Program-made: the position numbers and the translations under genes
Shown: piece by piece, positions 1-64,000 of the stretch
How the letters are laid out: each line of letters starts with the position of its first letter
Position numbering within the stretch: the stretch's first letter is position 1
Assembly: GCF_902713615.1 (NCBI RefSeq)
Contig: NC_052176.1
Span: forward strand, 11,546,243-11,610,242
Source: Scyliorhinus canicula
Taxonomy: Eukaryota
Direction: 5' to 3'
DNA: 64,000 bases
Notes under the pieces: generated by a model
The model's database searches: none
Told to the model about the DNA's origin: nothing
The model's input: only the letters and a program-made list of their open reading frames with translations

Positions 1-760
1 GGCTCCCATGTTTTGTGGAAGCTCTCTCCCGACCCACAGATGGTGAATTAGATTTTCTCCATTGGGAGAAATTGCGAAAGCCAGTCTGCAGCTTTAGGTG
101 GTGCTGCTGATCGCCAGCCGAGCAGGATTCTACGGCGGGCGATCAGGGAGGCACGGGCATCCGCCCTCCTGCCCATGAAGAGATCTGGCTGGTCTGATAC
201 CCCGAAGGCCGCCACTTTCGGGCATGGCCCTACCCTCTTCCCCACCAGCTTGGACATTGCCTTGAAGAAGGCTGTTCAGTACCCACCAAGTCTGGAGCAA
301 GACTAGATCATGTGGGCATGGTTGGCTGGGCCTCCTTGGCACCGTTCACATCTATCCTCCACCTCTGGGAAGAATCTGCTCATTCGGGTTCTGGTCAACT
401 GGGCCCTATGTACCACTTTTAGCTGCGTCAGGTTGAGCCTCGGGCATGTGGAGGGAGAGTTGACCCTGTGCAGTGCTCCGCTCCAGAATCCCTAGTCTAT
501 TTCGAACCCAAGCCTGCCTCCCATTTCCTCCTTGTCGTGTCCAGTTCGGTGTCGGTTCTCTCTAGCTGTTGTTCGTACATGTCTCTACAGTTCCTTCTGC
601 CTAGGATGTCTGCGTCCAGTAGCTCTTCTAATAGTGTCTGTCATGGTGGTCGCGGGTATGTCCTTGTCTCCTTCCGGAGGAAGGTTTTAAGCTGCAGGTA
701 TCTGAGTTTGTTGTCTTTAGCTAGTTGGAATCTCTGCATCAGTTCTTCCAGTGATGTGAT

Positions 761-1200
761 CCTACCGTCAGTGTATAGGTCCCTGACTGTCAATGTCCTC
801 CCCATCCTGTCTCCACCTACCGTCAGTGTATAGGTCCCTGACTGTCAGTGTCCTCCCCATCCTGTCTCCACCTACCGTCAGTGTATAGGTCCCTGACTGT
901 CAGTGTCCTCCCCATCCTGTCTCCACCTACCGTCAGTGTATAGGTCCCTGACTGTCAGTGTCCTCCCCATCCTGTCTCCACCTACCGTCAGTGTATAGGT
1001 CCCTGACTGTCAGTGTCCTCCCCATCCTGTCTCCACCTACCGTCAGTGTATAGGTCCCTGACTGTCAATGTCCTCCCCATCCTGTCTCCACCTACCGTCA
1101 GTGTATAGGTCCCTGACTGTCAGTGTCCTCCCCATCCTGTCTCCACCTACCGTCAGTGTATAGGTCCCTGACTGTCAATGTCCTCCCCATCCTGTCTCCA
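761..1200. repeat. 55-bp minisatellite, 8 copies, inside L1 ORF2
   Basis: Unit cctaccgtcagtgtataggtccctgactgtcagtgtcctccccatcctgtctcca starts at 761, 816, 871 ... 1146. Confidence 0.95.
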
Positions 1201-3133
1201 CCTTTTGAAGGTGGCGTCGGTGAGTGCTGGTGTGAACCTGCGGTTATTGCACATGGGGCTTTGTCAGATATTTTGGTCAGCCCGAATTGCTGCCGCAGTT
1301 GGTTCCACGTCTGGAGGGTGGCTATCACCATTGGGCTGCTGGAGTGTTTCTTGGGCGGGGATGGGAAAGCCGCCGTGGCGAGGGCCCGGAGGGAGGTCCC
1401 CTTGAGGGGGCCTCCTCTGCGCACATCCACTCAGCTTCTGTCTCCTTTGTCCATCCCATCTCTCTTTCCGCTATCGCTGCCCAGGGTTAGAATTGAAGGT
1501 TTGGGAGGGCTAGCACTCCCCTGGATTTTGGTTTCTGTACGACCTTCTTTGTGATTCTAGCATTCTTTCCCCACATACAAACGCCATGTTTAACTTGTCC
1601 AGTGAGTTAAAAAAGGCCTTGGGGATATAGATTGGGATGGATCTAAATCGGAAGAGGTATCTGGGCAGTACGTTCATTTTGATCATCGATACTCTTCCCC
1701 CTGCCAGGGAGAGTGGGAATGTGTTCCATCTCTGCAGGTCCTTTTTGACTTCCTCTGCCAGACTGGTCAGGTTCCATTTGTGGATCCCCGCCCAGTGATG
1801 AGCGATTAGGATCCCCAGGTAGTGGAATTTGTGTTGGGCTTGTTTTAGCGGCAGTCCCACCAGTGCTGCCCCTCCCCCTTGCCGGTTCACCGGGAAAATC
1901 TCACTTTTGCTCATGTTGAGTTTGTCGGCCGAGACGGCACCAATCTCTTTCAGGATGCGATGATTCCTTCCATGCTGCTTTGTGGGTCCGAGATGTAGAG
2001 GAGCAGGTCACCTGCATAGAGCGAGACTCCATACTCTCAGCCTCCTCTTTGGAGCCCCCTCCAGTTCTTTGCTGTTTTGAGTGCGACCTGTAATGGTTCG
2101 ATCGCTGGAGTGAACAGCAGCAGTGACAGCGGGCATCCCTGCCTGGTGCCCTTGTGCAGCTGGAAGTACTGGGAGCTGGTGTTGTTTCTCCATACGCTCG
2201 CCATGGGAGTGTTGTACAGGAGCTTCACCCAGGAGGTGAACCCTGGTCCGAACCCGAACCGCTTCTGTACCTCTATAAGGAACTTCCACTTGACTCTGTC
2301 GAAGGCCTTTTCTGCGTCCAGGGAAACTATTATCTTAGGTGCTCTGTCCCCGGATGGGGTCATGATCACGTTCAGCAGGCGCCTGATGTTCAATGTTAGC
2401 TGTCTACCTTTGACAAAGCCCGTTTGATCCTCTGCGACCACCTCTGGTACGCAGTCTTCTCATCTTTTGGCCAGGATCTTGGCCAATATTTTTGTATCTT
2501 CGTTCAGTAGTGAGATGGGTCTGTATGAATCGTATTCAGTCGGGTCTTTCTTAGCTATTAGCGAGATTGAGGCTTGTGCTGGCATAGGTGGCAGTCTGCC
2601 CCTTGCCAGCGAGTCTGTGAACATCTCCCGCAGGTGAGGGGCCAGTGCTGTTGCAAATGTTTTGTAGAAGTCCGCCAGGAACCCGTCTGGTCCGGCTGCC
2701 TTCCCCGCCTGCATGGAGCTTATACTCTCCATGTCCTCTCCCAGTTCTAGCGGTGCTCCCAGGCCCCATTTACTGTCCTCCCCATGACTGGCATGTCTAG
2801 TCTATCAAGGAACGGTTTCATCCCCGAGCCCCCTGTTGGGGGATCTGAGGTGTACAGTCCCCAGTCAAAGTCCTCGAAGGCCTTGCTAACCTTGTCTGGG
2901 TCTGTTTCTAATGTGCCTCTGTTGTGCCTAATTTGCGCGCTTTGTCCCCGTGTTTGTGTAGGGTTCCCCGTGCCTGGTGGAGTTGGTTCACTGCTTTCCT
3001 CGTGGAGAGCAGGTCAAAGTCCATTTGTAGCTTTTTCCTTTCCGCTAAGAGCTCTGCTGTTGGGGCCAGCTGCTGCCGAGCCTCTCTCTCCTCTCTATCC
3101 CTTCCCACTTTAAAGGCAATCATTTCCCCTCTA

Positions 3134-3367
3134 TTTTGAATTTAGAGTACCCAACACATTTTTTATTTTCTTTTTCAAATTAAGGGGCAATTTAGCGTGG
3201 CCAATCCACCTGGCTTGCACATCATTGGGTTGTGAGGGCGAAACCCACACAAACACGGGGAGAATGTGCAAACTCCACACTGACAGTGACCCAGATCCGA
3301 GATCGAACCTGGGACCTCGGCGTAAGTGAGGCTGCAGTGCTAACCCACTGCGCCACCATTCTGCCCA
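3134..3367 (-). mobile_element. HE1-like tRNA-derived SINE with 12-bp TSD
   Basis: Minus-strand head GGGCAGAATGGTGGCGCAGTGGGTTAGCAC with A/B-box-like motifs; TSD atttcccctcta at 3122-3133 and 3368-3379. Confidence 0.85.
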
Positions 3368-6300
3368 ATTTCCCCTCTAATCACGGCCTTTAGCGCCTCC
3401 CAGAACGTGGAGGATGAAACCTCCACCATCTTGTTTGTCGTATACCCCGCTATGGCCTGCGATACCCTCTCGCTGAAGTCCTTGTAGGGCAGTGTCCAAC
3501 CTCCATGTGGGGCGTTGGGTGCTGCCTGTCTCTAACCTCATGTCCATATAATGTGGAACGTGGTCGGAGATTCCAATTGTGGAGTACTCCGCCTTGACCA
3601 GCCCTGGGAGCACCCATTTTTCGACCACAAAGAAGTCAATCCTCGAGTATATTAGTGGACTGGGGAGAAGAAGGAGAACTCCTTCTGCCCTGGGCGGGTG
3701 ATCCTCCATGGGTCCACTGTCCCCATCTGCCCCATGAAGCGACCGGGTTCCTTTTCCATCTTCCAAGATGTTCCCCATTCTGGGGTTTGACCTCTCTGTC
3801 CTTGGGTCCTGTACACAGTAAAAGTCCCCCCACCCCCCACCATGATCAGTCGGTGCGTCGCTATGTAGGGGATTCCCACCATGGTCTTTTTAATCCATTT
3901 TGCGTTGTCCCAGTTGGGAGCGTACACATTGACATTACTACCGCTGCGCCATCCAGCCATGACGGACCATCCCCTTGGGTCCATTACCGTCTTTGTCGCC
4001 TTAAACATCGTCCTGTTCTTTAACAGAATCACTACCCCCTGGCACTCATCCCATAGCAGGAACGGTAAGTCTGTCCCACCCAGCCCTTCCTTACCTGCTG
4101 CCTGTGCTGGTCTCTCGGGTGTCTGTCTTGGAGGATAACTATGTCGGCCCTCATGCTTCTTCGGTGGATGAAGACTCTGGATCTTTTGACTGGGCCGTTA
4201 TGTCCCTGACATTCCGGGTGACTATCCTGGTGGGGGAGGTTTGTCCCCCTGCTCCTGTGGGATTAACCATACTTACCTGGTGGACGTGTCCCTGCACTCC
4301 GGGGTTTCCCTTTGTCCAGGGGGCACCAAGCACGGCTGCCAACAGTGTGTCTCCATATAGGCAGGCCCCTGTACTCCAGGGTCTCCCTTCGCCCAGAGAC
4401 CGTACTGGGTGGATGTCTGCAGTGCTCCTTTGTTTTGGGCCCCTGCCTGTGGCCCTATGTAGCCATCCTGTAGCAGCCTCCCCGAATAGGCGCCGGAATG
4501 TGGCGACTAGGGGCTTTTCGCAGTAACTTCATTTGAAACTTCCCACTGTCCTCCCACCCAACCTCTGTGGTTTCTGTTTGTTCTTTCCACATCATGCCCG
4601 ACACTTGGTCCTCCGCTTTTTTCCCTTGTCTGTACGTTTGGGGCCACCATCTTCCATCTCCAGCGGTCACTCGGATGGTGGCTCATAGTTCGTCAAGTCG
4701 GTTGTGTTGTGAGGGGGGGTGGCGGAGGGGTGAGGTTCTCTCCCCCCCCCCCCCCCTTGTTGGTTTGCGTTGCCGCTCTTTGCCGGGACACTTCCCCCGC
4801 CTCTCCTGTTGTCGCTGCCCCAGCCCGCAGTCTGCAACAAACTGATCTGCTTCAGGCAGGGCCATAAAAAATGGTCTTTGCCCTGGTATGTAACCCAGGC
4901 CTGGCTGGATATAACATTCTTAAGTGAACGCCGCTTTCGTACAGCGCTGCTTTGGCCCTGTTAAATCCAGCTCTGCACGTGGCCAGGTCAGCCCCAATGT
5001 CCTGATAAATTCGGAGTCTGTGTCCTTCCCAATTGCAGTTCCTGGACTGCCTGGCCCAGAGCAGGATTCTTTCCCAGTGCTGGTATTGCTGTACTTTGGC
5101 TTTGATGGCATTTGGTTATTCCCCAGCCTTGGGATTCGGTCGCAGCGACTGGTGATCCCTGTCTATTTCTGGTGGGTTTGGGAAGATCACCCTTCCCACC
5201 AGGTTGCCCAGCATTTGGGCCATGTAGTCCGTGGGCTCTCTGCCTTCGGTTCCTTCTGGTTGGCCCACGATTCACAGGTTCTGCCTCCTGGACTGAGTTT
5301 CCTGGTCCTTGACCTTCCCACTCAGGTTACCCTGCGCTGCGACCAGTCTCTCCACCTCCTTTTCCAGAGCCACCATCGGTGGGTTTGGTCGGTTGCGGCT
5401 CTCTCAAGGCCTTTGATGGTGGCTTCCTGAGCCTCCAGTTTCTTTTCGGCCCTGCTCAGAGCTATCTGTATTTGCAGCAGAGTTTCAGCAAATGCCTCTT
5501 TCATCGCGGCCTGTATGTCAGTTTGAATTTCTTGATGATGCTCTTTCAGTGCCTCTGAGAGGGATGCCACCGTCCAGTTCCCTCCCAGTGAGGGAGGGTT
5601 TTGTACTTGGCTGTTCAGCCTTTTTTGCTCCGGCTTGTGCTCCGCTGCCTCGTGCGCTGGTCCCCAATCCGATTGCCTCCGCTCCAGATCCCTTCCACGT
5701 CTGGTCCCCGTGCAGCTTCTGGCCTGGCCTTTTCCCATCATTTTATTTCTCCTTCTTTTGTCTCCCGTGTTTGGGGAACAGATCAGTGGTAGGTTTGGCA
5801 AGTTTTTTAAAAAAAGGGTGATTGTTTCACGGTGCTGTGGGAGGAGAGCGAGAAAAAGAGAAAAAAAAGGGGGAGAGAGAGAAAAAATGGAAGAAAAGAA
5901 AGAAAAAAGAAGAGAGCCCCCTAAGAAACAAACAAAAAGGAGAAGAGAACTGAGAAAACAAAATCCCCGATGAAGAAAACTGAGATCTGCTCCAAACGGG
6001 CTGACAAGCCCGAAGTGCCGGTACCTGCGCGGGAGGCCACCCACGATGCAGTGGGCAATCACCCCAGCCCCGCAGAGAGAGAAAAGGAAAAATAAACCCC
6101 CGAGAAATGGAAAAAGAGGCCAACAAGACAAGCAACAAAGAAAACGGAGGAAGTCAAGACCATGGGGAGAGAGATCCCATGAGAGAGAGGGGGAGAGAGA
6201 AATAAAGACCCACGGGAGGAGACAACAAGAGAGGAAAAAAAAACACCTCCAAAAAGACGGAGTTCTCCTTTGATCAGCCCGAACTGCCGGCACCAGTGGA

Positions 6301-6539
6301 GGAGCCGCACTGTGTCTTCACTTACAATTCTTTAGTTGCTCAAACAATAGTTCTTTCTTTTCTTCCCCTGTACTCTGGAAAGTGCCTCCTTATGCCAAGT
6401 TCGGAACTTTACAAAATATTTCAATTGTTGCACGTAAAGGTATTTTTGATTGTAGTGGAGAGCCTCCACGTGCGTGCTACCCCCTCTGACCACAGCCCCC
6501 CCCTGTGTTTTGACACTTAACTCATTTTACAAATTCCCT

Positions 6540-7215
6540 CATTTCACACATTCACAGGTTTACACACTCCCCTTGTTTTGCACACTCTCCTTGTTTTACA
6601 CAGTCCTATAGGTTACACATTATCCTGGTTAACACATCCATCTGCTTAATACACTCCCCTGTTCCACACACGACCCTGGTTTACACACTTCCAATAGTTT
6701 GCACACTCCCCAGGCTTACCCACTCTTCTGTTATGCTTGGCTTTCCACACTCCCCTGGATTTACACACTCTCCAAGTTTACAGATTCCCCGCTTTTCACA
6801 CTCACCTGTTGTCCACACTCTCCTGCTTGTAAGCACTCCCTGGGTTACATTCACCACTAATTTTACACACTCTCCTGGATTTAAACTCCCCTGATTTTAC
6901 CCAACCACGATATGCACACACCCATTTTATGTAATTGCTGCTTTTACACAATCCTCTCTTAAACACACTTACACACCTGGTATTACACCCTCCAATTCTA
7001 AAGAATCGCACAATCATTGGGGTTTACACATTGCCCGGCTTTACACACTTCATTGCTTTTGCACACTCCTGATTCACACACACCCAGGTTGCACAATCAT
7101 TTGCTTTTTCACACTTCTCTTGTTAACGCACTTACACCCGTGGCTTTACACGCTCCATTGGTTGTACACACGTCCCTGGCTTTACACATTCCCAGTTTAC
7201 ATAATTCTATTATAC
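6540..7215 (+). repeat. Degenerate ~17-bp C/A-rich repeat array (tttacacactcccctgg); left arm of an inverted pair
   Basis: Recurrent ttacacactcccc motif; 7000-7215 is reverse-complementary to 7770-7960. Confidence 0.75.
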
Positions 7216-7769
7216 TATTACCAGCAAAATCCATCTCCATCACTGTGCCATAGACAGTCTCGGTGCTTGATGAAGTTCATGCTTATGTCATTGATGCAGC
7301 CCATATGTTACAAATAAGAACATTCATAACTTAAGCAGAATGGGAAAGGCAGCTTCAGACATAAGGACAAGACCTGGTCTCATGGCACAAGAAGAGACCG
7401 AAGCAATGACACACATTGTAAGAATTGCAATTGGTAAACGTGCAGGAACTGAATAAGAATTTTAAAATCCAGCTTTGACAATTTGTCATGGTGCCCATTA
7501 CAGAGAAAGTGCTGCAAGCTGCTCAGAACTGGGTGTCAACTATTCAAGTGGAGACTGGAGAAGCTGAGTTCTTTGACAAGAGTATTAGATTTGTTCAGAG
7601 ATTGTGTTGACTATGAGAGCGCAATAAGGAAGATTTTAATGTTTTTTTACCCGTACAATATGTCCCACACTAACACAATGAGAAGCCTTGATATATTTGG
7701 TATTGAGATATTGAGTCAGATGTGCTTCATATTCGAACAAGGGAACAATTAAATCAAATCTATCATAAT

Positions 7770-8580
7770 ATAATGGAATTATGTAAACTGGGAATGTGCA
7801 AAGCCAGGGAAGTGTACAACCAATGGAGCGTGTAAAATCAGGTGTGTAAGTGTGTTAATGAGGGGAGTGTATAAAAACAGGTGATTGTGCAACCTGGGGG
7901 TGTGTGTAAAACAGTGGAGTGTGTAAAGCCTTGGAGTGTGCAAACCCAGTGATTGTGCAATGCAGATGTCTATAAAACTGGAGGGTGTAAAGCCAGGGGT
8001 GGGTGAAAACCAAAGGTAAAGGGTGTTTCAGTATGGATTGTGTAAAAGCTCAATATGGGTGTGTGTAAATCAGTGGAATGTATAAGACCAGGAGAGTATG
8101 TAAAATTAGTGTGTGTGAAAAGCAGGAGGGTGTGTAAAACCAGGGGGTGGGTAAAGCCAGTAGGATGTGCACAATAAACAAGTGTGTAAACTTGGAGAAT
8201 GTGGTAATGTGCAAATTTGCAGCGTGTATAAAACCAGGAGAGAGTGTAAATCCTGGGAGAACAGAGGACTGTAAACCTGGAGAGTGTGGGCGCCAGGGAT
8301 GTCTGAACTAACAATCTGTGTAAAACCAGGGGAGACTGTAAAGCCTGGTACAACAGAGGAGTGGGTAACCCTGGGGAATGTGATACCCAGGGATGTGTAA
8401 ACTAGCGGTGTGCGTAAGTGCAGGGGAGAGTGTAAAACCTGGTATATCAGAGGAATGTTTAACCTGGGCAGTGGTACCCGGTGATATGTGAACAACCAGT
8501 GTGTGTATAAAACTAAGGGAGACTGTAAACCAGGACAGTGCGCGAAGCGGGAGAGTGCGCGAAGCAGGAGAGTGTGTCCA
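7770..8580 (-). repeat. Degenerate ~17-bp G/T-rich array (ggggagtgtgtaaa); right arm of the inverted pair
   Basis: 7778-7837 attatgtaaactgggaatgtg...caaccaatggagcgtgtaaa is the reverse complement of 7146-7205. Confidence 0.75.
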
Positions 8581-10100
8581 AATCGAATTCACTTTCAAAT
8601 TGGAAAGGGGTGAAAATGAAGTGAATCAGTGAAATGGTAGTTTGTAGAAAGTGTGAGTTTGAGGGGCTGAATGACAGTGTAATAACAAACAAGCTGCAGG
8701 CAATGGCTGCAAATTGAATATCTCATTGGGACAAGCACACAGCTACAAAGGTGATTGGTTGAGCCCTGGGACGCTGTTGCACGTTTTACTATGGGCGTAA
8801 AACGCGTTTATTGGAGTGTATTAACACGCCTCCGTATTCGACGTGTGCTTAACACTACTAGGCTCTGTTCTATGTATTTATTCAGCTCTGGAGTCGCCAG
8901 GTGCCGTATAGACACCGTCACAAGTATTCCAAGGTCAAGTTCAAAGTAATAAAGACGATACACCGATTAGTAAGGTTCAAACGATCAATATTTATTATAC
9001 AGTTATAATAAATACTCATGCACACACTAAGAGACTAAGCTATAACTAAACTTAAGTGATCAGAATACTTATCTAACAGGAACAGGCAAGGTCAGAGAAC
9101 GAGGCCTTCGTCCTGGTCTTGTACTGCAGCCTTCAGCAAGCGTTCTGGTACTGGGGGTCTAGTGGGCTTGGATCGCGTAGCGAGCGTTGAACTTACGGTT
9201 TCGGCGGCTGGTGCTCAACGGCTGGAGTCAGGATGCAAGATGTCTATCAGGGCCGGAGCACGGGTTTAACAGACTGGGCTATGTGGGGAATTTGCCTTTA
9301 TACCCCTCTCTAATGTCCTTGCCCCCTTCTAGGCGGGCTCTACCTTTCGGTACCGATTGGAGCGTTTCCAAACGGTTACCTTCGAAATCCTCCAATGCGA
9401 GGGCCTTCCTCGGTGTTGGGGGGTGGTTTCGATATTCGTTACTCTGGTGCCATCCTGTCTGCGCAACCAATTAAGTGTTACATTGAGATGGAAATGTTGC
9501 CATTGTTCGTGCCTGGATCTGGGCTGCCTCATCAGAATGCTAAGCGCTTTGCCATTAACACCTTTGGCTTGGAGATCTTGCACCTGGCCAGAAACTGGTT
9601 TGCTGCTTGCAAAATGCTAATTAGTTGAGAGCAGGCTGTCTGTTCTCACTAAACAGGCTTTTCCTTCTGTCTTCCATTTTACTTTGGCTCAGTGTCCATT
9701 TTGCGTGGCCAGCATGGCTACAACGCAGGGCCACTTGCACCCACACACACACAGTCCCCCCAACACGGGCTCTATCGGAGGTTTTGCTCCAAATGTGATG
9801 ACAGTGAAATGGGGAATATTCCCATTGATTCTCAATGCTGGATTGCTGCGGGGATCTGCGCATGCCCGGGGTAGCCCACCCCCTGCCTGTCGGCCTGAGG
9901 CTGAGTGCGCAGGCGCAGTCCCTCCCCCACACTGTCTCTCAGCTCCATTGAGCCAGTGAGCGGAATGGGCTTTCATTCAGCAGCGGTCGGAGAGATCACT
10001 GCCCCACAGGGAAGTGAACAAACAGCATCTGTTCACAGCAGCACATGGCTTTAGAATGGCGGCTGCCCATTGCCTCAGAGAATGGCATTGAGCACTGGGC
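8575..10100 (+). promoter_or_regulatory. Promoter-like module copy 1, interrupted by a solo LTR
   Basis: Same sequence as 21950-22300; ATTGG boxes, NRF1-like tgcgcatgc and tgcgcaggcgca, YY1-like aatggcgg near 10055. Confidence 0.5.
8775..9722. mobile_element. Solo LTR, 948 bp, Gypsy-like
   Basis: TG...CA termini (TGTTGC...GCTACA), 4-bp TSD acgc at 8771-8774 and 9723-9726; the empty site is visible in paralogs (22112, 33430, 55400); AATAAA motifs, no ORF. Confidence 0.85.
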
Positions 10101-11679
10101 CGGACAATCAGGCAGAGGCAGCCGCTGTTTGGGATCTGCCCCCTGGAGCAGGAGCTGCTCCCGGAACTGGAGTTAGTGGGAGGGAAGGAGAAGCAATTCT
10201 CACCCACTGTGTGGACAGGGGCAAAAGCTCTCGCTGCTGAGGATCATTGCTGCTTTCTCTCCTTCAACCAGGCGCCAGCTGAGAAGTGACAAAGTTCTAT
10301 TTTAAACAGTTTCTGCTTGTTTGCTGTTGCACAGTAAGTTCAAAGTGAATTGCCAAGAGAAATCTGTCCCTCCCAGAGTTACTGCTCCATCGCATTGTCC
10401 AGCTCAAGAAACAGTGCGCGGGATGGACTCTGCGTAAATGTCTGAAAATTGTTGTAACATCGCTCCAAACACCAGATCAGCAGGAACAGATTGCTGCAGT
10501 ATTGTGGTGGGCTCACACACTGATGTAATATAATAATCACTTATTGTCACAAGTGGGCTTCAATTAAATTACTGTGAAAAGCCACTAGATGTGCCACTGG
10601 TTTCGCTTTTATGATTGTTCTGTACAGTAATTATTGGGAAAAAATGCATTGAATCCATTTCTATCTTCCAGCTCACCTATTCTTCAGATATCGGAGTTAC
10701 GTTTTCTTTATGCACGGAAAACAATCATGGAAACAGATGATACGTCGACAGAAGGAGAGGTTCAGTGAGTTGGTTCCAGCACACAATAGGTACAGTGTCA
10801 CTCATACAGCACACAGATACTGCCAGATCATTAGGTCTACAGTCCAACAAAAATACAATTAGAGACATACACAGATACACATGTTGCCAGGCAACCTTTC
10901 AGTAAATGAGTCAAACAGAGCAGTTAAGAGGGAGGTTGTATTCATTCCTCTCCAACCTCGTACACCTGTGAGCTGGACACATCAATCTCGGGGCGAAAGC
11001 AACACATCCGTAGATTAAATTGCACGGTATCACATTGGTTAAAAATTAAGTAGATTAACTTCAACACATTGTCTCAGACATTCGTTATGTGGCAGTGCCG
11101 CAGAATTCCACAGTTACACACAACACCAGGGACACAGGACAAGAGACTGACAAAGGCAGAGTGAAGACAACATTGTTGCACCTTGGAGGAAACTGAATCC
11201 AGCAGAGAAAGATACACACATGTTCTCACTTCACCAGAGTAATACAGAAACCGAAGAAATCCCTCGCACACAATATCAGAGAATGACAGAGTAATTCCAG
11301 AGTAAATCCTGCATTTACACACAATACCACCAGTGACAGATCCAGAAGGAAAACAGTATCTGTGTACAGTACCAGAGACTGGTGTGTACAGAATGGTTCA
11401 GCACCACAGTTACTAAGGCAGAGAATGACGATTGCAATACTAATGGAAACTTTATACTCACTTCCAACACTGACATCAATGAGCTGCATATTCATATGTA
11501 ATTCAGAAACTAGACCACATAATTTATCTCAAATTCACATTCAGTTTCCATAGGTACACAATTCACCTCATGCCTCCATACAGCACCCTGGATAGACAGC
11601 CAAAAATTCAAACTTCCTTCAGATGAAGTGCACTAGCCTGACAGATACAGAAGTAAATTTAGTCTCACATTCCAGATTA

Positions 11680-11981
11680 GGGGGTGGCCCAGTGGTTTGA
11701 ACTGCTGCATCACAGCTCCAGGGACCGAGGTTCAATTCCGGCTTTGGGTGACTGGTGTTTGCACTTTATCCCTGTGGGTTTCCTCTCACAGTGCAAAGAT
11801 GTGCAGGTTAGGTGGATAGGTCAGGATAAATTGTCCCTCAGTGTCTAAAAAAGTTAGGTAGTTACTGGGTTATGGGGATAGGGTGGAGGCTTGGGCCCAG
11901 GTAGGTTACTCTTTCCAAGGGTCAGTGCTGGCTCGATGGGCTGAATGGCCTACGCCTGCACTGGAGGGATTCTATGATTCT
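11680..11981 (+). mobile_element. HE1-like SINE
   Basis: tRNA-like head (tggcccagtgg...ggttcaattcc), core aaagatgtgcaggttaggtggat, ttctatga tail. Confidence 0.8.
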
Positions 11982-12399
11982 GCGACAAGAAAAGGCAGAT
12001 GGAGAAAATAGTTGAAACTGACCGGCATGAACAGATACAGAATATATTCCACACACACATCCAAAACCACAGACTTTCAAATCTAGAATTAAGCCCATTA
12101 AACACAGTTCCAGTGAATGGTAGTAAAATAATTAAACTGTAATGTATGAGAGACACAGATTGTCTCTGTGTCCACACTCTCAAACTGCCAGGGATTGAAG
12201 ATCACTGAATGTATCCCACAGTCACACACAATACCTCTGGCTGACAGAGAATAGAAACACACTCACAGAGCAGTGCAGAGACTGGGAGGTACAGATTGAT
12301 AACAACACTCACACACACCAAACAGAGATTGACAAACCACAATTGATCTCTCACACATTCAGTTCAGAGACTGACTGATGCAGAGTGAATCCTAAACTC

Positions 12400-15300
12400 A
12401 GACATATCATCAGATTGTCAGATAGAGAATCAATTCCATAATCACAAAATGTAAAAAAATGATAGCGCCAGACAGATACGTGAGAAATTTCACTCAAAAC
12501 ATCTGAAGGAACTAGAATTTGCAACACAAATTCAATGGTTGTCTTCCTATCAGACACAGTCTCATAAAGAATGATGTCTACGGCCATATTCCAGCAAATG
12601 GCAGATACAGACAGGTAATTAGTGGATGATGGACTAGTCCAAACGGGGTTATGGGGATAGGGTGGAAGTGAAGGCTTAAAGTGGTTCGGTGCTGACTTGA
12701 TGGGCCGAAGGGCCTCCTTCTGCCCTGTATGTTCTATGTTCTAAAAGTCACACACTGAAGCAGAGAATGATGAATACTGAACAAATCCCTGAACTTTCAG
12801 AGATGGACAGTTACAGGTTTACATACAGACTCACATACTGACCCAGTGGTGACAATTACCAAGTAACCACATTTCACATACAGACCAGTTACCACTTGGT
12901 ATATTTGTTGCTTAAACATGAGCATTGTCAAAAACACAGCAATTTTCTCCCTTCCTAATTGCTGTGTTTAAGGTGGCTGTGGATTGCGTTCTTTCAGCTT
13001 ATTGCCTGTCTGCCAAAGCTACACCCAGAGTGCAAGGGACCAAGAACATGCCAACCTATAATTCATATGCACAAAAACTTCAAACCCACAGCTTCTTCCC
13101 AATATCAGTTTGCTTCATTGTAAAAGTGAATTTCACAGGTCAGGCACAGACAGGGTAAAAAACAAAAAACATTCACAAATCATATGTAGATACTGAGCGA
13201 TCACAACATCCACATTCCATGCCTGGAAGATTAAGAGTAAAATCCACATCTAATTAGCAGAATAAAGAACAGGTATGAATTAAATCTCCATTGTGTTGCA
13301 GTAACTGATACAGCATAGGACCAATGTTCTCACATTGGGAACAGAGAAGGGGAGAGTAAATCACACTGTTGCATAAAGGAAAATGGCAGATAGATGAAAA
13401 TCACGCATTTTCACAAGTAGGCTTCAATGAAGTTACTGTGAAAAGCCCCTAGTCGCCCCATTCCGGCCCCTGTTCGGGGAGGCTGGTCCGGGAAGTGAAC
13501 CGTGCTGCTGGCCTGCCTTAGTCTGCTTTAAAAGCCAGCGATTTAGCCCAGTGTGCTAAACCAGCCCCTGATGCAGATACAGACTGAACCCACATTCACT
13601 TCCCGAATTTAAAAGGTACAGGAGAAAAACAATATTTCATCCATAGCAGAACTAACTTGTGGAGAGAAAAAAGCCAATTACGCAGCTATAACTGAAAGGT
13701 ACAGATGAAAATACTGATTCAGAACCTGGAAACTGTCAGCTACATATAAAATGAGCAAAACAAACCCATATGAGACTGTAATGGGTTTGCACTGATCCCA
13801 TTCACTTGAAAATTACAGACAATGTGTAAGGTGTTTCCTTCCACATTGGAAATTACAGGTAAACCCAAATTCACACATCAGAAATTGGCAAATCCAAAAC
13901 TATCATTCACTACAGCCAGAAATGACAGGAATATAATAAAATACAGTCACCATAAAAAGGCACACAAAATAAAATCCAGCAGAAACTAAATTCGAGATGA
14001 AAATCTATCATCACAGTTTAGAAAGTGACTTGCACAATAATGTCCAAATTTTCCAAAGAATCTGATATTAAGGTGTGCAGCTTTGGTGGGTTTGCTAAGA
14101 TCGCGAGGGTGAGCATTACTTGGTAGGGTAGTGTTTCCAAGGGTCAGTGCAGACTCGATGGGCTGAATGGCTTCCTTCTGTACTGTAAGAATTCTATCAA
14201 TTCCCCTTGCTCAGCTCAAATGCATAGAATAGACATGAAGCTGACATCGCATACCTGAAAATGGGAGGTGCAGATCAAAACCCACATCTGTTTATAAAAA
14301 CACACTTGCAATTAATTTAAAACATGGCAATTACTTTTCAGAAACCAACAGACACTGACCATTTATTCATATATTTGTGACAGAAAAGCGCACAATTATT
14401 CACTTTTCTCACATCAGAATGGATAGGAGTAGAGAAAAGTAAATCTGAATGAACCAGGAATTTTAAAAGATGGAATAGTTTACTTTAATTTTTGTCAGAA
14501 ACTGAACTGAGTTGATAAAACAAAATAAGCTACTGAGCTATGAGAGATTGAGGTGAACATCCTAACACAGAGCAACACTGAAAACGGTGATAGATGCACG
14601 ATACAACACAATGTTACAATTCACTGCAACATACAGAGTGAAAACAATACTCACATGGCAGCGATGCACATCCTCAGTACAAAGCTATACAGATATATCA
14701 CATATTGACAGCTTTATGAATATAAATGTGCTTCCATTCATCTATCTAAAGAGATAGAGATGAATATCTACCTTTTCTAGAAACTTAAGGTTGCAGGACA
14801 AACCCAGAATCTATGTATCAGAAACTCTGGGAGACAGTAAAATAGACAGTAACATACGCAAGACTTGGTTGACTTATAGAAACTTTGGCCTATTATAATT
14901 GTAGTCAGAAGTTACTAAAATGAACTTTCTCAAAAGATATAGGTATCAGAGAGGACGTTGATGTGAAAATCCTACATTCCTACAGTACCATCTGTGACAG
15001 ATCTTGAAGGAAAACAGTCTTTATATCCCATATCGGAGACTGATACATACAGGATAAATCTGGCACAGAGATATTTGGCAAAGAATGAAGACTGCTGATG
15101 AAATGTCAAACTCACACTCACTTTCCGTGGCATCCTCGCTGTTGTTAGTGTATCGGACCACACCCCAACTTTTGTTAGGACACCGGATGAGAAACTGCAA
15201 ACATTTTTTTCAATTTGTAAAACTGTGAGGAAAGGAAACTTCACCCCAAGAGTGATGACACTGACCAATATAATAAAACAAACTTTAATTTAAACACAGA

Positions 15301-15940
15301 ATTAAGCACGTTAACATCAAAAAATTAGCTTTCCAATTAACAGTGAATCCGATACTCTCAAACAATTTCAGACTGTCAGGTAAAGAATCAATTACATATT
15401 CACAAAAAGAAAAAAAAATGATATTGACAGTTATGTGATAAATTTCACTCAAGTACATCTGAGGGAGCAAGAATTTGCAGGATGAGTCCCATGGTTGCAT
15501 TGCTATCAGAGACAGTCACACAAAGAATCATACCCATACCGATATTCCAGCAAATGACAGATACAGACAGGAAAGTACGGGATTATAGATTGGTCCAAAA
15601 CTCACATTCTGAAGCAGAGAATGGTGATGCGAAACAAATCCCAGAACAATTCACTTGCGGTGAATGACAGATGCAGAATGACTTGGATACTGACATAGTG
15701 GCCCAGTGATGAACAGATTTGGATAAGTATATTTCACATGCAGACTAATATTGGTTTTGGTATATTTGTCGTTTAAACGTGAGCATTATCAAAAACAATT
15801 TTGTACCTTCCTAATTGCTGTCTTTAAGGTGGCTGTGTACTGCCTTTTTTCAACCTTGTAGACTGTCTGCCGAAGCTGCATCGAAAAAACAACAAAGAAC
15901 ACACCAACAATAAACATGCAAACACACAAAAGCCACACAG
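12400..15940 (+). repeat. A-rich segmental duplication block, paralogous to 33550-36700
   Basis: 14236-15940 matches 33853-35700; 13160-13990 matches 35720-36700; 12400-13090 matches 15380-15940. Confidence 0.8.
13396..13568 (-). mobile_element. Second tRNA-derived SINE family (other copies ~4476-4540, 10530-10590, 28364-28553, 38710-38778, 54297-54480, 55983-56157)
   Basis: Shared core gtaggcttcaatgaagttactgtgaaaagcccctagtcgcc; head GGGGCTGGTTTAGCACACTGGGCTAAA with a B-box-like GGTTC. Confidence 0.8.
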
Positions 15941-16686
15941 AAAATCAATTTACTCCGCACAGACAGTGACCCAAGCCGGAATCGTACCTGGGACTTTTGA
16001 GCTGGCAAGCAATTGTGCTGACCGCAATGCTACCGTGCTGCCAGATTTATGTACAGGTTTACTGTAAATAATCGTTCAGTTAATAGTTAATGAGGAAAAA
16101 CACAATTTCAATACTGGCACGAGCACCAAACTGCTCACTCTTTTAACACTGAGGAAGCGGCTGCAGTCTACAATGTGAATAAATGTTATTATGTTTGCAG
16201 TTGGCTGTAAATTAGACATTCTGCCGGCAACTGAGACCGTTTTAACCAGCAGCCAGATTAAAGACGATTGGACACCAGATTATAAAAATCTGTGGAGACA
16301 GTTTCGGATCTAAATCCACCTGCTACAGATCCGAAATGTTTCTCTCCACAGATGCTCCCAGACATGCTGAGTTTATCCAGCATTTTCTCTTCAATTCACA
16401 TTTACAGCATCCGCATTATTTTGCTTTAATTTATTTTGGGGTTGTTGTCAGTTACAGAGAGAAACCGAAATCCGAAACTGACAGATAAAGGGAATCTGTA
16501 GACTCGGTGAAGAGAGAGAATCCAACAATCCTATACTCAAAACTCAATGATTTATTTTTTACGGTCCCGATTCAATTTTATCTGTTATATCTTTTCGCGC
16601 CCATTTAAGCGTTGAAATAAATATTCGGTTGGAATCTGAACATTTGGCGCCCAAACTTTCCGCCCTCAGCACCGTGGGTTCTCCTG

Positions 16687-16797
16687 ATTGGTGCTTCAAA
16701 CAGATATCTGATTGGTCACTTTGTAGCCGGCTCCACAATGTTGTTGAGATAACCAATCAGCAATGTGTGCACCGCCATTCCTCCTGAAGCTATAAGA
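16687..16797 (+). promoter_or_regulatory. H2A promoter: ATTGG 16687 and 16711, CCAAT 16753, TATAAG 16791
   Basis: Motifs lie directly upstream of the ATG at 16856. Confidence 0.8.
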
Positions 16798-16804
16798 GAA
16801 GTGA

Positions 16805-17242
<438 letters not shown>

Positions 17243-17272
17243 AGCGACCATTCTTTAATCTAATAACCCAAA

Positions 17273-17288
17273 GGCTCTTTTCAGAGCC
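17273..17288 (+). terminator. Histone 3' stem-loop (H2A) with purine-rich HDE near 17301
   Basis: GGCTCTTTTCAGAGCC. Confidence 0.95.
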
Positions 17289-17762
17289 GCTCACTTTATC
17301 TGAAAAAGGCCGAACCATTATCTGACCGTCAGAGATTCTGCTCTGTTGCTTAATGTGCAAATGTTTCACGCTTTAATTACACAATCCGCAGCGCATTCTG
17401 TGCGCGACATTATTTATGACACATGTGAATTGACGGTGTTTGTTGGGAATAAAAGTCTCTGAACTGAAATTGGGTTACTGTGTGACGCACTTCATACTCG
17501 GAGCCTCGAATTAACATCAAACCCTGGCTCACGATGTGCAGGAAGGTTTTTATGGAAGCAGTTTATTGGGGCAAGAAATCTTGGGAAACTGAAATTATTG
17601 TAGCTCCAATAAAAATGCTTTGATATTACATACTGAGCGGCAAAATTGACAACAGCATATTATATAAACGATGAATTTCCCTGGAGACGAGAAACTTCAT
17701 TATAATGTGAATGTAAATGTAACCGTAATGTAACCGGAAGCTCTTTTCCTGAAAGACTTGGT

Positions 17763-17778
17763 GGCTCTTAAAAGAGCC
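17763..17778 (-). terminator. Histone 3' stem-loop (H3 copy 1)
   Basis: Reverse complement GGCTCTTTTAAGAGCC; HDE GAAAAGAGCTT near 17738-17748. Confidence 0.95.
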
Positions 17779-17810
17779 TTTGTTGTTGTTATTATTGGTG
17801 AAGCCGGGTT

Positions 17811-18278
<468 letters not shown>

Positions 18279-18847
18279 CTATTTAAGGCATTATAGTGAC
18301 CGCCCTCTTCTCCTCATTGGATGCAGCCCGATCCCGTGGACAAGTTTGAAAAGAGCGATGGGCGGCAAGGATATCAGGGCCCTGATTGGTGGACCTGCAA
18401 CTGACAAACCATCAATTTCAAACAACCCGCCAATTTCACAGGGACAGGGAACGGATATTTGAGACCATCGAAAAAAAATCAATCTCGAATTGTGAATATC
18501 AAAAACATCTCAATGATTCCTGCTCCCATTTTTGTCCCGGATTCGACTCACCCGAGGTTAGATGAATAAAACCGAGCAGGCACAGAATTCCCGCTCTCAT
18601 TACAATGTCCGTGTTCACTATGTGCGGTTACAGGGCTGACTGCGGAGAAAGGTTGTTTCAGACTGTACAGCAAATCTATGTGGCCTTCTAATGAGAAAAC
18701 AAATGAATGATAGGAAAGGATTTCCTGCTATAACGCCACCCGTCTTAACAGGAAATCGAGGTTTCCAGGGTCTGACTCGCTAAACCAGCTCCATGGGTTA
18801 TTCTGCTGCAATTCTAAGGTCAGTGCTCTCAATGTGAGGGTTTGGGC

Positions 18848-18863
18848 GGCTCTTAAAAGAGCC
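18848..18863 (-). terminator. Histone 3' stem-loop (H4 copy 1)
   Basis: Reverse complement GGCTCTTTTAAGAGCC. Confidence 0.95.
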
Positions 18864-18897
18864 TTTGGGTTTTGTTATAATAGTCAAATGGAGTTTC

Positions 18898-19218
<321 letters not shown>

Positions 19219-19900
19219 TCAGTCAAATCGCTGCTGAATGAGAGACGAGCTGCTGCACTTTCCTTTATTATACAGCCCGCCCCGACCTGACTGAGAAAGA
19301 GAGAGAGGCGGGGAGCAGACTGAGTGACAGACAGAGCAGTGAAATGTCTTTGACCATCCAGCTCCGCCTCCTGCCTGCTCCAACCCACATTTTATATTCC
19401 AAACAGAAGTGAAAAGAGCGCGCTGAACACGGACAAACTGCAACATCATATAGCAGCTAGTTAGAAACGCGGATCTATTAAATCCAGGCATGTCAGTAAT
19501 AATCCGGCCTCAGTCCACTCCTTTCTAGAACCAGCCCAACTATCTGCTCCCATTTCAACCCCAGCTCCGATTCCATCCCCACACAACTCGGGTCGGGAAT
19601 TTTACTAACATCCCTTCCAGCTGATATAAAGTGTTTGAGTTGAGGTGGGATTTCTCCGCCATGTTAACTATTTTACACACTCTTCCCATGAATGTGTCAC
19701 TGTTCCCCGGACACATCCCGGTTAGGAAGAAGCAGCAACTTCCCTGTGTTTTAGTGCAGAGTGGGGGGAGAAGCCCGGTGCAGAGCATGTCAGCGAGTGA
19801 GCGGCAATACTGGATTGACATTTCTATCTGAAATCTGCTCCCAGCACCGGGACAGGGATTCATTGGTCGGGGGATCAGCTCTTTCCGGAGAGATGTGGGT

Positions 19901-19916
19901 GGCTCTGAGAAGAGCC
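19901..19916 (-). terminator. Histone 3' stem-loop (H1 copy 1)
   Basis: Reverse complement GGCTCTTCTCAGAGCC-ACCCA; HDE GGAAAGAGCTG near 19876-19886. Confidence 0.95.
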
Positions 19917-19952
19917 TTTGGGTTCAGAGGTTTACAATTTGCTCGCGTTCTT

Positions 19953-20639
19953 TCACTTCTTTGCTGGTTTCTTAGCCTTTACTGATTTCACTTTGGGATT
20001 GACCCTCGATTGGGTCTGCTTTATTCCGCCCGTGGTCTTTTTCACAGAACTTTTCTTCGGGGCTGCTTTCTTCGCGCTCTTTTTGGGAGCTGCCGCCTTC
20101 TTGGCTGCTGCTTTCTTGGGAGATTTCTTGGCTGCGGGTTTCTTGGGAGATTTCTTGGTTGCGGGTTTCTTGGGAGATTTCTTGGCTGCGGGTTTCTTGA
20201 GAGTTTTCTTGGCTGCGGGTTTCTTGGGTGCTGCTTTCTTGGGAGATTTCTTGGCTGCTGCTTTCTTCACTAAAGGTTTCTTGCCTGCTCCGGTCTTTAT
20301 CACTTTTCCCCCGGTTGTCTTCTTAACGATCTTGAAGGAGCCGGAGGCGCCCGTGCCCTTGACCTGAGCCAAGCTGCCGTTGTCCACACTCCTCTTGACA
20401 CTTTGCTTAATCTGGGACCCCCGTTTATCCACATCGACCCCTTTGCTCCACAGCTGCTTCTTTATGGCCTGGAAGGAAACCCCCTTGCGATCGCCGCTAT
20501 CCGCCACAATCTTGTGGATCAGCTCGGCCAGCCCGGGACCTTCTCGTTTCTTCCGGGGAACCACCTTCTTCTGCTTCTTGACAGCCTTGACTGGGGCGGC
20601 GGCTGGAGGAGCCGTTTCGGCGGCTGCACTTTCGCTCAT
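19953..20639 (-). CDS. H1: Linker histone H1, divergent globular domain, 228 aa
   Basis: MSESAAAETAPPAAAP N-terminus, KGTGASGSFK motif, K/A/P-rich tail with SPKK repeats; ATG at 20639. Confidence 0.95.
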   Translation of the reverse strand: MSESAAAETAPPAAAPVKAVKKQKKVVPRKKREGPGLAELIHKIVADSGDRKGVSFQAIKKQLWSKGVDVDKRGSQIKQSVKRSVDNGSLAQVKGTGASGSFKIVKKTTGGKVIKTGAGKKPLVKKAAAKKSPKKAAPKKPAAKKTLKKPAAKKSPKKPATKKSPKKPAAKKSPKKAAAKKAAAPKKSAKKAAPKKSSVKKTTGGIKQTQSRVNPKVKSVKAKKPAKK

Positions 20640-20714
20640 GTCCGGGACTCGGCACAAATTCTCTCCGTCAATGTGAAGTGGCTGAGAAATGAAGCCTCTG
20701 GTGGCGGCACTGAG

Positions 20715-20795
20715 CAACTTAAAGGCAGCGAGCGGACGGGGCGGAGACAACCTGCTCTCAGCTCCAGGCTGCTGCTGCTGCGTCTGTGTTTTTCT
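20715..20795 (-). promoter_or_regulatory. H1 promoter: H1 box AAACACA (20785-20791), GC box, TTTAAG TATA-like element
   Basis: Motifs read directly; duplicated at 63006-63086. Confidence 0.75.
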
Positions 20796-21949
20796 CTGGT
20801 CATAAACTCTCCAATTCCACTCAAATTCCAGCTCCACAGTGTCCCAGGATAAATCCTTCCTGTCTCTCACACTCTAATGTTTGCTGTAGGAAAGGTTTCC
20901 CGCGATTTGAAGGCTCCATTTCGGATTTAAACCCGTTTTACTGATGCACTGTTCGCCCTCTCTCACCCGATCGCTCTCATTTTCCCAACCTTTCCGCAGA
21001 AATCTGGAAAGCAGCATCTAAACCGCCCTGAAATCCAACTTGGGAAAGTAGGAGGGGATCAGGGGGATTGATTGAATGAACAATATTTCCATTTTGTCCC
21101 AGAGGGATTGGGAGATCTGCTGATCAGAGCGGACACACAAACACAGTTGGTTTCTCCTGTTTGGCCCGCCCCTTTCACTCTCTCTTCCACAATATTCACA
21201 TCCACACACAAGGTTTGGAAATTACATTTCCCAGGGCAGAATTCTCCCTCTTCTCAACATTTGTTTCCAAATCGGTGCCTTAATTGTAGATTTTCATCTC
21301 ACTTACTGATCAACTGAGTTTTCTGCTCCCTATCTTCTGTTTCCCTAAATACCCGGCAGCAGCAAGTCATATTTTTAAATCTAAACTCATTGATGACACG
21401 CTTTACTTGAATGTGGAAATACAATTGATCTCCTCTCCAACAGTGGAGATTTTCCTGATTGATGTCATCCTCCTGCACTGCCGGTAACACTGAACCCCAA
21501 ACTCAACAAGCAGGGACAGACAGTTAAAGAATAGTCCCACCCCCTCTGAGAGTGGAGATTTTCACAGTGACACACAGATTCTGACCATTCTGATCCGAAC
21601 AGCAAATTTAAAAAATAAAGATGGACTCAAAGAGGGAACGTGTAAACCAGGAGAACGTGTAAACTAGTGGGGAGTGTAAACCAGGGACAATAATAAATGA
21701 GGGGAGTGTGTTAACCAGAGAAATGTGTAAAATCAGTGGAAGATGCATAATCGAAGACATTCTCCCCGTGTGTGGGTTCCCCCGGGTGCTCAGACTTCCT
21801 CCCACAGGCCAAGCATAGAACAGAGAACAGTACACCACAGAACAAGCCCTTCGGCCCTCGATGTTGTGCCGAACAATGATCACCCTACTCAACCCCACGT
21901 ATAAACCCGTAACCCAACTCCTTCTGCCCTGCAGTAATTCTCGAGTTCT

Positions 21950-22980
21950 ATGGAAAATGAAGTCAGTCGGTGAATTGTTAGTTTGCAGAAAGTATGAGTT
22001 TGAGGGGCTGAATGGCAGTGTAATAACAAACAAGCTGCAGGCAATGGCTGCAAATTGAATATCTCATTGGGACAAACACACAGCTACAAAGGTGATTGGT
22101 TGAGCCCTGGGGCGCAGAGCCACTTGCACCCACACACACACAGTCCCCCCAACACGGGCTCTATCGGAGGTTTTGCTCCAAATGTGATGACAGTGAAATG
22201 GGGAATATTCCCATTGATTCTCAATGCGGAATTGCTGCGCAGATCTGCGCATGCCCGGGGTAGCCCCGCCCCCTGCCTGTCGTCACTGAGATTACGCGCG
22301 CATGCGCAGCCCCGCCCTCACACACACTCCATTTGCTCAGTGAGTGGAGACGCTTTGTTCAAACTGAGTGAAATGTCAGGGCCCAGGTCAGCGAGGAAAC
22401 AGCGTTCTCATTGCAGCAGCTCATCCATTTGGGAGTGTGAGCAAAGAGGCTCAGAGATCATTACTGACTCGGGGGGAGTTCAGGGAGAATCGGGGGCTGT
22501 TTGCAAGAGGCGCAGCGGGAGCCCCATCTTGTTCCGGGACTTGGAGTGAGCGGGGGGAAGGGAGAGCTCTTTCTGGGCCTGGCTTATTGTCTGATTCTGG
22601 GGCAGGATTTGGACAGTATTTTCTATTTTTACTAATTATCAGTTGAAAGAATTGTTTAATTTATCATTGGCCTCATCTGACCCTGATTTACAAGAATTTT
22701 TTTTTTCTTCCCAACGTTCATCAGATGAAGAGATGAGTTCCAAGATGATGATACCTCAGCAACATGAATGTGCAGCCGTCTCCTTCTAACTGACAGTAAG
22801 TACAATATTAATCCAACATTGCAGAGACACAGACACAACATCAGCTCCACCGTCACAGAGAACAGAAGCAGCCACACTTACATTGAGCTCAAGTCCCAGA
22901 TAAACATGTCCTATCCAACAGTGACACACAAGAGGGCAGGTGGGATAACTTTCCACAATTCACCCCTAGTCCATGAACTT
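21950..22980 (+). promoter_or_regulatory. Promoter-like module copy 2 (uninterrupted) with putative non-coding exons
   Basis: ATTGG x2, gggaatattccc palindrome, GCGCATGCGC (NRF1), GC boxes, donor CAG|GTCAG at 22387, poly-Y/AG then exon 22725-22795 then GTAAGT. Confidence 0.55.
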
Positions 22981-23299
22981 TTTGCAGACAGTGCAGAAAG
23001 AGGCCATTTGGCCCATCGAGTCTTCACCAACCCACTTAAGCCCACACTTCCACCCTATCCCTGTAACCCAATAACCCCACCTAACCTTTTTTGCTCACTA
23101 AGGGCAATTTATCATGGCCAATCCACCTGACCTTCATGACTTTGGACTGTGGGAGGAAAGCGGAGCACCCGGAGGAAACCCACGCAAACACGGGGAGAAC
23201 GTGCAGACTCCACACAGACAGTGTCCCAGTGGGTAATCCAACCTGGGACCCTGGCGCTGTGAAGCCACAGTGCTATCCACTTGTGCTACCTTGCTGCCC
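22976..23299 (-). mobile_element. HE1-like SINE
   Basis: Head GGGCAGCAAGGTAGCACAAGTGG on the minus strand plus family core. Confidence 0.8.
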
Positions 23300-23859
23300 T
23301 ATCATGGAACGTCGAATCAACTTGTTTTGATAACAGCTTTTCATCTGTAAATTAATCAGGAAAGTATTAATTAGGCTATAGATTGAGCAATCAACGTGGA
23401 AGTATCCATTTGCACTTTTTTGAAACTTTGTTGGACTAAAATGTATCAGAAGCACTTTAATCTCACAAGTTGTGAACCTTAGGCACATGTAAAAAGTCAG
23501 ATAGTACAGCCCATTGAAAAATACATAATTAATTCTAAATTTGTACTGAGACAAGTCCAAATTAAAATATTGGGGGAATGTCCAATTCACATATCAAACA
23601 TGTCTTTCGGGACTTCTGGGAGGAAACGGGAACATGTGGAGAAACCCATGGAGACACGGGGAAAATGTGCAGACTCTGCAGATGCAGCGACCAAGTGGGA
23701 AACGAATCTTGGACCGTGGCGCTGTGAACCTCTCCCCTGATACACACAATGCCCTGTTACAAACTGTTTTTTCACACTCCCCTGGTTTGCATGCTGACTT
23801 GGTTACACACTCGCCTGCTTTGAACTCTTAACTGATGTACACACTCCCCAATTTACACA

Positions 23860-24690
23860 CACTCTTGTTGTGCATCTTTCCCTGGTTCCATACACTCCCC
23901 TGGTTGAGATAACTCCCCTAATTTACATATTCCCCTAGTTTACACATTCCCCTGCTTCATACACTCCGCTGCATTACACACACTCCCCTGCATTACACAC
24001 ACTCCCCTGCATTACACACACTCCCCTGCTTCATACACTCCCCTGCTTCATACACTCCCCTGCATTACATACACTCCCCTGCATTACATACACTCCCCTG
24101 CTTCATACACTCCCCTGCATTACACACACTCCCCTGCTTCACACACTCCCCTGCTTCACACACTCCCCTGCTTCACACACTCCCCTGCTTCACACACTCC
24201 CCTGCTTCACACAATACCCCTGCTTCACACAATACCCCTGCTTCACACAATACCCCTGCTTCACACAATACCCCTGCTTCACACAATACCCCTGCTTCAC
24301 ACAATACCCCTGCTTCACACACTCCCCTGCTTCACACACTCCCCTGCTTCACACACTCCCCTTGTTTACACAGTCCCCTTGTTTACACAGTCCCCTTGTT
24401 TACACAGTCCCCTTGTTTACACAGTCCCCTTGTTTACACAGTCCCCTTGTTTACACAGTCCCCTTGTTTACACATCCCCCTGCTGTATAAACTCCCATAC
24501 TTCATACGTCCCCCTGCTTGATACGTCCCCCTGCTTGATACATCCCCCTGCTTTACAAATCCCCCTGGTTCACACATCCCCCTGCTGTATACACTCCCAT
24601 GCCTCATACATCCTGCTGTTTAATACACCCCCCTGTTTGATACACTCCCCTGGTTTTCACATCACCCTGCTTTATGTACTCCCCTGCACC
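23860..24690. repeat. 17-18-bp satellite (acacactcccctgctt and variants)
   Basis: Homogeneous tandem core 23940-24475 with degenerate flanks. Confidence 0.9.
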
Positions 24691-24695
24691 TTGTT

Positions 24696-24828
24696 TTCGG
24701 CCTGCATGGAGCTTATACTCTCCATGATCTCTCTCAGTTCTAGCAGTGCTCCCAGGCTCCGTTTCCTGTCCTCCCACAGAACTGGCAAGTCCAGTCCATC
24801 GAGGAATAGCTTCATCCACGAGTCCCCC
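24696..24828 (-). mobile_element. L1 copy B, RT fragment left of the CR1 insertion
   Basis: Matches 2705-2830 and continues collinearly at 29590. Confidence 0.8.
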
Positions 24829-24840
24829 GAGTTTGCACTG

Positions 24841-24998
24841 AGTGCTGAATTTGGTGCATTTGAGTGCTATAGTGAGAGTTTGGTGACTGAGGGAGTGCTG
24901 AATTTGGTGCATTTGAGTGCTATAGTGAGAGTTTGGTGACTGAGGGAGTGCTGCATTTGGTGCATTTGAGTGCTATAGTGAGAGTTTGGTGACTGGGG
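24841..24998 (+). repeat. 53-bp tandem repeat x3 in the CR1 5' UTR
   Basis: agtgctgaatttggtgcatttgagtgctatagtgagagtttggtgactgaggg at 24841, 24894, 24947. Confidence 0.9.
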
Positions 24999-26513
24999 GA
25001 GTTAGGTGCTCCTTTCATTTCATTTCCTCAAAGAGTGAGAAGGGAGCCAGGAGTTCACAGAGTGCAGCTGACTGGGAGCAGAGTCAGAGGGTGGAGTTCC
25101 AGTTGGTCCACAGGGCAGCTATATTCTGTAAGTTAAGAGGGGATGGAGGCTAGGGCAGTTGCATACTCCTCCTGTAGGATGTGGGTGGTGAGGGATACCA
25201 CCGGTGTCCCCTCTGACTATACCCGCGGGAAGTGCACCCAACTCCAGCTCCTCGGAGACCGTGTTAGGGAACTAGAGCTGGAGCTGGATGAACTTCGGAT
25301 CATCCAGGAGGCAGAGGGGGTAATAGGGAGTTACAGGGAGGTAACCACACCCAAGGTGCAGGACAAGCGTAGCTGGGTTACAGTCAGGGGAAGGAAAACA
25401 AATGGGCAGACAGTGCAGGGGTCCCTCGTGGCCGTTCCCCTGCAAAACAAGTATACTATTTTGGATGCTGTTGGGGGGATGACCTACCGGGGGATGGCCC
25501 TAGCGGCCAGGTCTCTGGCACTGAGTCTGGCTCTGGGGCTGAGAAGGGAAGTGGGGGAGAATAGAAAAGCAATAGTAATAGGAGATTCAATGGTTAGGGG
25601 AATAGATAGGAGATTCTGTGGTCGCGAGCGAGACTCCCGGATGGTATGTTGCCTCCTGGGTGCCAGGGCCAGGGATGTCTCGGATCGTGTCTTCAGGATC
25701 CTGAAGGGGAGGGTGAGCAGCCAGAAGTCATGGTGCACATTGGTACAAACGACGTAGGTAGGAAAAGGGGTGTTGAGGTAATGAACAAGTTTCGGGAGTT
25801 AGGCTGGAAGTTAAAAGCCAGGACAGACAGAATTGTCATCACTGGTTTGTTGCCGGTGCCACGTGATAGCGAGGCTAGGAATAGGGAGAGAGTGCAGTTG
25901 CACACCTGGCTGCAGGAATGGTGCAGGAGGGAGGGCTTCAGGTATTTGGATAATTGGAGAGCATTCTGGGGAAGGTGGGACCTGTACAAGCAGGATGGGT
26001 TGCATCTGAACCAGAGGGGCACCAATATCCTGGGAGGGAGGTTTTCTAGTACTCTTCGGGCGGGTTTAAACTAATTTGGCAGGGGAATGGGAAACGGATT
26101 TGTAGTCCAGCAACTAAGGAAGCCGATATTCAGCTCAGCAAAGCGTGTAGTGATGCAGTGAGGAAGGTAACACTGACAAAGGAGAGTACTTGCAGGCACG
26201 GAGATGGGTTGAAGTGTGTATACTTCAACGCAAGAAGCATCAGGAATAAGGTGGGTGAACTTAAGGCATGGATCGGTACTTGGGAATAGGATGTGGTGGC
26301 CATCACGGAAACTTGGATAGAAAAGGGGCAGAAATGGATGTTGGAGGTCCCTGGTTAGAGATGTTTAAACAAGATTAGGGTGGATGGTAAAAGAGGTGGT
26401 GGGGGGGGGGGGTGGCATTGTTAATTAGAGATAGTATAACAGCTACAGAAAGGCAGTTCGAGTAGGATCTGCCTACTGAGGTAGTATGGGTTGAAGTCAG
26501 AAATATGAAAGGA

Positions 26514-26736
26514 GGGCAGCACGGTGGCACAGTGGTTAGCATCGCTGCCTACGGCACTGAGGACCTGGGTTTGAATCCTGGCACTGGGTCTGTGAGGAGT
26601 TTGCACATTCTCCCCGTGTCTGCATGGGTTTCGCCCCACAACAACCCAAAGATGTGCAGGTTAGGTGGATTGGCCACGTTAAATTGCCCCTTAATTGGAA
26701 AAAATAATTGTGTATTCTAAATTTATTTTTAAAAAA
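26514..26736 (+). mobile_element. HE1-like SINE inserted in CR1 ORF2
   Basis: GGGCAGCACGGTGGCACAGTGGTTAGC head; ~16-bp TSD agaaata(t/g)gaaaggag. Confidence 0.85.
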
Positions 26737-28363
26737 AGAAATAGGAAAGGAGCAGTCTGGGAGTTTTCTATAGGCCCCCCCAATAGCAGCAGAGATGAGG
26801 AGGAACAGATTTTGGAAAGGTGCAGAAGTCACAGGGTAGTAGTCATGGGTGACTTCAACTTCCCAAACATTGAGTGGAAACTCTTTAGATCAAATAGTTT
26901 GGATGGGGTGGTATTTGTGCAGTGTGTCCAGGAAGCTTTTCTAACACAGTATGTAGATTGTCCGACCAGAGGGGAGGCCATATTGGATTTGGTACTTGGT
27001 AATGAACCAGGGCAAGTGATGGATTTGTTAGTGTGGAAACATTTTGTAGGTTGTGACCACAATTCTGTGAATTTCACTTTAGTAATGGATAGGTGCGTGC
27101 AACAGGACAAGGTTTACAATTGGGGGAAGGTAAATACAATGCTGTATGACAAGAATTGAAGTGCATAAGTTGGGAAAATAGGCTGTCGGGGAAGGACACA
27201 AGTGAAATGTGGAACTTGTTCAAGGATCAGGTACTACGTGTCTTTGATATGTATATCCCTGTCAGGCAGGGAAGAGATGGTCAAGTGAGGGAACCATGTT
27301 TGACAAGAGAGGTTGAATGTCTTGTTTAGAGGAAGAAAGAGACTTGTGTAAGGCTGAGGAAACAAGGTTCAGACAGGGCGCTGGAGGGATACAAGATAGC
27401 CAGGAGGGAACTGAAGAAAGGGATTAGGGGAGCTAAGAGAGGGCATGAAAAATCTTTGGCGGGGAGGATCAAGGAAAACCCCAAGGCCTTTTACACATAT
27501 GTGAGAAATAAGAGAATGACTAGAGCGAGGGTAGGTCCGATCAAGGACAGTAGCGGTAGATTGTGATCATCCTCACTGTCAACAGCGGTGGTACCAGGGG
27601 ATTGGAGAGTGGCGAATGTTGTGCCTCTGTTCAAAAAAGGGAATAGGGATAACACTGGGAATTACAGGCCAGGTAGTCTTACTTCGGTGGTAGGCAAAGT
27701 AATGGAAAGGGTACTGAGGGATAAGATTTCTGAGCATCTGGAAAAACACTGCTTGATTAGGGATAGTCAGCACCAATTTATGAGGGGTAGGTCTTGCCTT
27801 ACAAGTCTTATTGAATTCTTTGAGGAGGTGACCAAGCATGTGGATGAAGGTAAAGCAATGGATGTAGAGTACATTGATTTTAGTAAGGCATTTGATAAGG
27901 TTCCCCATGGTAGTCTTATGCAGAAAGTAAGGAGTCATGGGATAGTGGGAAATATTGCCAGTTGGATAATGAACTGGCTAACCAATAGAAGTCAGAGATT
28001 TGTAGTGGATGGGAATTATTCAGCCTGGAGCCCAGTTACCAGTGGCGTACAGCAGGGATCAGTTCTGGGTCCTCTGCTGTTTGTGATTTTCATTAATGAC
28101 TTGGATGTGGGAGTTGAAGGGTGGGTCAGTAAACTTGCAAATGATACTAAGATTGGTGGAGTTGTGGATAGTGAGGAGGGTTGTTGTCTGCTGCAAAGAG
28201 ACATAGATAGGATGCAGAGCTGGGCTGAGAAGTGGTAGATGGAGTGTAACCCTGACAAGTGTGAGTTTGTCCATTTTGGAAGGAGAAATGTGAATGCGGA
28301 ATACAGGGTTAACGGTAGGGTTCTTGGCAACGCTGAGGAGCAGAGAGATCTTGGGGTCTCTGT

Positions 28364-28553
28364 TGAAATGAAATGAAAAACGAAAATCACTTATTGTCAC
28401 GAGTAGGCTTCAATGAAGTTACTGTGAAAAGCCCCTAGTCGCCACATACCGGCGCCTGTCCGGGAAGGCAGGTACGGGAATCAAACTGTGCTGCTGGCCT
28501 GCTTGGTGTGCTTTTAAAGCCAGCTATTTAGCACAGTGAGCTAAACCAACCCC
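28364..28553 (-). mobile_element. Second-family SINE inserted in CR1 ORF2
   Basis: Family core sequence; flanked by ct(c/a)tgtt. Confidence 0.8.
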
Positions 28554-29150
28554 TATGTTCAGAGACCTTTGAAAGTTGCCACTGAAGTGGATAGAGCTGT
28601 GAAGAAGGTGTGCTAGCGTTGATTGGCAGAGGGATTGAATTTAAGAGCCGTGAGGTGATGATGCAGCTGTACAAAACCTTGGTAAGGCCACATTTGGAGT
28701 ACTGTGCGCAGTTCTGGTCACCTCATTTTAGGAAGGATGTGGAAGCTTTGGAAAAGGTGCAAAGGAGATTTACCAGGATGTTGCCTGGAATGGAGAGTAG
28801 GTCCTACGAGGAAAGGTTGAGGGTGCTAGGCCTTTTCTCATTAGAACGGAGAAGGATGAGGGGCAACTTGATAGAGGTTTATAAGATGATCAGGGGAATA
28901 GATAGAATAGACAGCCAGAGACTTTTCCCCGGGTGGAACAAACCATTACAATGGTACATAAATTTAAGGTGAATGGTGGAAGATATAGGGGGGATGTCAG
29001 AGGTAGGTTCTTTACCCAGAGAGTAGTGGGGTCATGCAATGCACTGCCTGTGGAAGTAGTTGAGTCGGCAACATTAGGGACCTTCAAGCGGCTATTGGAT
29101 GTGTACATGGATTATGGTAGAATAATGGAGTGTAGATTAATTTGTTCTTA

Positions 29151-29512
29151 AGGGCAGCACGGTAGCATTGTGGAGAGCACAATTGCTTCACAGCTCCAGG
29201 GTCCCAGGTTCGATTCCGCCTTGGGTCACTGTCTGTGCGGAGTCTGCACATCCACCCCATGTGTGCGTGAGTTTCCTCCGGGTGCCGATCCGGTTTTCTC
29301 CCACAGTCCAAAGATGTGCAGGTTAGGTGGATTGGCCATGATAAATTGCCCTTGGTGTCCAAAATTGCCGTCAGTGTTGGGTGGGGTTACTGGGTTATGG
29401 GGATAGGGTGGAGGTGTTGACCTCGGGTAGGGTGCTCTTTCCAAGATCTGGTGCAGACTCAATGGGCCGAGTGGCCTCCTTCTGCACTGTAAATTCTATG
29501 ATAATCTATGAT
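29151..29512 (+). mobile_element. HE1-like SINE in the CR1 3' UTR
   Basis: gggcagcacggtagcattgtgg head, ggttcgattcc B box, gattaat flanks. Confidence 0.85.
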
Positions 29513-29589
29513 TAATCTAGGACAAAGGTTCGGCACAACATTGTGGGCCGAAGGGCCTGTTCTGTGCAGTATTTTTCGATGTTCGATGT

Positions 29590-32120
29590 TCCCCTGTTGG
29601 GGGATCTGAGGTGTGCAGTCCCCGGTAAAAGTCCTCAAAGGTCTTGTTAACCTTGTTTGGGTCTGTTTCTAGTGTGCCTCTGTTGTGCCAAATTTGCACA
29701 ATCTTTCTGTTGGCTGCTCAGCTGGCCTTCTCTGCTGGTGTGCCAACAGGCGGCTGGCTTTGTCCCCGTGTTTGTATAGGGTTCCCCGTGCTTGGTGGAG
29801 TTGGTGCACTGCTTTACTCATGGAGAGCAGGTCAAAGTCCATTTGTTGCTTTTCCCTCTCTGCCAAGAGCTCTATTGTTGGGTCCGACTGCTGCCTAGCC
29901 ACTCTCTCCTCTCTCCCTTTGTGCTTTAAAGGCAATAGTTTCCCCTCCAATCACGGCCTTTAGCTCCTCCCAGACGTGGAAGCTGAGACCTCCCCATTTT
30001 GGTTGTTTGTGGTATACTCCGCTATGGCCTGTGATACCCTCTCGCTGAAAGCCATGTTGGCCAGTAGGGCAGCGCCCAACCTCTATGTGGGGCATTGGGT
30101 ACTGCCCATCTCCAACCTCACATCCATATAATGTGGAGCATGGTCTGAGATTACGATTACGGAGACTCCGCCTTGACCAGCCCTGGGAGCACCGATTTTC
30201 CAACCAGAAAGAAGTGACTCCTCAAGTAAATATTGTGGACTGGTGAGAACAAGGAGAAATCCTGCTGCCCTGGGTGGGTGAACCTCCCACCGCCCCCATC
30301 TGCCCCATGAAGCGACCGGGTTCCTTCACCATGTTCAAGGTCTTCCCCGTTCCGGGGTTTGAGCTGTCTGTCCATGTGTCCTGTACACAGTTATAGTCCC
30401 CCCCCCCCACTCCCCACCCCCCACCATGATCAGTCGGTGCGTCACTATGTAGGGGATTTCTGCCTTTGTCTTGTTAATGAATTTTGCGTTGTCCCAGTTG
30501 AGAGTGTTCACGTTGACAGTACTACCGGTGCGCCGTCCAACCATGACGTACCATCCCCCTGGGTCCGTTACCATCATCGTCACCTGAAACATAGTCCTGT
30601 TCTTTAACAGAATCACTACCCCCCAGGCCCTCGTCCCATGGCAGGAATGGTAAGTCTGTCCCACCCAGCCCTTCCTTAGCCACAGCCGGTCCTGCTCCCT
30701 CAGGTGTGGCTCTTGGAGGACGACTATGTCGGCTCTCATGTTTCTTCGGTGGGTGAAGACTCTGGATCTTTTCACTGGGCCTTTAAGTTCCTTGACATTC
30801 CAGGTTACCAGGTCCCTTTTCCCATCGCCTCCCCTTCCCGTCCCCCCTCTCCCATCTTCTTTCCCTTCCTCTGTCCCCCTTCCCCGAGCTCCTTTTCCCC
30901 TATACTTCTCCGTCCCTGCTGTTTGTTCCCACTCCCCCTGCCAGGCACTGCACCCCCCCCCCCCACCCCCCACCCCGTTGGAAGACAGCCGCGGCCTCTA
31001 TCTGCTGCATGTTCCCGGCGTTAGCTCTCCTGCTAATGTGGTGACCCTCCTCTCGGGAGTTACTGTCCCGCTGTCCTTCCACCCAATCTCTGTGGTTTCT
31101 GTATGTTGTTTCCACATCATGCCCGACCCTTGGTCCTCCACCTTTTGCCCGTGTCTGCACGTATAGGGCCAGCATCTTCCGCCTCTTCGTCAGTCAGTTG
31201 TGTTGTGGGGGGTGGAGGAGGGGTGAGGTTCTTTTCTCCCCCTGCCCCCTCCAATTGTTGGTTTGCCAATGCGCTGCCGCTCTTCGCCTGGACCCCTCCG
31301 GCCTCTCCTGTGGACACGGCCCCAGCCCGCAGTCTGTGACAAACGTATCTGCTTCAGTTGGGGCCTTAAAAACAATATTTTTTGCCCTGGTATGTGACCC
31401 AGGCCTGGCTGGATATAACATTCTTAAGTGAACGCCGCCTTCGTACAGCGCTGCTTTGGCCCTGTTAAATCCAGCTCTGCACGTGGCCAGGTCAGCCCCA
31501 ATGTCCTGATAAATTCGGAGTCTGTGTCCTTCCCAATTGCAGTTCCTCATGTTTAAAAATAAAAAACCAATGAGGAGACAATAAAATGGAGTTCTGCTCC
31601 GATCGGGCTGAGAAGCCCGAAGTGCCGGGACCTGCGCAGGAGACCACCCACGATGCAGTCGTCATTCACCCCAGCCCCGGAGAGAGAGAAGGTGAACAAA
31701 ACCCCGAGAAATGGAAAGAGGCCCACAATTCAAACAAGAACGAAAACAGAGAGAGAGACAAAAGGGACCAAGGGGAGAGAGACCCCACGAGACAGAGAGA
31801 AGTAAAGACCCACGGGAGGAAACAAGAAGAGGGGCAAAACACACCTCCAAAAAGACGGAGTTCTCCTTTGATCAATCCGAACTGCTGGCACCAGTGGAGG
31901 AGCCGCCCACTATGCTGGCACTGTGTCTTCACTTACAATTCTTTAGTTGCTCACCCAATAGACCTTTTTTTTTCTCTTCCCCTGTACTCTGGTAAGTGCC
32001 TCCTTATGCCAAGATCTGAACTTTCCAAAATATTTGAATTGTTGCACTTGAAGGTGTTTTTGATTGTAGTGGAGAGCCTCCACGTGTGAGCTGCCCCCTC
32101 TGAACTCAGCCCCCCTCTGT
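29590..32120 (-). mobile_element. L1 copy B (older paralog): endonuclease, partial ORF1 and 5' region; lacks the 3134 SINE
   Basis: Collinear with 2830-5045 and 5950-6505; VTWNVKELKGPVKR and LQEPHL endonuclease motifs. Confidence 0.85.
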
Positions 32121-32849
32121 TTAGACTCATTACTCATTTTCCAAATTCCCCTCATTTCACACATTCACAGGTTTCCATATTCCCCTTGTTTTGCACACTC
32201 TCCTTGTTTTACACAGTCCTATGGTTTACACATTATCCTGGTTAACCCACTCATCTGCTCAATACACTCCCCTGTTCCACACATGACTCTGGTTTACACA
32301 TTTCCAATAGTTAACACACTCCCCATGTTTACCCACTCCTCTGTTATGCTTGGCTTTACACACTCCCCTGCTTTTACACACTCTGCAAGTTTACACATGC
32401 TTTTCTTGTCCACACTCTCCTGCTTATAAGCACTCCCCTGGTTCACATTCACCACAAATTCTATAAACTCCTGGTTTTAACTCCCCAGGTTTTATCCATT
32501 TCAACAAATACACACACTCATATTGTGTAATTGTCAGGTTTTCACAATCCTCTCTTAAACATACTTATACGCCTGGTTTTACACACACACACCTGGTATT
32601 ACAGCCTCAAATTTTACATGTATTGTACAATCACTGGGTTTGCACACTGCCCGGCTTACACACTTCATAGGGTTTTACACAATCCCGGTTCACAGACACC
32701 CAGCTTGCACAATCACTTACTTTTTCACACTTTCCTTGTTAACACACTTGCACCCATGGCTTTGCACGATCCATTGGTTGTACACACATCCCTGACTTTA
32801 CACACTCCCAGTTTATGTAATTCTATTACAGGAGAGTGAGTGAACAAGG

Positions 32850-33025
32850 GGAGTGAGTAAAGCAGGGAAGCGAGTAAAGCAGGGGAGCGAGTCAAGCAGG
32901 GGAGCGAGTCAAGCAGGGGAGCGAGTCAAGCAGGGGAGCGAGCCAAGCAGGGGAGCGAGCGAAGCAGGGGAGCGAGCGAGCAAAGCAGGGGAGCGAGCGA
33001 ACCAGGGGAGTGAGCGAACCAGGGG
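32850..33025. repeat. 17-bp minisatellite (agcaggggagcgagtca)
   Basis: Direct tandem units; a variant of the 17-bp family. Confidence 0.85.
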
Positions 33026-33234
33026 TAGTGTGTAAAACAGCACAGTATTTAATTCCCGGATATGATAACAAATAGCCGTGTGTGTGAAGAACCAGAGTGT
33101 GTGAGCAGGGGTGTGTGTTAAACCAGGCAAATGTATAAACCAGGGGCTGTGGAAACCAGGAGAGTGAGAAAACTAGAAATGTGCTAAACCAGGAGTGTGT
33201 GCAAAATTAGGGCAGTGAGTAAAGCAGTTGATTG

Positions 33235-33542
33235 TCTCAATCAAATTCACTTTGAAATTGGAAATGGGTGATAATGAAGTGAATCAGTGAAATGGTAGTT
33301 TGCAGAAAGTGTGAGTTTGAGGGGCTGAGTGACAGTGTAATAACAAACAAGCTGCAGGCAATGACTGCAAATTGAATATTTCATTGGGACAAACACACAG
33401 CTACAAAGGTGATTGAATGATCCCTTGGGCGCAGGGCCACTTGCACCCACACACACACAGTCCCCCCAACACGAGCTCTGTAGGAGATTTCGCTCTATAT
33501 GTGATGACAGTGAAATGGGGAATATTCCCATTGATTCTCAAA
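33235..33542 (+). promoter_or_regulatory. Promoter-like module copy 3, truncated before the NRF1 core
   Basis: Matches 8575-8774 plus 9723-9835. Confidence 0.5.
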
Positions 33543-35968
33543 GTACCAGGGACTGATACATACAGGATAGATCTGGCACAGAGGTTTTGGCAAAGAATGA
33601 AAACTGCTGATGAAATGTCAAATTCACACTCACTACCAGTGGCAACCTCACAATGAGCTGTTGTTTGTGTATCGGACCACACCCCAACATTCGTTAGGAT
33701 ACCGGACAAGAAACTGCAAACATCTTTTTCAATTTGTAAATTGAAAATTGTACATTAACTCAATGTACAGCTCATATATACAGAATAAACTCGATGTACA
33801 GCTCAAATGTACAGAATAAACTCGATGTACAGCTCAAATATACAGAATAAACATGAAGGTGACATCACATACCTGAAAAGAGGAGGTGCAGATCATAATC
33901 CACATTCGCTTACCAAAAACACACTTGTAATAAATTTAAAACGTGACAATTACTTTTCAGAAACCAAAAGACGCAGACAATATATTCATATACTTGTGAC
34001 AGAAAAGTGCACAAATATTCAATTTTGTCACATCAGAATGGATAGGAGTAGAGAAAACTATGTCTTAATGAATCAGAAATTTAAAAAGATGGAATAGTTT
34101 ACTTTAATGTTTTCAGGAACTCAAATGAGTAGATAAAACAAAATAAGATACTGAGCTATGAGAGATTGAGGTGAACATATTAACACATAGAGCCACACTG
34201 AAAACTGTGATAGATGCACGATATAACACAATGTTCCAATTCACTGCAATATACAGAGTGAAAACAACACTCACATGGCAGCAGTGGACATTCTCAGTGA
34301 ATAGCGGGACAGATATACCACATACTGGCAGCTTTATGAGTATAAACATGCTTCCATTCATCTATTTAAAGAAATAGAGATTAATATCTACCCTTTTCTG
34401 AAACATAAGGTTGCAGCACAAACCCAGAATCTATGTATCAGAAACTCTGGGAAACAGAGTACAATAGACAGTGACATATACAGACTCGGCTGACTCATGG
34501 GACGTTAGACCTAATACAATTGTAGTTAGAAGAACGACAATCAACTTTCTTAAAAGATATAGGTATCAGAGAGGATGTTGCTGTGAAAATCCTACTTTCC
34601 TACACAGTACCATCTGTGACAGATCAAGAAGGGAAACAGTAATGACATACTGTACCGGAGACTGATACATACAGGATAAATCCGGCACAGAGATATTTGA
34701 CAAAGAATGAAGACTGCTGATGAAATGTCAAACTCACACTCACTTTCCGTGGCATCCTCACAATGAGCTGTTGTTAGTGTATCGGACAACACCCCAACTT
34801 TTGTTAGGACACCGGACAACAAACTGCAAACATTTTTTTCAATTTGTAAAACTGTGAGGAAAGGAAATTTGTCCCCAGGAGTGATGACACTGACCAATAT
34901 ATTAAAACAAACTTTAATTTAAACACAGAATTAATCACGTTAACATTAAAGCACCAGCTTTACAATTAACAGTCAATCCTATACTCTCACAGATTATCAG
35001 GTAAAGAATCAATTACATATTCACAAAGAAAAAAAACATATGATAGAGAGAGAGAAATACAGCACAGAACAGCCCCTTTGGCCCAAGATGTTGTGCCGAA
35101 CTTTTGTCCTAGTTTTATCATGGAAGTTTGGACACCAAGGGCAATTTATCATGGCCAATCCACCCAACCTGCGCATCTTTGGACTGATATTGACAGTTAT
35201 GTGAGAAATTTCACTCCAGTGCACCTGAGGAAACAAGAATTTGCAGTATGAGTCACATGGTTGCATTGCTTTCAGAGACAGTCTTACAAAGAATCATATC
35301 CATATCGAGATTCCAGAAAATGACAGATCCAGACAGGAATGTAGGGGGTTATGGATTAGTGCAAAACGCACATTCTGAATCAGAAAATGCGTGAATCGAA
35401 AACAAAAACCAGAACAATTCATTTGCAGCGAATAATAGATGCAGAATGACTTGGATACTGACATTGTGGCCCAGTGGTGAACCGATACTGGATAAACATA
35501 TTTCATATACAGACCACTATTGGTTTTAGTATATATGTTTGAATGTGGGCATTATCAAAAAGTACCTTCCTAATAGCTGTGTTTAAGGTGGCTGTGGACT
35601 GCCTTCTTTCACCCTCGTAGCCTGTCTGCCGAAGCTACATCGATAGAACAAGGGCACAACAAAGAACACACCAACAATAAACATGCAAACACACAAAAAC
35701 CCCACAGTTGCATCCCAATAACTGATAGGGTAAATAAAACAAACATTCAAAAACAGATGCAGATACTGAGTTATCACAACATCCACATTCCGTGACTGAA
35801 ATATTCAGAGTAAATTCCACATCCAATTAGCAGAGTAAAGAACAGGCATCAAGTAAACCTCCATTGTGTTGCAGTAACTGACACATGCAGCACAGAACCA
35901 ACATTCTGACATTGGGAACAGACAAGTGAAGATTAAAACGCATTGTTACATAAAGGAAACTGACAGAG

Positions 35969-36309
35969 ACTTAGAATTTACAGTGCCGAAGGAGGCTATT
36001 CGGCCCATCGAGTCTGCACCGGCTCCTGGAAAGAGCCAAGGTCCACACATCCACCCTATCCCCATAACCCAGTAACCCCACCCAACATTAAGGGCAATTT
36101 TGGACACTAAGGACAATTTAGCATGGCCAATCCCCCTAACCTGCACGTCTTTGGACTGTGGGAGGAAACCGGGGCACCCGGAGGAAACCCACACACACGC
36201 ACGGGAGGATGTGCAGACTCCGCACAGACAGTGACCCAAGCCGGGAATCGAACCTGAAACCCGGGAGCTGTGAAGCGATTGTGCTCTCCGCAATGCTACC
36301 GTGCTGCCC
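35969..36309 (-). mobile_element. HE1-like SINE
   Basis: Full head and core; absent from the paralogous position near 13390. Confidence 0.85.
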
Positions 36310-36764
36310 TTAATACACATTCACTTCCTGTATTTAACAGGCACAGGAGAAAAACGACTTTCCATCCATGGCAGAACTAACCTGTGGAGAGAAAATAGAC
36401 AATGAGACAGCTGTACAGCAGAAAATACTGATTCACAAACTGGAAACTGTCAGCTCAATAGTAAATGAGCAAAACAAACTCATATGAAACTGTAATGGGT
36501 TTGCAGTGATCCCATTCACTGTCCAAAAATTACAGATAAAGTGTAAGGTGTTTCCTTCTACATTGAAAATACAGGTAAACCCAAATTCACACATAATAAA
36601 TTGACAAATTCAAAGTGCAGCCAGCATTTACTACGGTACGAATATGACAAAAATAGAATAAGATAGTCACCAAATAATGGCACGCAAAATAAAATTGACA
36701 TGAAGCTAGTAGAAATGGAATACTAGATTAATATCTCCAATCACAGATTAGAAAGCCGGTTCAC

Positions 36765-37197
36765 CCCGACACTCACACACTGAATCAGAGAGTGAGTAAA
36801 TCCCACACTCTCACACTGCATCAGAGAGTGAGTAAATCCCACACTCACACACTGTATCAGAGTGAGTAAATCCACACTCACACACTGTATCAGAGAGTGA
36901 GTAAATCCCACACTCTCACACTGTATCAGAGAGTGAGTAAATCCCACACTCACACACTGTATCAGAGAGTGAGTAAATCCCACACTCCACACTGTATCAG
37001 AGAGTGAGTAAATCCCACTCACACACTGTATCAGAGAGTGAGTAAATCCCACACTCACACTGTATCAGAGAGTGAGTAAATCCCACACTCACACACTGTA
37101 TCAGAGTAAATGCCACGCACACACTTATCAGAGAGGAAGTACATCCACACCCAGACACTCTATCAGAGCAAATCCCACACTCCGTGTCAGATAGTGA
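36765..37197. repeat. ~35-bp satellite (cactgtatcagagagtgagtaaatcccacactcaca) running into the gap
   Basis: Direct tandem units. Confidence 0.9.
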
Positions 37198-37697
37198 NNN
37201 NNNNNNNNNNNNNNNNNNNNNNNNNNNNNNNNNNNNNNNNNNNNNNNNNNNNNNNNNNNNNNNNNNNNNNNNNNNNNNNNNNNNNNNNNNNNNNNNNNNN
37301 NNNNNNNNNNNNNNNNNNNNNNNNNNNNNNNNNNNNNNNNNNNNNNNNNNNNNNNNNNNNNNNNNNNNNNNNNNNNNNNNNNNNNNNNNNNNNNNNNNNN
37401 NNNNNNNNNNNNNNNNNNNNNNNNNNNNNNNNNNNNNNNNNNNNNNNNNNNNNNNNNNNNNNNNNNNNNNNNNNNNNNNNNNNNNNNNNNNNNNNNNNNN
37501 NNNNNNNNNNNNNNNNNNNNNNNNNNNNNNNNNNNNNNNNNNNNNNNNNNNNNNNNNNNNNNNNNNNNNNNNNNNNNNNNNNNNNNNNNNNNNNNNNNNN
37601 NNNNNNNNNNNNNNNNNNNNNNNNNNNNNNNNNNNNNNNNNNNNNNNNNNNNNNNNNNNNNNNNNNNNNNNNNNNNNNNNNNNNNNNNNNNNNNNNN
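37198..37697. other. Assembly gap (500 N)
   Basis: Run of N of round-number length. Confidence 1.
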
Positions 37698-40600
37698 AGG
37701 CACTGAAAGAGCATCATCAAGAAATTCAAACTGACATACAGGCCGCGATGAAAGAGGCATTTGCTGAAACTCTGCTGCAAATACAGATAGCTCTGAGCAG
37801 GGCCGAAAAGAAACTGGAGGCTCAGGAAGCCACCATCAAAGGCCTTGAGAGAGCCGCAACCGACCAAACCCACCGATGGTGGCTCTGGAAAAGGAGGTGG
37901 AGAGACTGGTCGCAGCGCAGGGTAACCTGAGTGGGAAGGTCAAGGACCAGGAAACTCAGTCCAGGAGGCAGAACCTGTGAATCGTGGGCCAACCAGAAGG
38001 AACCGAAGGCAGAGAGCCCACGGACTACATGGCCCAAATGCTGGGCAACCTGGTGGGAAGGGTGATCTTCCCAAACCCACCAGAAATAGACAGGGATCAC
38101 CAGTCGCTGCGACCGAATCCCAAGGCTGGGGAATAACCAAATGCCATCAAAGCCAAAGTACAGCAATACCAGCACTGGGAAAGAATCCTGCTCTGGGCCA
38201 GGCAGTCCAGGAACTGCAATTGGGAAGGACACAGACTCCGAATTTATCAGGACATTGGGGCTGACCCGGCCACGTGCAGAGCTGGATTTAACAGGGCCAA
38301 AGCAGCGCTGTACGAAAGCGGCGTTCACTTAAGAATGTTATATCCAGCCAGGCCTGGGTTACATACCAGGGCAAAGACCATTTTTTATGGCCCTGCCTGA
38401 AGCAGATCAGTTTGTTGCAGACTGCGGGCTGGGGCAGCGACAACAGGAGAGGCGGGGGAAGTGTCCCGGCAAAGAGCGGCAACGCAAACCAACAAGGGGG
38501 GGGGGGGGGGGGAGAGAACCTCACCCCTCCGCCACCCCCCCTCACAACACAACCGACTTGACGAACTATGAGCCACCATCCGAGTGACCGCTGGAGATGG
38601 AAGATGGTGGCCCCAAACGTACAGACAAGGGAAAAAAGCGGAGGACCAAGTGTCGGGCATGATGTGGAAAGAACAAACAGAAACCACAGAGATTGGGTGG
38701 GAGGACAGTGGGAAGTTTCAAATGAAGTTACTGCGAAAAGCCCCTAGTCGCCACATTCCGGCGCCTATTCGGGGAGGCTGCTACAGGATGGCTACATAGG
38801 GCCACAGGCAGGGGCCCAAAACAAAGGAGCACTGCAGACAACCACCCAGTACGGTCTCTGGGCGAAGGGAGACCCTGGAGTACAGGGGCCTGCCTATATG
38901 GAGACACACTGTTGGCAGCCGTGCTTGGTGCCCCCTGGACAAAGGGAAACCCCGGAGTGCAGGGACACGTCCACCAGGTAAGTATGGTTAATCCCACAGG
39001 AGCAGGGGGACAAATCTCCCCCACCAGGATAGTCACCCGGAATGTCAGGGACATAACGGCCCAGTCAAAAGAGCCAGAGTCTTCATCCACCGAAGAAGCA
39101 TGAGGGCCGACATAGTTATCCTCCAAGACAGACACCCGAGAGACCAGCACAGGCAGCAGGTAAGGAAGGGCTGGGTGGGACAGACTTACCGTTCCTGCTA
39201 TGGGATGAGTGCCAGGGGGTAGTGATTCTGTTAAAGAACAGGACGATGTTTAAGGCGACAAAGACGGTAATGGACCCAAGGGGATGGTCCGTCATGGCTG
39301 GATGGCGCAGCGGTAGTAATGTCAACGTGTACGCTCCCAACTGGGACAACGCAAAATGGATTGAAAAGCCCATGGTGGGAATCCCCTACATAGCGACGCA
39401 CCGACTGATCATGGTGGGGGGTGGGGGGACTTTTACTGTGTACAGGACCCAAGGACAGAGAGGTCAAACCCCAGAATGGGGAACATCTTGGAAGATGGAA
39501 AAGGAACCCGGTCACTTCATGGGGCAGATGGGGACAGTGGACCCATGGAGGATCACCCGCACAGGGCAGAAGGAGTTCTCCTTCTTCTCCCCTGTCCAAT
39601 ACAAATACTCCAGGATTCACTTCTTTGTGGTCGAAAAATGGGTGCTCCCAGGGCTGGTCAAGGCGCAGTACTCCACAATTGGAATCTCCGACCACGTTCC
39701 ACATTATATGGATGTGAGGTTAGAGACAGGCAGCACCCAACGCCCCACATGGAGGTTGGACACTGCCCTACAAGGACTTGAGCGAGAGGGTATCGCAGGC
39801 CATAGCGGGGTATACGACAAACAAGATGGTGGAGGTTTCATCCTCCACGTTCTGGGAGGCGCTAAAGGCCGTGATTAGAGGGGAAATTGGGCAGAATGGT
39901 GGCGCAGTGGGTTAGCACTGCAGCCTCACTTACGCCGAGGTCCCAGGTTTGATCTCGGATCTGGGTCACTGTCAGTGTGGAGTTTGCACATTCTCCCCGT
40001 GTTTGTGTGGGTTTCGCCCTCACAACCCAATGATGTGCAAGCCAGGTGGATTGGCCACGCTAAATTGCCCCTTAATTTGAAAAAGAAAATAAAAAATGTG
40101 TTGGGTACTCTAAATTCAAAATAGAGGGGAAATGATTGCCTTTAAAGTGGGAAGGGATAGAGAGGAGAGAGAGGCTCGGCAGCAGCTGGCCCCAACAGCA
40201 GAGCTCTTAGCGGAAAGGAAAAAGCTACAAATGGACTTTGACCTGCTCTCCACGAGGAAAGCAGTGAACCAACTCCGCCAGGCACGGGGAACCCTACACA
40301 AACACGGGGACAAAGCGCGCAAATTAGGCACAACAGAGGCACATTAGAAACAGACCCAGACAAGGTTAGCAAGGCCTTCGAGGACTTTGACTGGGGACTG
40401 TACACCTCAGATCCCCCAACAGGGGGCTCGGCGATGAAACCGTTCCTTGATAGACTAGACATGCCAGTCATGGGGAGGACAGTAAATGGGGCCTGGGAGC
40501 ACCGCTAGAACTGGGAGAGGACATGGAGAGTATAAGCTCCATGCAGGCGGGGAAGGCAGCCGGACCAGACGGGTTCCTGGCGGACTTCTACAAAACATTT

Positions 40601-43600
40601 GCAACAGCACTGGCCCCTCACCTGCGGGAGATGTTCACAGACTCGCTGGCAAGGGGCAGACTGCCACCTATGCTGGCACAAGCCTCAATCTCGGTAATAG
40701 CTAAGAAAGACCCGACTGAATACGATTCATACAGACCCATCTCACTACTGAACGAAGATACAAAAATATTGGCCAAGATCCTGGCCAAAAGATGAGAAGA
40801 CTGCGTACCAGAGGTGGTCGTAGAGGATCAAACGGGCTTTGTCAAAGGTAGACAGCTAACATTGAACATCAGGCGCCTGCTGAACGTGATCATGACCCCA
40901 TCCGGGGACAGAGCACCTAAGATAATAGTTTCCCTGGACGCAGAAAAGGCCTTCGACAGAGTCAAGTGGAAGTTCCTTATAGAGGTACAGAAGCGGTTCG
41001 GGTTCGGACCAGGGTTCACCTCCTGGGTGAAGCTCCTGTACAACACTCCCATGGCGAGCGTATGGAGAAACAACACCAGCTCCCAGTACTTCCAGCTCCA
41101 CAAGGGCACCAGGCATGGATGCCCGCTGTCACTGCTGCTGTTCACTCCAGCGATCGAACCATTACAGGTCACACTCAAAACAGCAAAGAACTGGAGGGGG
41201 CTCCAAAGAGGAGGCTGAGAGTATGGAGTCTCGCTCTATGCAGATGACCTGCTCCTCTACATCTCGGACCCACAAAGCAGCATGGAAGGAATCATCGCAT
41301 CCTGAAAGAGATCGGTGCCGTCCCGGCCGACAAACTCAACATGAGCAAAAGTGAGATTTTCCCGGTGAACCGGCAAGGGGGAGGGGCAGCACTGGTGGGA
41401 CTGCCGCTAAAACAAGCCCAACACAAATTCCACTACCTGGGGATCCTAATCGCACATCACTGGGCGGGGATCCACAAATGGAACCTGACCAGTCTGGCAG
41501 AGGAAGTCAAAAAGGACCTCCAGAGATGGAACACATTCCCACTCACCATGATGGGGAGAATACCGACGATCAAAATGAACCGTACTGCCCAGGTACCTCT
41601 TCCGATTTAGATCCATCCCGATCTATATCCCCAAGGCCTTTATTAACTCACTGGACAAGTTAAACATGGTGTTTGTATGGGGGGAAAGAATGCTAGGATC
41701 ACAAAGAAGGTCGTACAGAATCCAAAATCCAGGGGAGTGCTAGCCCTCCCAAACCTTCAATTCTAACCCTGGGCAGCGATAGCGGAAAGAGAAATGGGAT
41801 GGACAAAGGGGACAGAAGCTGAGTGGATGTGCGCAGAGGAGGCCCCCTCAAGGGGACCTCCCTCCGGGCCCTCGCCACGGCGGCTTTCCCATCCCCGCCC
41901 AAGAAACACTCCAGCAGCCCAGTGGCCACCCTCCAGGCGTGGAACCAACTGCGGCAGCAATTCGGGCTGACCAAAATATCTGACAAAGCCCCATGTGAAA
42001 TAACCACAGGTTCACACCAGCACTCACCGACGCCACCTTCAAAAGGTGGAGACAGGATGGGGAGGACATTGACAGTCCGGGACCTATACACTGACGGTAG
42101 GTGGAGACAGGATGGGGAGGACATTGACAGTCAGGGACCTATACACTGACGGTAGGTGGAGACAGGATGGGGAGGACATTGACAGTCAGGGACCTATACA
42201 CTGACGGTAGGTGGAGACAGGATGGGGAGGACATTGACAGTCAGGGACCTATACACTGACGGTAGGTGGAGACAGGATGGGGAGGACACTGACAGTCAGG
42301 GACCTATACACTGACGGTAGGTGGAGACAGGATGGGGAGGACACTGACAGTCAGGGACCTATACACTGACGGTAGGTGGAGACAGGATGGGGAGGACACT
42401 GACAGTCAGGGACCTATACACTGACGGTAGGTGGAGACAGGATGGGGAGGACACTGACAGTCAGGGACCTATACACTGACGGTAGGTGGAGACAGGATGG
42501 GGAGGACACTGACAGTCAGGGACCTATACACTGACGGTAGGTGGAGACAGGATGGGGAGGACACTGACAGTCAGGGACCTATACACTGACGGTAGGGGGA
42601 GACAGGATGGGGAGGACACTGACAGTCAGGGACCTATACACTGACGGTAGGTGGAGACAGGATGGGGAGGACACTGACAGTCAGGGACCTATACACTGAC
42701 GGTAGGTGGAGACAGGATGGGGAGGACACTGACAGTCAGGGACCTATACACTGACGGTAGGTGGAGACAGGATGGGGAGGACACTGACAGTCAGGGACCT
42801 ATACACTGACGGTAGGTGGAGACAGGATGGGGAGGACACTGACAGTCAGGGACCTATACACTGACGGTAGGGTCACATCACTGGAAGAACTGATGCAGAG
42901 ATTCCAACTAGCTAAAGGCAACAAACTCAGATACCTGCAGCTTAAAACCTTCCTCCGGAAGGAGACAAGGGCATACCCGCGACCACCATGACAGACACTA
43001 TTAGAAGAGCTACTGGACGCAGACATCCTAGGCAGAAGGAACTGTAGAGACATGTACGAACAACTGCTGGAGAAGACCGACACCGAACTGGACACGACAA
43101 GGAGGAAATGGGAGGCAGGCTTGGGTTAGAAATAGGGTGGGAATTCTGGAGCGGAGCACTGCACAGGGTCAACTCTCCCTCCACATGCCCGAGGCTCAAC
43201 CTAACGCAGCTAAAAGTGGTACATAGGGCCCAGTTGACCAGAACCCGAATGAGCAGATTCTTCCCAGAGGTGGAGGATAGATGTGAACGGTACCAAGGAG
43301 GCCCAGCCAACCATGCCCACATGATCTAGTCTTGCCCCAGACTTGGTGGGTACTGAACAGCCTTCTTCAAGGCAATGTCCAAGCTGGTGGGGAAGAGGGT
43401 AGGGCCATGCCCGAAAGTGGCGGCCTTCGGGGTATCATACCAGCCAGATCTCTTCCTGGGGAGGAGGGCGGATGCCCATGCCTCCCTGATCGCCCGCCGT
43501 AGAATCCTGCTCGGCTGGCGATCAGCAGCACCACCTAAAGCTGCAGACTGGCTTTCGGAATTTCTCCCAATGGGGAAAATCTAATTCACCATCTGTGGGT

Positions 43601-43880
43601 CGGGAGAGAGCTTCCACAAAACATGGGAGCCATTCACCCAACTGTTCCGAGACCTGTTTGTGGCCAACACATGAATAAATAGCGAAAAGCCAGGGAGAAA
43701 TAGCCAGGACGAGACAGACAGAGGAAAGCAAGGGTGGACCTGGGGGTAGGGGGGGAGCAAGGTGATGTCACAAAACACAGCAAGAAAGAATGGGGGCAGC
43801 AGTGAAGAAGGGGGGGTGGGAGGCAGTGAGGTGGGCGAACAAAAGAGGGAGCCAGAATGCGGAACAGATAAGGAAACTAT
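37698..43880 (+). mobile_element. L1 copy C, near-identical inverted duplicate of 1-5555
   Basis: ORF track gives near-identical peptides on the opposite strand; shares the SINE insertion (39888-40121, TSD tagaggggaaat) and inactivating mutations. Confidence 0.92.
42047..42871. repeat. 55-bp minisatellite, 15 copies
   Basis: Reverse complement of the 761-1200 unit; 825 bp = 15 x 55. Confidence 0.95.
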
Positions 43881-43884
43881 AACG

Positions 43885-46020
43885 GGGGGGAGGTCAGGGA
43901 GAGGGGAGCTGGACGGGGGGGGGGGAGGTCAGGGAGAGGGGAGCTGGGCGGGGGTGTGGGGCAGGGAGAGGGGAGTTGGGCGGGGGTGTGGGTCAGGGAG
44001 AGGGGAGCTGGGGGGGGGGGGTCAGGGAGAGGGGAGTTGGGCAGGGGGTGTCAGGGAGGGGAGCTGGGCGGGGGGGGGTGAGGGATAGGGGAGCTGGGCG
44101 GGGGGTGGGTCAGGGTGAGGGGAGCTGGGCGGGGGGAGGTCAGGGAGAGGGGAGCTGGGCAGGGGAGGGGTCAGGGAGAGGGGAGTTGGGCTGGGGGTCA
44201 GGGAGAGGGGAGTTGGGCTGGGGGTCAGGGAGAGGGGAGTTGGGCGGGGTGGGTCAGGGAGAGGGGAGTTGGGTGGGGGGGGGTCAGGGAGAGGGGAGTT
44301 TGGCGGGGGGTGTATTAGGGGGAGGGGAGCTGGGCGGGGGGGGGTATCAGGGAGAGGGGAGCTGGGCAGGGGGGGGTCAGGGAGAGGGGAGTTGTGCAGG
44401 GGGGGTCAGGGAGAGGGGAGTTGTGCAGGGGGGGGTCAGGGAGAGGGGAGTTGGGCGTGGGGGGTCAGGGAGAGGGGAGTTGGGCGTGGGGGGTCAGGGA
44501 GAGGGGAGCTGGGCGGGGGGGTCAGGGAGAGGGGAGCTGGGCAGGGGGGAGGTCAGGGAGAGGGGAGTTGGGCAGGAGGGGTCAGGGAGAGGGGAGTTGG
44601 GCGTGGGGGGTCAGGGAGAGGGGAGCTGGGCGGGGGGGTCAGGGAGAGGGGAGCTGGGCAAGGGGGGAGGTCAGGGAGAGGGGAGTTGGGCAGGAGGGGT
44701 CAGGGAGAGGGGAGTTGGGCGGGGGGGGGTCAGGGAGAGGGGAGCTGGGCGGGGGGAGGTCAGGGAGAGGGGAGCTGGGCGGGGGGAGGTCAGGGAGAGG
44801 GGAGCTGGGCGGGGGGGAGGTCAGGGAGAGGGGAGCTGGGCGGGGGGGGAGGTCAGGGAGAGGGGAGCTGGGCGGGGGGGATGAGGGATAGGGGAGCTGG
44901 GCGGGGGGGGGTCAGGGAGAGGGGAGCTGGGCGGGGGGGAGGTCAGGGAGAGGGGAGCGGGGCGGGGGAGGTCAGGGAGAGGGGAGCTGGGCGGGGGGGT
45001 CAGGGAGAGGGGAGTTGGGCGGGGGGGGTGAGGGAGAGGGGAGTGGGTGGGGGGGGTCAGGGAGAGGGGAGTTTGGCGTGGGGGGGTCAGGGAGAAGGGA
45101 GTTGGGCGGGGGGGGTATTAGGGGAGGGGAGTTGGGCGGGGGGGGTATTAGGGGAGGGGAGCTGGGCGGGGGGGGTATCAGGGAGAGGGGAGCTGGGCGG
45201 GGGGGTCAGGGAGAGCTGGGCGGGTGGGTCAGGGAGAGCTGGGCAGGGGGGTCAGGGAGAGGGGAGCTGGGCGGGGGGGGGGTCAGGGAGAGCTGGGCGG
45301 GGGGGGTCAGGGAGAGGGGAGCTGGGAGGGGTGGGGTCAGGGAGAGGGGAGCTGGGCGGGGTTCAGTCAGGGAGAGGCGAGCTGGGCGGTGGCGGTGAGT
45401 GAGAGGGGAGCAGGGTGGTGGGGGTCAGGGAGAGGGGAGCTGGGCGGGGGGGCAGGGAGAGGGGAGTTGGGTGGCGGGGGTCAGGGAGAGGGGAGCTGGG
45501 CGGGGGGGCAGGGAGTGGGAAACTGGGCGGGATTGGGTCAGGGAGAGGCGAGCTGGGTGGGGGCGGTGAGTGAGAGGGGAGCTGGGCGGGGTGGGGTCAG
45601 GGAGAGGCGAGCTTGGCGTGGGGGGCCGGGAGAGGGGAGTTGGGTGGAGGGGAGTCAGGGAGAGGAAACCTGGGCGGAGGGGAGTCAGGGAGAGGGGAGT
45701 TGGGTGGGGGGTCAGGGAGAGGGGAGTTGGGGGGGTCAGGGAGAGAGTTGGGTGGGGGGGGGGTCAGGGAGAGGGGAGCTGGGCGGGGAGCTCAGGGACA
45801 GGGGAGCTGGGCAGAGGGGGGGGTTAGGGAGATGGTTGGGTGAGTCAGGGAGAGGGGAGCTGGGCGGGGAGCTCAGGGACAGGGGAGCTGGGCGGGGGGG
45901 GGGGGGTTAGGGAGAGGGGAGTTGGGTGGGGAGGGGTCAGGGAGAGGGGAGTTGGGTGGGGAGGGGTCAGGGAGAGGGGAGTTGGGTGGGTCAGGGAGAG
46001 CGTTGGGTGGGGGGGAATAG
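43885..46020 (+). repeat. G-rich ~30-bp satellite (ggtcagggagaggggagctgggcggggg), G-quadruplex prone
   Basis: About 2.1 kb of tandem units, each with four G-runs. Confidence 0.95.
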
Positions 46021-46244
46021 GGAGGATTGTTTGCTGAGCAGACGGCGACAGCCTGTTATTAGAGAAACCTGAGAAGAAGCCTTTGTGTTCTGGTCAATAA
46101 ATGAAAACAATCGGAAATGTATCTAATTTCGAAAATGCCGAACAAAAAGATTTTTTTTTTTAAAAAAGTGCGTAAAAGCAGAGGGTTGTGCACAACAAGA
46201 AAGTGTCTAAATCAGTGGAGCTCCTAAATGATTGGAAGTGGTTC

Positions 46245-46995
46245 AAGCAGGGCAGTGTGTAAAGCAGGGCAGTGTGTAAAGCAGGGAGTGTGTAAAGCAG
46301 GGCAGTGTGTAAAGCAGGGCGGTGTGTAAAGCAGGGCAGTGTGTAAAGCGGGGCAGTGTGTAAAGCAGGGGAGTGTGTAAAGCAGGGCAGTGTGTAAAGC
46401 GGGGCAGTGTGTAAAGCAGGGGAGTGTGTAAAGCAGGGGGGTGTGTAAAGCAGGGGAGTGATTCAAGCCGGGCAGTGAGTAAAGCAGGGCAGTGAGTAAA
46501 GCAGGGCAGTGTGTAAAGCGGGGCAGTGTGTAAAGCGGGGCAGTGTGTAAAGCGGGGCAGTGTGTAAAGCAGGGCAGTGTGTAAAGCGGGGCAGTGTGTA
46601 AAGCAGGGCAGTGTGTAAAGCAGGGCAGTGTGTAAAGCAGGGCAGTGTGTAAGCAGGGCAGTGTGGAAAGCCGGGCAGTGTGGAAAGCCGGGCAGTGTGT
46701 AAAGCGGGGCAGTGTGTAAAGCGGGGCAGTGTGTAAAGCAGGGGAGTGTGTCAAGCGGGGCAGTGTGTAAAGCCGGGCAGTGTGTAAAGCCGGGCAGTGT
46801 GGAAAGCCGGGCAGTGTGGAAAGCCGGGCAGTGTGGAAAGCCGGGCAGTGTGTAAAGCCGGGCAGTGTGTAAAGCCGGGCAGTGTGTAAAGCCGGGCAGT
46901 GTGTAAAGCGGGCAGTGTGTAAAGCAGGGGAGTGTGTAAAGCGGGGGAGTGTGTAAAGCAGGGGGGTGTGTAAAGCAGGGCGGTGTGTAAAGCCG
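46245..46995. repeat. 17-18-bp satellite (gcagggcagtgtgtaaa), inverted paralog of the 23860-24690 array
   Basis: Direct tandem units; same position relative to the module as the 23.9 kb array. Confidence 0.9.
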
Positions 46996-47369
46996 GGGAG
47001 TTTATGAACCAGAGGAGGATGCACAACAAGAGTGTGTGTAAAATGAGGAGTGTTTACAGCAGTTGAGTGTTCAAACCAGGGGAGTGTGTAAAACTAGCGT
47101 GGTGTAAACCAGGGGATTGTGTAAATGAGGGGATTGCTTCACAGCGCCAGGTTCCAAGGTTCGTTTCCCACTTGGGTCTCTGCCTGTGCAGAGTATGCAC
47201 GTCTTCCCCGTGTCTGCATGGGTTTCCTACGGATGCTTCGGTTTCCTCGCACAAGTCTCGAAAGACATGCTTGTTAGGAGAATTGGATATTCCCCCAATA
47301 TTTAGCTTTGAGACTTGTCTCAGTTCAAGCTCATGAATAATTCTGTTCTTTTCAATCAGCAGCACTGAC

Positions 47370-48340
47370 TTTTTACTAGCACCTAAAGATCACAACTTGT
47401 GAGATGAAAGAGCTTCTGGATATATTTTAATCCAACAAAGTTACAAAGAAGTGCAAATGGATACTTCAACATTGATTGCTCAATCTATAACCTAATTAAT
47501 ACTATACTGATTACTTTACAGATGAAAAGCTGTCATTACAACAAGTTGATCCAACGTTCCATGATATGGAGTAGGGGTGAATTGTGGAAAATTATCCCAC
47601 CTGCCCTCTCGTGTATCACTGTTGGATTGGGCATGTTTATCTGGGAGTTGAGCTCAATGTAAGTGTGACTGCTTCTGTTCCCTGTGACGGTGGAGCTGAT
47701 GCTGTGTCTGTGTCTCTGCAATGTTGGATTAATATTGTACTTACTGTCAGTTAGAAGGAGACGGCGGCACATTCATGTTGCTGAGGAATCATCATCTTGG
47801 AACTCATCTCTTCATCTGTTGAACTAGGGGGAAGAAAACAAATCTCTTGTAAATCAGGGTCAGATGAGGCCAATGATAGATCAATCAATTCTTTCAACTG
47901 ATAATCAGTAAAATAAAGAAAATACTGTCCAAATCCTGCCCCAGAATCAGACAATAAGCCAGGCCCAGAAAGAGCTCTCCCTTCCCCCCGCTCACTCCAA
48001 GTCCCGGAACAAGATGGGGCTCCCGCTGCGCCTCTTGCAAACAGCCCCCGATTCTCCCTGAACTCCCCCCGAGTCAGTAATGATCTCTGAGCCTCTTTGC
48101 TCACACTCCCAAATGGATGTGCTGCTGCAATGAGAACGCTGTTTCCTCGCTGGAGGGGCTGCGCATGCGCTGTCAGCTTCAGAGTGACGACAGGCAGAGG
48201 GCGGGGCTAAACCGGACATGCGCAGATCCCCGCAGCAATTCAACATTGAGAATCAATGGGAATATTCCCCATTTCACTGTCATCACAGATAGAGCAAAAC
48301 CTCCTATAGAGCCCGTGTTGGGGGGACGCTGTGTGTGTGG
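47370..48340 (-). promoter_or_regulatory. Promoter-like module copy 4, downstream part; the upstream part is at 55372-55600
   Basis: Reverse complement of 22130-23520 without the SINE; split by the Tx1 insertion. Confidence 0.55.
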
Positions 48341-50011
48341 TTTTATAGGGTTTAACAACTGTAACAATATTGTTGTGTTGTTTTTTTTTAGTTTTGTGAG
48401 TGATGACCTGCTGGGCTTATCGACACGCAGCAGGATTAAAACCCTGCATCCACCGACTATCCTGGCCTGTTGCACGGCGTGACAACAATGTAAAAGAACA
48501 AAAATTAACTGAGGGACAAAAGCAAACCGGACCCTGCGAAAATCAGGGTTAATAAGGCAGCCCAACCCTACGGTGCCCAAGGAGCATGCAAGGCCTCAAG
48601 TGTACCCGTGGTCAACGCATGCTACAGCTCCAGGGACACACGGCCACGAACAGGGCCGTGGAAGAGGGGCAGACAGTCAGGCCGGATGACCCCCTCGGTC
48701 GCCCACTAACTGGACCTATTAATGGCAAGTTTGGCCAGGCCCAGGAGCAGGTTCACAAGGAGGCCCTCCACCTTCCACCCTCCCCCCTGCTCCGGATGTC
48801 CGTAGGTCAGGAACGTGGGGCTAAAGTGCAAAGACAAAAACAACAATGTCGTCAAAAAACTAAAAAGGGAATGCAGCCGAGGACAGACAACATACACATG
48901 CTCCACGGTCTCCACCAGGCCGCAAAAGTGGCAGGTCTCTGGGGAGGCCGTGTGGTGACTTAACCTACGGTTGCACGACACTGCCTTGTGCAGCTCCCTC
49001 CACTCCAGGTCCCCAAATCTGACAGGGAGGATGCCTCCGTCGAGGGACCTCCAGTGGAACGTCCGCCGCCGGATGGTGAGCGAGGGCAAGGAGGTGGACA
49101 GTGTGCAGCAGCAGGCCGTACAGTAAAACCCTCCGCGTGGTGGGAAAAGACACGGGAGGTGTTTCCGTGAGGCGGTTGGGGTTGTGGGGCACCGGCGCCC
49201 GGAGGGGGTTCCGGGGCCTGGGAACAACGTGGAATACCATCCGAGCAGGGGTCCGCTCAGACGGGATGCTACGGCACAACTGCGCCGTCTCGAGTCCAAG
49301 TGTGCCCACGGGGCCGAGCACGACCGTTTAGAGGCCTCGGATGATTTTGGCCGTGTGCTGGATGGTCCGCGCCCGGCGAGCTTGTAGGGCATCACCCAGT
49401 CCACTCCTCTGCCACCCTGCATATCCCTGATCCTGGTCACCCCGGCATCCACAGCCCCCCACTCCGCCAGCCACCGGAATGGATATTGGCGGAGATGCGG
49501 ATTCCTGAGCAGCGGCTCCCTTACGATAGTAACTGCTCCTGACGGGGGAGAGCTGCGGCACGTGGCGACCATGTTCCAGACTTTGAGAAGGTCCTGGTAC
49601 AAGACGGGCAGCACCAACAAAGAATTCTGAAGACCTTGCTGGTCAGCGAACAGGGGTAGCAGATTCGAGGTCAGGTCATGTACCTGGCGGAAGAAATACG
49701 TCACCACAGGCACACCATCGTAGAGGAGGCTCAACGTACAGGTATCACTGCAGAGTCTGAAGGGGGAAAGTCGCGATGTGGGCACACCAGAGCCTGACCG
49801 CCCTCCGCTATTGGGAGACTCAAGACCTCTGCAGCGACCCAGTGCAATCCATTGTCCCAGAAGAACCGAATCAGAGTTCTCTGGATGTGTGTGACAAAGA
49901 CAGGGGGAAGGGTCAAAGTGACCAGCCGGTACCACAGCATGGAGGCTATCAGCTGGTTTATGATGAGAAATCGACCCCTGTAGGGCAGCACTCGGAGCAG
50001 TCCTGTCCAGC

Positions 50012-50802
50012 GTCCCAGGCGAGCGGTGACCATGGTATCCAGCTCCTGCCAGTTCGCCGGCCAGGCTTCCTCTGCCCGGTCCCAGGCGAGCGGTGACCAT
50101 GGTATCCAGCTCCTGCCAGTTCGCCGGCCAGGCTTCCTCTGCCCGGTCCCAGGCGGGCGGTGACCATGGTCTCCAGCTCCTGCCAGTTCGCCGGCCAGGC
50201 TTCCTCTGCCCGGTCCCAGGCGGGCGGTGACCATGGTATCCAGCTCCTGCCAGTTCGCCGGCCAGGCTTCCTCTGCCCGGTCCCAGGCGGGCGGTGACCA
50301 TGGTATCCAGCTCCTGCCAGTTCGCCGGCCAGGTCCCAGGCGGGCGGTGACCATGGTCTCCAGCTCCTGCCAGTTCGCCGGCCAGGCTTCCTCTGCCCGG
50401 TCCCAGGCGAGCGGTGACCATGGTATCCAGCTCCTGCCAGTTCGCCGGCCAGGCTTCCTCTGCCCGGTCCCAGGCGAGGCGGTGACCATGGTCTCCAGCT
50501 CCTGCCAGTTCGCCGGCCAGGCTTCCTCTGCCCGGTCCCAGGCGGGCGGTGACCATGGTATCCAGCTCCTGCCAGTTCACCGGCCAGGCTTCCTCTGCCC
50601 GGTCCCAGGCGAGCGGTGACCATGGTATCCAGCTCCTGCCAGTTCGCCGGCCAGGCTTCCTCTGCCCGGTCCCAGGCGAGCGGTGACCATGGTATCCAGC
50701 TCCTGCCAGTTCACCGGCCAGGCTTCCTCTGCCCGGTCCCAGGCGAGCGGTGACCATGGTATCCAGCTCCTGCCAGTTCGCCGGCCAGGCTTCCTCTGCC
50801 GG
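50012..50802. repeat. 67-bp minisatellite, ~12 copies, inside Tx1 ORF2
   Basis: Unit gtcccaggcgagcggtgaccatggtatccagctcctgccagttcgccggccaggcttcctctgcccg; one unit is shortened. Confidence 0.95.
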
Positions 50803-53800
50803 GCAAAGATGGACTCCCAAGTAGAGAATGTTGGTTCAAGGAGAGGATGTTGGTCGAGCTCCAGCTGAAGGGCCTGAGCTCCTCTGGGAGGGGGTCCATC
50901 TGCCACGGACCGACCAGGAGTCTGGAACATTTAGCCCAAGAGACAGGAAGGCGCTCAACATACCATTCCTCTGGGAATGATGGATGTACCGGAGCAGATG
51001 GATATTATTGTAAATGGTGCGGTTTGGGACGGTGTAGGATTGGTCCATGTGGTCCAGCACAGGGCCAAGGCGCAGAGTCTTGACCTTGGCAAATATTTAG
51101 TAGTCTGTGCTGAGGAGGGAGACCGGTCACCCGTTTTTGAGTCGGCGGAGATCCCCCTTCTTGGGCAGCAGGGCAATAACGGCCCTGCGCCATGAAACGG
51201 GCATCTCCCCGGTCGCGACACATTCCCCCAGGACCCCAGCGTAGTCGCTCCCCAGGACGTCCCAGAACGCCCTGAAGAACTCCACGGTCAGCCCGTCCAG
51301 CCCTGGGGTCTTGCCCCTTGACAAGCTGTCGAGGGCACCGGTCAGCTCTTGAAGATTGATGGTATGTTCGAGCCTCCAGACGCCGTCCGGGCCGACCTGA
51401 GGCAGGTCCTCCCACAGAACTCTGCAAACGTCCTCGCTGCACGGATCCGGAGTAAAGAGGTCAGAATAAAAGTCCCTGATTAGGGTCCTGACCCCCTCCG
51501 GATCCGAGACGAGGGACCGTCGTCGCCCAGCAGTGAAGGAATCTGCTGACGGGCCCCGCGTCCTCTTTCCAGCGAGTAGAAGAAGGGGGAGCCGCAGTCC
51601 ATGTCTGCCAAGAGATGGATCCACGACCTCATGTACGCGGCATGGGACCCGACAAGTTCCAGGTTCTGCAGCGTGCCCCTCTACTCGCTGTACACCAGCC
51701 CCAGGGCCGGGTCCTCATCGGGATCAGCCAGACGTGATTCCAGATGGAAGACTGCTTCAGCCAATTTGGCGATCGTGGATTTCCGCCACGCCGTTGACCC
51801 CTTCGTGTCCCTCTGACAGAAGGCGCGGACGTGAGTCTTGCCCACGTCCCACCACAGCCTCAAGGAGGGGAAGCCATCCCGCTTCTTTCTCCAGCCGGCC
51901 CAGAAACGGCGAAACGAGTCCAGGAACCGCTCGTTGTCCAGCAGCGTGTTGTTAAAGTGCAAGTACGCGGACCGTGCCTGAGCGCGGGACGGGCCGAGCC
52001 CCGCCCACACCAGGTGATGATCCGAGCACGGCACCAGCTCCAGAGATGCCGTCGGAACGCTGGGCGAGTACATCCTAGAAATGTAAAGACGATCGATTCT
52101 GGGCGCTCCGAACAGAGGGCCCACAAATGTGTACACTGCGATTCAGGATGGAGAGTTTGCCAGACGTCCACCAAGTCGAAGGACCTGACCAGGTCCCTTA
52201 ACCTGACCACCGCCTACGTGCTGCGCTGGACTCTACCACAGTCCTTGTCCTGGAGGATGCAACTGGAATCCCCTCCAAGGACGATGCACTCGCCCACAGG
52301 GATGGTGCCAAGAAGAGTGGACCCTTTGTCAAAGAAAGCCGTCTGCTGCGGCCCGGCCAGGGGAGTGTATACATTCACAAAGTGAAGCACCACGTCCCTG
52401 TCGCGGATCGTTAAATGCAACAGACGGCCTGGCACTGGCTCCTTGACCCTCAAGATCCCTGTCTGAAAATGTGGAGCCAACAGGATAGCCACCCCGCCCG
52501 AACGTGGGGCCAAGTGACTCATGCAGTCTCCTTCTTGCCACTCCAGGGTCCACTTAGCTTCGTCCCCCGGAATGGCGAGGGTTTCTTGCAGGAAGCACAC
52601 CCCGTACTTTCCGCCCTGGAGGACAGAGAAGCATTGGAAACGGTGATGCGTGTCCGTGCTGCCGTGGATGTTGAGGCTGGCTATGGTTACCTCCATGTCA
52701 GTTGTAGAGTGTGTCCTTCACCAATCAGCCATAACTCAGTGCTCAGAGGAAATAGAGGGTTGTGCCCCCTCCACTCCCTCAGGAACCCCGCGAGGAACAG
52801 AACAGCTTGGCGCTGCTCCCCTTGGTCTGGGTCAATCCAACCCCCAGGATCGGCCTCAGGCGGGTTCCTCACAGGCTCCCCACCTGGATTCAGAGTCCGT
52901 GGATGGCGGCGGCTCCGACCCGGCCTCCACTGTCGATGCCAGGCCCTCGGAGAGACCCGGGAACAGCTCCGGGATGGATCCTGGGTTCCTTGGCATCGTC
53001 TACATGGGCCTTGTGAGTGGGGAACCTTCCTCGCCGTCGCCCGCCCACAACCTGAAGATATCGGGGCTCTGGTGGCTGCTGCCAGCCCCCAGCGATGAAC
53101 AAAAGGAGGTGACCGGGGACTAAAACTACACCGGGCGGAACGAGCACTCGGGGGGTCAGGTCTCCGCCCGCCCCCGGGCCTCCCTGGTTGGGGGACGATG
53201 GCAGCTCGGGTGCCTCAGCGGCCTTGGAGGCTGCCTTGGCCTTCTTTTTAACGGGGCTGGACGTCAGTATGATGGGAATAAACCCAGGAGATACCCGACC
53301 CCGCTCGCCTGGGGAGGGGGTAGCGAGATGCACCACCTCCTCCAACCCGGGCCGGCGGTGCGGGGGGGGCAGGCTGATCTTGCTGTGGGGCCTCCACTGC
53401 TGGAGGGTCCTCGGCAGCGTCCCCCCCGCCCCCACCCCCCCCCCTCCCCCCATCGCCCAGCCCCTGGGACTGTGGTGAGGCTGGAACAGCCTCCAGCTCG
53501 GGGCCGTACACAGGTTCCCCACCACCCTCCGGAGCCCGTGTGCTGGTCTCTCCGGGCCCCTCATGTTGTTGTGAGGCGGTGGCGGTATCCCGAGGTGAGG
53601 CTGCAGCCTCTGAGTTGGTTGGGACGGGCACGGGGTCAGTATGCGTGATGGGGCCAAGGTGTGGATGGGCCCGGTCTGACCGTCGCGCCGTCTTCCCTTT
53701 GGCCTTTTTAGGCTGCCTCTTGGCTAGCGGAGGCTCCCCCTCCCCCTGCCAGCAGCTACGGTGTTGTTAGGGGCCGGCTGCTGGGCAGACAAAGAGGTGG

Positions 53801-54974
53801 TACAGGAGAGGGGGGCAGTGCCAGCCACGGCCGTCCCGGAGATGGTGTTGGCGGCAGCCGTCAGGGTGGGGCAGTTCCGGCGAATATGCCCCAGCCCCCC
53901 CTTAAGCATGGCACCGCATGCCATCCGCAGACCAGATCTCTTAATGGTCCTTCCCTTGGTGGGGAACCACAAACCCTCTCCTCTGTGACCTTCTCCCGGG
54001 TAAGGCGGGTAAAAGCCTGATGCCGGAAGGAGTATACTTGACGGAGGGAAGGGTCCCGGCAGGCCGAGTGTCAGAGGTGCCACCCCGGACCTGACCTCCC
54101 CCAGGAAGTTGAGATGGGGGAGGAGGAACTCGGTGGGGAGGTAGGATGGGACATTGACACGTTCAGCGGTGGCTTCCAGCGGGTCCACCGCCATGTGTCC
54201 CACCCACTGTGAACCCCCTTTCCAGGACACGGTGGGCCGCCTGCTCGGCACGCAGGAAAAACACGGCCTTGCCATACATCGTAGAAGCAGCTACGATCAA
54301 ATGTAAAATCAAAATCGCTTATTGTCACAAGTAGGCTTCAATGAAGTTACTGTGAAAAGCCCCTAGTCGCCACATTCCGGCACCTGTTCGGGAATGCTGG
54401 TACGGGAATCGAACCGTGCTGCTGGCCTCCCTTGGTCTGCTTGCAAAGCCAGCCATTTAGCCCAGTGTGCTAAACAGCCCAGTTAAGCCCAGCCAAGGGG
54501 CCGACGACCCCGGCCATCACACGAGTGCACGCCTCGATGGTCATGGTGGGATGGGCATAACATTTGACCCCAAGTTGCCGCGTTAGTAGGCGGAATGGCG
54601 AGGGGGCCGCGGAGGGTCGAGAGGCTGTTGCCCCCACACAGGTTCTTGGCCACCCTGCCCCCGGCAGAGTGGAGGATGCCCCTGGGGTCCTGGCTATGCC
54701 CACCCTTGGTATGGCACAACCATGTAACTGAAATCAGGGGACTAGGGGAAGGCACCACAACAGCAGGTGGCACAGGGCAGCAGCAGATAGTCACTGTAAG
54801 CCGGGCAGCGTTCTTCAGCCCCGGAGTGGCCTAAAGCAAAGTGGCAGCTGCCACACACCCACCACAGGGGGTGAAAAAGGGGGGCGGACTGCGCTCTTCA
54901 GCCCTGTGAGGGCCCAGGCAAAGTCCTTTGTCTTCACAGCAGCTCCAGACGGACCCACTCCCACCTCACTCAGA

Positions 54975-55325
54975 GGGCGGGAGGACAGAGGCAGGTGTCT
55001 CCACCCCCGGGAGGGGAACAGCACCAGGCCCAGGCAGTCCCGGTCCACCTCGGGCACCGGGATGGAGGACAGATGGCAGGGTCTTCACCCCGGGAGGGGG
55101 GCAGCACCAGGCCCAGGCGGTCCGGTCCCCCTCATTCAGAGGGGCGGGAGGACAGAGGTGCAGGTCGGATGGGAGGGCAGAGGGCAGGGTCTTCACCCCG
55201 GGATGGGGAACAGCACCAGGCCCCAGGCGGTCCTGGTCCCACCTCGGGCACCGGGATGGGAGGACAGGGGGTCGGTCTTCACCCCGGGAGGGGGAACAGC
55301 ACCAGGCCCCAGGCGGTCCCACTCT
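54975..55325. repeat. ~80-bp imperfect repeat x4 in the Tx1 5' UTR
   Basis: Recurrent cttcaccccggga.ggggaacagcaccaggcc(c)caggc.gtcc. Confidence 0.8.
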
Positions 55326-55794
55326 CACCTCCAGCAGCAAAGCAGCAGCTCCACTCCCGCAAGTCTGAGACACTGTGTGTGTGTGGGTGCAAGTGGCCCT
55401 GCGCCCCAGGGCTCAACCAATCACCTTTGTAGCTGTGTGTTTGTCCCAATGAGATATTCAATTTGCAGCCATTGCCTGCAGCTTGTTTGTTATTACACTG
55501 CCATTCAGCCCCTCAAACTCACTTTCTGCAAACTACCATTCCACTGACTGACTTCATTTTAACACCTTTCATAGTTGAAATTGAATTTGGTTTGTACACT
55601 ATTCTGGTTCACAGAGTCCGCTGGTTGATACATTTCAGAGGCATTAGACAATTGTCTTGTCTTGGACAATCACCTGGTTTGAATCACTCCCCTGATTTCC
55701 ACACTCCCTGATTTACCCACACCACTGATTTACTCACTCCCCTGGTTTCCAATTTGTAATTGAATCTGATTTGAACACTCCGCTGGTTTACACA

Positions 55795-56235
55795 GTCAAC
55801 GGAGTCTACACATTCTCCCCATGTTTCCTCTGGGTGCTCCAGTTTCTTCCCACATTCCAAAGATGTGCAGGTTATGTGGATTGGCTGTGCTAAAATTTCT
55901 TTAGTGTCCAAAAAAGGCGAGGGAAGGTTATGGGAGAGGGTGGAGGTGTGAGGATAGGGTTGAGGTGTGGGCTTCGGTACTTGGGGTGCTGGTTTAGCAC
56001 AGTGGGCTAAGTATCAGGCTTGTAATGCAGAACAAGGCCAGCAGCGTGGGTTCAATTCCCGTACCGGCCTCCCCAAACAGGCGGCGGAATATGGCGACTG
56101 GAGCTTTTCACAGTAAATTCATTGAAGCCTACTTGTGACAATAAGCTATTATTATTAGTATGCTATTTCCAAGGGCCGTTGCAGACTCGATGGGCTGAAT
56201 GGCTGCCTTCTGCACTGCAGATTCTATGAAATCTA
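55795..56235 (+). mobile_element. HE1-like SINE with a nested second-family SINE (55983-56157)
   Basis: HE1 core resumes at 56158 after the inserted element. Confidence 0.75.
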
Positions 56236-56598
56236 TGAATTTAGCTCCAGTTGAAAGTTTCTCCAGTCTCCACTTGAATAGTTAACATCCAGTTCTGAGC
56301 AGCTTGCAGCACTTTCTCTGTAACGTGCACCATGACATACTGCCAAACCTGGATTTTAAAATATTTCTTCAGTAACTGCATGTTTACCAATAATAATTAT
56401 TATAATATGTCATTGCTTAGGTCTCTTCTTGTAGCATGAGACCTGGTCTCATCCTGACGTCTGAAACTGCCTTTACCATTCTGATTAAGTTATAAATGTT
56501 CTTATCTGTAAGATATGTACTACATCAATGACATTAGATCAGTTATTCATGGTAAATGAAGGAAAATGGATGAACTGAATCAGTAGTATTTTACAGAG

Positions 56599-57900
56599 CA
56601 GTACTTTTAAACTGCTTTATACCTGCAACCCATTTTAACCAACCAGCCATCCTTTGGGACCCACACCAGCTGACCACCACGACCCAATATGTTCTCTTAC
56701 CTTTAATGCAGCAGATGAGCTTGCTTGGTCCTTATGCTCTCACTTCAATCAGGTTCAGATGTGGAGAGGGCAGCGCGTGTATCAGGTGCAGAGTTCAGCT
56801 GGTTCCTTTGTGCTGTCTTCATCCTTTTGAGGATGAAAATCCAAACCGTTAACATGTAGATCCTTGTGATGTGTAATAGCAACAGAATGCTTGTTTTACT
56901 CAGCACTGGATACTCCTCGTAGACGCGACGCCAGAATTCTGAAAGCCTCATGGGGTTGTGGCGTATTTATTATGTGCTGTCACAGGTGAGGTGCAGAAGC
57001 TCAGTTTGTACATTTGGAGTCAGCTGTCAGTTAGTAATTGAGTCCGGTGTCTCGAACTCAAAGGCAGTTTTCACCAACCAATTCTCTCTCAAAATCTGAA
57101 ACTTCTCCTCTGGAAAAAAGCGATAAAAACTGTTGATCAGCGCAGCCAGTCTATCGACAGTTCCTTTACTAACTATTTCCTTTGATATGTCTTTACAGCG
57201 TGGGGAACATGTAGGAGGTTTGGCTTTCTACTCGCAGTTGCCTAACATTCAATTACTTTTGGAAAGCATCAATTTCTTCACAGTGCCAAAAGCAATCCTC
57301 CTCCTTTCCTTGCAATTTGAGGTTCAGTGTGTTTAGAATTGAAAAGATGTCTGCAAGGTAAGACAGAGAGAGCATCCACGTTTCATCTCCAAATAAATCA
57401 GCCGGAAGGGATCCTGATTTGCATTGGCACAATTTATAAAGACATACCTTCAAATATCCCCTTTATTCTGCTGTGTTCCTGATTTCAGCTCCTTCTGAAT
57501 GGGTTGTTGAGCAGAGGCCGTGGAGCTGACACCAGCTCTGCTTTGTGTTGCTGTCACTCCCCTGGGCGACTCTCCCACAGATTTAGTTGTGAGATCCGGG
57601 CCTGTTTGTGTCTCTGACCCTCTCTTCTTTATTACAAAACCATCCATTTTCAATTCTTCCCAGCTGCCAGCTACAAAATGGAGGATCTGCTCTCCAGCGC
57701 CGCTTCAACCTGGTGTTGCTTCAAAGAAGCTGCCCCTGGACAGCCCGGTGACGTCAGGAAGAGGCGGTCCGGACGCTGTGTGCCTGCGCCTGCGCACTGC
57801 CTGATCGGGCTGAGTGGGCACGCATGCGCGGGACAGCCCCTGGAGAGTGACGTGTTATTACCAGCAGAGAGAATGTGCTGCTGCCGGCAGAGGGAGGCCC
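56599..57900 (-). pseudogene. Internally deleted hAT (Buster/Charlie, ZBED5/ZBED8-like) transposase remnant
   Basis: LSEFW..VYEEYPVLS...MKT..RNQL...R.ALS..EP (C-terminal dimerisation region); W...LSYLADIFSILNTLNLKLQG; N-terminus MDGFVIKKR; TIR-like cagtacttttaaact at 56599 with gaccca subterminal motifs. Confidence 0.75.
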
Positions 57901-57929
57901 AGAGTCAGAGCAATGTGACAATTCGGGGC

Positions 57930-58100
57930 AATCTGATTGGCCACAGAGTTTGTGGATGGGAGGGGCAGTTGCTGTAATTGGCTGCCTGAACGAACCAATC
58001 AGATCCACATAAACGTCACAGCATTCTAAATTCACCAATGGTGACTTGGTTTCTCTCCCATCCTTCATTAACATAGTTCACTGAGTTAGTCTATAAAAGG
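57930..58100 (+). promoter_or_regulatory. H2B promoter: four CCAAT/ATTGG boxes, degenerate octamer ATTAACAT (58067-58074), TATAAAAG (58092)
   Basis: Motifs read directly upstream of the ATG at 58152. Confidence 0.8.
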
Positions 58101-58151
58101 GCAGTTATCTGGCAGTTCTCAGTTATTGTGTGTCTGCAGTTTGCTGTCACT

Positions 58152-58529
58152 ATGGTTGATGACAAAAAAGCTCCAGCTCCCAAGAAGGGCGCTAAGAAAA
58201 CCCAGAAGAAGATCCCAGTAAAGGGCGGCAAGAAGCGGCGAAGGTCGAGGAAGGAGAGTTACTCCATCTACATCTACAAAGTGATGAAGCAGGTTCACCC
58301 CGACACCGGCATCTCCTCCAAGGCCATGAGCATCATGAACTCGTTCGTCAGCGATATTTTCGAGCGTATCGCGGGTGAGGCTTCCCGCCTGGCCCATTAC
58401 AACAAGCGCAGCACCATCAGCTCCCGGGAGATCCAGACCGCCGTGCGCCTGCTGCTGCCCGGGGAACTGGCCAAGCACGCCGTGTCGGAAGGGACAAAGG
58501 CGGTCACCAAGTACACCAGCTCCAAGTAA
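58152..58529 (+). CDS. H2B: Histone H2B, 125 aa, divergent N-terminal tail
   Basis: [27 protein letters not shown]...AVTKYTSSK; ATG at 58152. Confidence 0.98.
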
Positions 58530-58559
58530 AACTGTTCTCAAACTCGTTCAACACCCAAC

Positions 58560-58575
58560 GGCTCTTTTAAGAGCC
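58560..58575 (+). terminator. Histone 3' stem-loop (H2B)
   Basis: GGCTCTTTTAAGAGCC-ACCCA. Confidence 0.95.
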
Positions 58576-59489
58576 ACCCACAATTTCTGGAAAGCAGCCA
58601 AACCATCATACTTTAAACTATTATTAGTTTATTTCTATTAGGAATAGCCAAATCCGTTCAAATAGGGTTTGACAAGAACATAACATTCTGGGTGATGTCC
58701 AGTTATCGCCCGGGCGACCTTCGTGTCTAAGTCCCATCATTTAGTGACCGCTCGGTGACACTGTGTCTTTGGTTTCTGACTTGTTCACATTCGGTATCTG
58801 TCGCGATTTTTGGAGAGAGAATAGATCTCCAAAACCTCCCTTTCAATTTGTGTTCGGGATTCGAAAAAATCTCCCTTCCGATTTATGTCGAGAGCACATT
58901 AGTGCTGTGGGAGAACTACATTTCAATACTGACACTAGCTCCAAACTGCTGACTCCACTTTTAGCACTAAAGTAGTCTACAATATGGATCTTTTTCATAA
59001 TATTTGCAGCTGGCTATAAATTAAACATTCTGTCTGCGGCTGATAGCGTTTTAAACAGCAGCTAGATTAAACTCGATTCGAATCCAAGTTGTAAAAATCT
59101 GTGGGAACAGTTTCGGATCTAAATGCCCCTTCTGCAAATCCGAAACTTTTCCACGGGTACTCACAGACATGCTGAGTTTCTCCAGCATTTTCTCTTTAAT
59201 TCACATTTGCAGCATCCGCATTATTTGCTTTAATTTGTTTTGGGTTCGTCAGTTACAAAGAAATCCCAAATCCGAAACTGACAGATAAAGGGAAACTGTA
59301 GACTCGTCAAAGAGAGAGAATCCAACAATCTCATACTCAAATTTCAATGAGTTAGACACAGTTTTAAGGTCCCTGTTAAATTTTCTCTGTTTTATATTTT
59401 CGCGCTCTTTTATGCTTTGAAATAAATATTCAGTTGGAATCTGAACATTTTGCGCCCAAACTTTCCGCCCTCAGCACCGTGGATCCTCT

Positions 59490-59556
59490 TGATTGGTGCT
59501 TCAAACAGATATCTGATTGGTCACTTTCAGAGCCACTCACTTTATCTGAAAAAGGG
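59490..59556 (+). pseudogene. Scar of a deleted H2A gene (distal promoter fused to half stem-loop and HDE)
   Basis: ...ctgattggtcacttt|cagagccactcactttatctgaaaaagg; the left part matches 16709-16722 and the right part matches 17282-17309. Confidence 0.93.
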
Positions 59557-60038
59557 TGAGCTGTTCTCAATCCGCTTAGTGCCGTGTTTGTGAGAATTTC
59601 CCTGAGGCTTCAGGCTGGAATGAGTATCCCGTGTTGTTGGTATTTACCGGAGGGCGGCTGTTATTAGCGTGCTGGCTTTCTAGCGTGCTGGCTTTCTGAA
59701 ACTGACCGTTTATGTGCAATGGGTCAGCGGGGTTTCAGAATTCATTCCCGCTCTCATTACAAAATCAGTGCGACTAACCAGAGGTCGCCACTCTTTTATT
59801 TGTCAGTTTAGCGGCCTTTAACCAGCAGTGGGACCGGGACGACTCTAATAGTCTAAAATCTCTGTCAGAGCCACCACTCCGTAAAAAAATGACCTGTTGT
59901 CCATTCACTTAACTCAGGTATGTGAGAATGTCACTGCAGCTTAGGAATGCAATGAGACACTGCCGATGCTTATATTCGAAATTACCGCATCTCAACTGAG
60001 GGATTGGGTGTTGAAGCTCTTTTTCTGACAGATGTAGT

Positions 60039-60054
60039 GGCTCTTAAAAGAGCC
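60039..60054 (-). terminator. Histone 3' stem-loop (H3 copy 2)
   Basis: Reverse complement GGCTCTTTTAAGAGCC. Confidence 0.95.
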
Positions 60055-60083
60055 TTTGTTGTTATTATTGGTGAAGCCGGGTT

Positions 60084-60551
<468 letters not shown>

Positions 60552-61120
60552 CTATTTAAGGCATTATAGTGACCGCCCTCTTCTCCTCATTGGATGCAGC
60601 CCGATCCCGTGGACAAGTTTGAAAAGAGCGATGGGCGGCAAGGATATCAGGGCCCTGATTGGTGGACCTGCAACTGACAAACCATCAATTTCAAAAAGCC
60701 CGCCAATTTCACAGGGACAGGGAACGGATATTTGAGAAAACTAAAAAAAAATCAATCTCGAGTTGTGAATATCAAAAACATCTCAATGATTCCTGCTCCC
60801 ATTTTTGTCCCGGATTCGACTCACCCGAGGTTAGATGAATAAAACCGAGCAGGCACAGAATTCCCGCTGTCATTACAATGTCCGTGTTCACTATGTGCGG
60901 TTACAGGGCTGACTGCGGAGAAAGGTTGTTTCAGACTGTACAGCAAATCTATGTCGCCTTCTAATGAGAAAACAAATGAATGATAGGAAAGGATTTCCTG
61001 CTATAACGCCACCCGTCTTAACAGGAAATCGAGGTTTCCAGGGTCTGACTCGCTAAACCAGCTCCATGGGTTATTCTGCTGCAATTCTGAGGTCAGTGCT
61101 CTCAATGTGAGGGTTTGGGC

Positions 61121-61136
61121 GGCTCTGAAAAGAGCC
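61121..61136 (-). terminator. Histone 3' stem-loop (H4 copy 2)
   Basis: Reverse complement GGCTCTTTTCAGAGCC. Confidence 0.95.
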
Positions 61137-61170
61137 TTTGGGTTTTGTTAAAATAGTCAAATGGAGTTTC

Positions 61171-61491
<321 letters not shown>

Positions 61492-62200
61492 TCAGTCAAA
61501 TCGCTGCTGAATGAGAGACGAGCTGCTGCACTTTCCTTTATTATACAGCCCGCCCCGACCTGACTGAGAAAGAGAGAGAGGCGGGGAGCAGACTGAGTGA
61601 CAGACAGAGCAGTGAAATGTCTTTGACCATCCAGCTCCGCCTCCTGCCTGCTCCAACCCACATTTTATATTCCAAACAGAAGTGAAAAGAACGCGCTGAA
61701 CACGTACAAACTGCAACATCACATAGCAGCTAGTTAGAAACGCGGATCTATTAGATCCAGGCATGTCAGTAATATTCCCGCCTCAGTCCACTCCTTTCTA
61801 GAACCAGCCGACCTATCTGCTCCCATTTCAACCCCAGCTCCGATTCCATCCCCACACAACTCCTCTCCCAGACGTGTTGGGAATCTTACTAACATCCCTT
61901 CCAGCTGATATAAAGTGTTTGAGTTGTGAGGCGGGATTTCTCCGCCGTGTTAAGTATTTTACAGACTCTTCCCATGAATCTGTGAATAATGAAACTAATA
62001 CAAACTGTGACTGTTCCCCGGTTAGGAAGAGGCAGCAACTTCCCTGTGTTTTAGTGCAGAGTGGGGGGAGAAGCCCGGTGCAGAGCATGTCAGCGAGTGA
62101 GCGGCAATACTGGATTGACATTTCTATCTGAAATCTGCTCCCAGCACCGGGACAGGGATTCATTGGTCGGGGGATCAGCTCTTTCCGGAGAGATGTGGGT

Positions 62201-62216
62201 GGCTCTGAGAAGAGCC
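62201..62216 (-). terminator. Histone 3' stem-loop (H1 copy 2)
   Basis: Reverse complement GGCTCTTCTCAGAGCC. Confidence 0.95.
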
Positions 62217-62252
62217 TTTGGGTTCAGAGGTTTACAATTTGCTCGCGTTCTT

Positions 62253-62930
62253 TCACTTCTTTGCTGGTTTCTTAGCCTTTGCTGATTTCACTTTGGGCTT
62301 GACCCTCGATTGGATCTGCTTTTTTCCGCCCTTGATCTTTTTCACAGGAGAACTTTTCTTCGGGGCTGCTTTCTTCGCGCTCTTTTTGGGAGCTGCCGCC
62401 TTCTTGGCTGCGGGTTTCTTGGGAGATTTCTTGGCTGCGGGTTTCTTGGCTGCTGCTTTCCTGGGAGATTTCTTGGTTGCGGGTTTCTTGAGAGTTTTCT
62501 TGGCTGCGGGTTTCTTGGGTGCTGCTTTCTTGGGAGATTTCTTGGCTGCTGCTTTCTTCACTAAAGGTTTCTTGCCTGCTCCGGTCTTTATCACTTTCCC
62601 CCCGGCTGTCTTCTTAACGATCTTGAAGGAGCCGGAGGCGCCCGTGCCCTTGACCTGAGCCAAGCTGCCGTTGTCCACACTCCTCTTGACACTTTGCTTA
62701 ATCTGGGACCCCCGTTTATCCACATCGACCCCTTTGCTCCACAGCTGCTTCTTTATGGCCTGTAAGGAAACCCCCTTGCGATCGCCGCTATCCGCCACAA
62801 TCTTGTGGATCAGCTCGGCCAGCCCGGGACCTTCTGGTTTCTTCCGGAGAACCGCCTTCTTCTGCTTCTTGACAGCCTTGACTGGGGCGGCGGCTGGAGG
62901 AGCCGTTTCGGCGGCTGCACTTTCGCTCAT
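62253..62930 (-). CDS. H1: Linker histone H1, copy 2, 225 aa
   Basis: Paralog of 19953-20639 with substitutions and tail indels. Confidence 0.95.
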   Translation of the reverse strand: MSESAAAETAPPAAAPVKAVKKQKKAVLRKKPEGPGLAELIHKIVADSGDRKGVSLQAIKKQLWSKGVDVDKRGSQIKQSVKRSVDNGSLAQVKGTGASGSFKIVKKTAGGKVIKTGAGKKPLVKKAAAKKSPKKAAPKKPAAKKTLKKPATKKSPRKAAAKKPAAKKSPKKPAAKKAAAPKKSAKKAAPKKSSPVKKIKGGKKQIQSRVKPKVKSAKAKKPAKK

Positions 62931-64000
62931 GTCCGGGACTCGGCACAAATTCTCTCCGTCAATGTGAAGTGGCTGAGAAATGAAGCCTCTGGTGGCGGCA
63001 CTGAGCAACTTAAAGGCAGCGAGCGGACGGGGCGGAGACAACCTGCTCTCAGCTCCAGGCTGCTGCTGCTGCATCTGTGTTTTTCTCTGGTCCCAAACTC
63101 TCCAATTCCACTCAAATTCCAGCTCCACAGTGTCCCAGGATAAATCCTTCCTGTCTCTCACACTCTAATGTTTGCTGCAGGAAAGGTTTCACGCGATTTG
63201 AATGCTCCATTTCGGATTTAAACCCGTTTTACTGATGCACTGTTCGCGCTCTCTCACCCGATCGCTCTCATTTTCCCAACCTTTCCGCAGAAATCTGGAA
63301 AGCAGCATCTAAACTGCCCTGAAATCCAACTTGGGAAAGTAGGAGGGGATCAGGGGGATTGATTGAATGAACAATATTTCCATTTTGTCCCAGAGGGATT
63401 GGGAGATCTGCTGATCAGAGCGGACACACAAACACAGTTGGTTTCTCCTGTTTGGCCCGCCCCTTTCACTCTCTCTTCCACAATATTCACATCCACACAC
63501 AAGGTTTGGAAATTACATTTCCCAGGGCAGAATTCTCCCTCTTCTCAACATTTGTTTCCAAATCGGTGCCTTAATTGTAGATTTTCACCTCACTTACTGA
63601 TCAACTGAGTTTTCTGCTCCCTATCTTCTGTTTCCCTAAATACCCGGCAGCAGCAAGTCATATTTTTAAATCTAAACTCATTGATGACACGTTTTACTTG
63701 AATGTGGAAATACAATTGATCTCCTCTCCAACAGTGGAGATTTTCCTGATTGATGTCATCCTCCTGCACTGCCGGTAACACTGAACCCCAAACTCAACAA
63801 GCAGGGACAGACAGTTAAAGAATAGTCCCACCCCCTCTGAGAGTGGAGATTTTCACAGTGACACACAGATTCTGACCATTCTGATCCGAACAGCAAATTT
63901 AAAAAATAAAGATGGACTCAAAGAGGGAACGTGTAAACCAGGAGAACGTGTAAACTAGTGGGGAGTGTAAACCAGGGACAATAATAAATGAGGGGAGTGT

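Follow-up and report, generated by a model that had tools for sequence, protein, structure and literature searches.

A probable 559-bp internal deletion that removed H2A from a histone repeat unit of the catshark Scyliorhinus canicula

Introduction

The histone pseudogenes and decayed cluster members described from mammals (PMC9526256) are close counterparts of the locus reported here. In both, a member of a multi-copy family has been inactivated while its neighbours remain intact, and the flanking regulatory sequence is still recognisable. The difference lies in the coding sequence. Catalogued histone pseudogenes usually keep a damaged coding sequence, whereas the catshark relic has none, and because the coding sequence is gone entirely, the relic is invisible to protein-similarity and stem-loop (RF00032) methods.

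Orphons and retroposed histone copies are also histone-derived fragments without a complete gene. The catshark relic differs from them in that it lies in its original place, with promoter-side and post-cleavage sequence that is foreign to an mRNA. A processed pseudogene or orphon was considered for the locus and rejected: the limits of an mRNA at a new site are not found, and the relic keeps upstream promoter DNA and the post-cleavage HDE.

Two further systems bear on the ends of the relic. Deletions made by end joining or MMEJ have, like this one, a clean junction that retains one TTT copy of two; the likeness to MMEJ is limited by the three bases of overlap, which are at the lower limit for microhomology (P = 0.06), and one junction assigns no pathway. 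The histone 3' processing signal (RF00032) is represented by the 3' stem arm, spacer, and HDE, all kept by the relic, with a purine-rich HDE that is the same as in the intact H2A, but the 5' arm of the relic is GGTCAC, with no Rfam match and no stable fold. No description of catshark histone clusters was found in the literature.

Results

Two incomplete histone repeat units

The window, by which we mean the whole 64,000-nt stretch of DNA that was analysed (assembly GCF_902713615.1, contig NC_052176.1, positions 11,546,243 to 11,610,242), contains two histone repeat units that lie 42 kb apart, with transposon-rich DNA between them. Searches with tblastn found one H2A and one H2B in the whole window, so that unit 1 is without H2B and unit 2 is without H2A. 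The features used below are as follows; histone genes were placed from the list of open reading frames (ORFs) and by tblastn.

16723-17281, plus strand: unit 1, reference copy of the 559 bp absent from unit 2 (blastn, sequence)
16856-17242, plus strand: unit 1, H2A coding sequence
17811-18221, minus strand: unit 1, H3
18898-19209, minus strand: unit 1, H4
from 19953, minus strand: unit 1, H1
58152-58529, plus strand: unit 2, H2B coding sequence (125 aa), the gene upstream of the relic; exact product recorded in GCA_902713615.2
58555-58599, plus strand: unit 2, H2B 3' stem-loop and HDE (Rfam RF00032, 39.5 bits)
58920-59527, plus strand: unit 2, retained H2B-H2A intergenic sequence, the distal H2A upstream region, matching 16105-16722 (blastn, 82.3%)
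59448-59520, plus strand: unit 2, surviving distal module, with E2F-like TTTTGCGC at 59448 and TTTCCGCC at 59462 and inverted CCAAT (ATTGG) at 59492 and 59516
59525-59527, plus strand: unit 2, TTT common to both breakpoints
59528-59555, plus strand: unit 2, H2A 3'-end relic, consisting of the last loop base C, the 3' stem arm AGAGCC, and an H2A-type spacer and HDE
59556-60012, no strand: unit 2, spacer from the relic to the H3 3' end, with no sequence relationship to its unit-1 counterpart, the H2A-H3 spacer at 17310-17736
60014-60059, minus strand: unit 2, H3 3' stem-loop and HDE (RF00032, 36.5 bits), at the start of the 97%-identical H3-H4-H1 block (blastn)
60084-60494, minus strand: unit 2, H3
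61171-61482, minus strand: unit 2, H4
62256-62930, minus strand: unit 2, H1

The exact 128-aa H2A product had no match among protein records, and a 145-aa extended H2A product is recorded only elsewhere, on a 24-Mb contig. At its left edge (16105), unit 1 adjoins sequence (15300-16104) that is repeated at, for example, 35185-35707, 12384-13023, and 29153-29243, so that transposon-like repeats, and no clean relic like that of H2A, border the missing H2B.

Repeats of two other kinds were seen in the window. An ORF-like stretch (…INGNIPHFTVIT…PVLGG.CVCGCKWPC) forms a cassette that occurs around the histone units in at least five copies, on both strands (9689-9976, 22055-22549, 33401-33709, 48117-48482, and 54995-55432). 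The cassette matched no Rfam family at gathering score, and neither hammerheads nor other Rfam families were found in the cassette and the spacers at E values up to 5. Positions 1-6300 and 37700-43300 make up a large, retroelement-like inverted duplication with near-identical ORFs on opposite strands, one copy of which adjoins a 500-base N gap (37198-37697).

The junction and the missing segment

Comparison of unit 2 with unit 1 by blastn matched 58920-59527 to 16105-16722 (82.3% identity over 626 columns), 59525-59555 to 17279-17309 (30/31 identical), and 60013-64000 to 17737-21709 (97.1% identity). The upstream match and the match of the 3' relic are colinear and in the same orientation in the two units, and they overlap by exactly 3 bases, the TTT at 59525-59527. 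The earlier note had described unit 2 as tracking the unit-1 H2A upstream region to 59527 and passing from there directly into the 3' arm of the H2A stem-loop and the HDE, a description that blastn reproduces to the base. The blastn coordinates likewise bear out that 559 bp (16723-17281) are missing, with TTT shared.

In unit 1, the missing segment holds the proximal CCAAT (16753), TATAA (16791), the H2A coding sequence, and the 3' UTR, together with the 5' stem arm GGCTCT (17273-17278) and three loop bases. The earlier note had the deletion ending within the hairpin loop, and the junction coordinates do place its end in that loop, which in the H2A stem-loop is four bases long. No H2A coding remnant was detected in unit 2 by tblastn with H2A, in agreement with the earlier statement that the event left no coding trace, and the protein look-up had no ORFs spanning the junction on record.

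The junction 30-mer occurs only once in the window, even when three mismatches are allowed, and the chance expectation in the window for the 31-mer at up to one mismatch is 2.6e-12. Chance origin of the relic match is excluded. As expected, the junction 30-mer had no match in metagenome contigs.

What remains of the promoter and the 3' end

Upstream of the junction, identity to unit 1 climbs to 94-96% in the last 100 columns, and the 38 bases adjoining the junction are identical. The E2F-like motifs and the inverted CCAAT boxes of the distal module lie within the retained sequence of unit 2, and we take them to be regulatory from general knowledge of histone promoters. Motif positions show no TATA or forward CCAAT remaining in the relic. 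The deletion had been said to fuse the promoter to half of the stem-loop; the distal module does survive, but the proximal CCAAT and TATA are lost, so that the first part of this wording is overstated. The second part holds: the 3' arm is present and the 5' arm GGCTCT is gone, its place being taken by GGTCAC, for which the sequence allows pairing at only three of six positions.

Two other features of the retained upstream region were considered. A divergent minus-strand exon was rejected by eye, as the GTGAGT donor-like site of unit 2 is not conserved in unit 1. An AATAAA present in both units (59421 in unit 2, 16616 in unit 1) lies within a 96%-conserved block; in unit 2 it follows H2B at a distance of about 900 nt, and it may be a polyadenylation site for read-through histone transcripts.

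Downstream of the junction, 27 of the 28 bases at 59528-59555 are identical to 17282-17309. The 21 bases that follow the relic stem arm match the H2A 3' flank only, and not the H2B, H3, H4, or H1 flanks, and they retain the purine-rich HDE (GAAAAAGG at 59548). With RF00032, a search of 58530-60090 at E values up to 5 returned nothing beyond the H2B and H3 stem-loops, leaving the relic unscored; the intact unit-1 H2A stem-loop (17268-17312) reaches 32.6 bits, slightly short of the gathering score (34). The predicted fold of the relic is not beyond shuffled controls (z = -0.54, compared with z = -3.33 for the intact H2A 3' end). Neither the covariance model nor the fold recovers in the relic the 6-bp stem and 4-base loop of a functional histone 3' stem-loop.

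The best predicted fold of the intact H2A 3' end (17273-17312) is itself not the canonical stem-loop. The 5' arm and loop (GGCTCTTTTCAG) are predicted to pair with the HDE (CTGAAAAAGGCC), at -14.4 kcal/mol and z = -3.3. This predicted fold is probably a by-product of the complementarity of the HDE to U7, the 5' end of which resembles the 5' half of the hairpin.

Lacking TATA, coding sequence, and an SLBP-binding hairpin, the relic looks dead. Residual use, either through transcription of the orphaned distal promoter together with the HDE or as an S-phase enhancer for the neighbouring H2B, is unlikely. It would explain the near-perfect conservation of the flanks (94-96% identity to unit 1 over the final 100 bases ahead of the junction, 96% over the 28 bases beyond it), but a recent deletion accounts equally well for this conservation. 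Junction words do occur in runs guessed to be RNA, including a run of only 5 million letters, but the types of these runs are guessed and they may be DNA. The relic also has no TATA, no ORF, and no known RNA family.

The downstream spacer and the age of the deletion

Homology to unit 1 extends no further than the end of the HDE (59555), and the next 457 bp of spacer are unrelated to the unit-1 spacer (Smith-Waterman score of 42 for 59556-60012, against a shuffled mean of 34.7 and sd of 5.8). Neither H2A-H3 spacer was found as a repeat in the window. This arrangement raises the alternative of a complex rearrangement by template switching or templated insertion, in which the 31-base piece of H2A would be an island and 59556-60012 foreign filler. 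Homology to unit 1 does end on both sides of the 31-base piece, and the spacer that follows has no similarity to that of unit 1. Such a pattern would also be seen, however, if the stem-loop and HDE were the sole conserved 3' elements between old paralogues. The distance from the would-be stop codon to H3 is 596 nt, near the 563 and 569 nt of intact units and as expected for a native spacer, and the supposed filler has no other copy in the window. We therefore regard a complex rearrangement as improbable.

The two units are mosaic in their similarity, with 97% identity across H3-H4-H1, 82% across the H2A upstream region, and H2A-H3 spacers that are unalignable. The outer edge of the H3 3' signal (60013 in unit 2, 17737 in unit 1) is precisely where the 97% block begins. 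This mosaic identity is suggestive of a recent duplication or conversion confined to half a unit.

A simple deletion would probably be fairly recent: between the relic flanks and the functional copy the difference is no more than about 5%, which fits an event that is recent in comparison with the divergence of the two H2A-side lineages. The same flank identity would also be expected under continued constraint or gene conversion. The parts that survive appear to be those under selection in the intact gene, which would be why they are still recognisable.

Breakpoints and repair

The junction is clean, with a TTT overlap and no inserted bases. For random breakpoint pairs drawn from the same flanks, the probability of an overlap of at least 3 bases is 0.060, and no extended homology was found around the two breakpoints (60 bases, local alignment score of 7.0 versus 6.9 for the null). 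The deletion had been called microhomology-mediated, a label that these results do not sustain: the shared sequence is a 3-base TTT with P = 0.060, and the surroundings of the breakpoints are no more alike than random. Microhomology-mediated repair is possible, and given the probability of the overlap and the lack of extended similarity, ordinary end joining fits equally well.

We consider it highly probable that the locus records a single, real internal deletion of 559 bp in a catshark histone unit, made by end joining or replication slip and leaving a dead relic. The original unit would have carried H2B and H2A, followed on the opposite strand by H3, H4, and H1. One break, ahead of the proximal promoter of H2A, and a second, within the loop of its 3' hairpin, would have been brought together, most likely by end joining, either classical or alternative, or by a slip in replication. 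The product would be a relic left without TATA, coding sequence, or an SLBP-binding hairpin, and thus dead.

The position of the second break allows a more specific reading, in which the loop breakpoint is no coincidence and the conserved 16-base palindrome of histone 3' ends is a preferred break site. The palindrome might be cut as a hairpin or at the TC of its loop, the agent being either a structure-specific nuclease or a nick begun by a deaminase. Human histone stem-loops are reported as mutation hotspots in a 2026 preprint (10.64898/2026.06.11.731563), which is a lead for a fragile hairpin and not a test of it. The 3' breakpoint does lie in the 4-base loop, and the loop makes up 0.8% of the 3' flank; this is a single event that was noticed after the fact. 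We consider a preferred break site at the hairpin quite doubtful. If it were real, half-hairpin relics would mark a route by which histone arrays lose genes repeatedly and which has gone uncounted until now.

Support for the junction outside the assembly

Histone arrays are repetitive and error-prone to assemble, so that an artefact must be considered, in which the animal has an intact H2A and the junction came from a mis-join or collapse. Sequencing runs were searched with a 60-base query (59498-59557), in which 27 of the 30 possible 31-mers cross the breakpoint; four words were sampled per run. All four sampled words were present in run X13 (study P4, 2018) and in run X25 (study P11, 2022), and three of four were present in run X2 (study P1, 2021). 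Four further runs held one of four words each and are ambiguous. As at most 3 of the 30 words are non-diagnostic, at least one diagnostic word is certain in any run with four of four, and the run with three of four would have only non-diagnostic words among its three with a chance of about 0.001.

X13, X25, and X2 are all small and belong to different studies; the assembly is unlikely to have been built from them. By this k-mer evidence (three to four sampled 31-mers per run), the junction exists in the species. The concern, raised with the original observation, that an assembly error might be involved is thus answered by the occurrence of junction 31-mers in at least three independent studies. 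The upstream flank is, moreover, 18% diverged from unit 1, which makes the region unique and easy to assemble. With junction-spanning 31-mers in small runs of 2018, 2021, and 2022, an assembly artefact is very improbable.

Direction of change and copy number

At two other places in GCA_902713615.2, the annotation has H2B followed by H2A, and at one of these places the distances are 1116 nt from H2B to H2A and 563 nt from H2A to H3. When the deleted segment is restored to unit 2, the corresponding distances are about 1132 nt and about 596 nt. Because H2B, H2A, and H3 occur elsewhere in this order and with matching spacing, the annotated gene order and spacing support the view that the loss of H2A in unit 2 is derived, by a deletion and not by an insertion in unit 1. 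The earlier reading of the event as a deletion agrees with this arrangement, the spacing of which is known from annotation only.

Two copies alone do not tell which came first, but an ancestral state without H2A, with H2A gained by insertion in unit 1, is extremely improbable, given that half of a palindromic hairpin with an H2A-type HDE makes sense only as the remainder of a complete histone 3' end, that the segment peculiar to unit 1, with one end in mid-promoter and the other inside the hairpin loop, is not shaped like an mRNA, a transposon, or an insertion, and that the H2B, H2A, and H3 order is annotated elsewhere in the assembly.

The exact unit-2 H2B is encoded at three places in the assembly, among which only the relic unit is without H2A, and the exact unit-2 H1 is found at one place. 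The H2A-less unit therefore appears to be single-copy in the assembly. As to whether it had been amplified, which the earlier note raised, the answer is negative so far as exact-protein look-ups of H2B and H1 show.

Other units of GCA_902713615.2 are annotated as H2B-H2A-H4 without H3 and as H2B-like-H2A-H1 without H3 or H4. Their spacing suggests that some of the missing genes may merely be unannotated. The annotated gene lists look incomplete, and a gene missing from such a list is not proof of its absence.

Discussion

The relic is of the non-processed kind and was left by the deletion of a replication-dependent histone gene. The loss of one H2A is ordinary for a redundant multi-copy family, and this case stands out only because it reads so cleanly and escapes annotation based on proteins or stem-loops. 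It provides a clear example of gene loss from a histone repeat unit.

Relics of this kind are missed by gene finders, pseudogene finders, and stem-loop models alike. Counts of histone units that are based on annotation can consequently mistake an H2A-less unit for a different ancestral arrangement. The two units in the window are complementary, one without H2B and the other without H2A, and each is a mosaic of ages, which indicates that the catshark array evolves piecewise and not as a set of uniform repeats.
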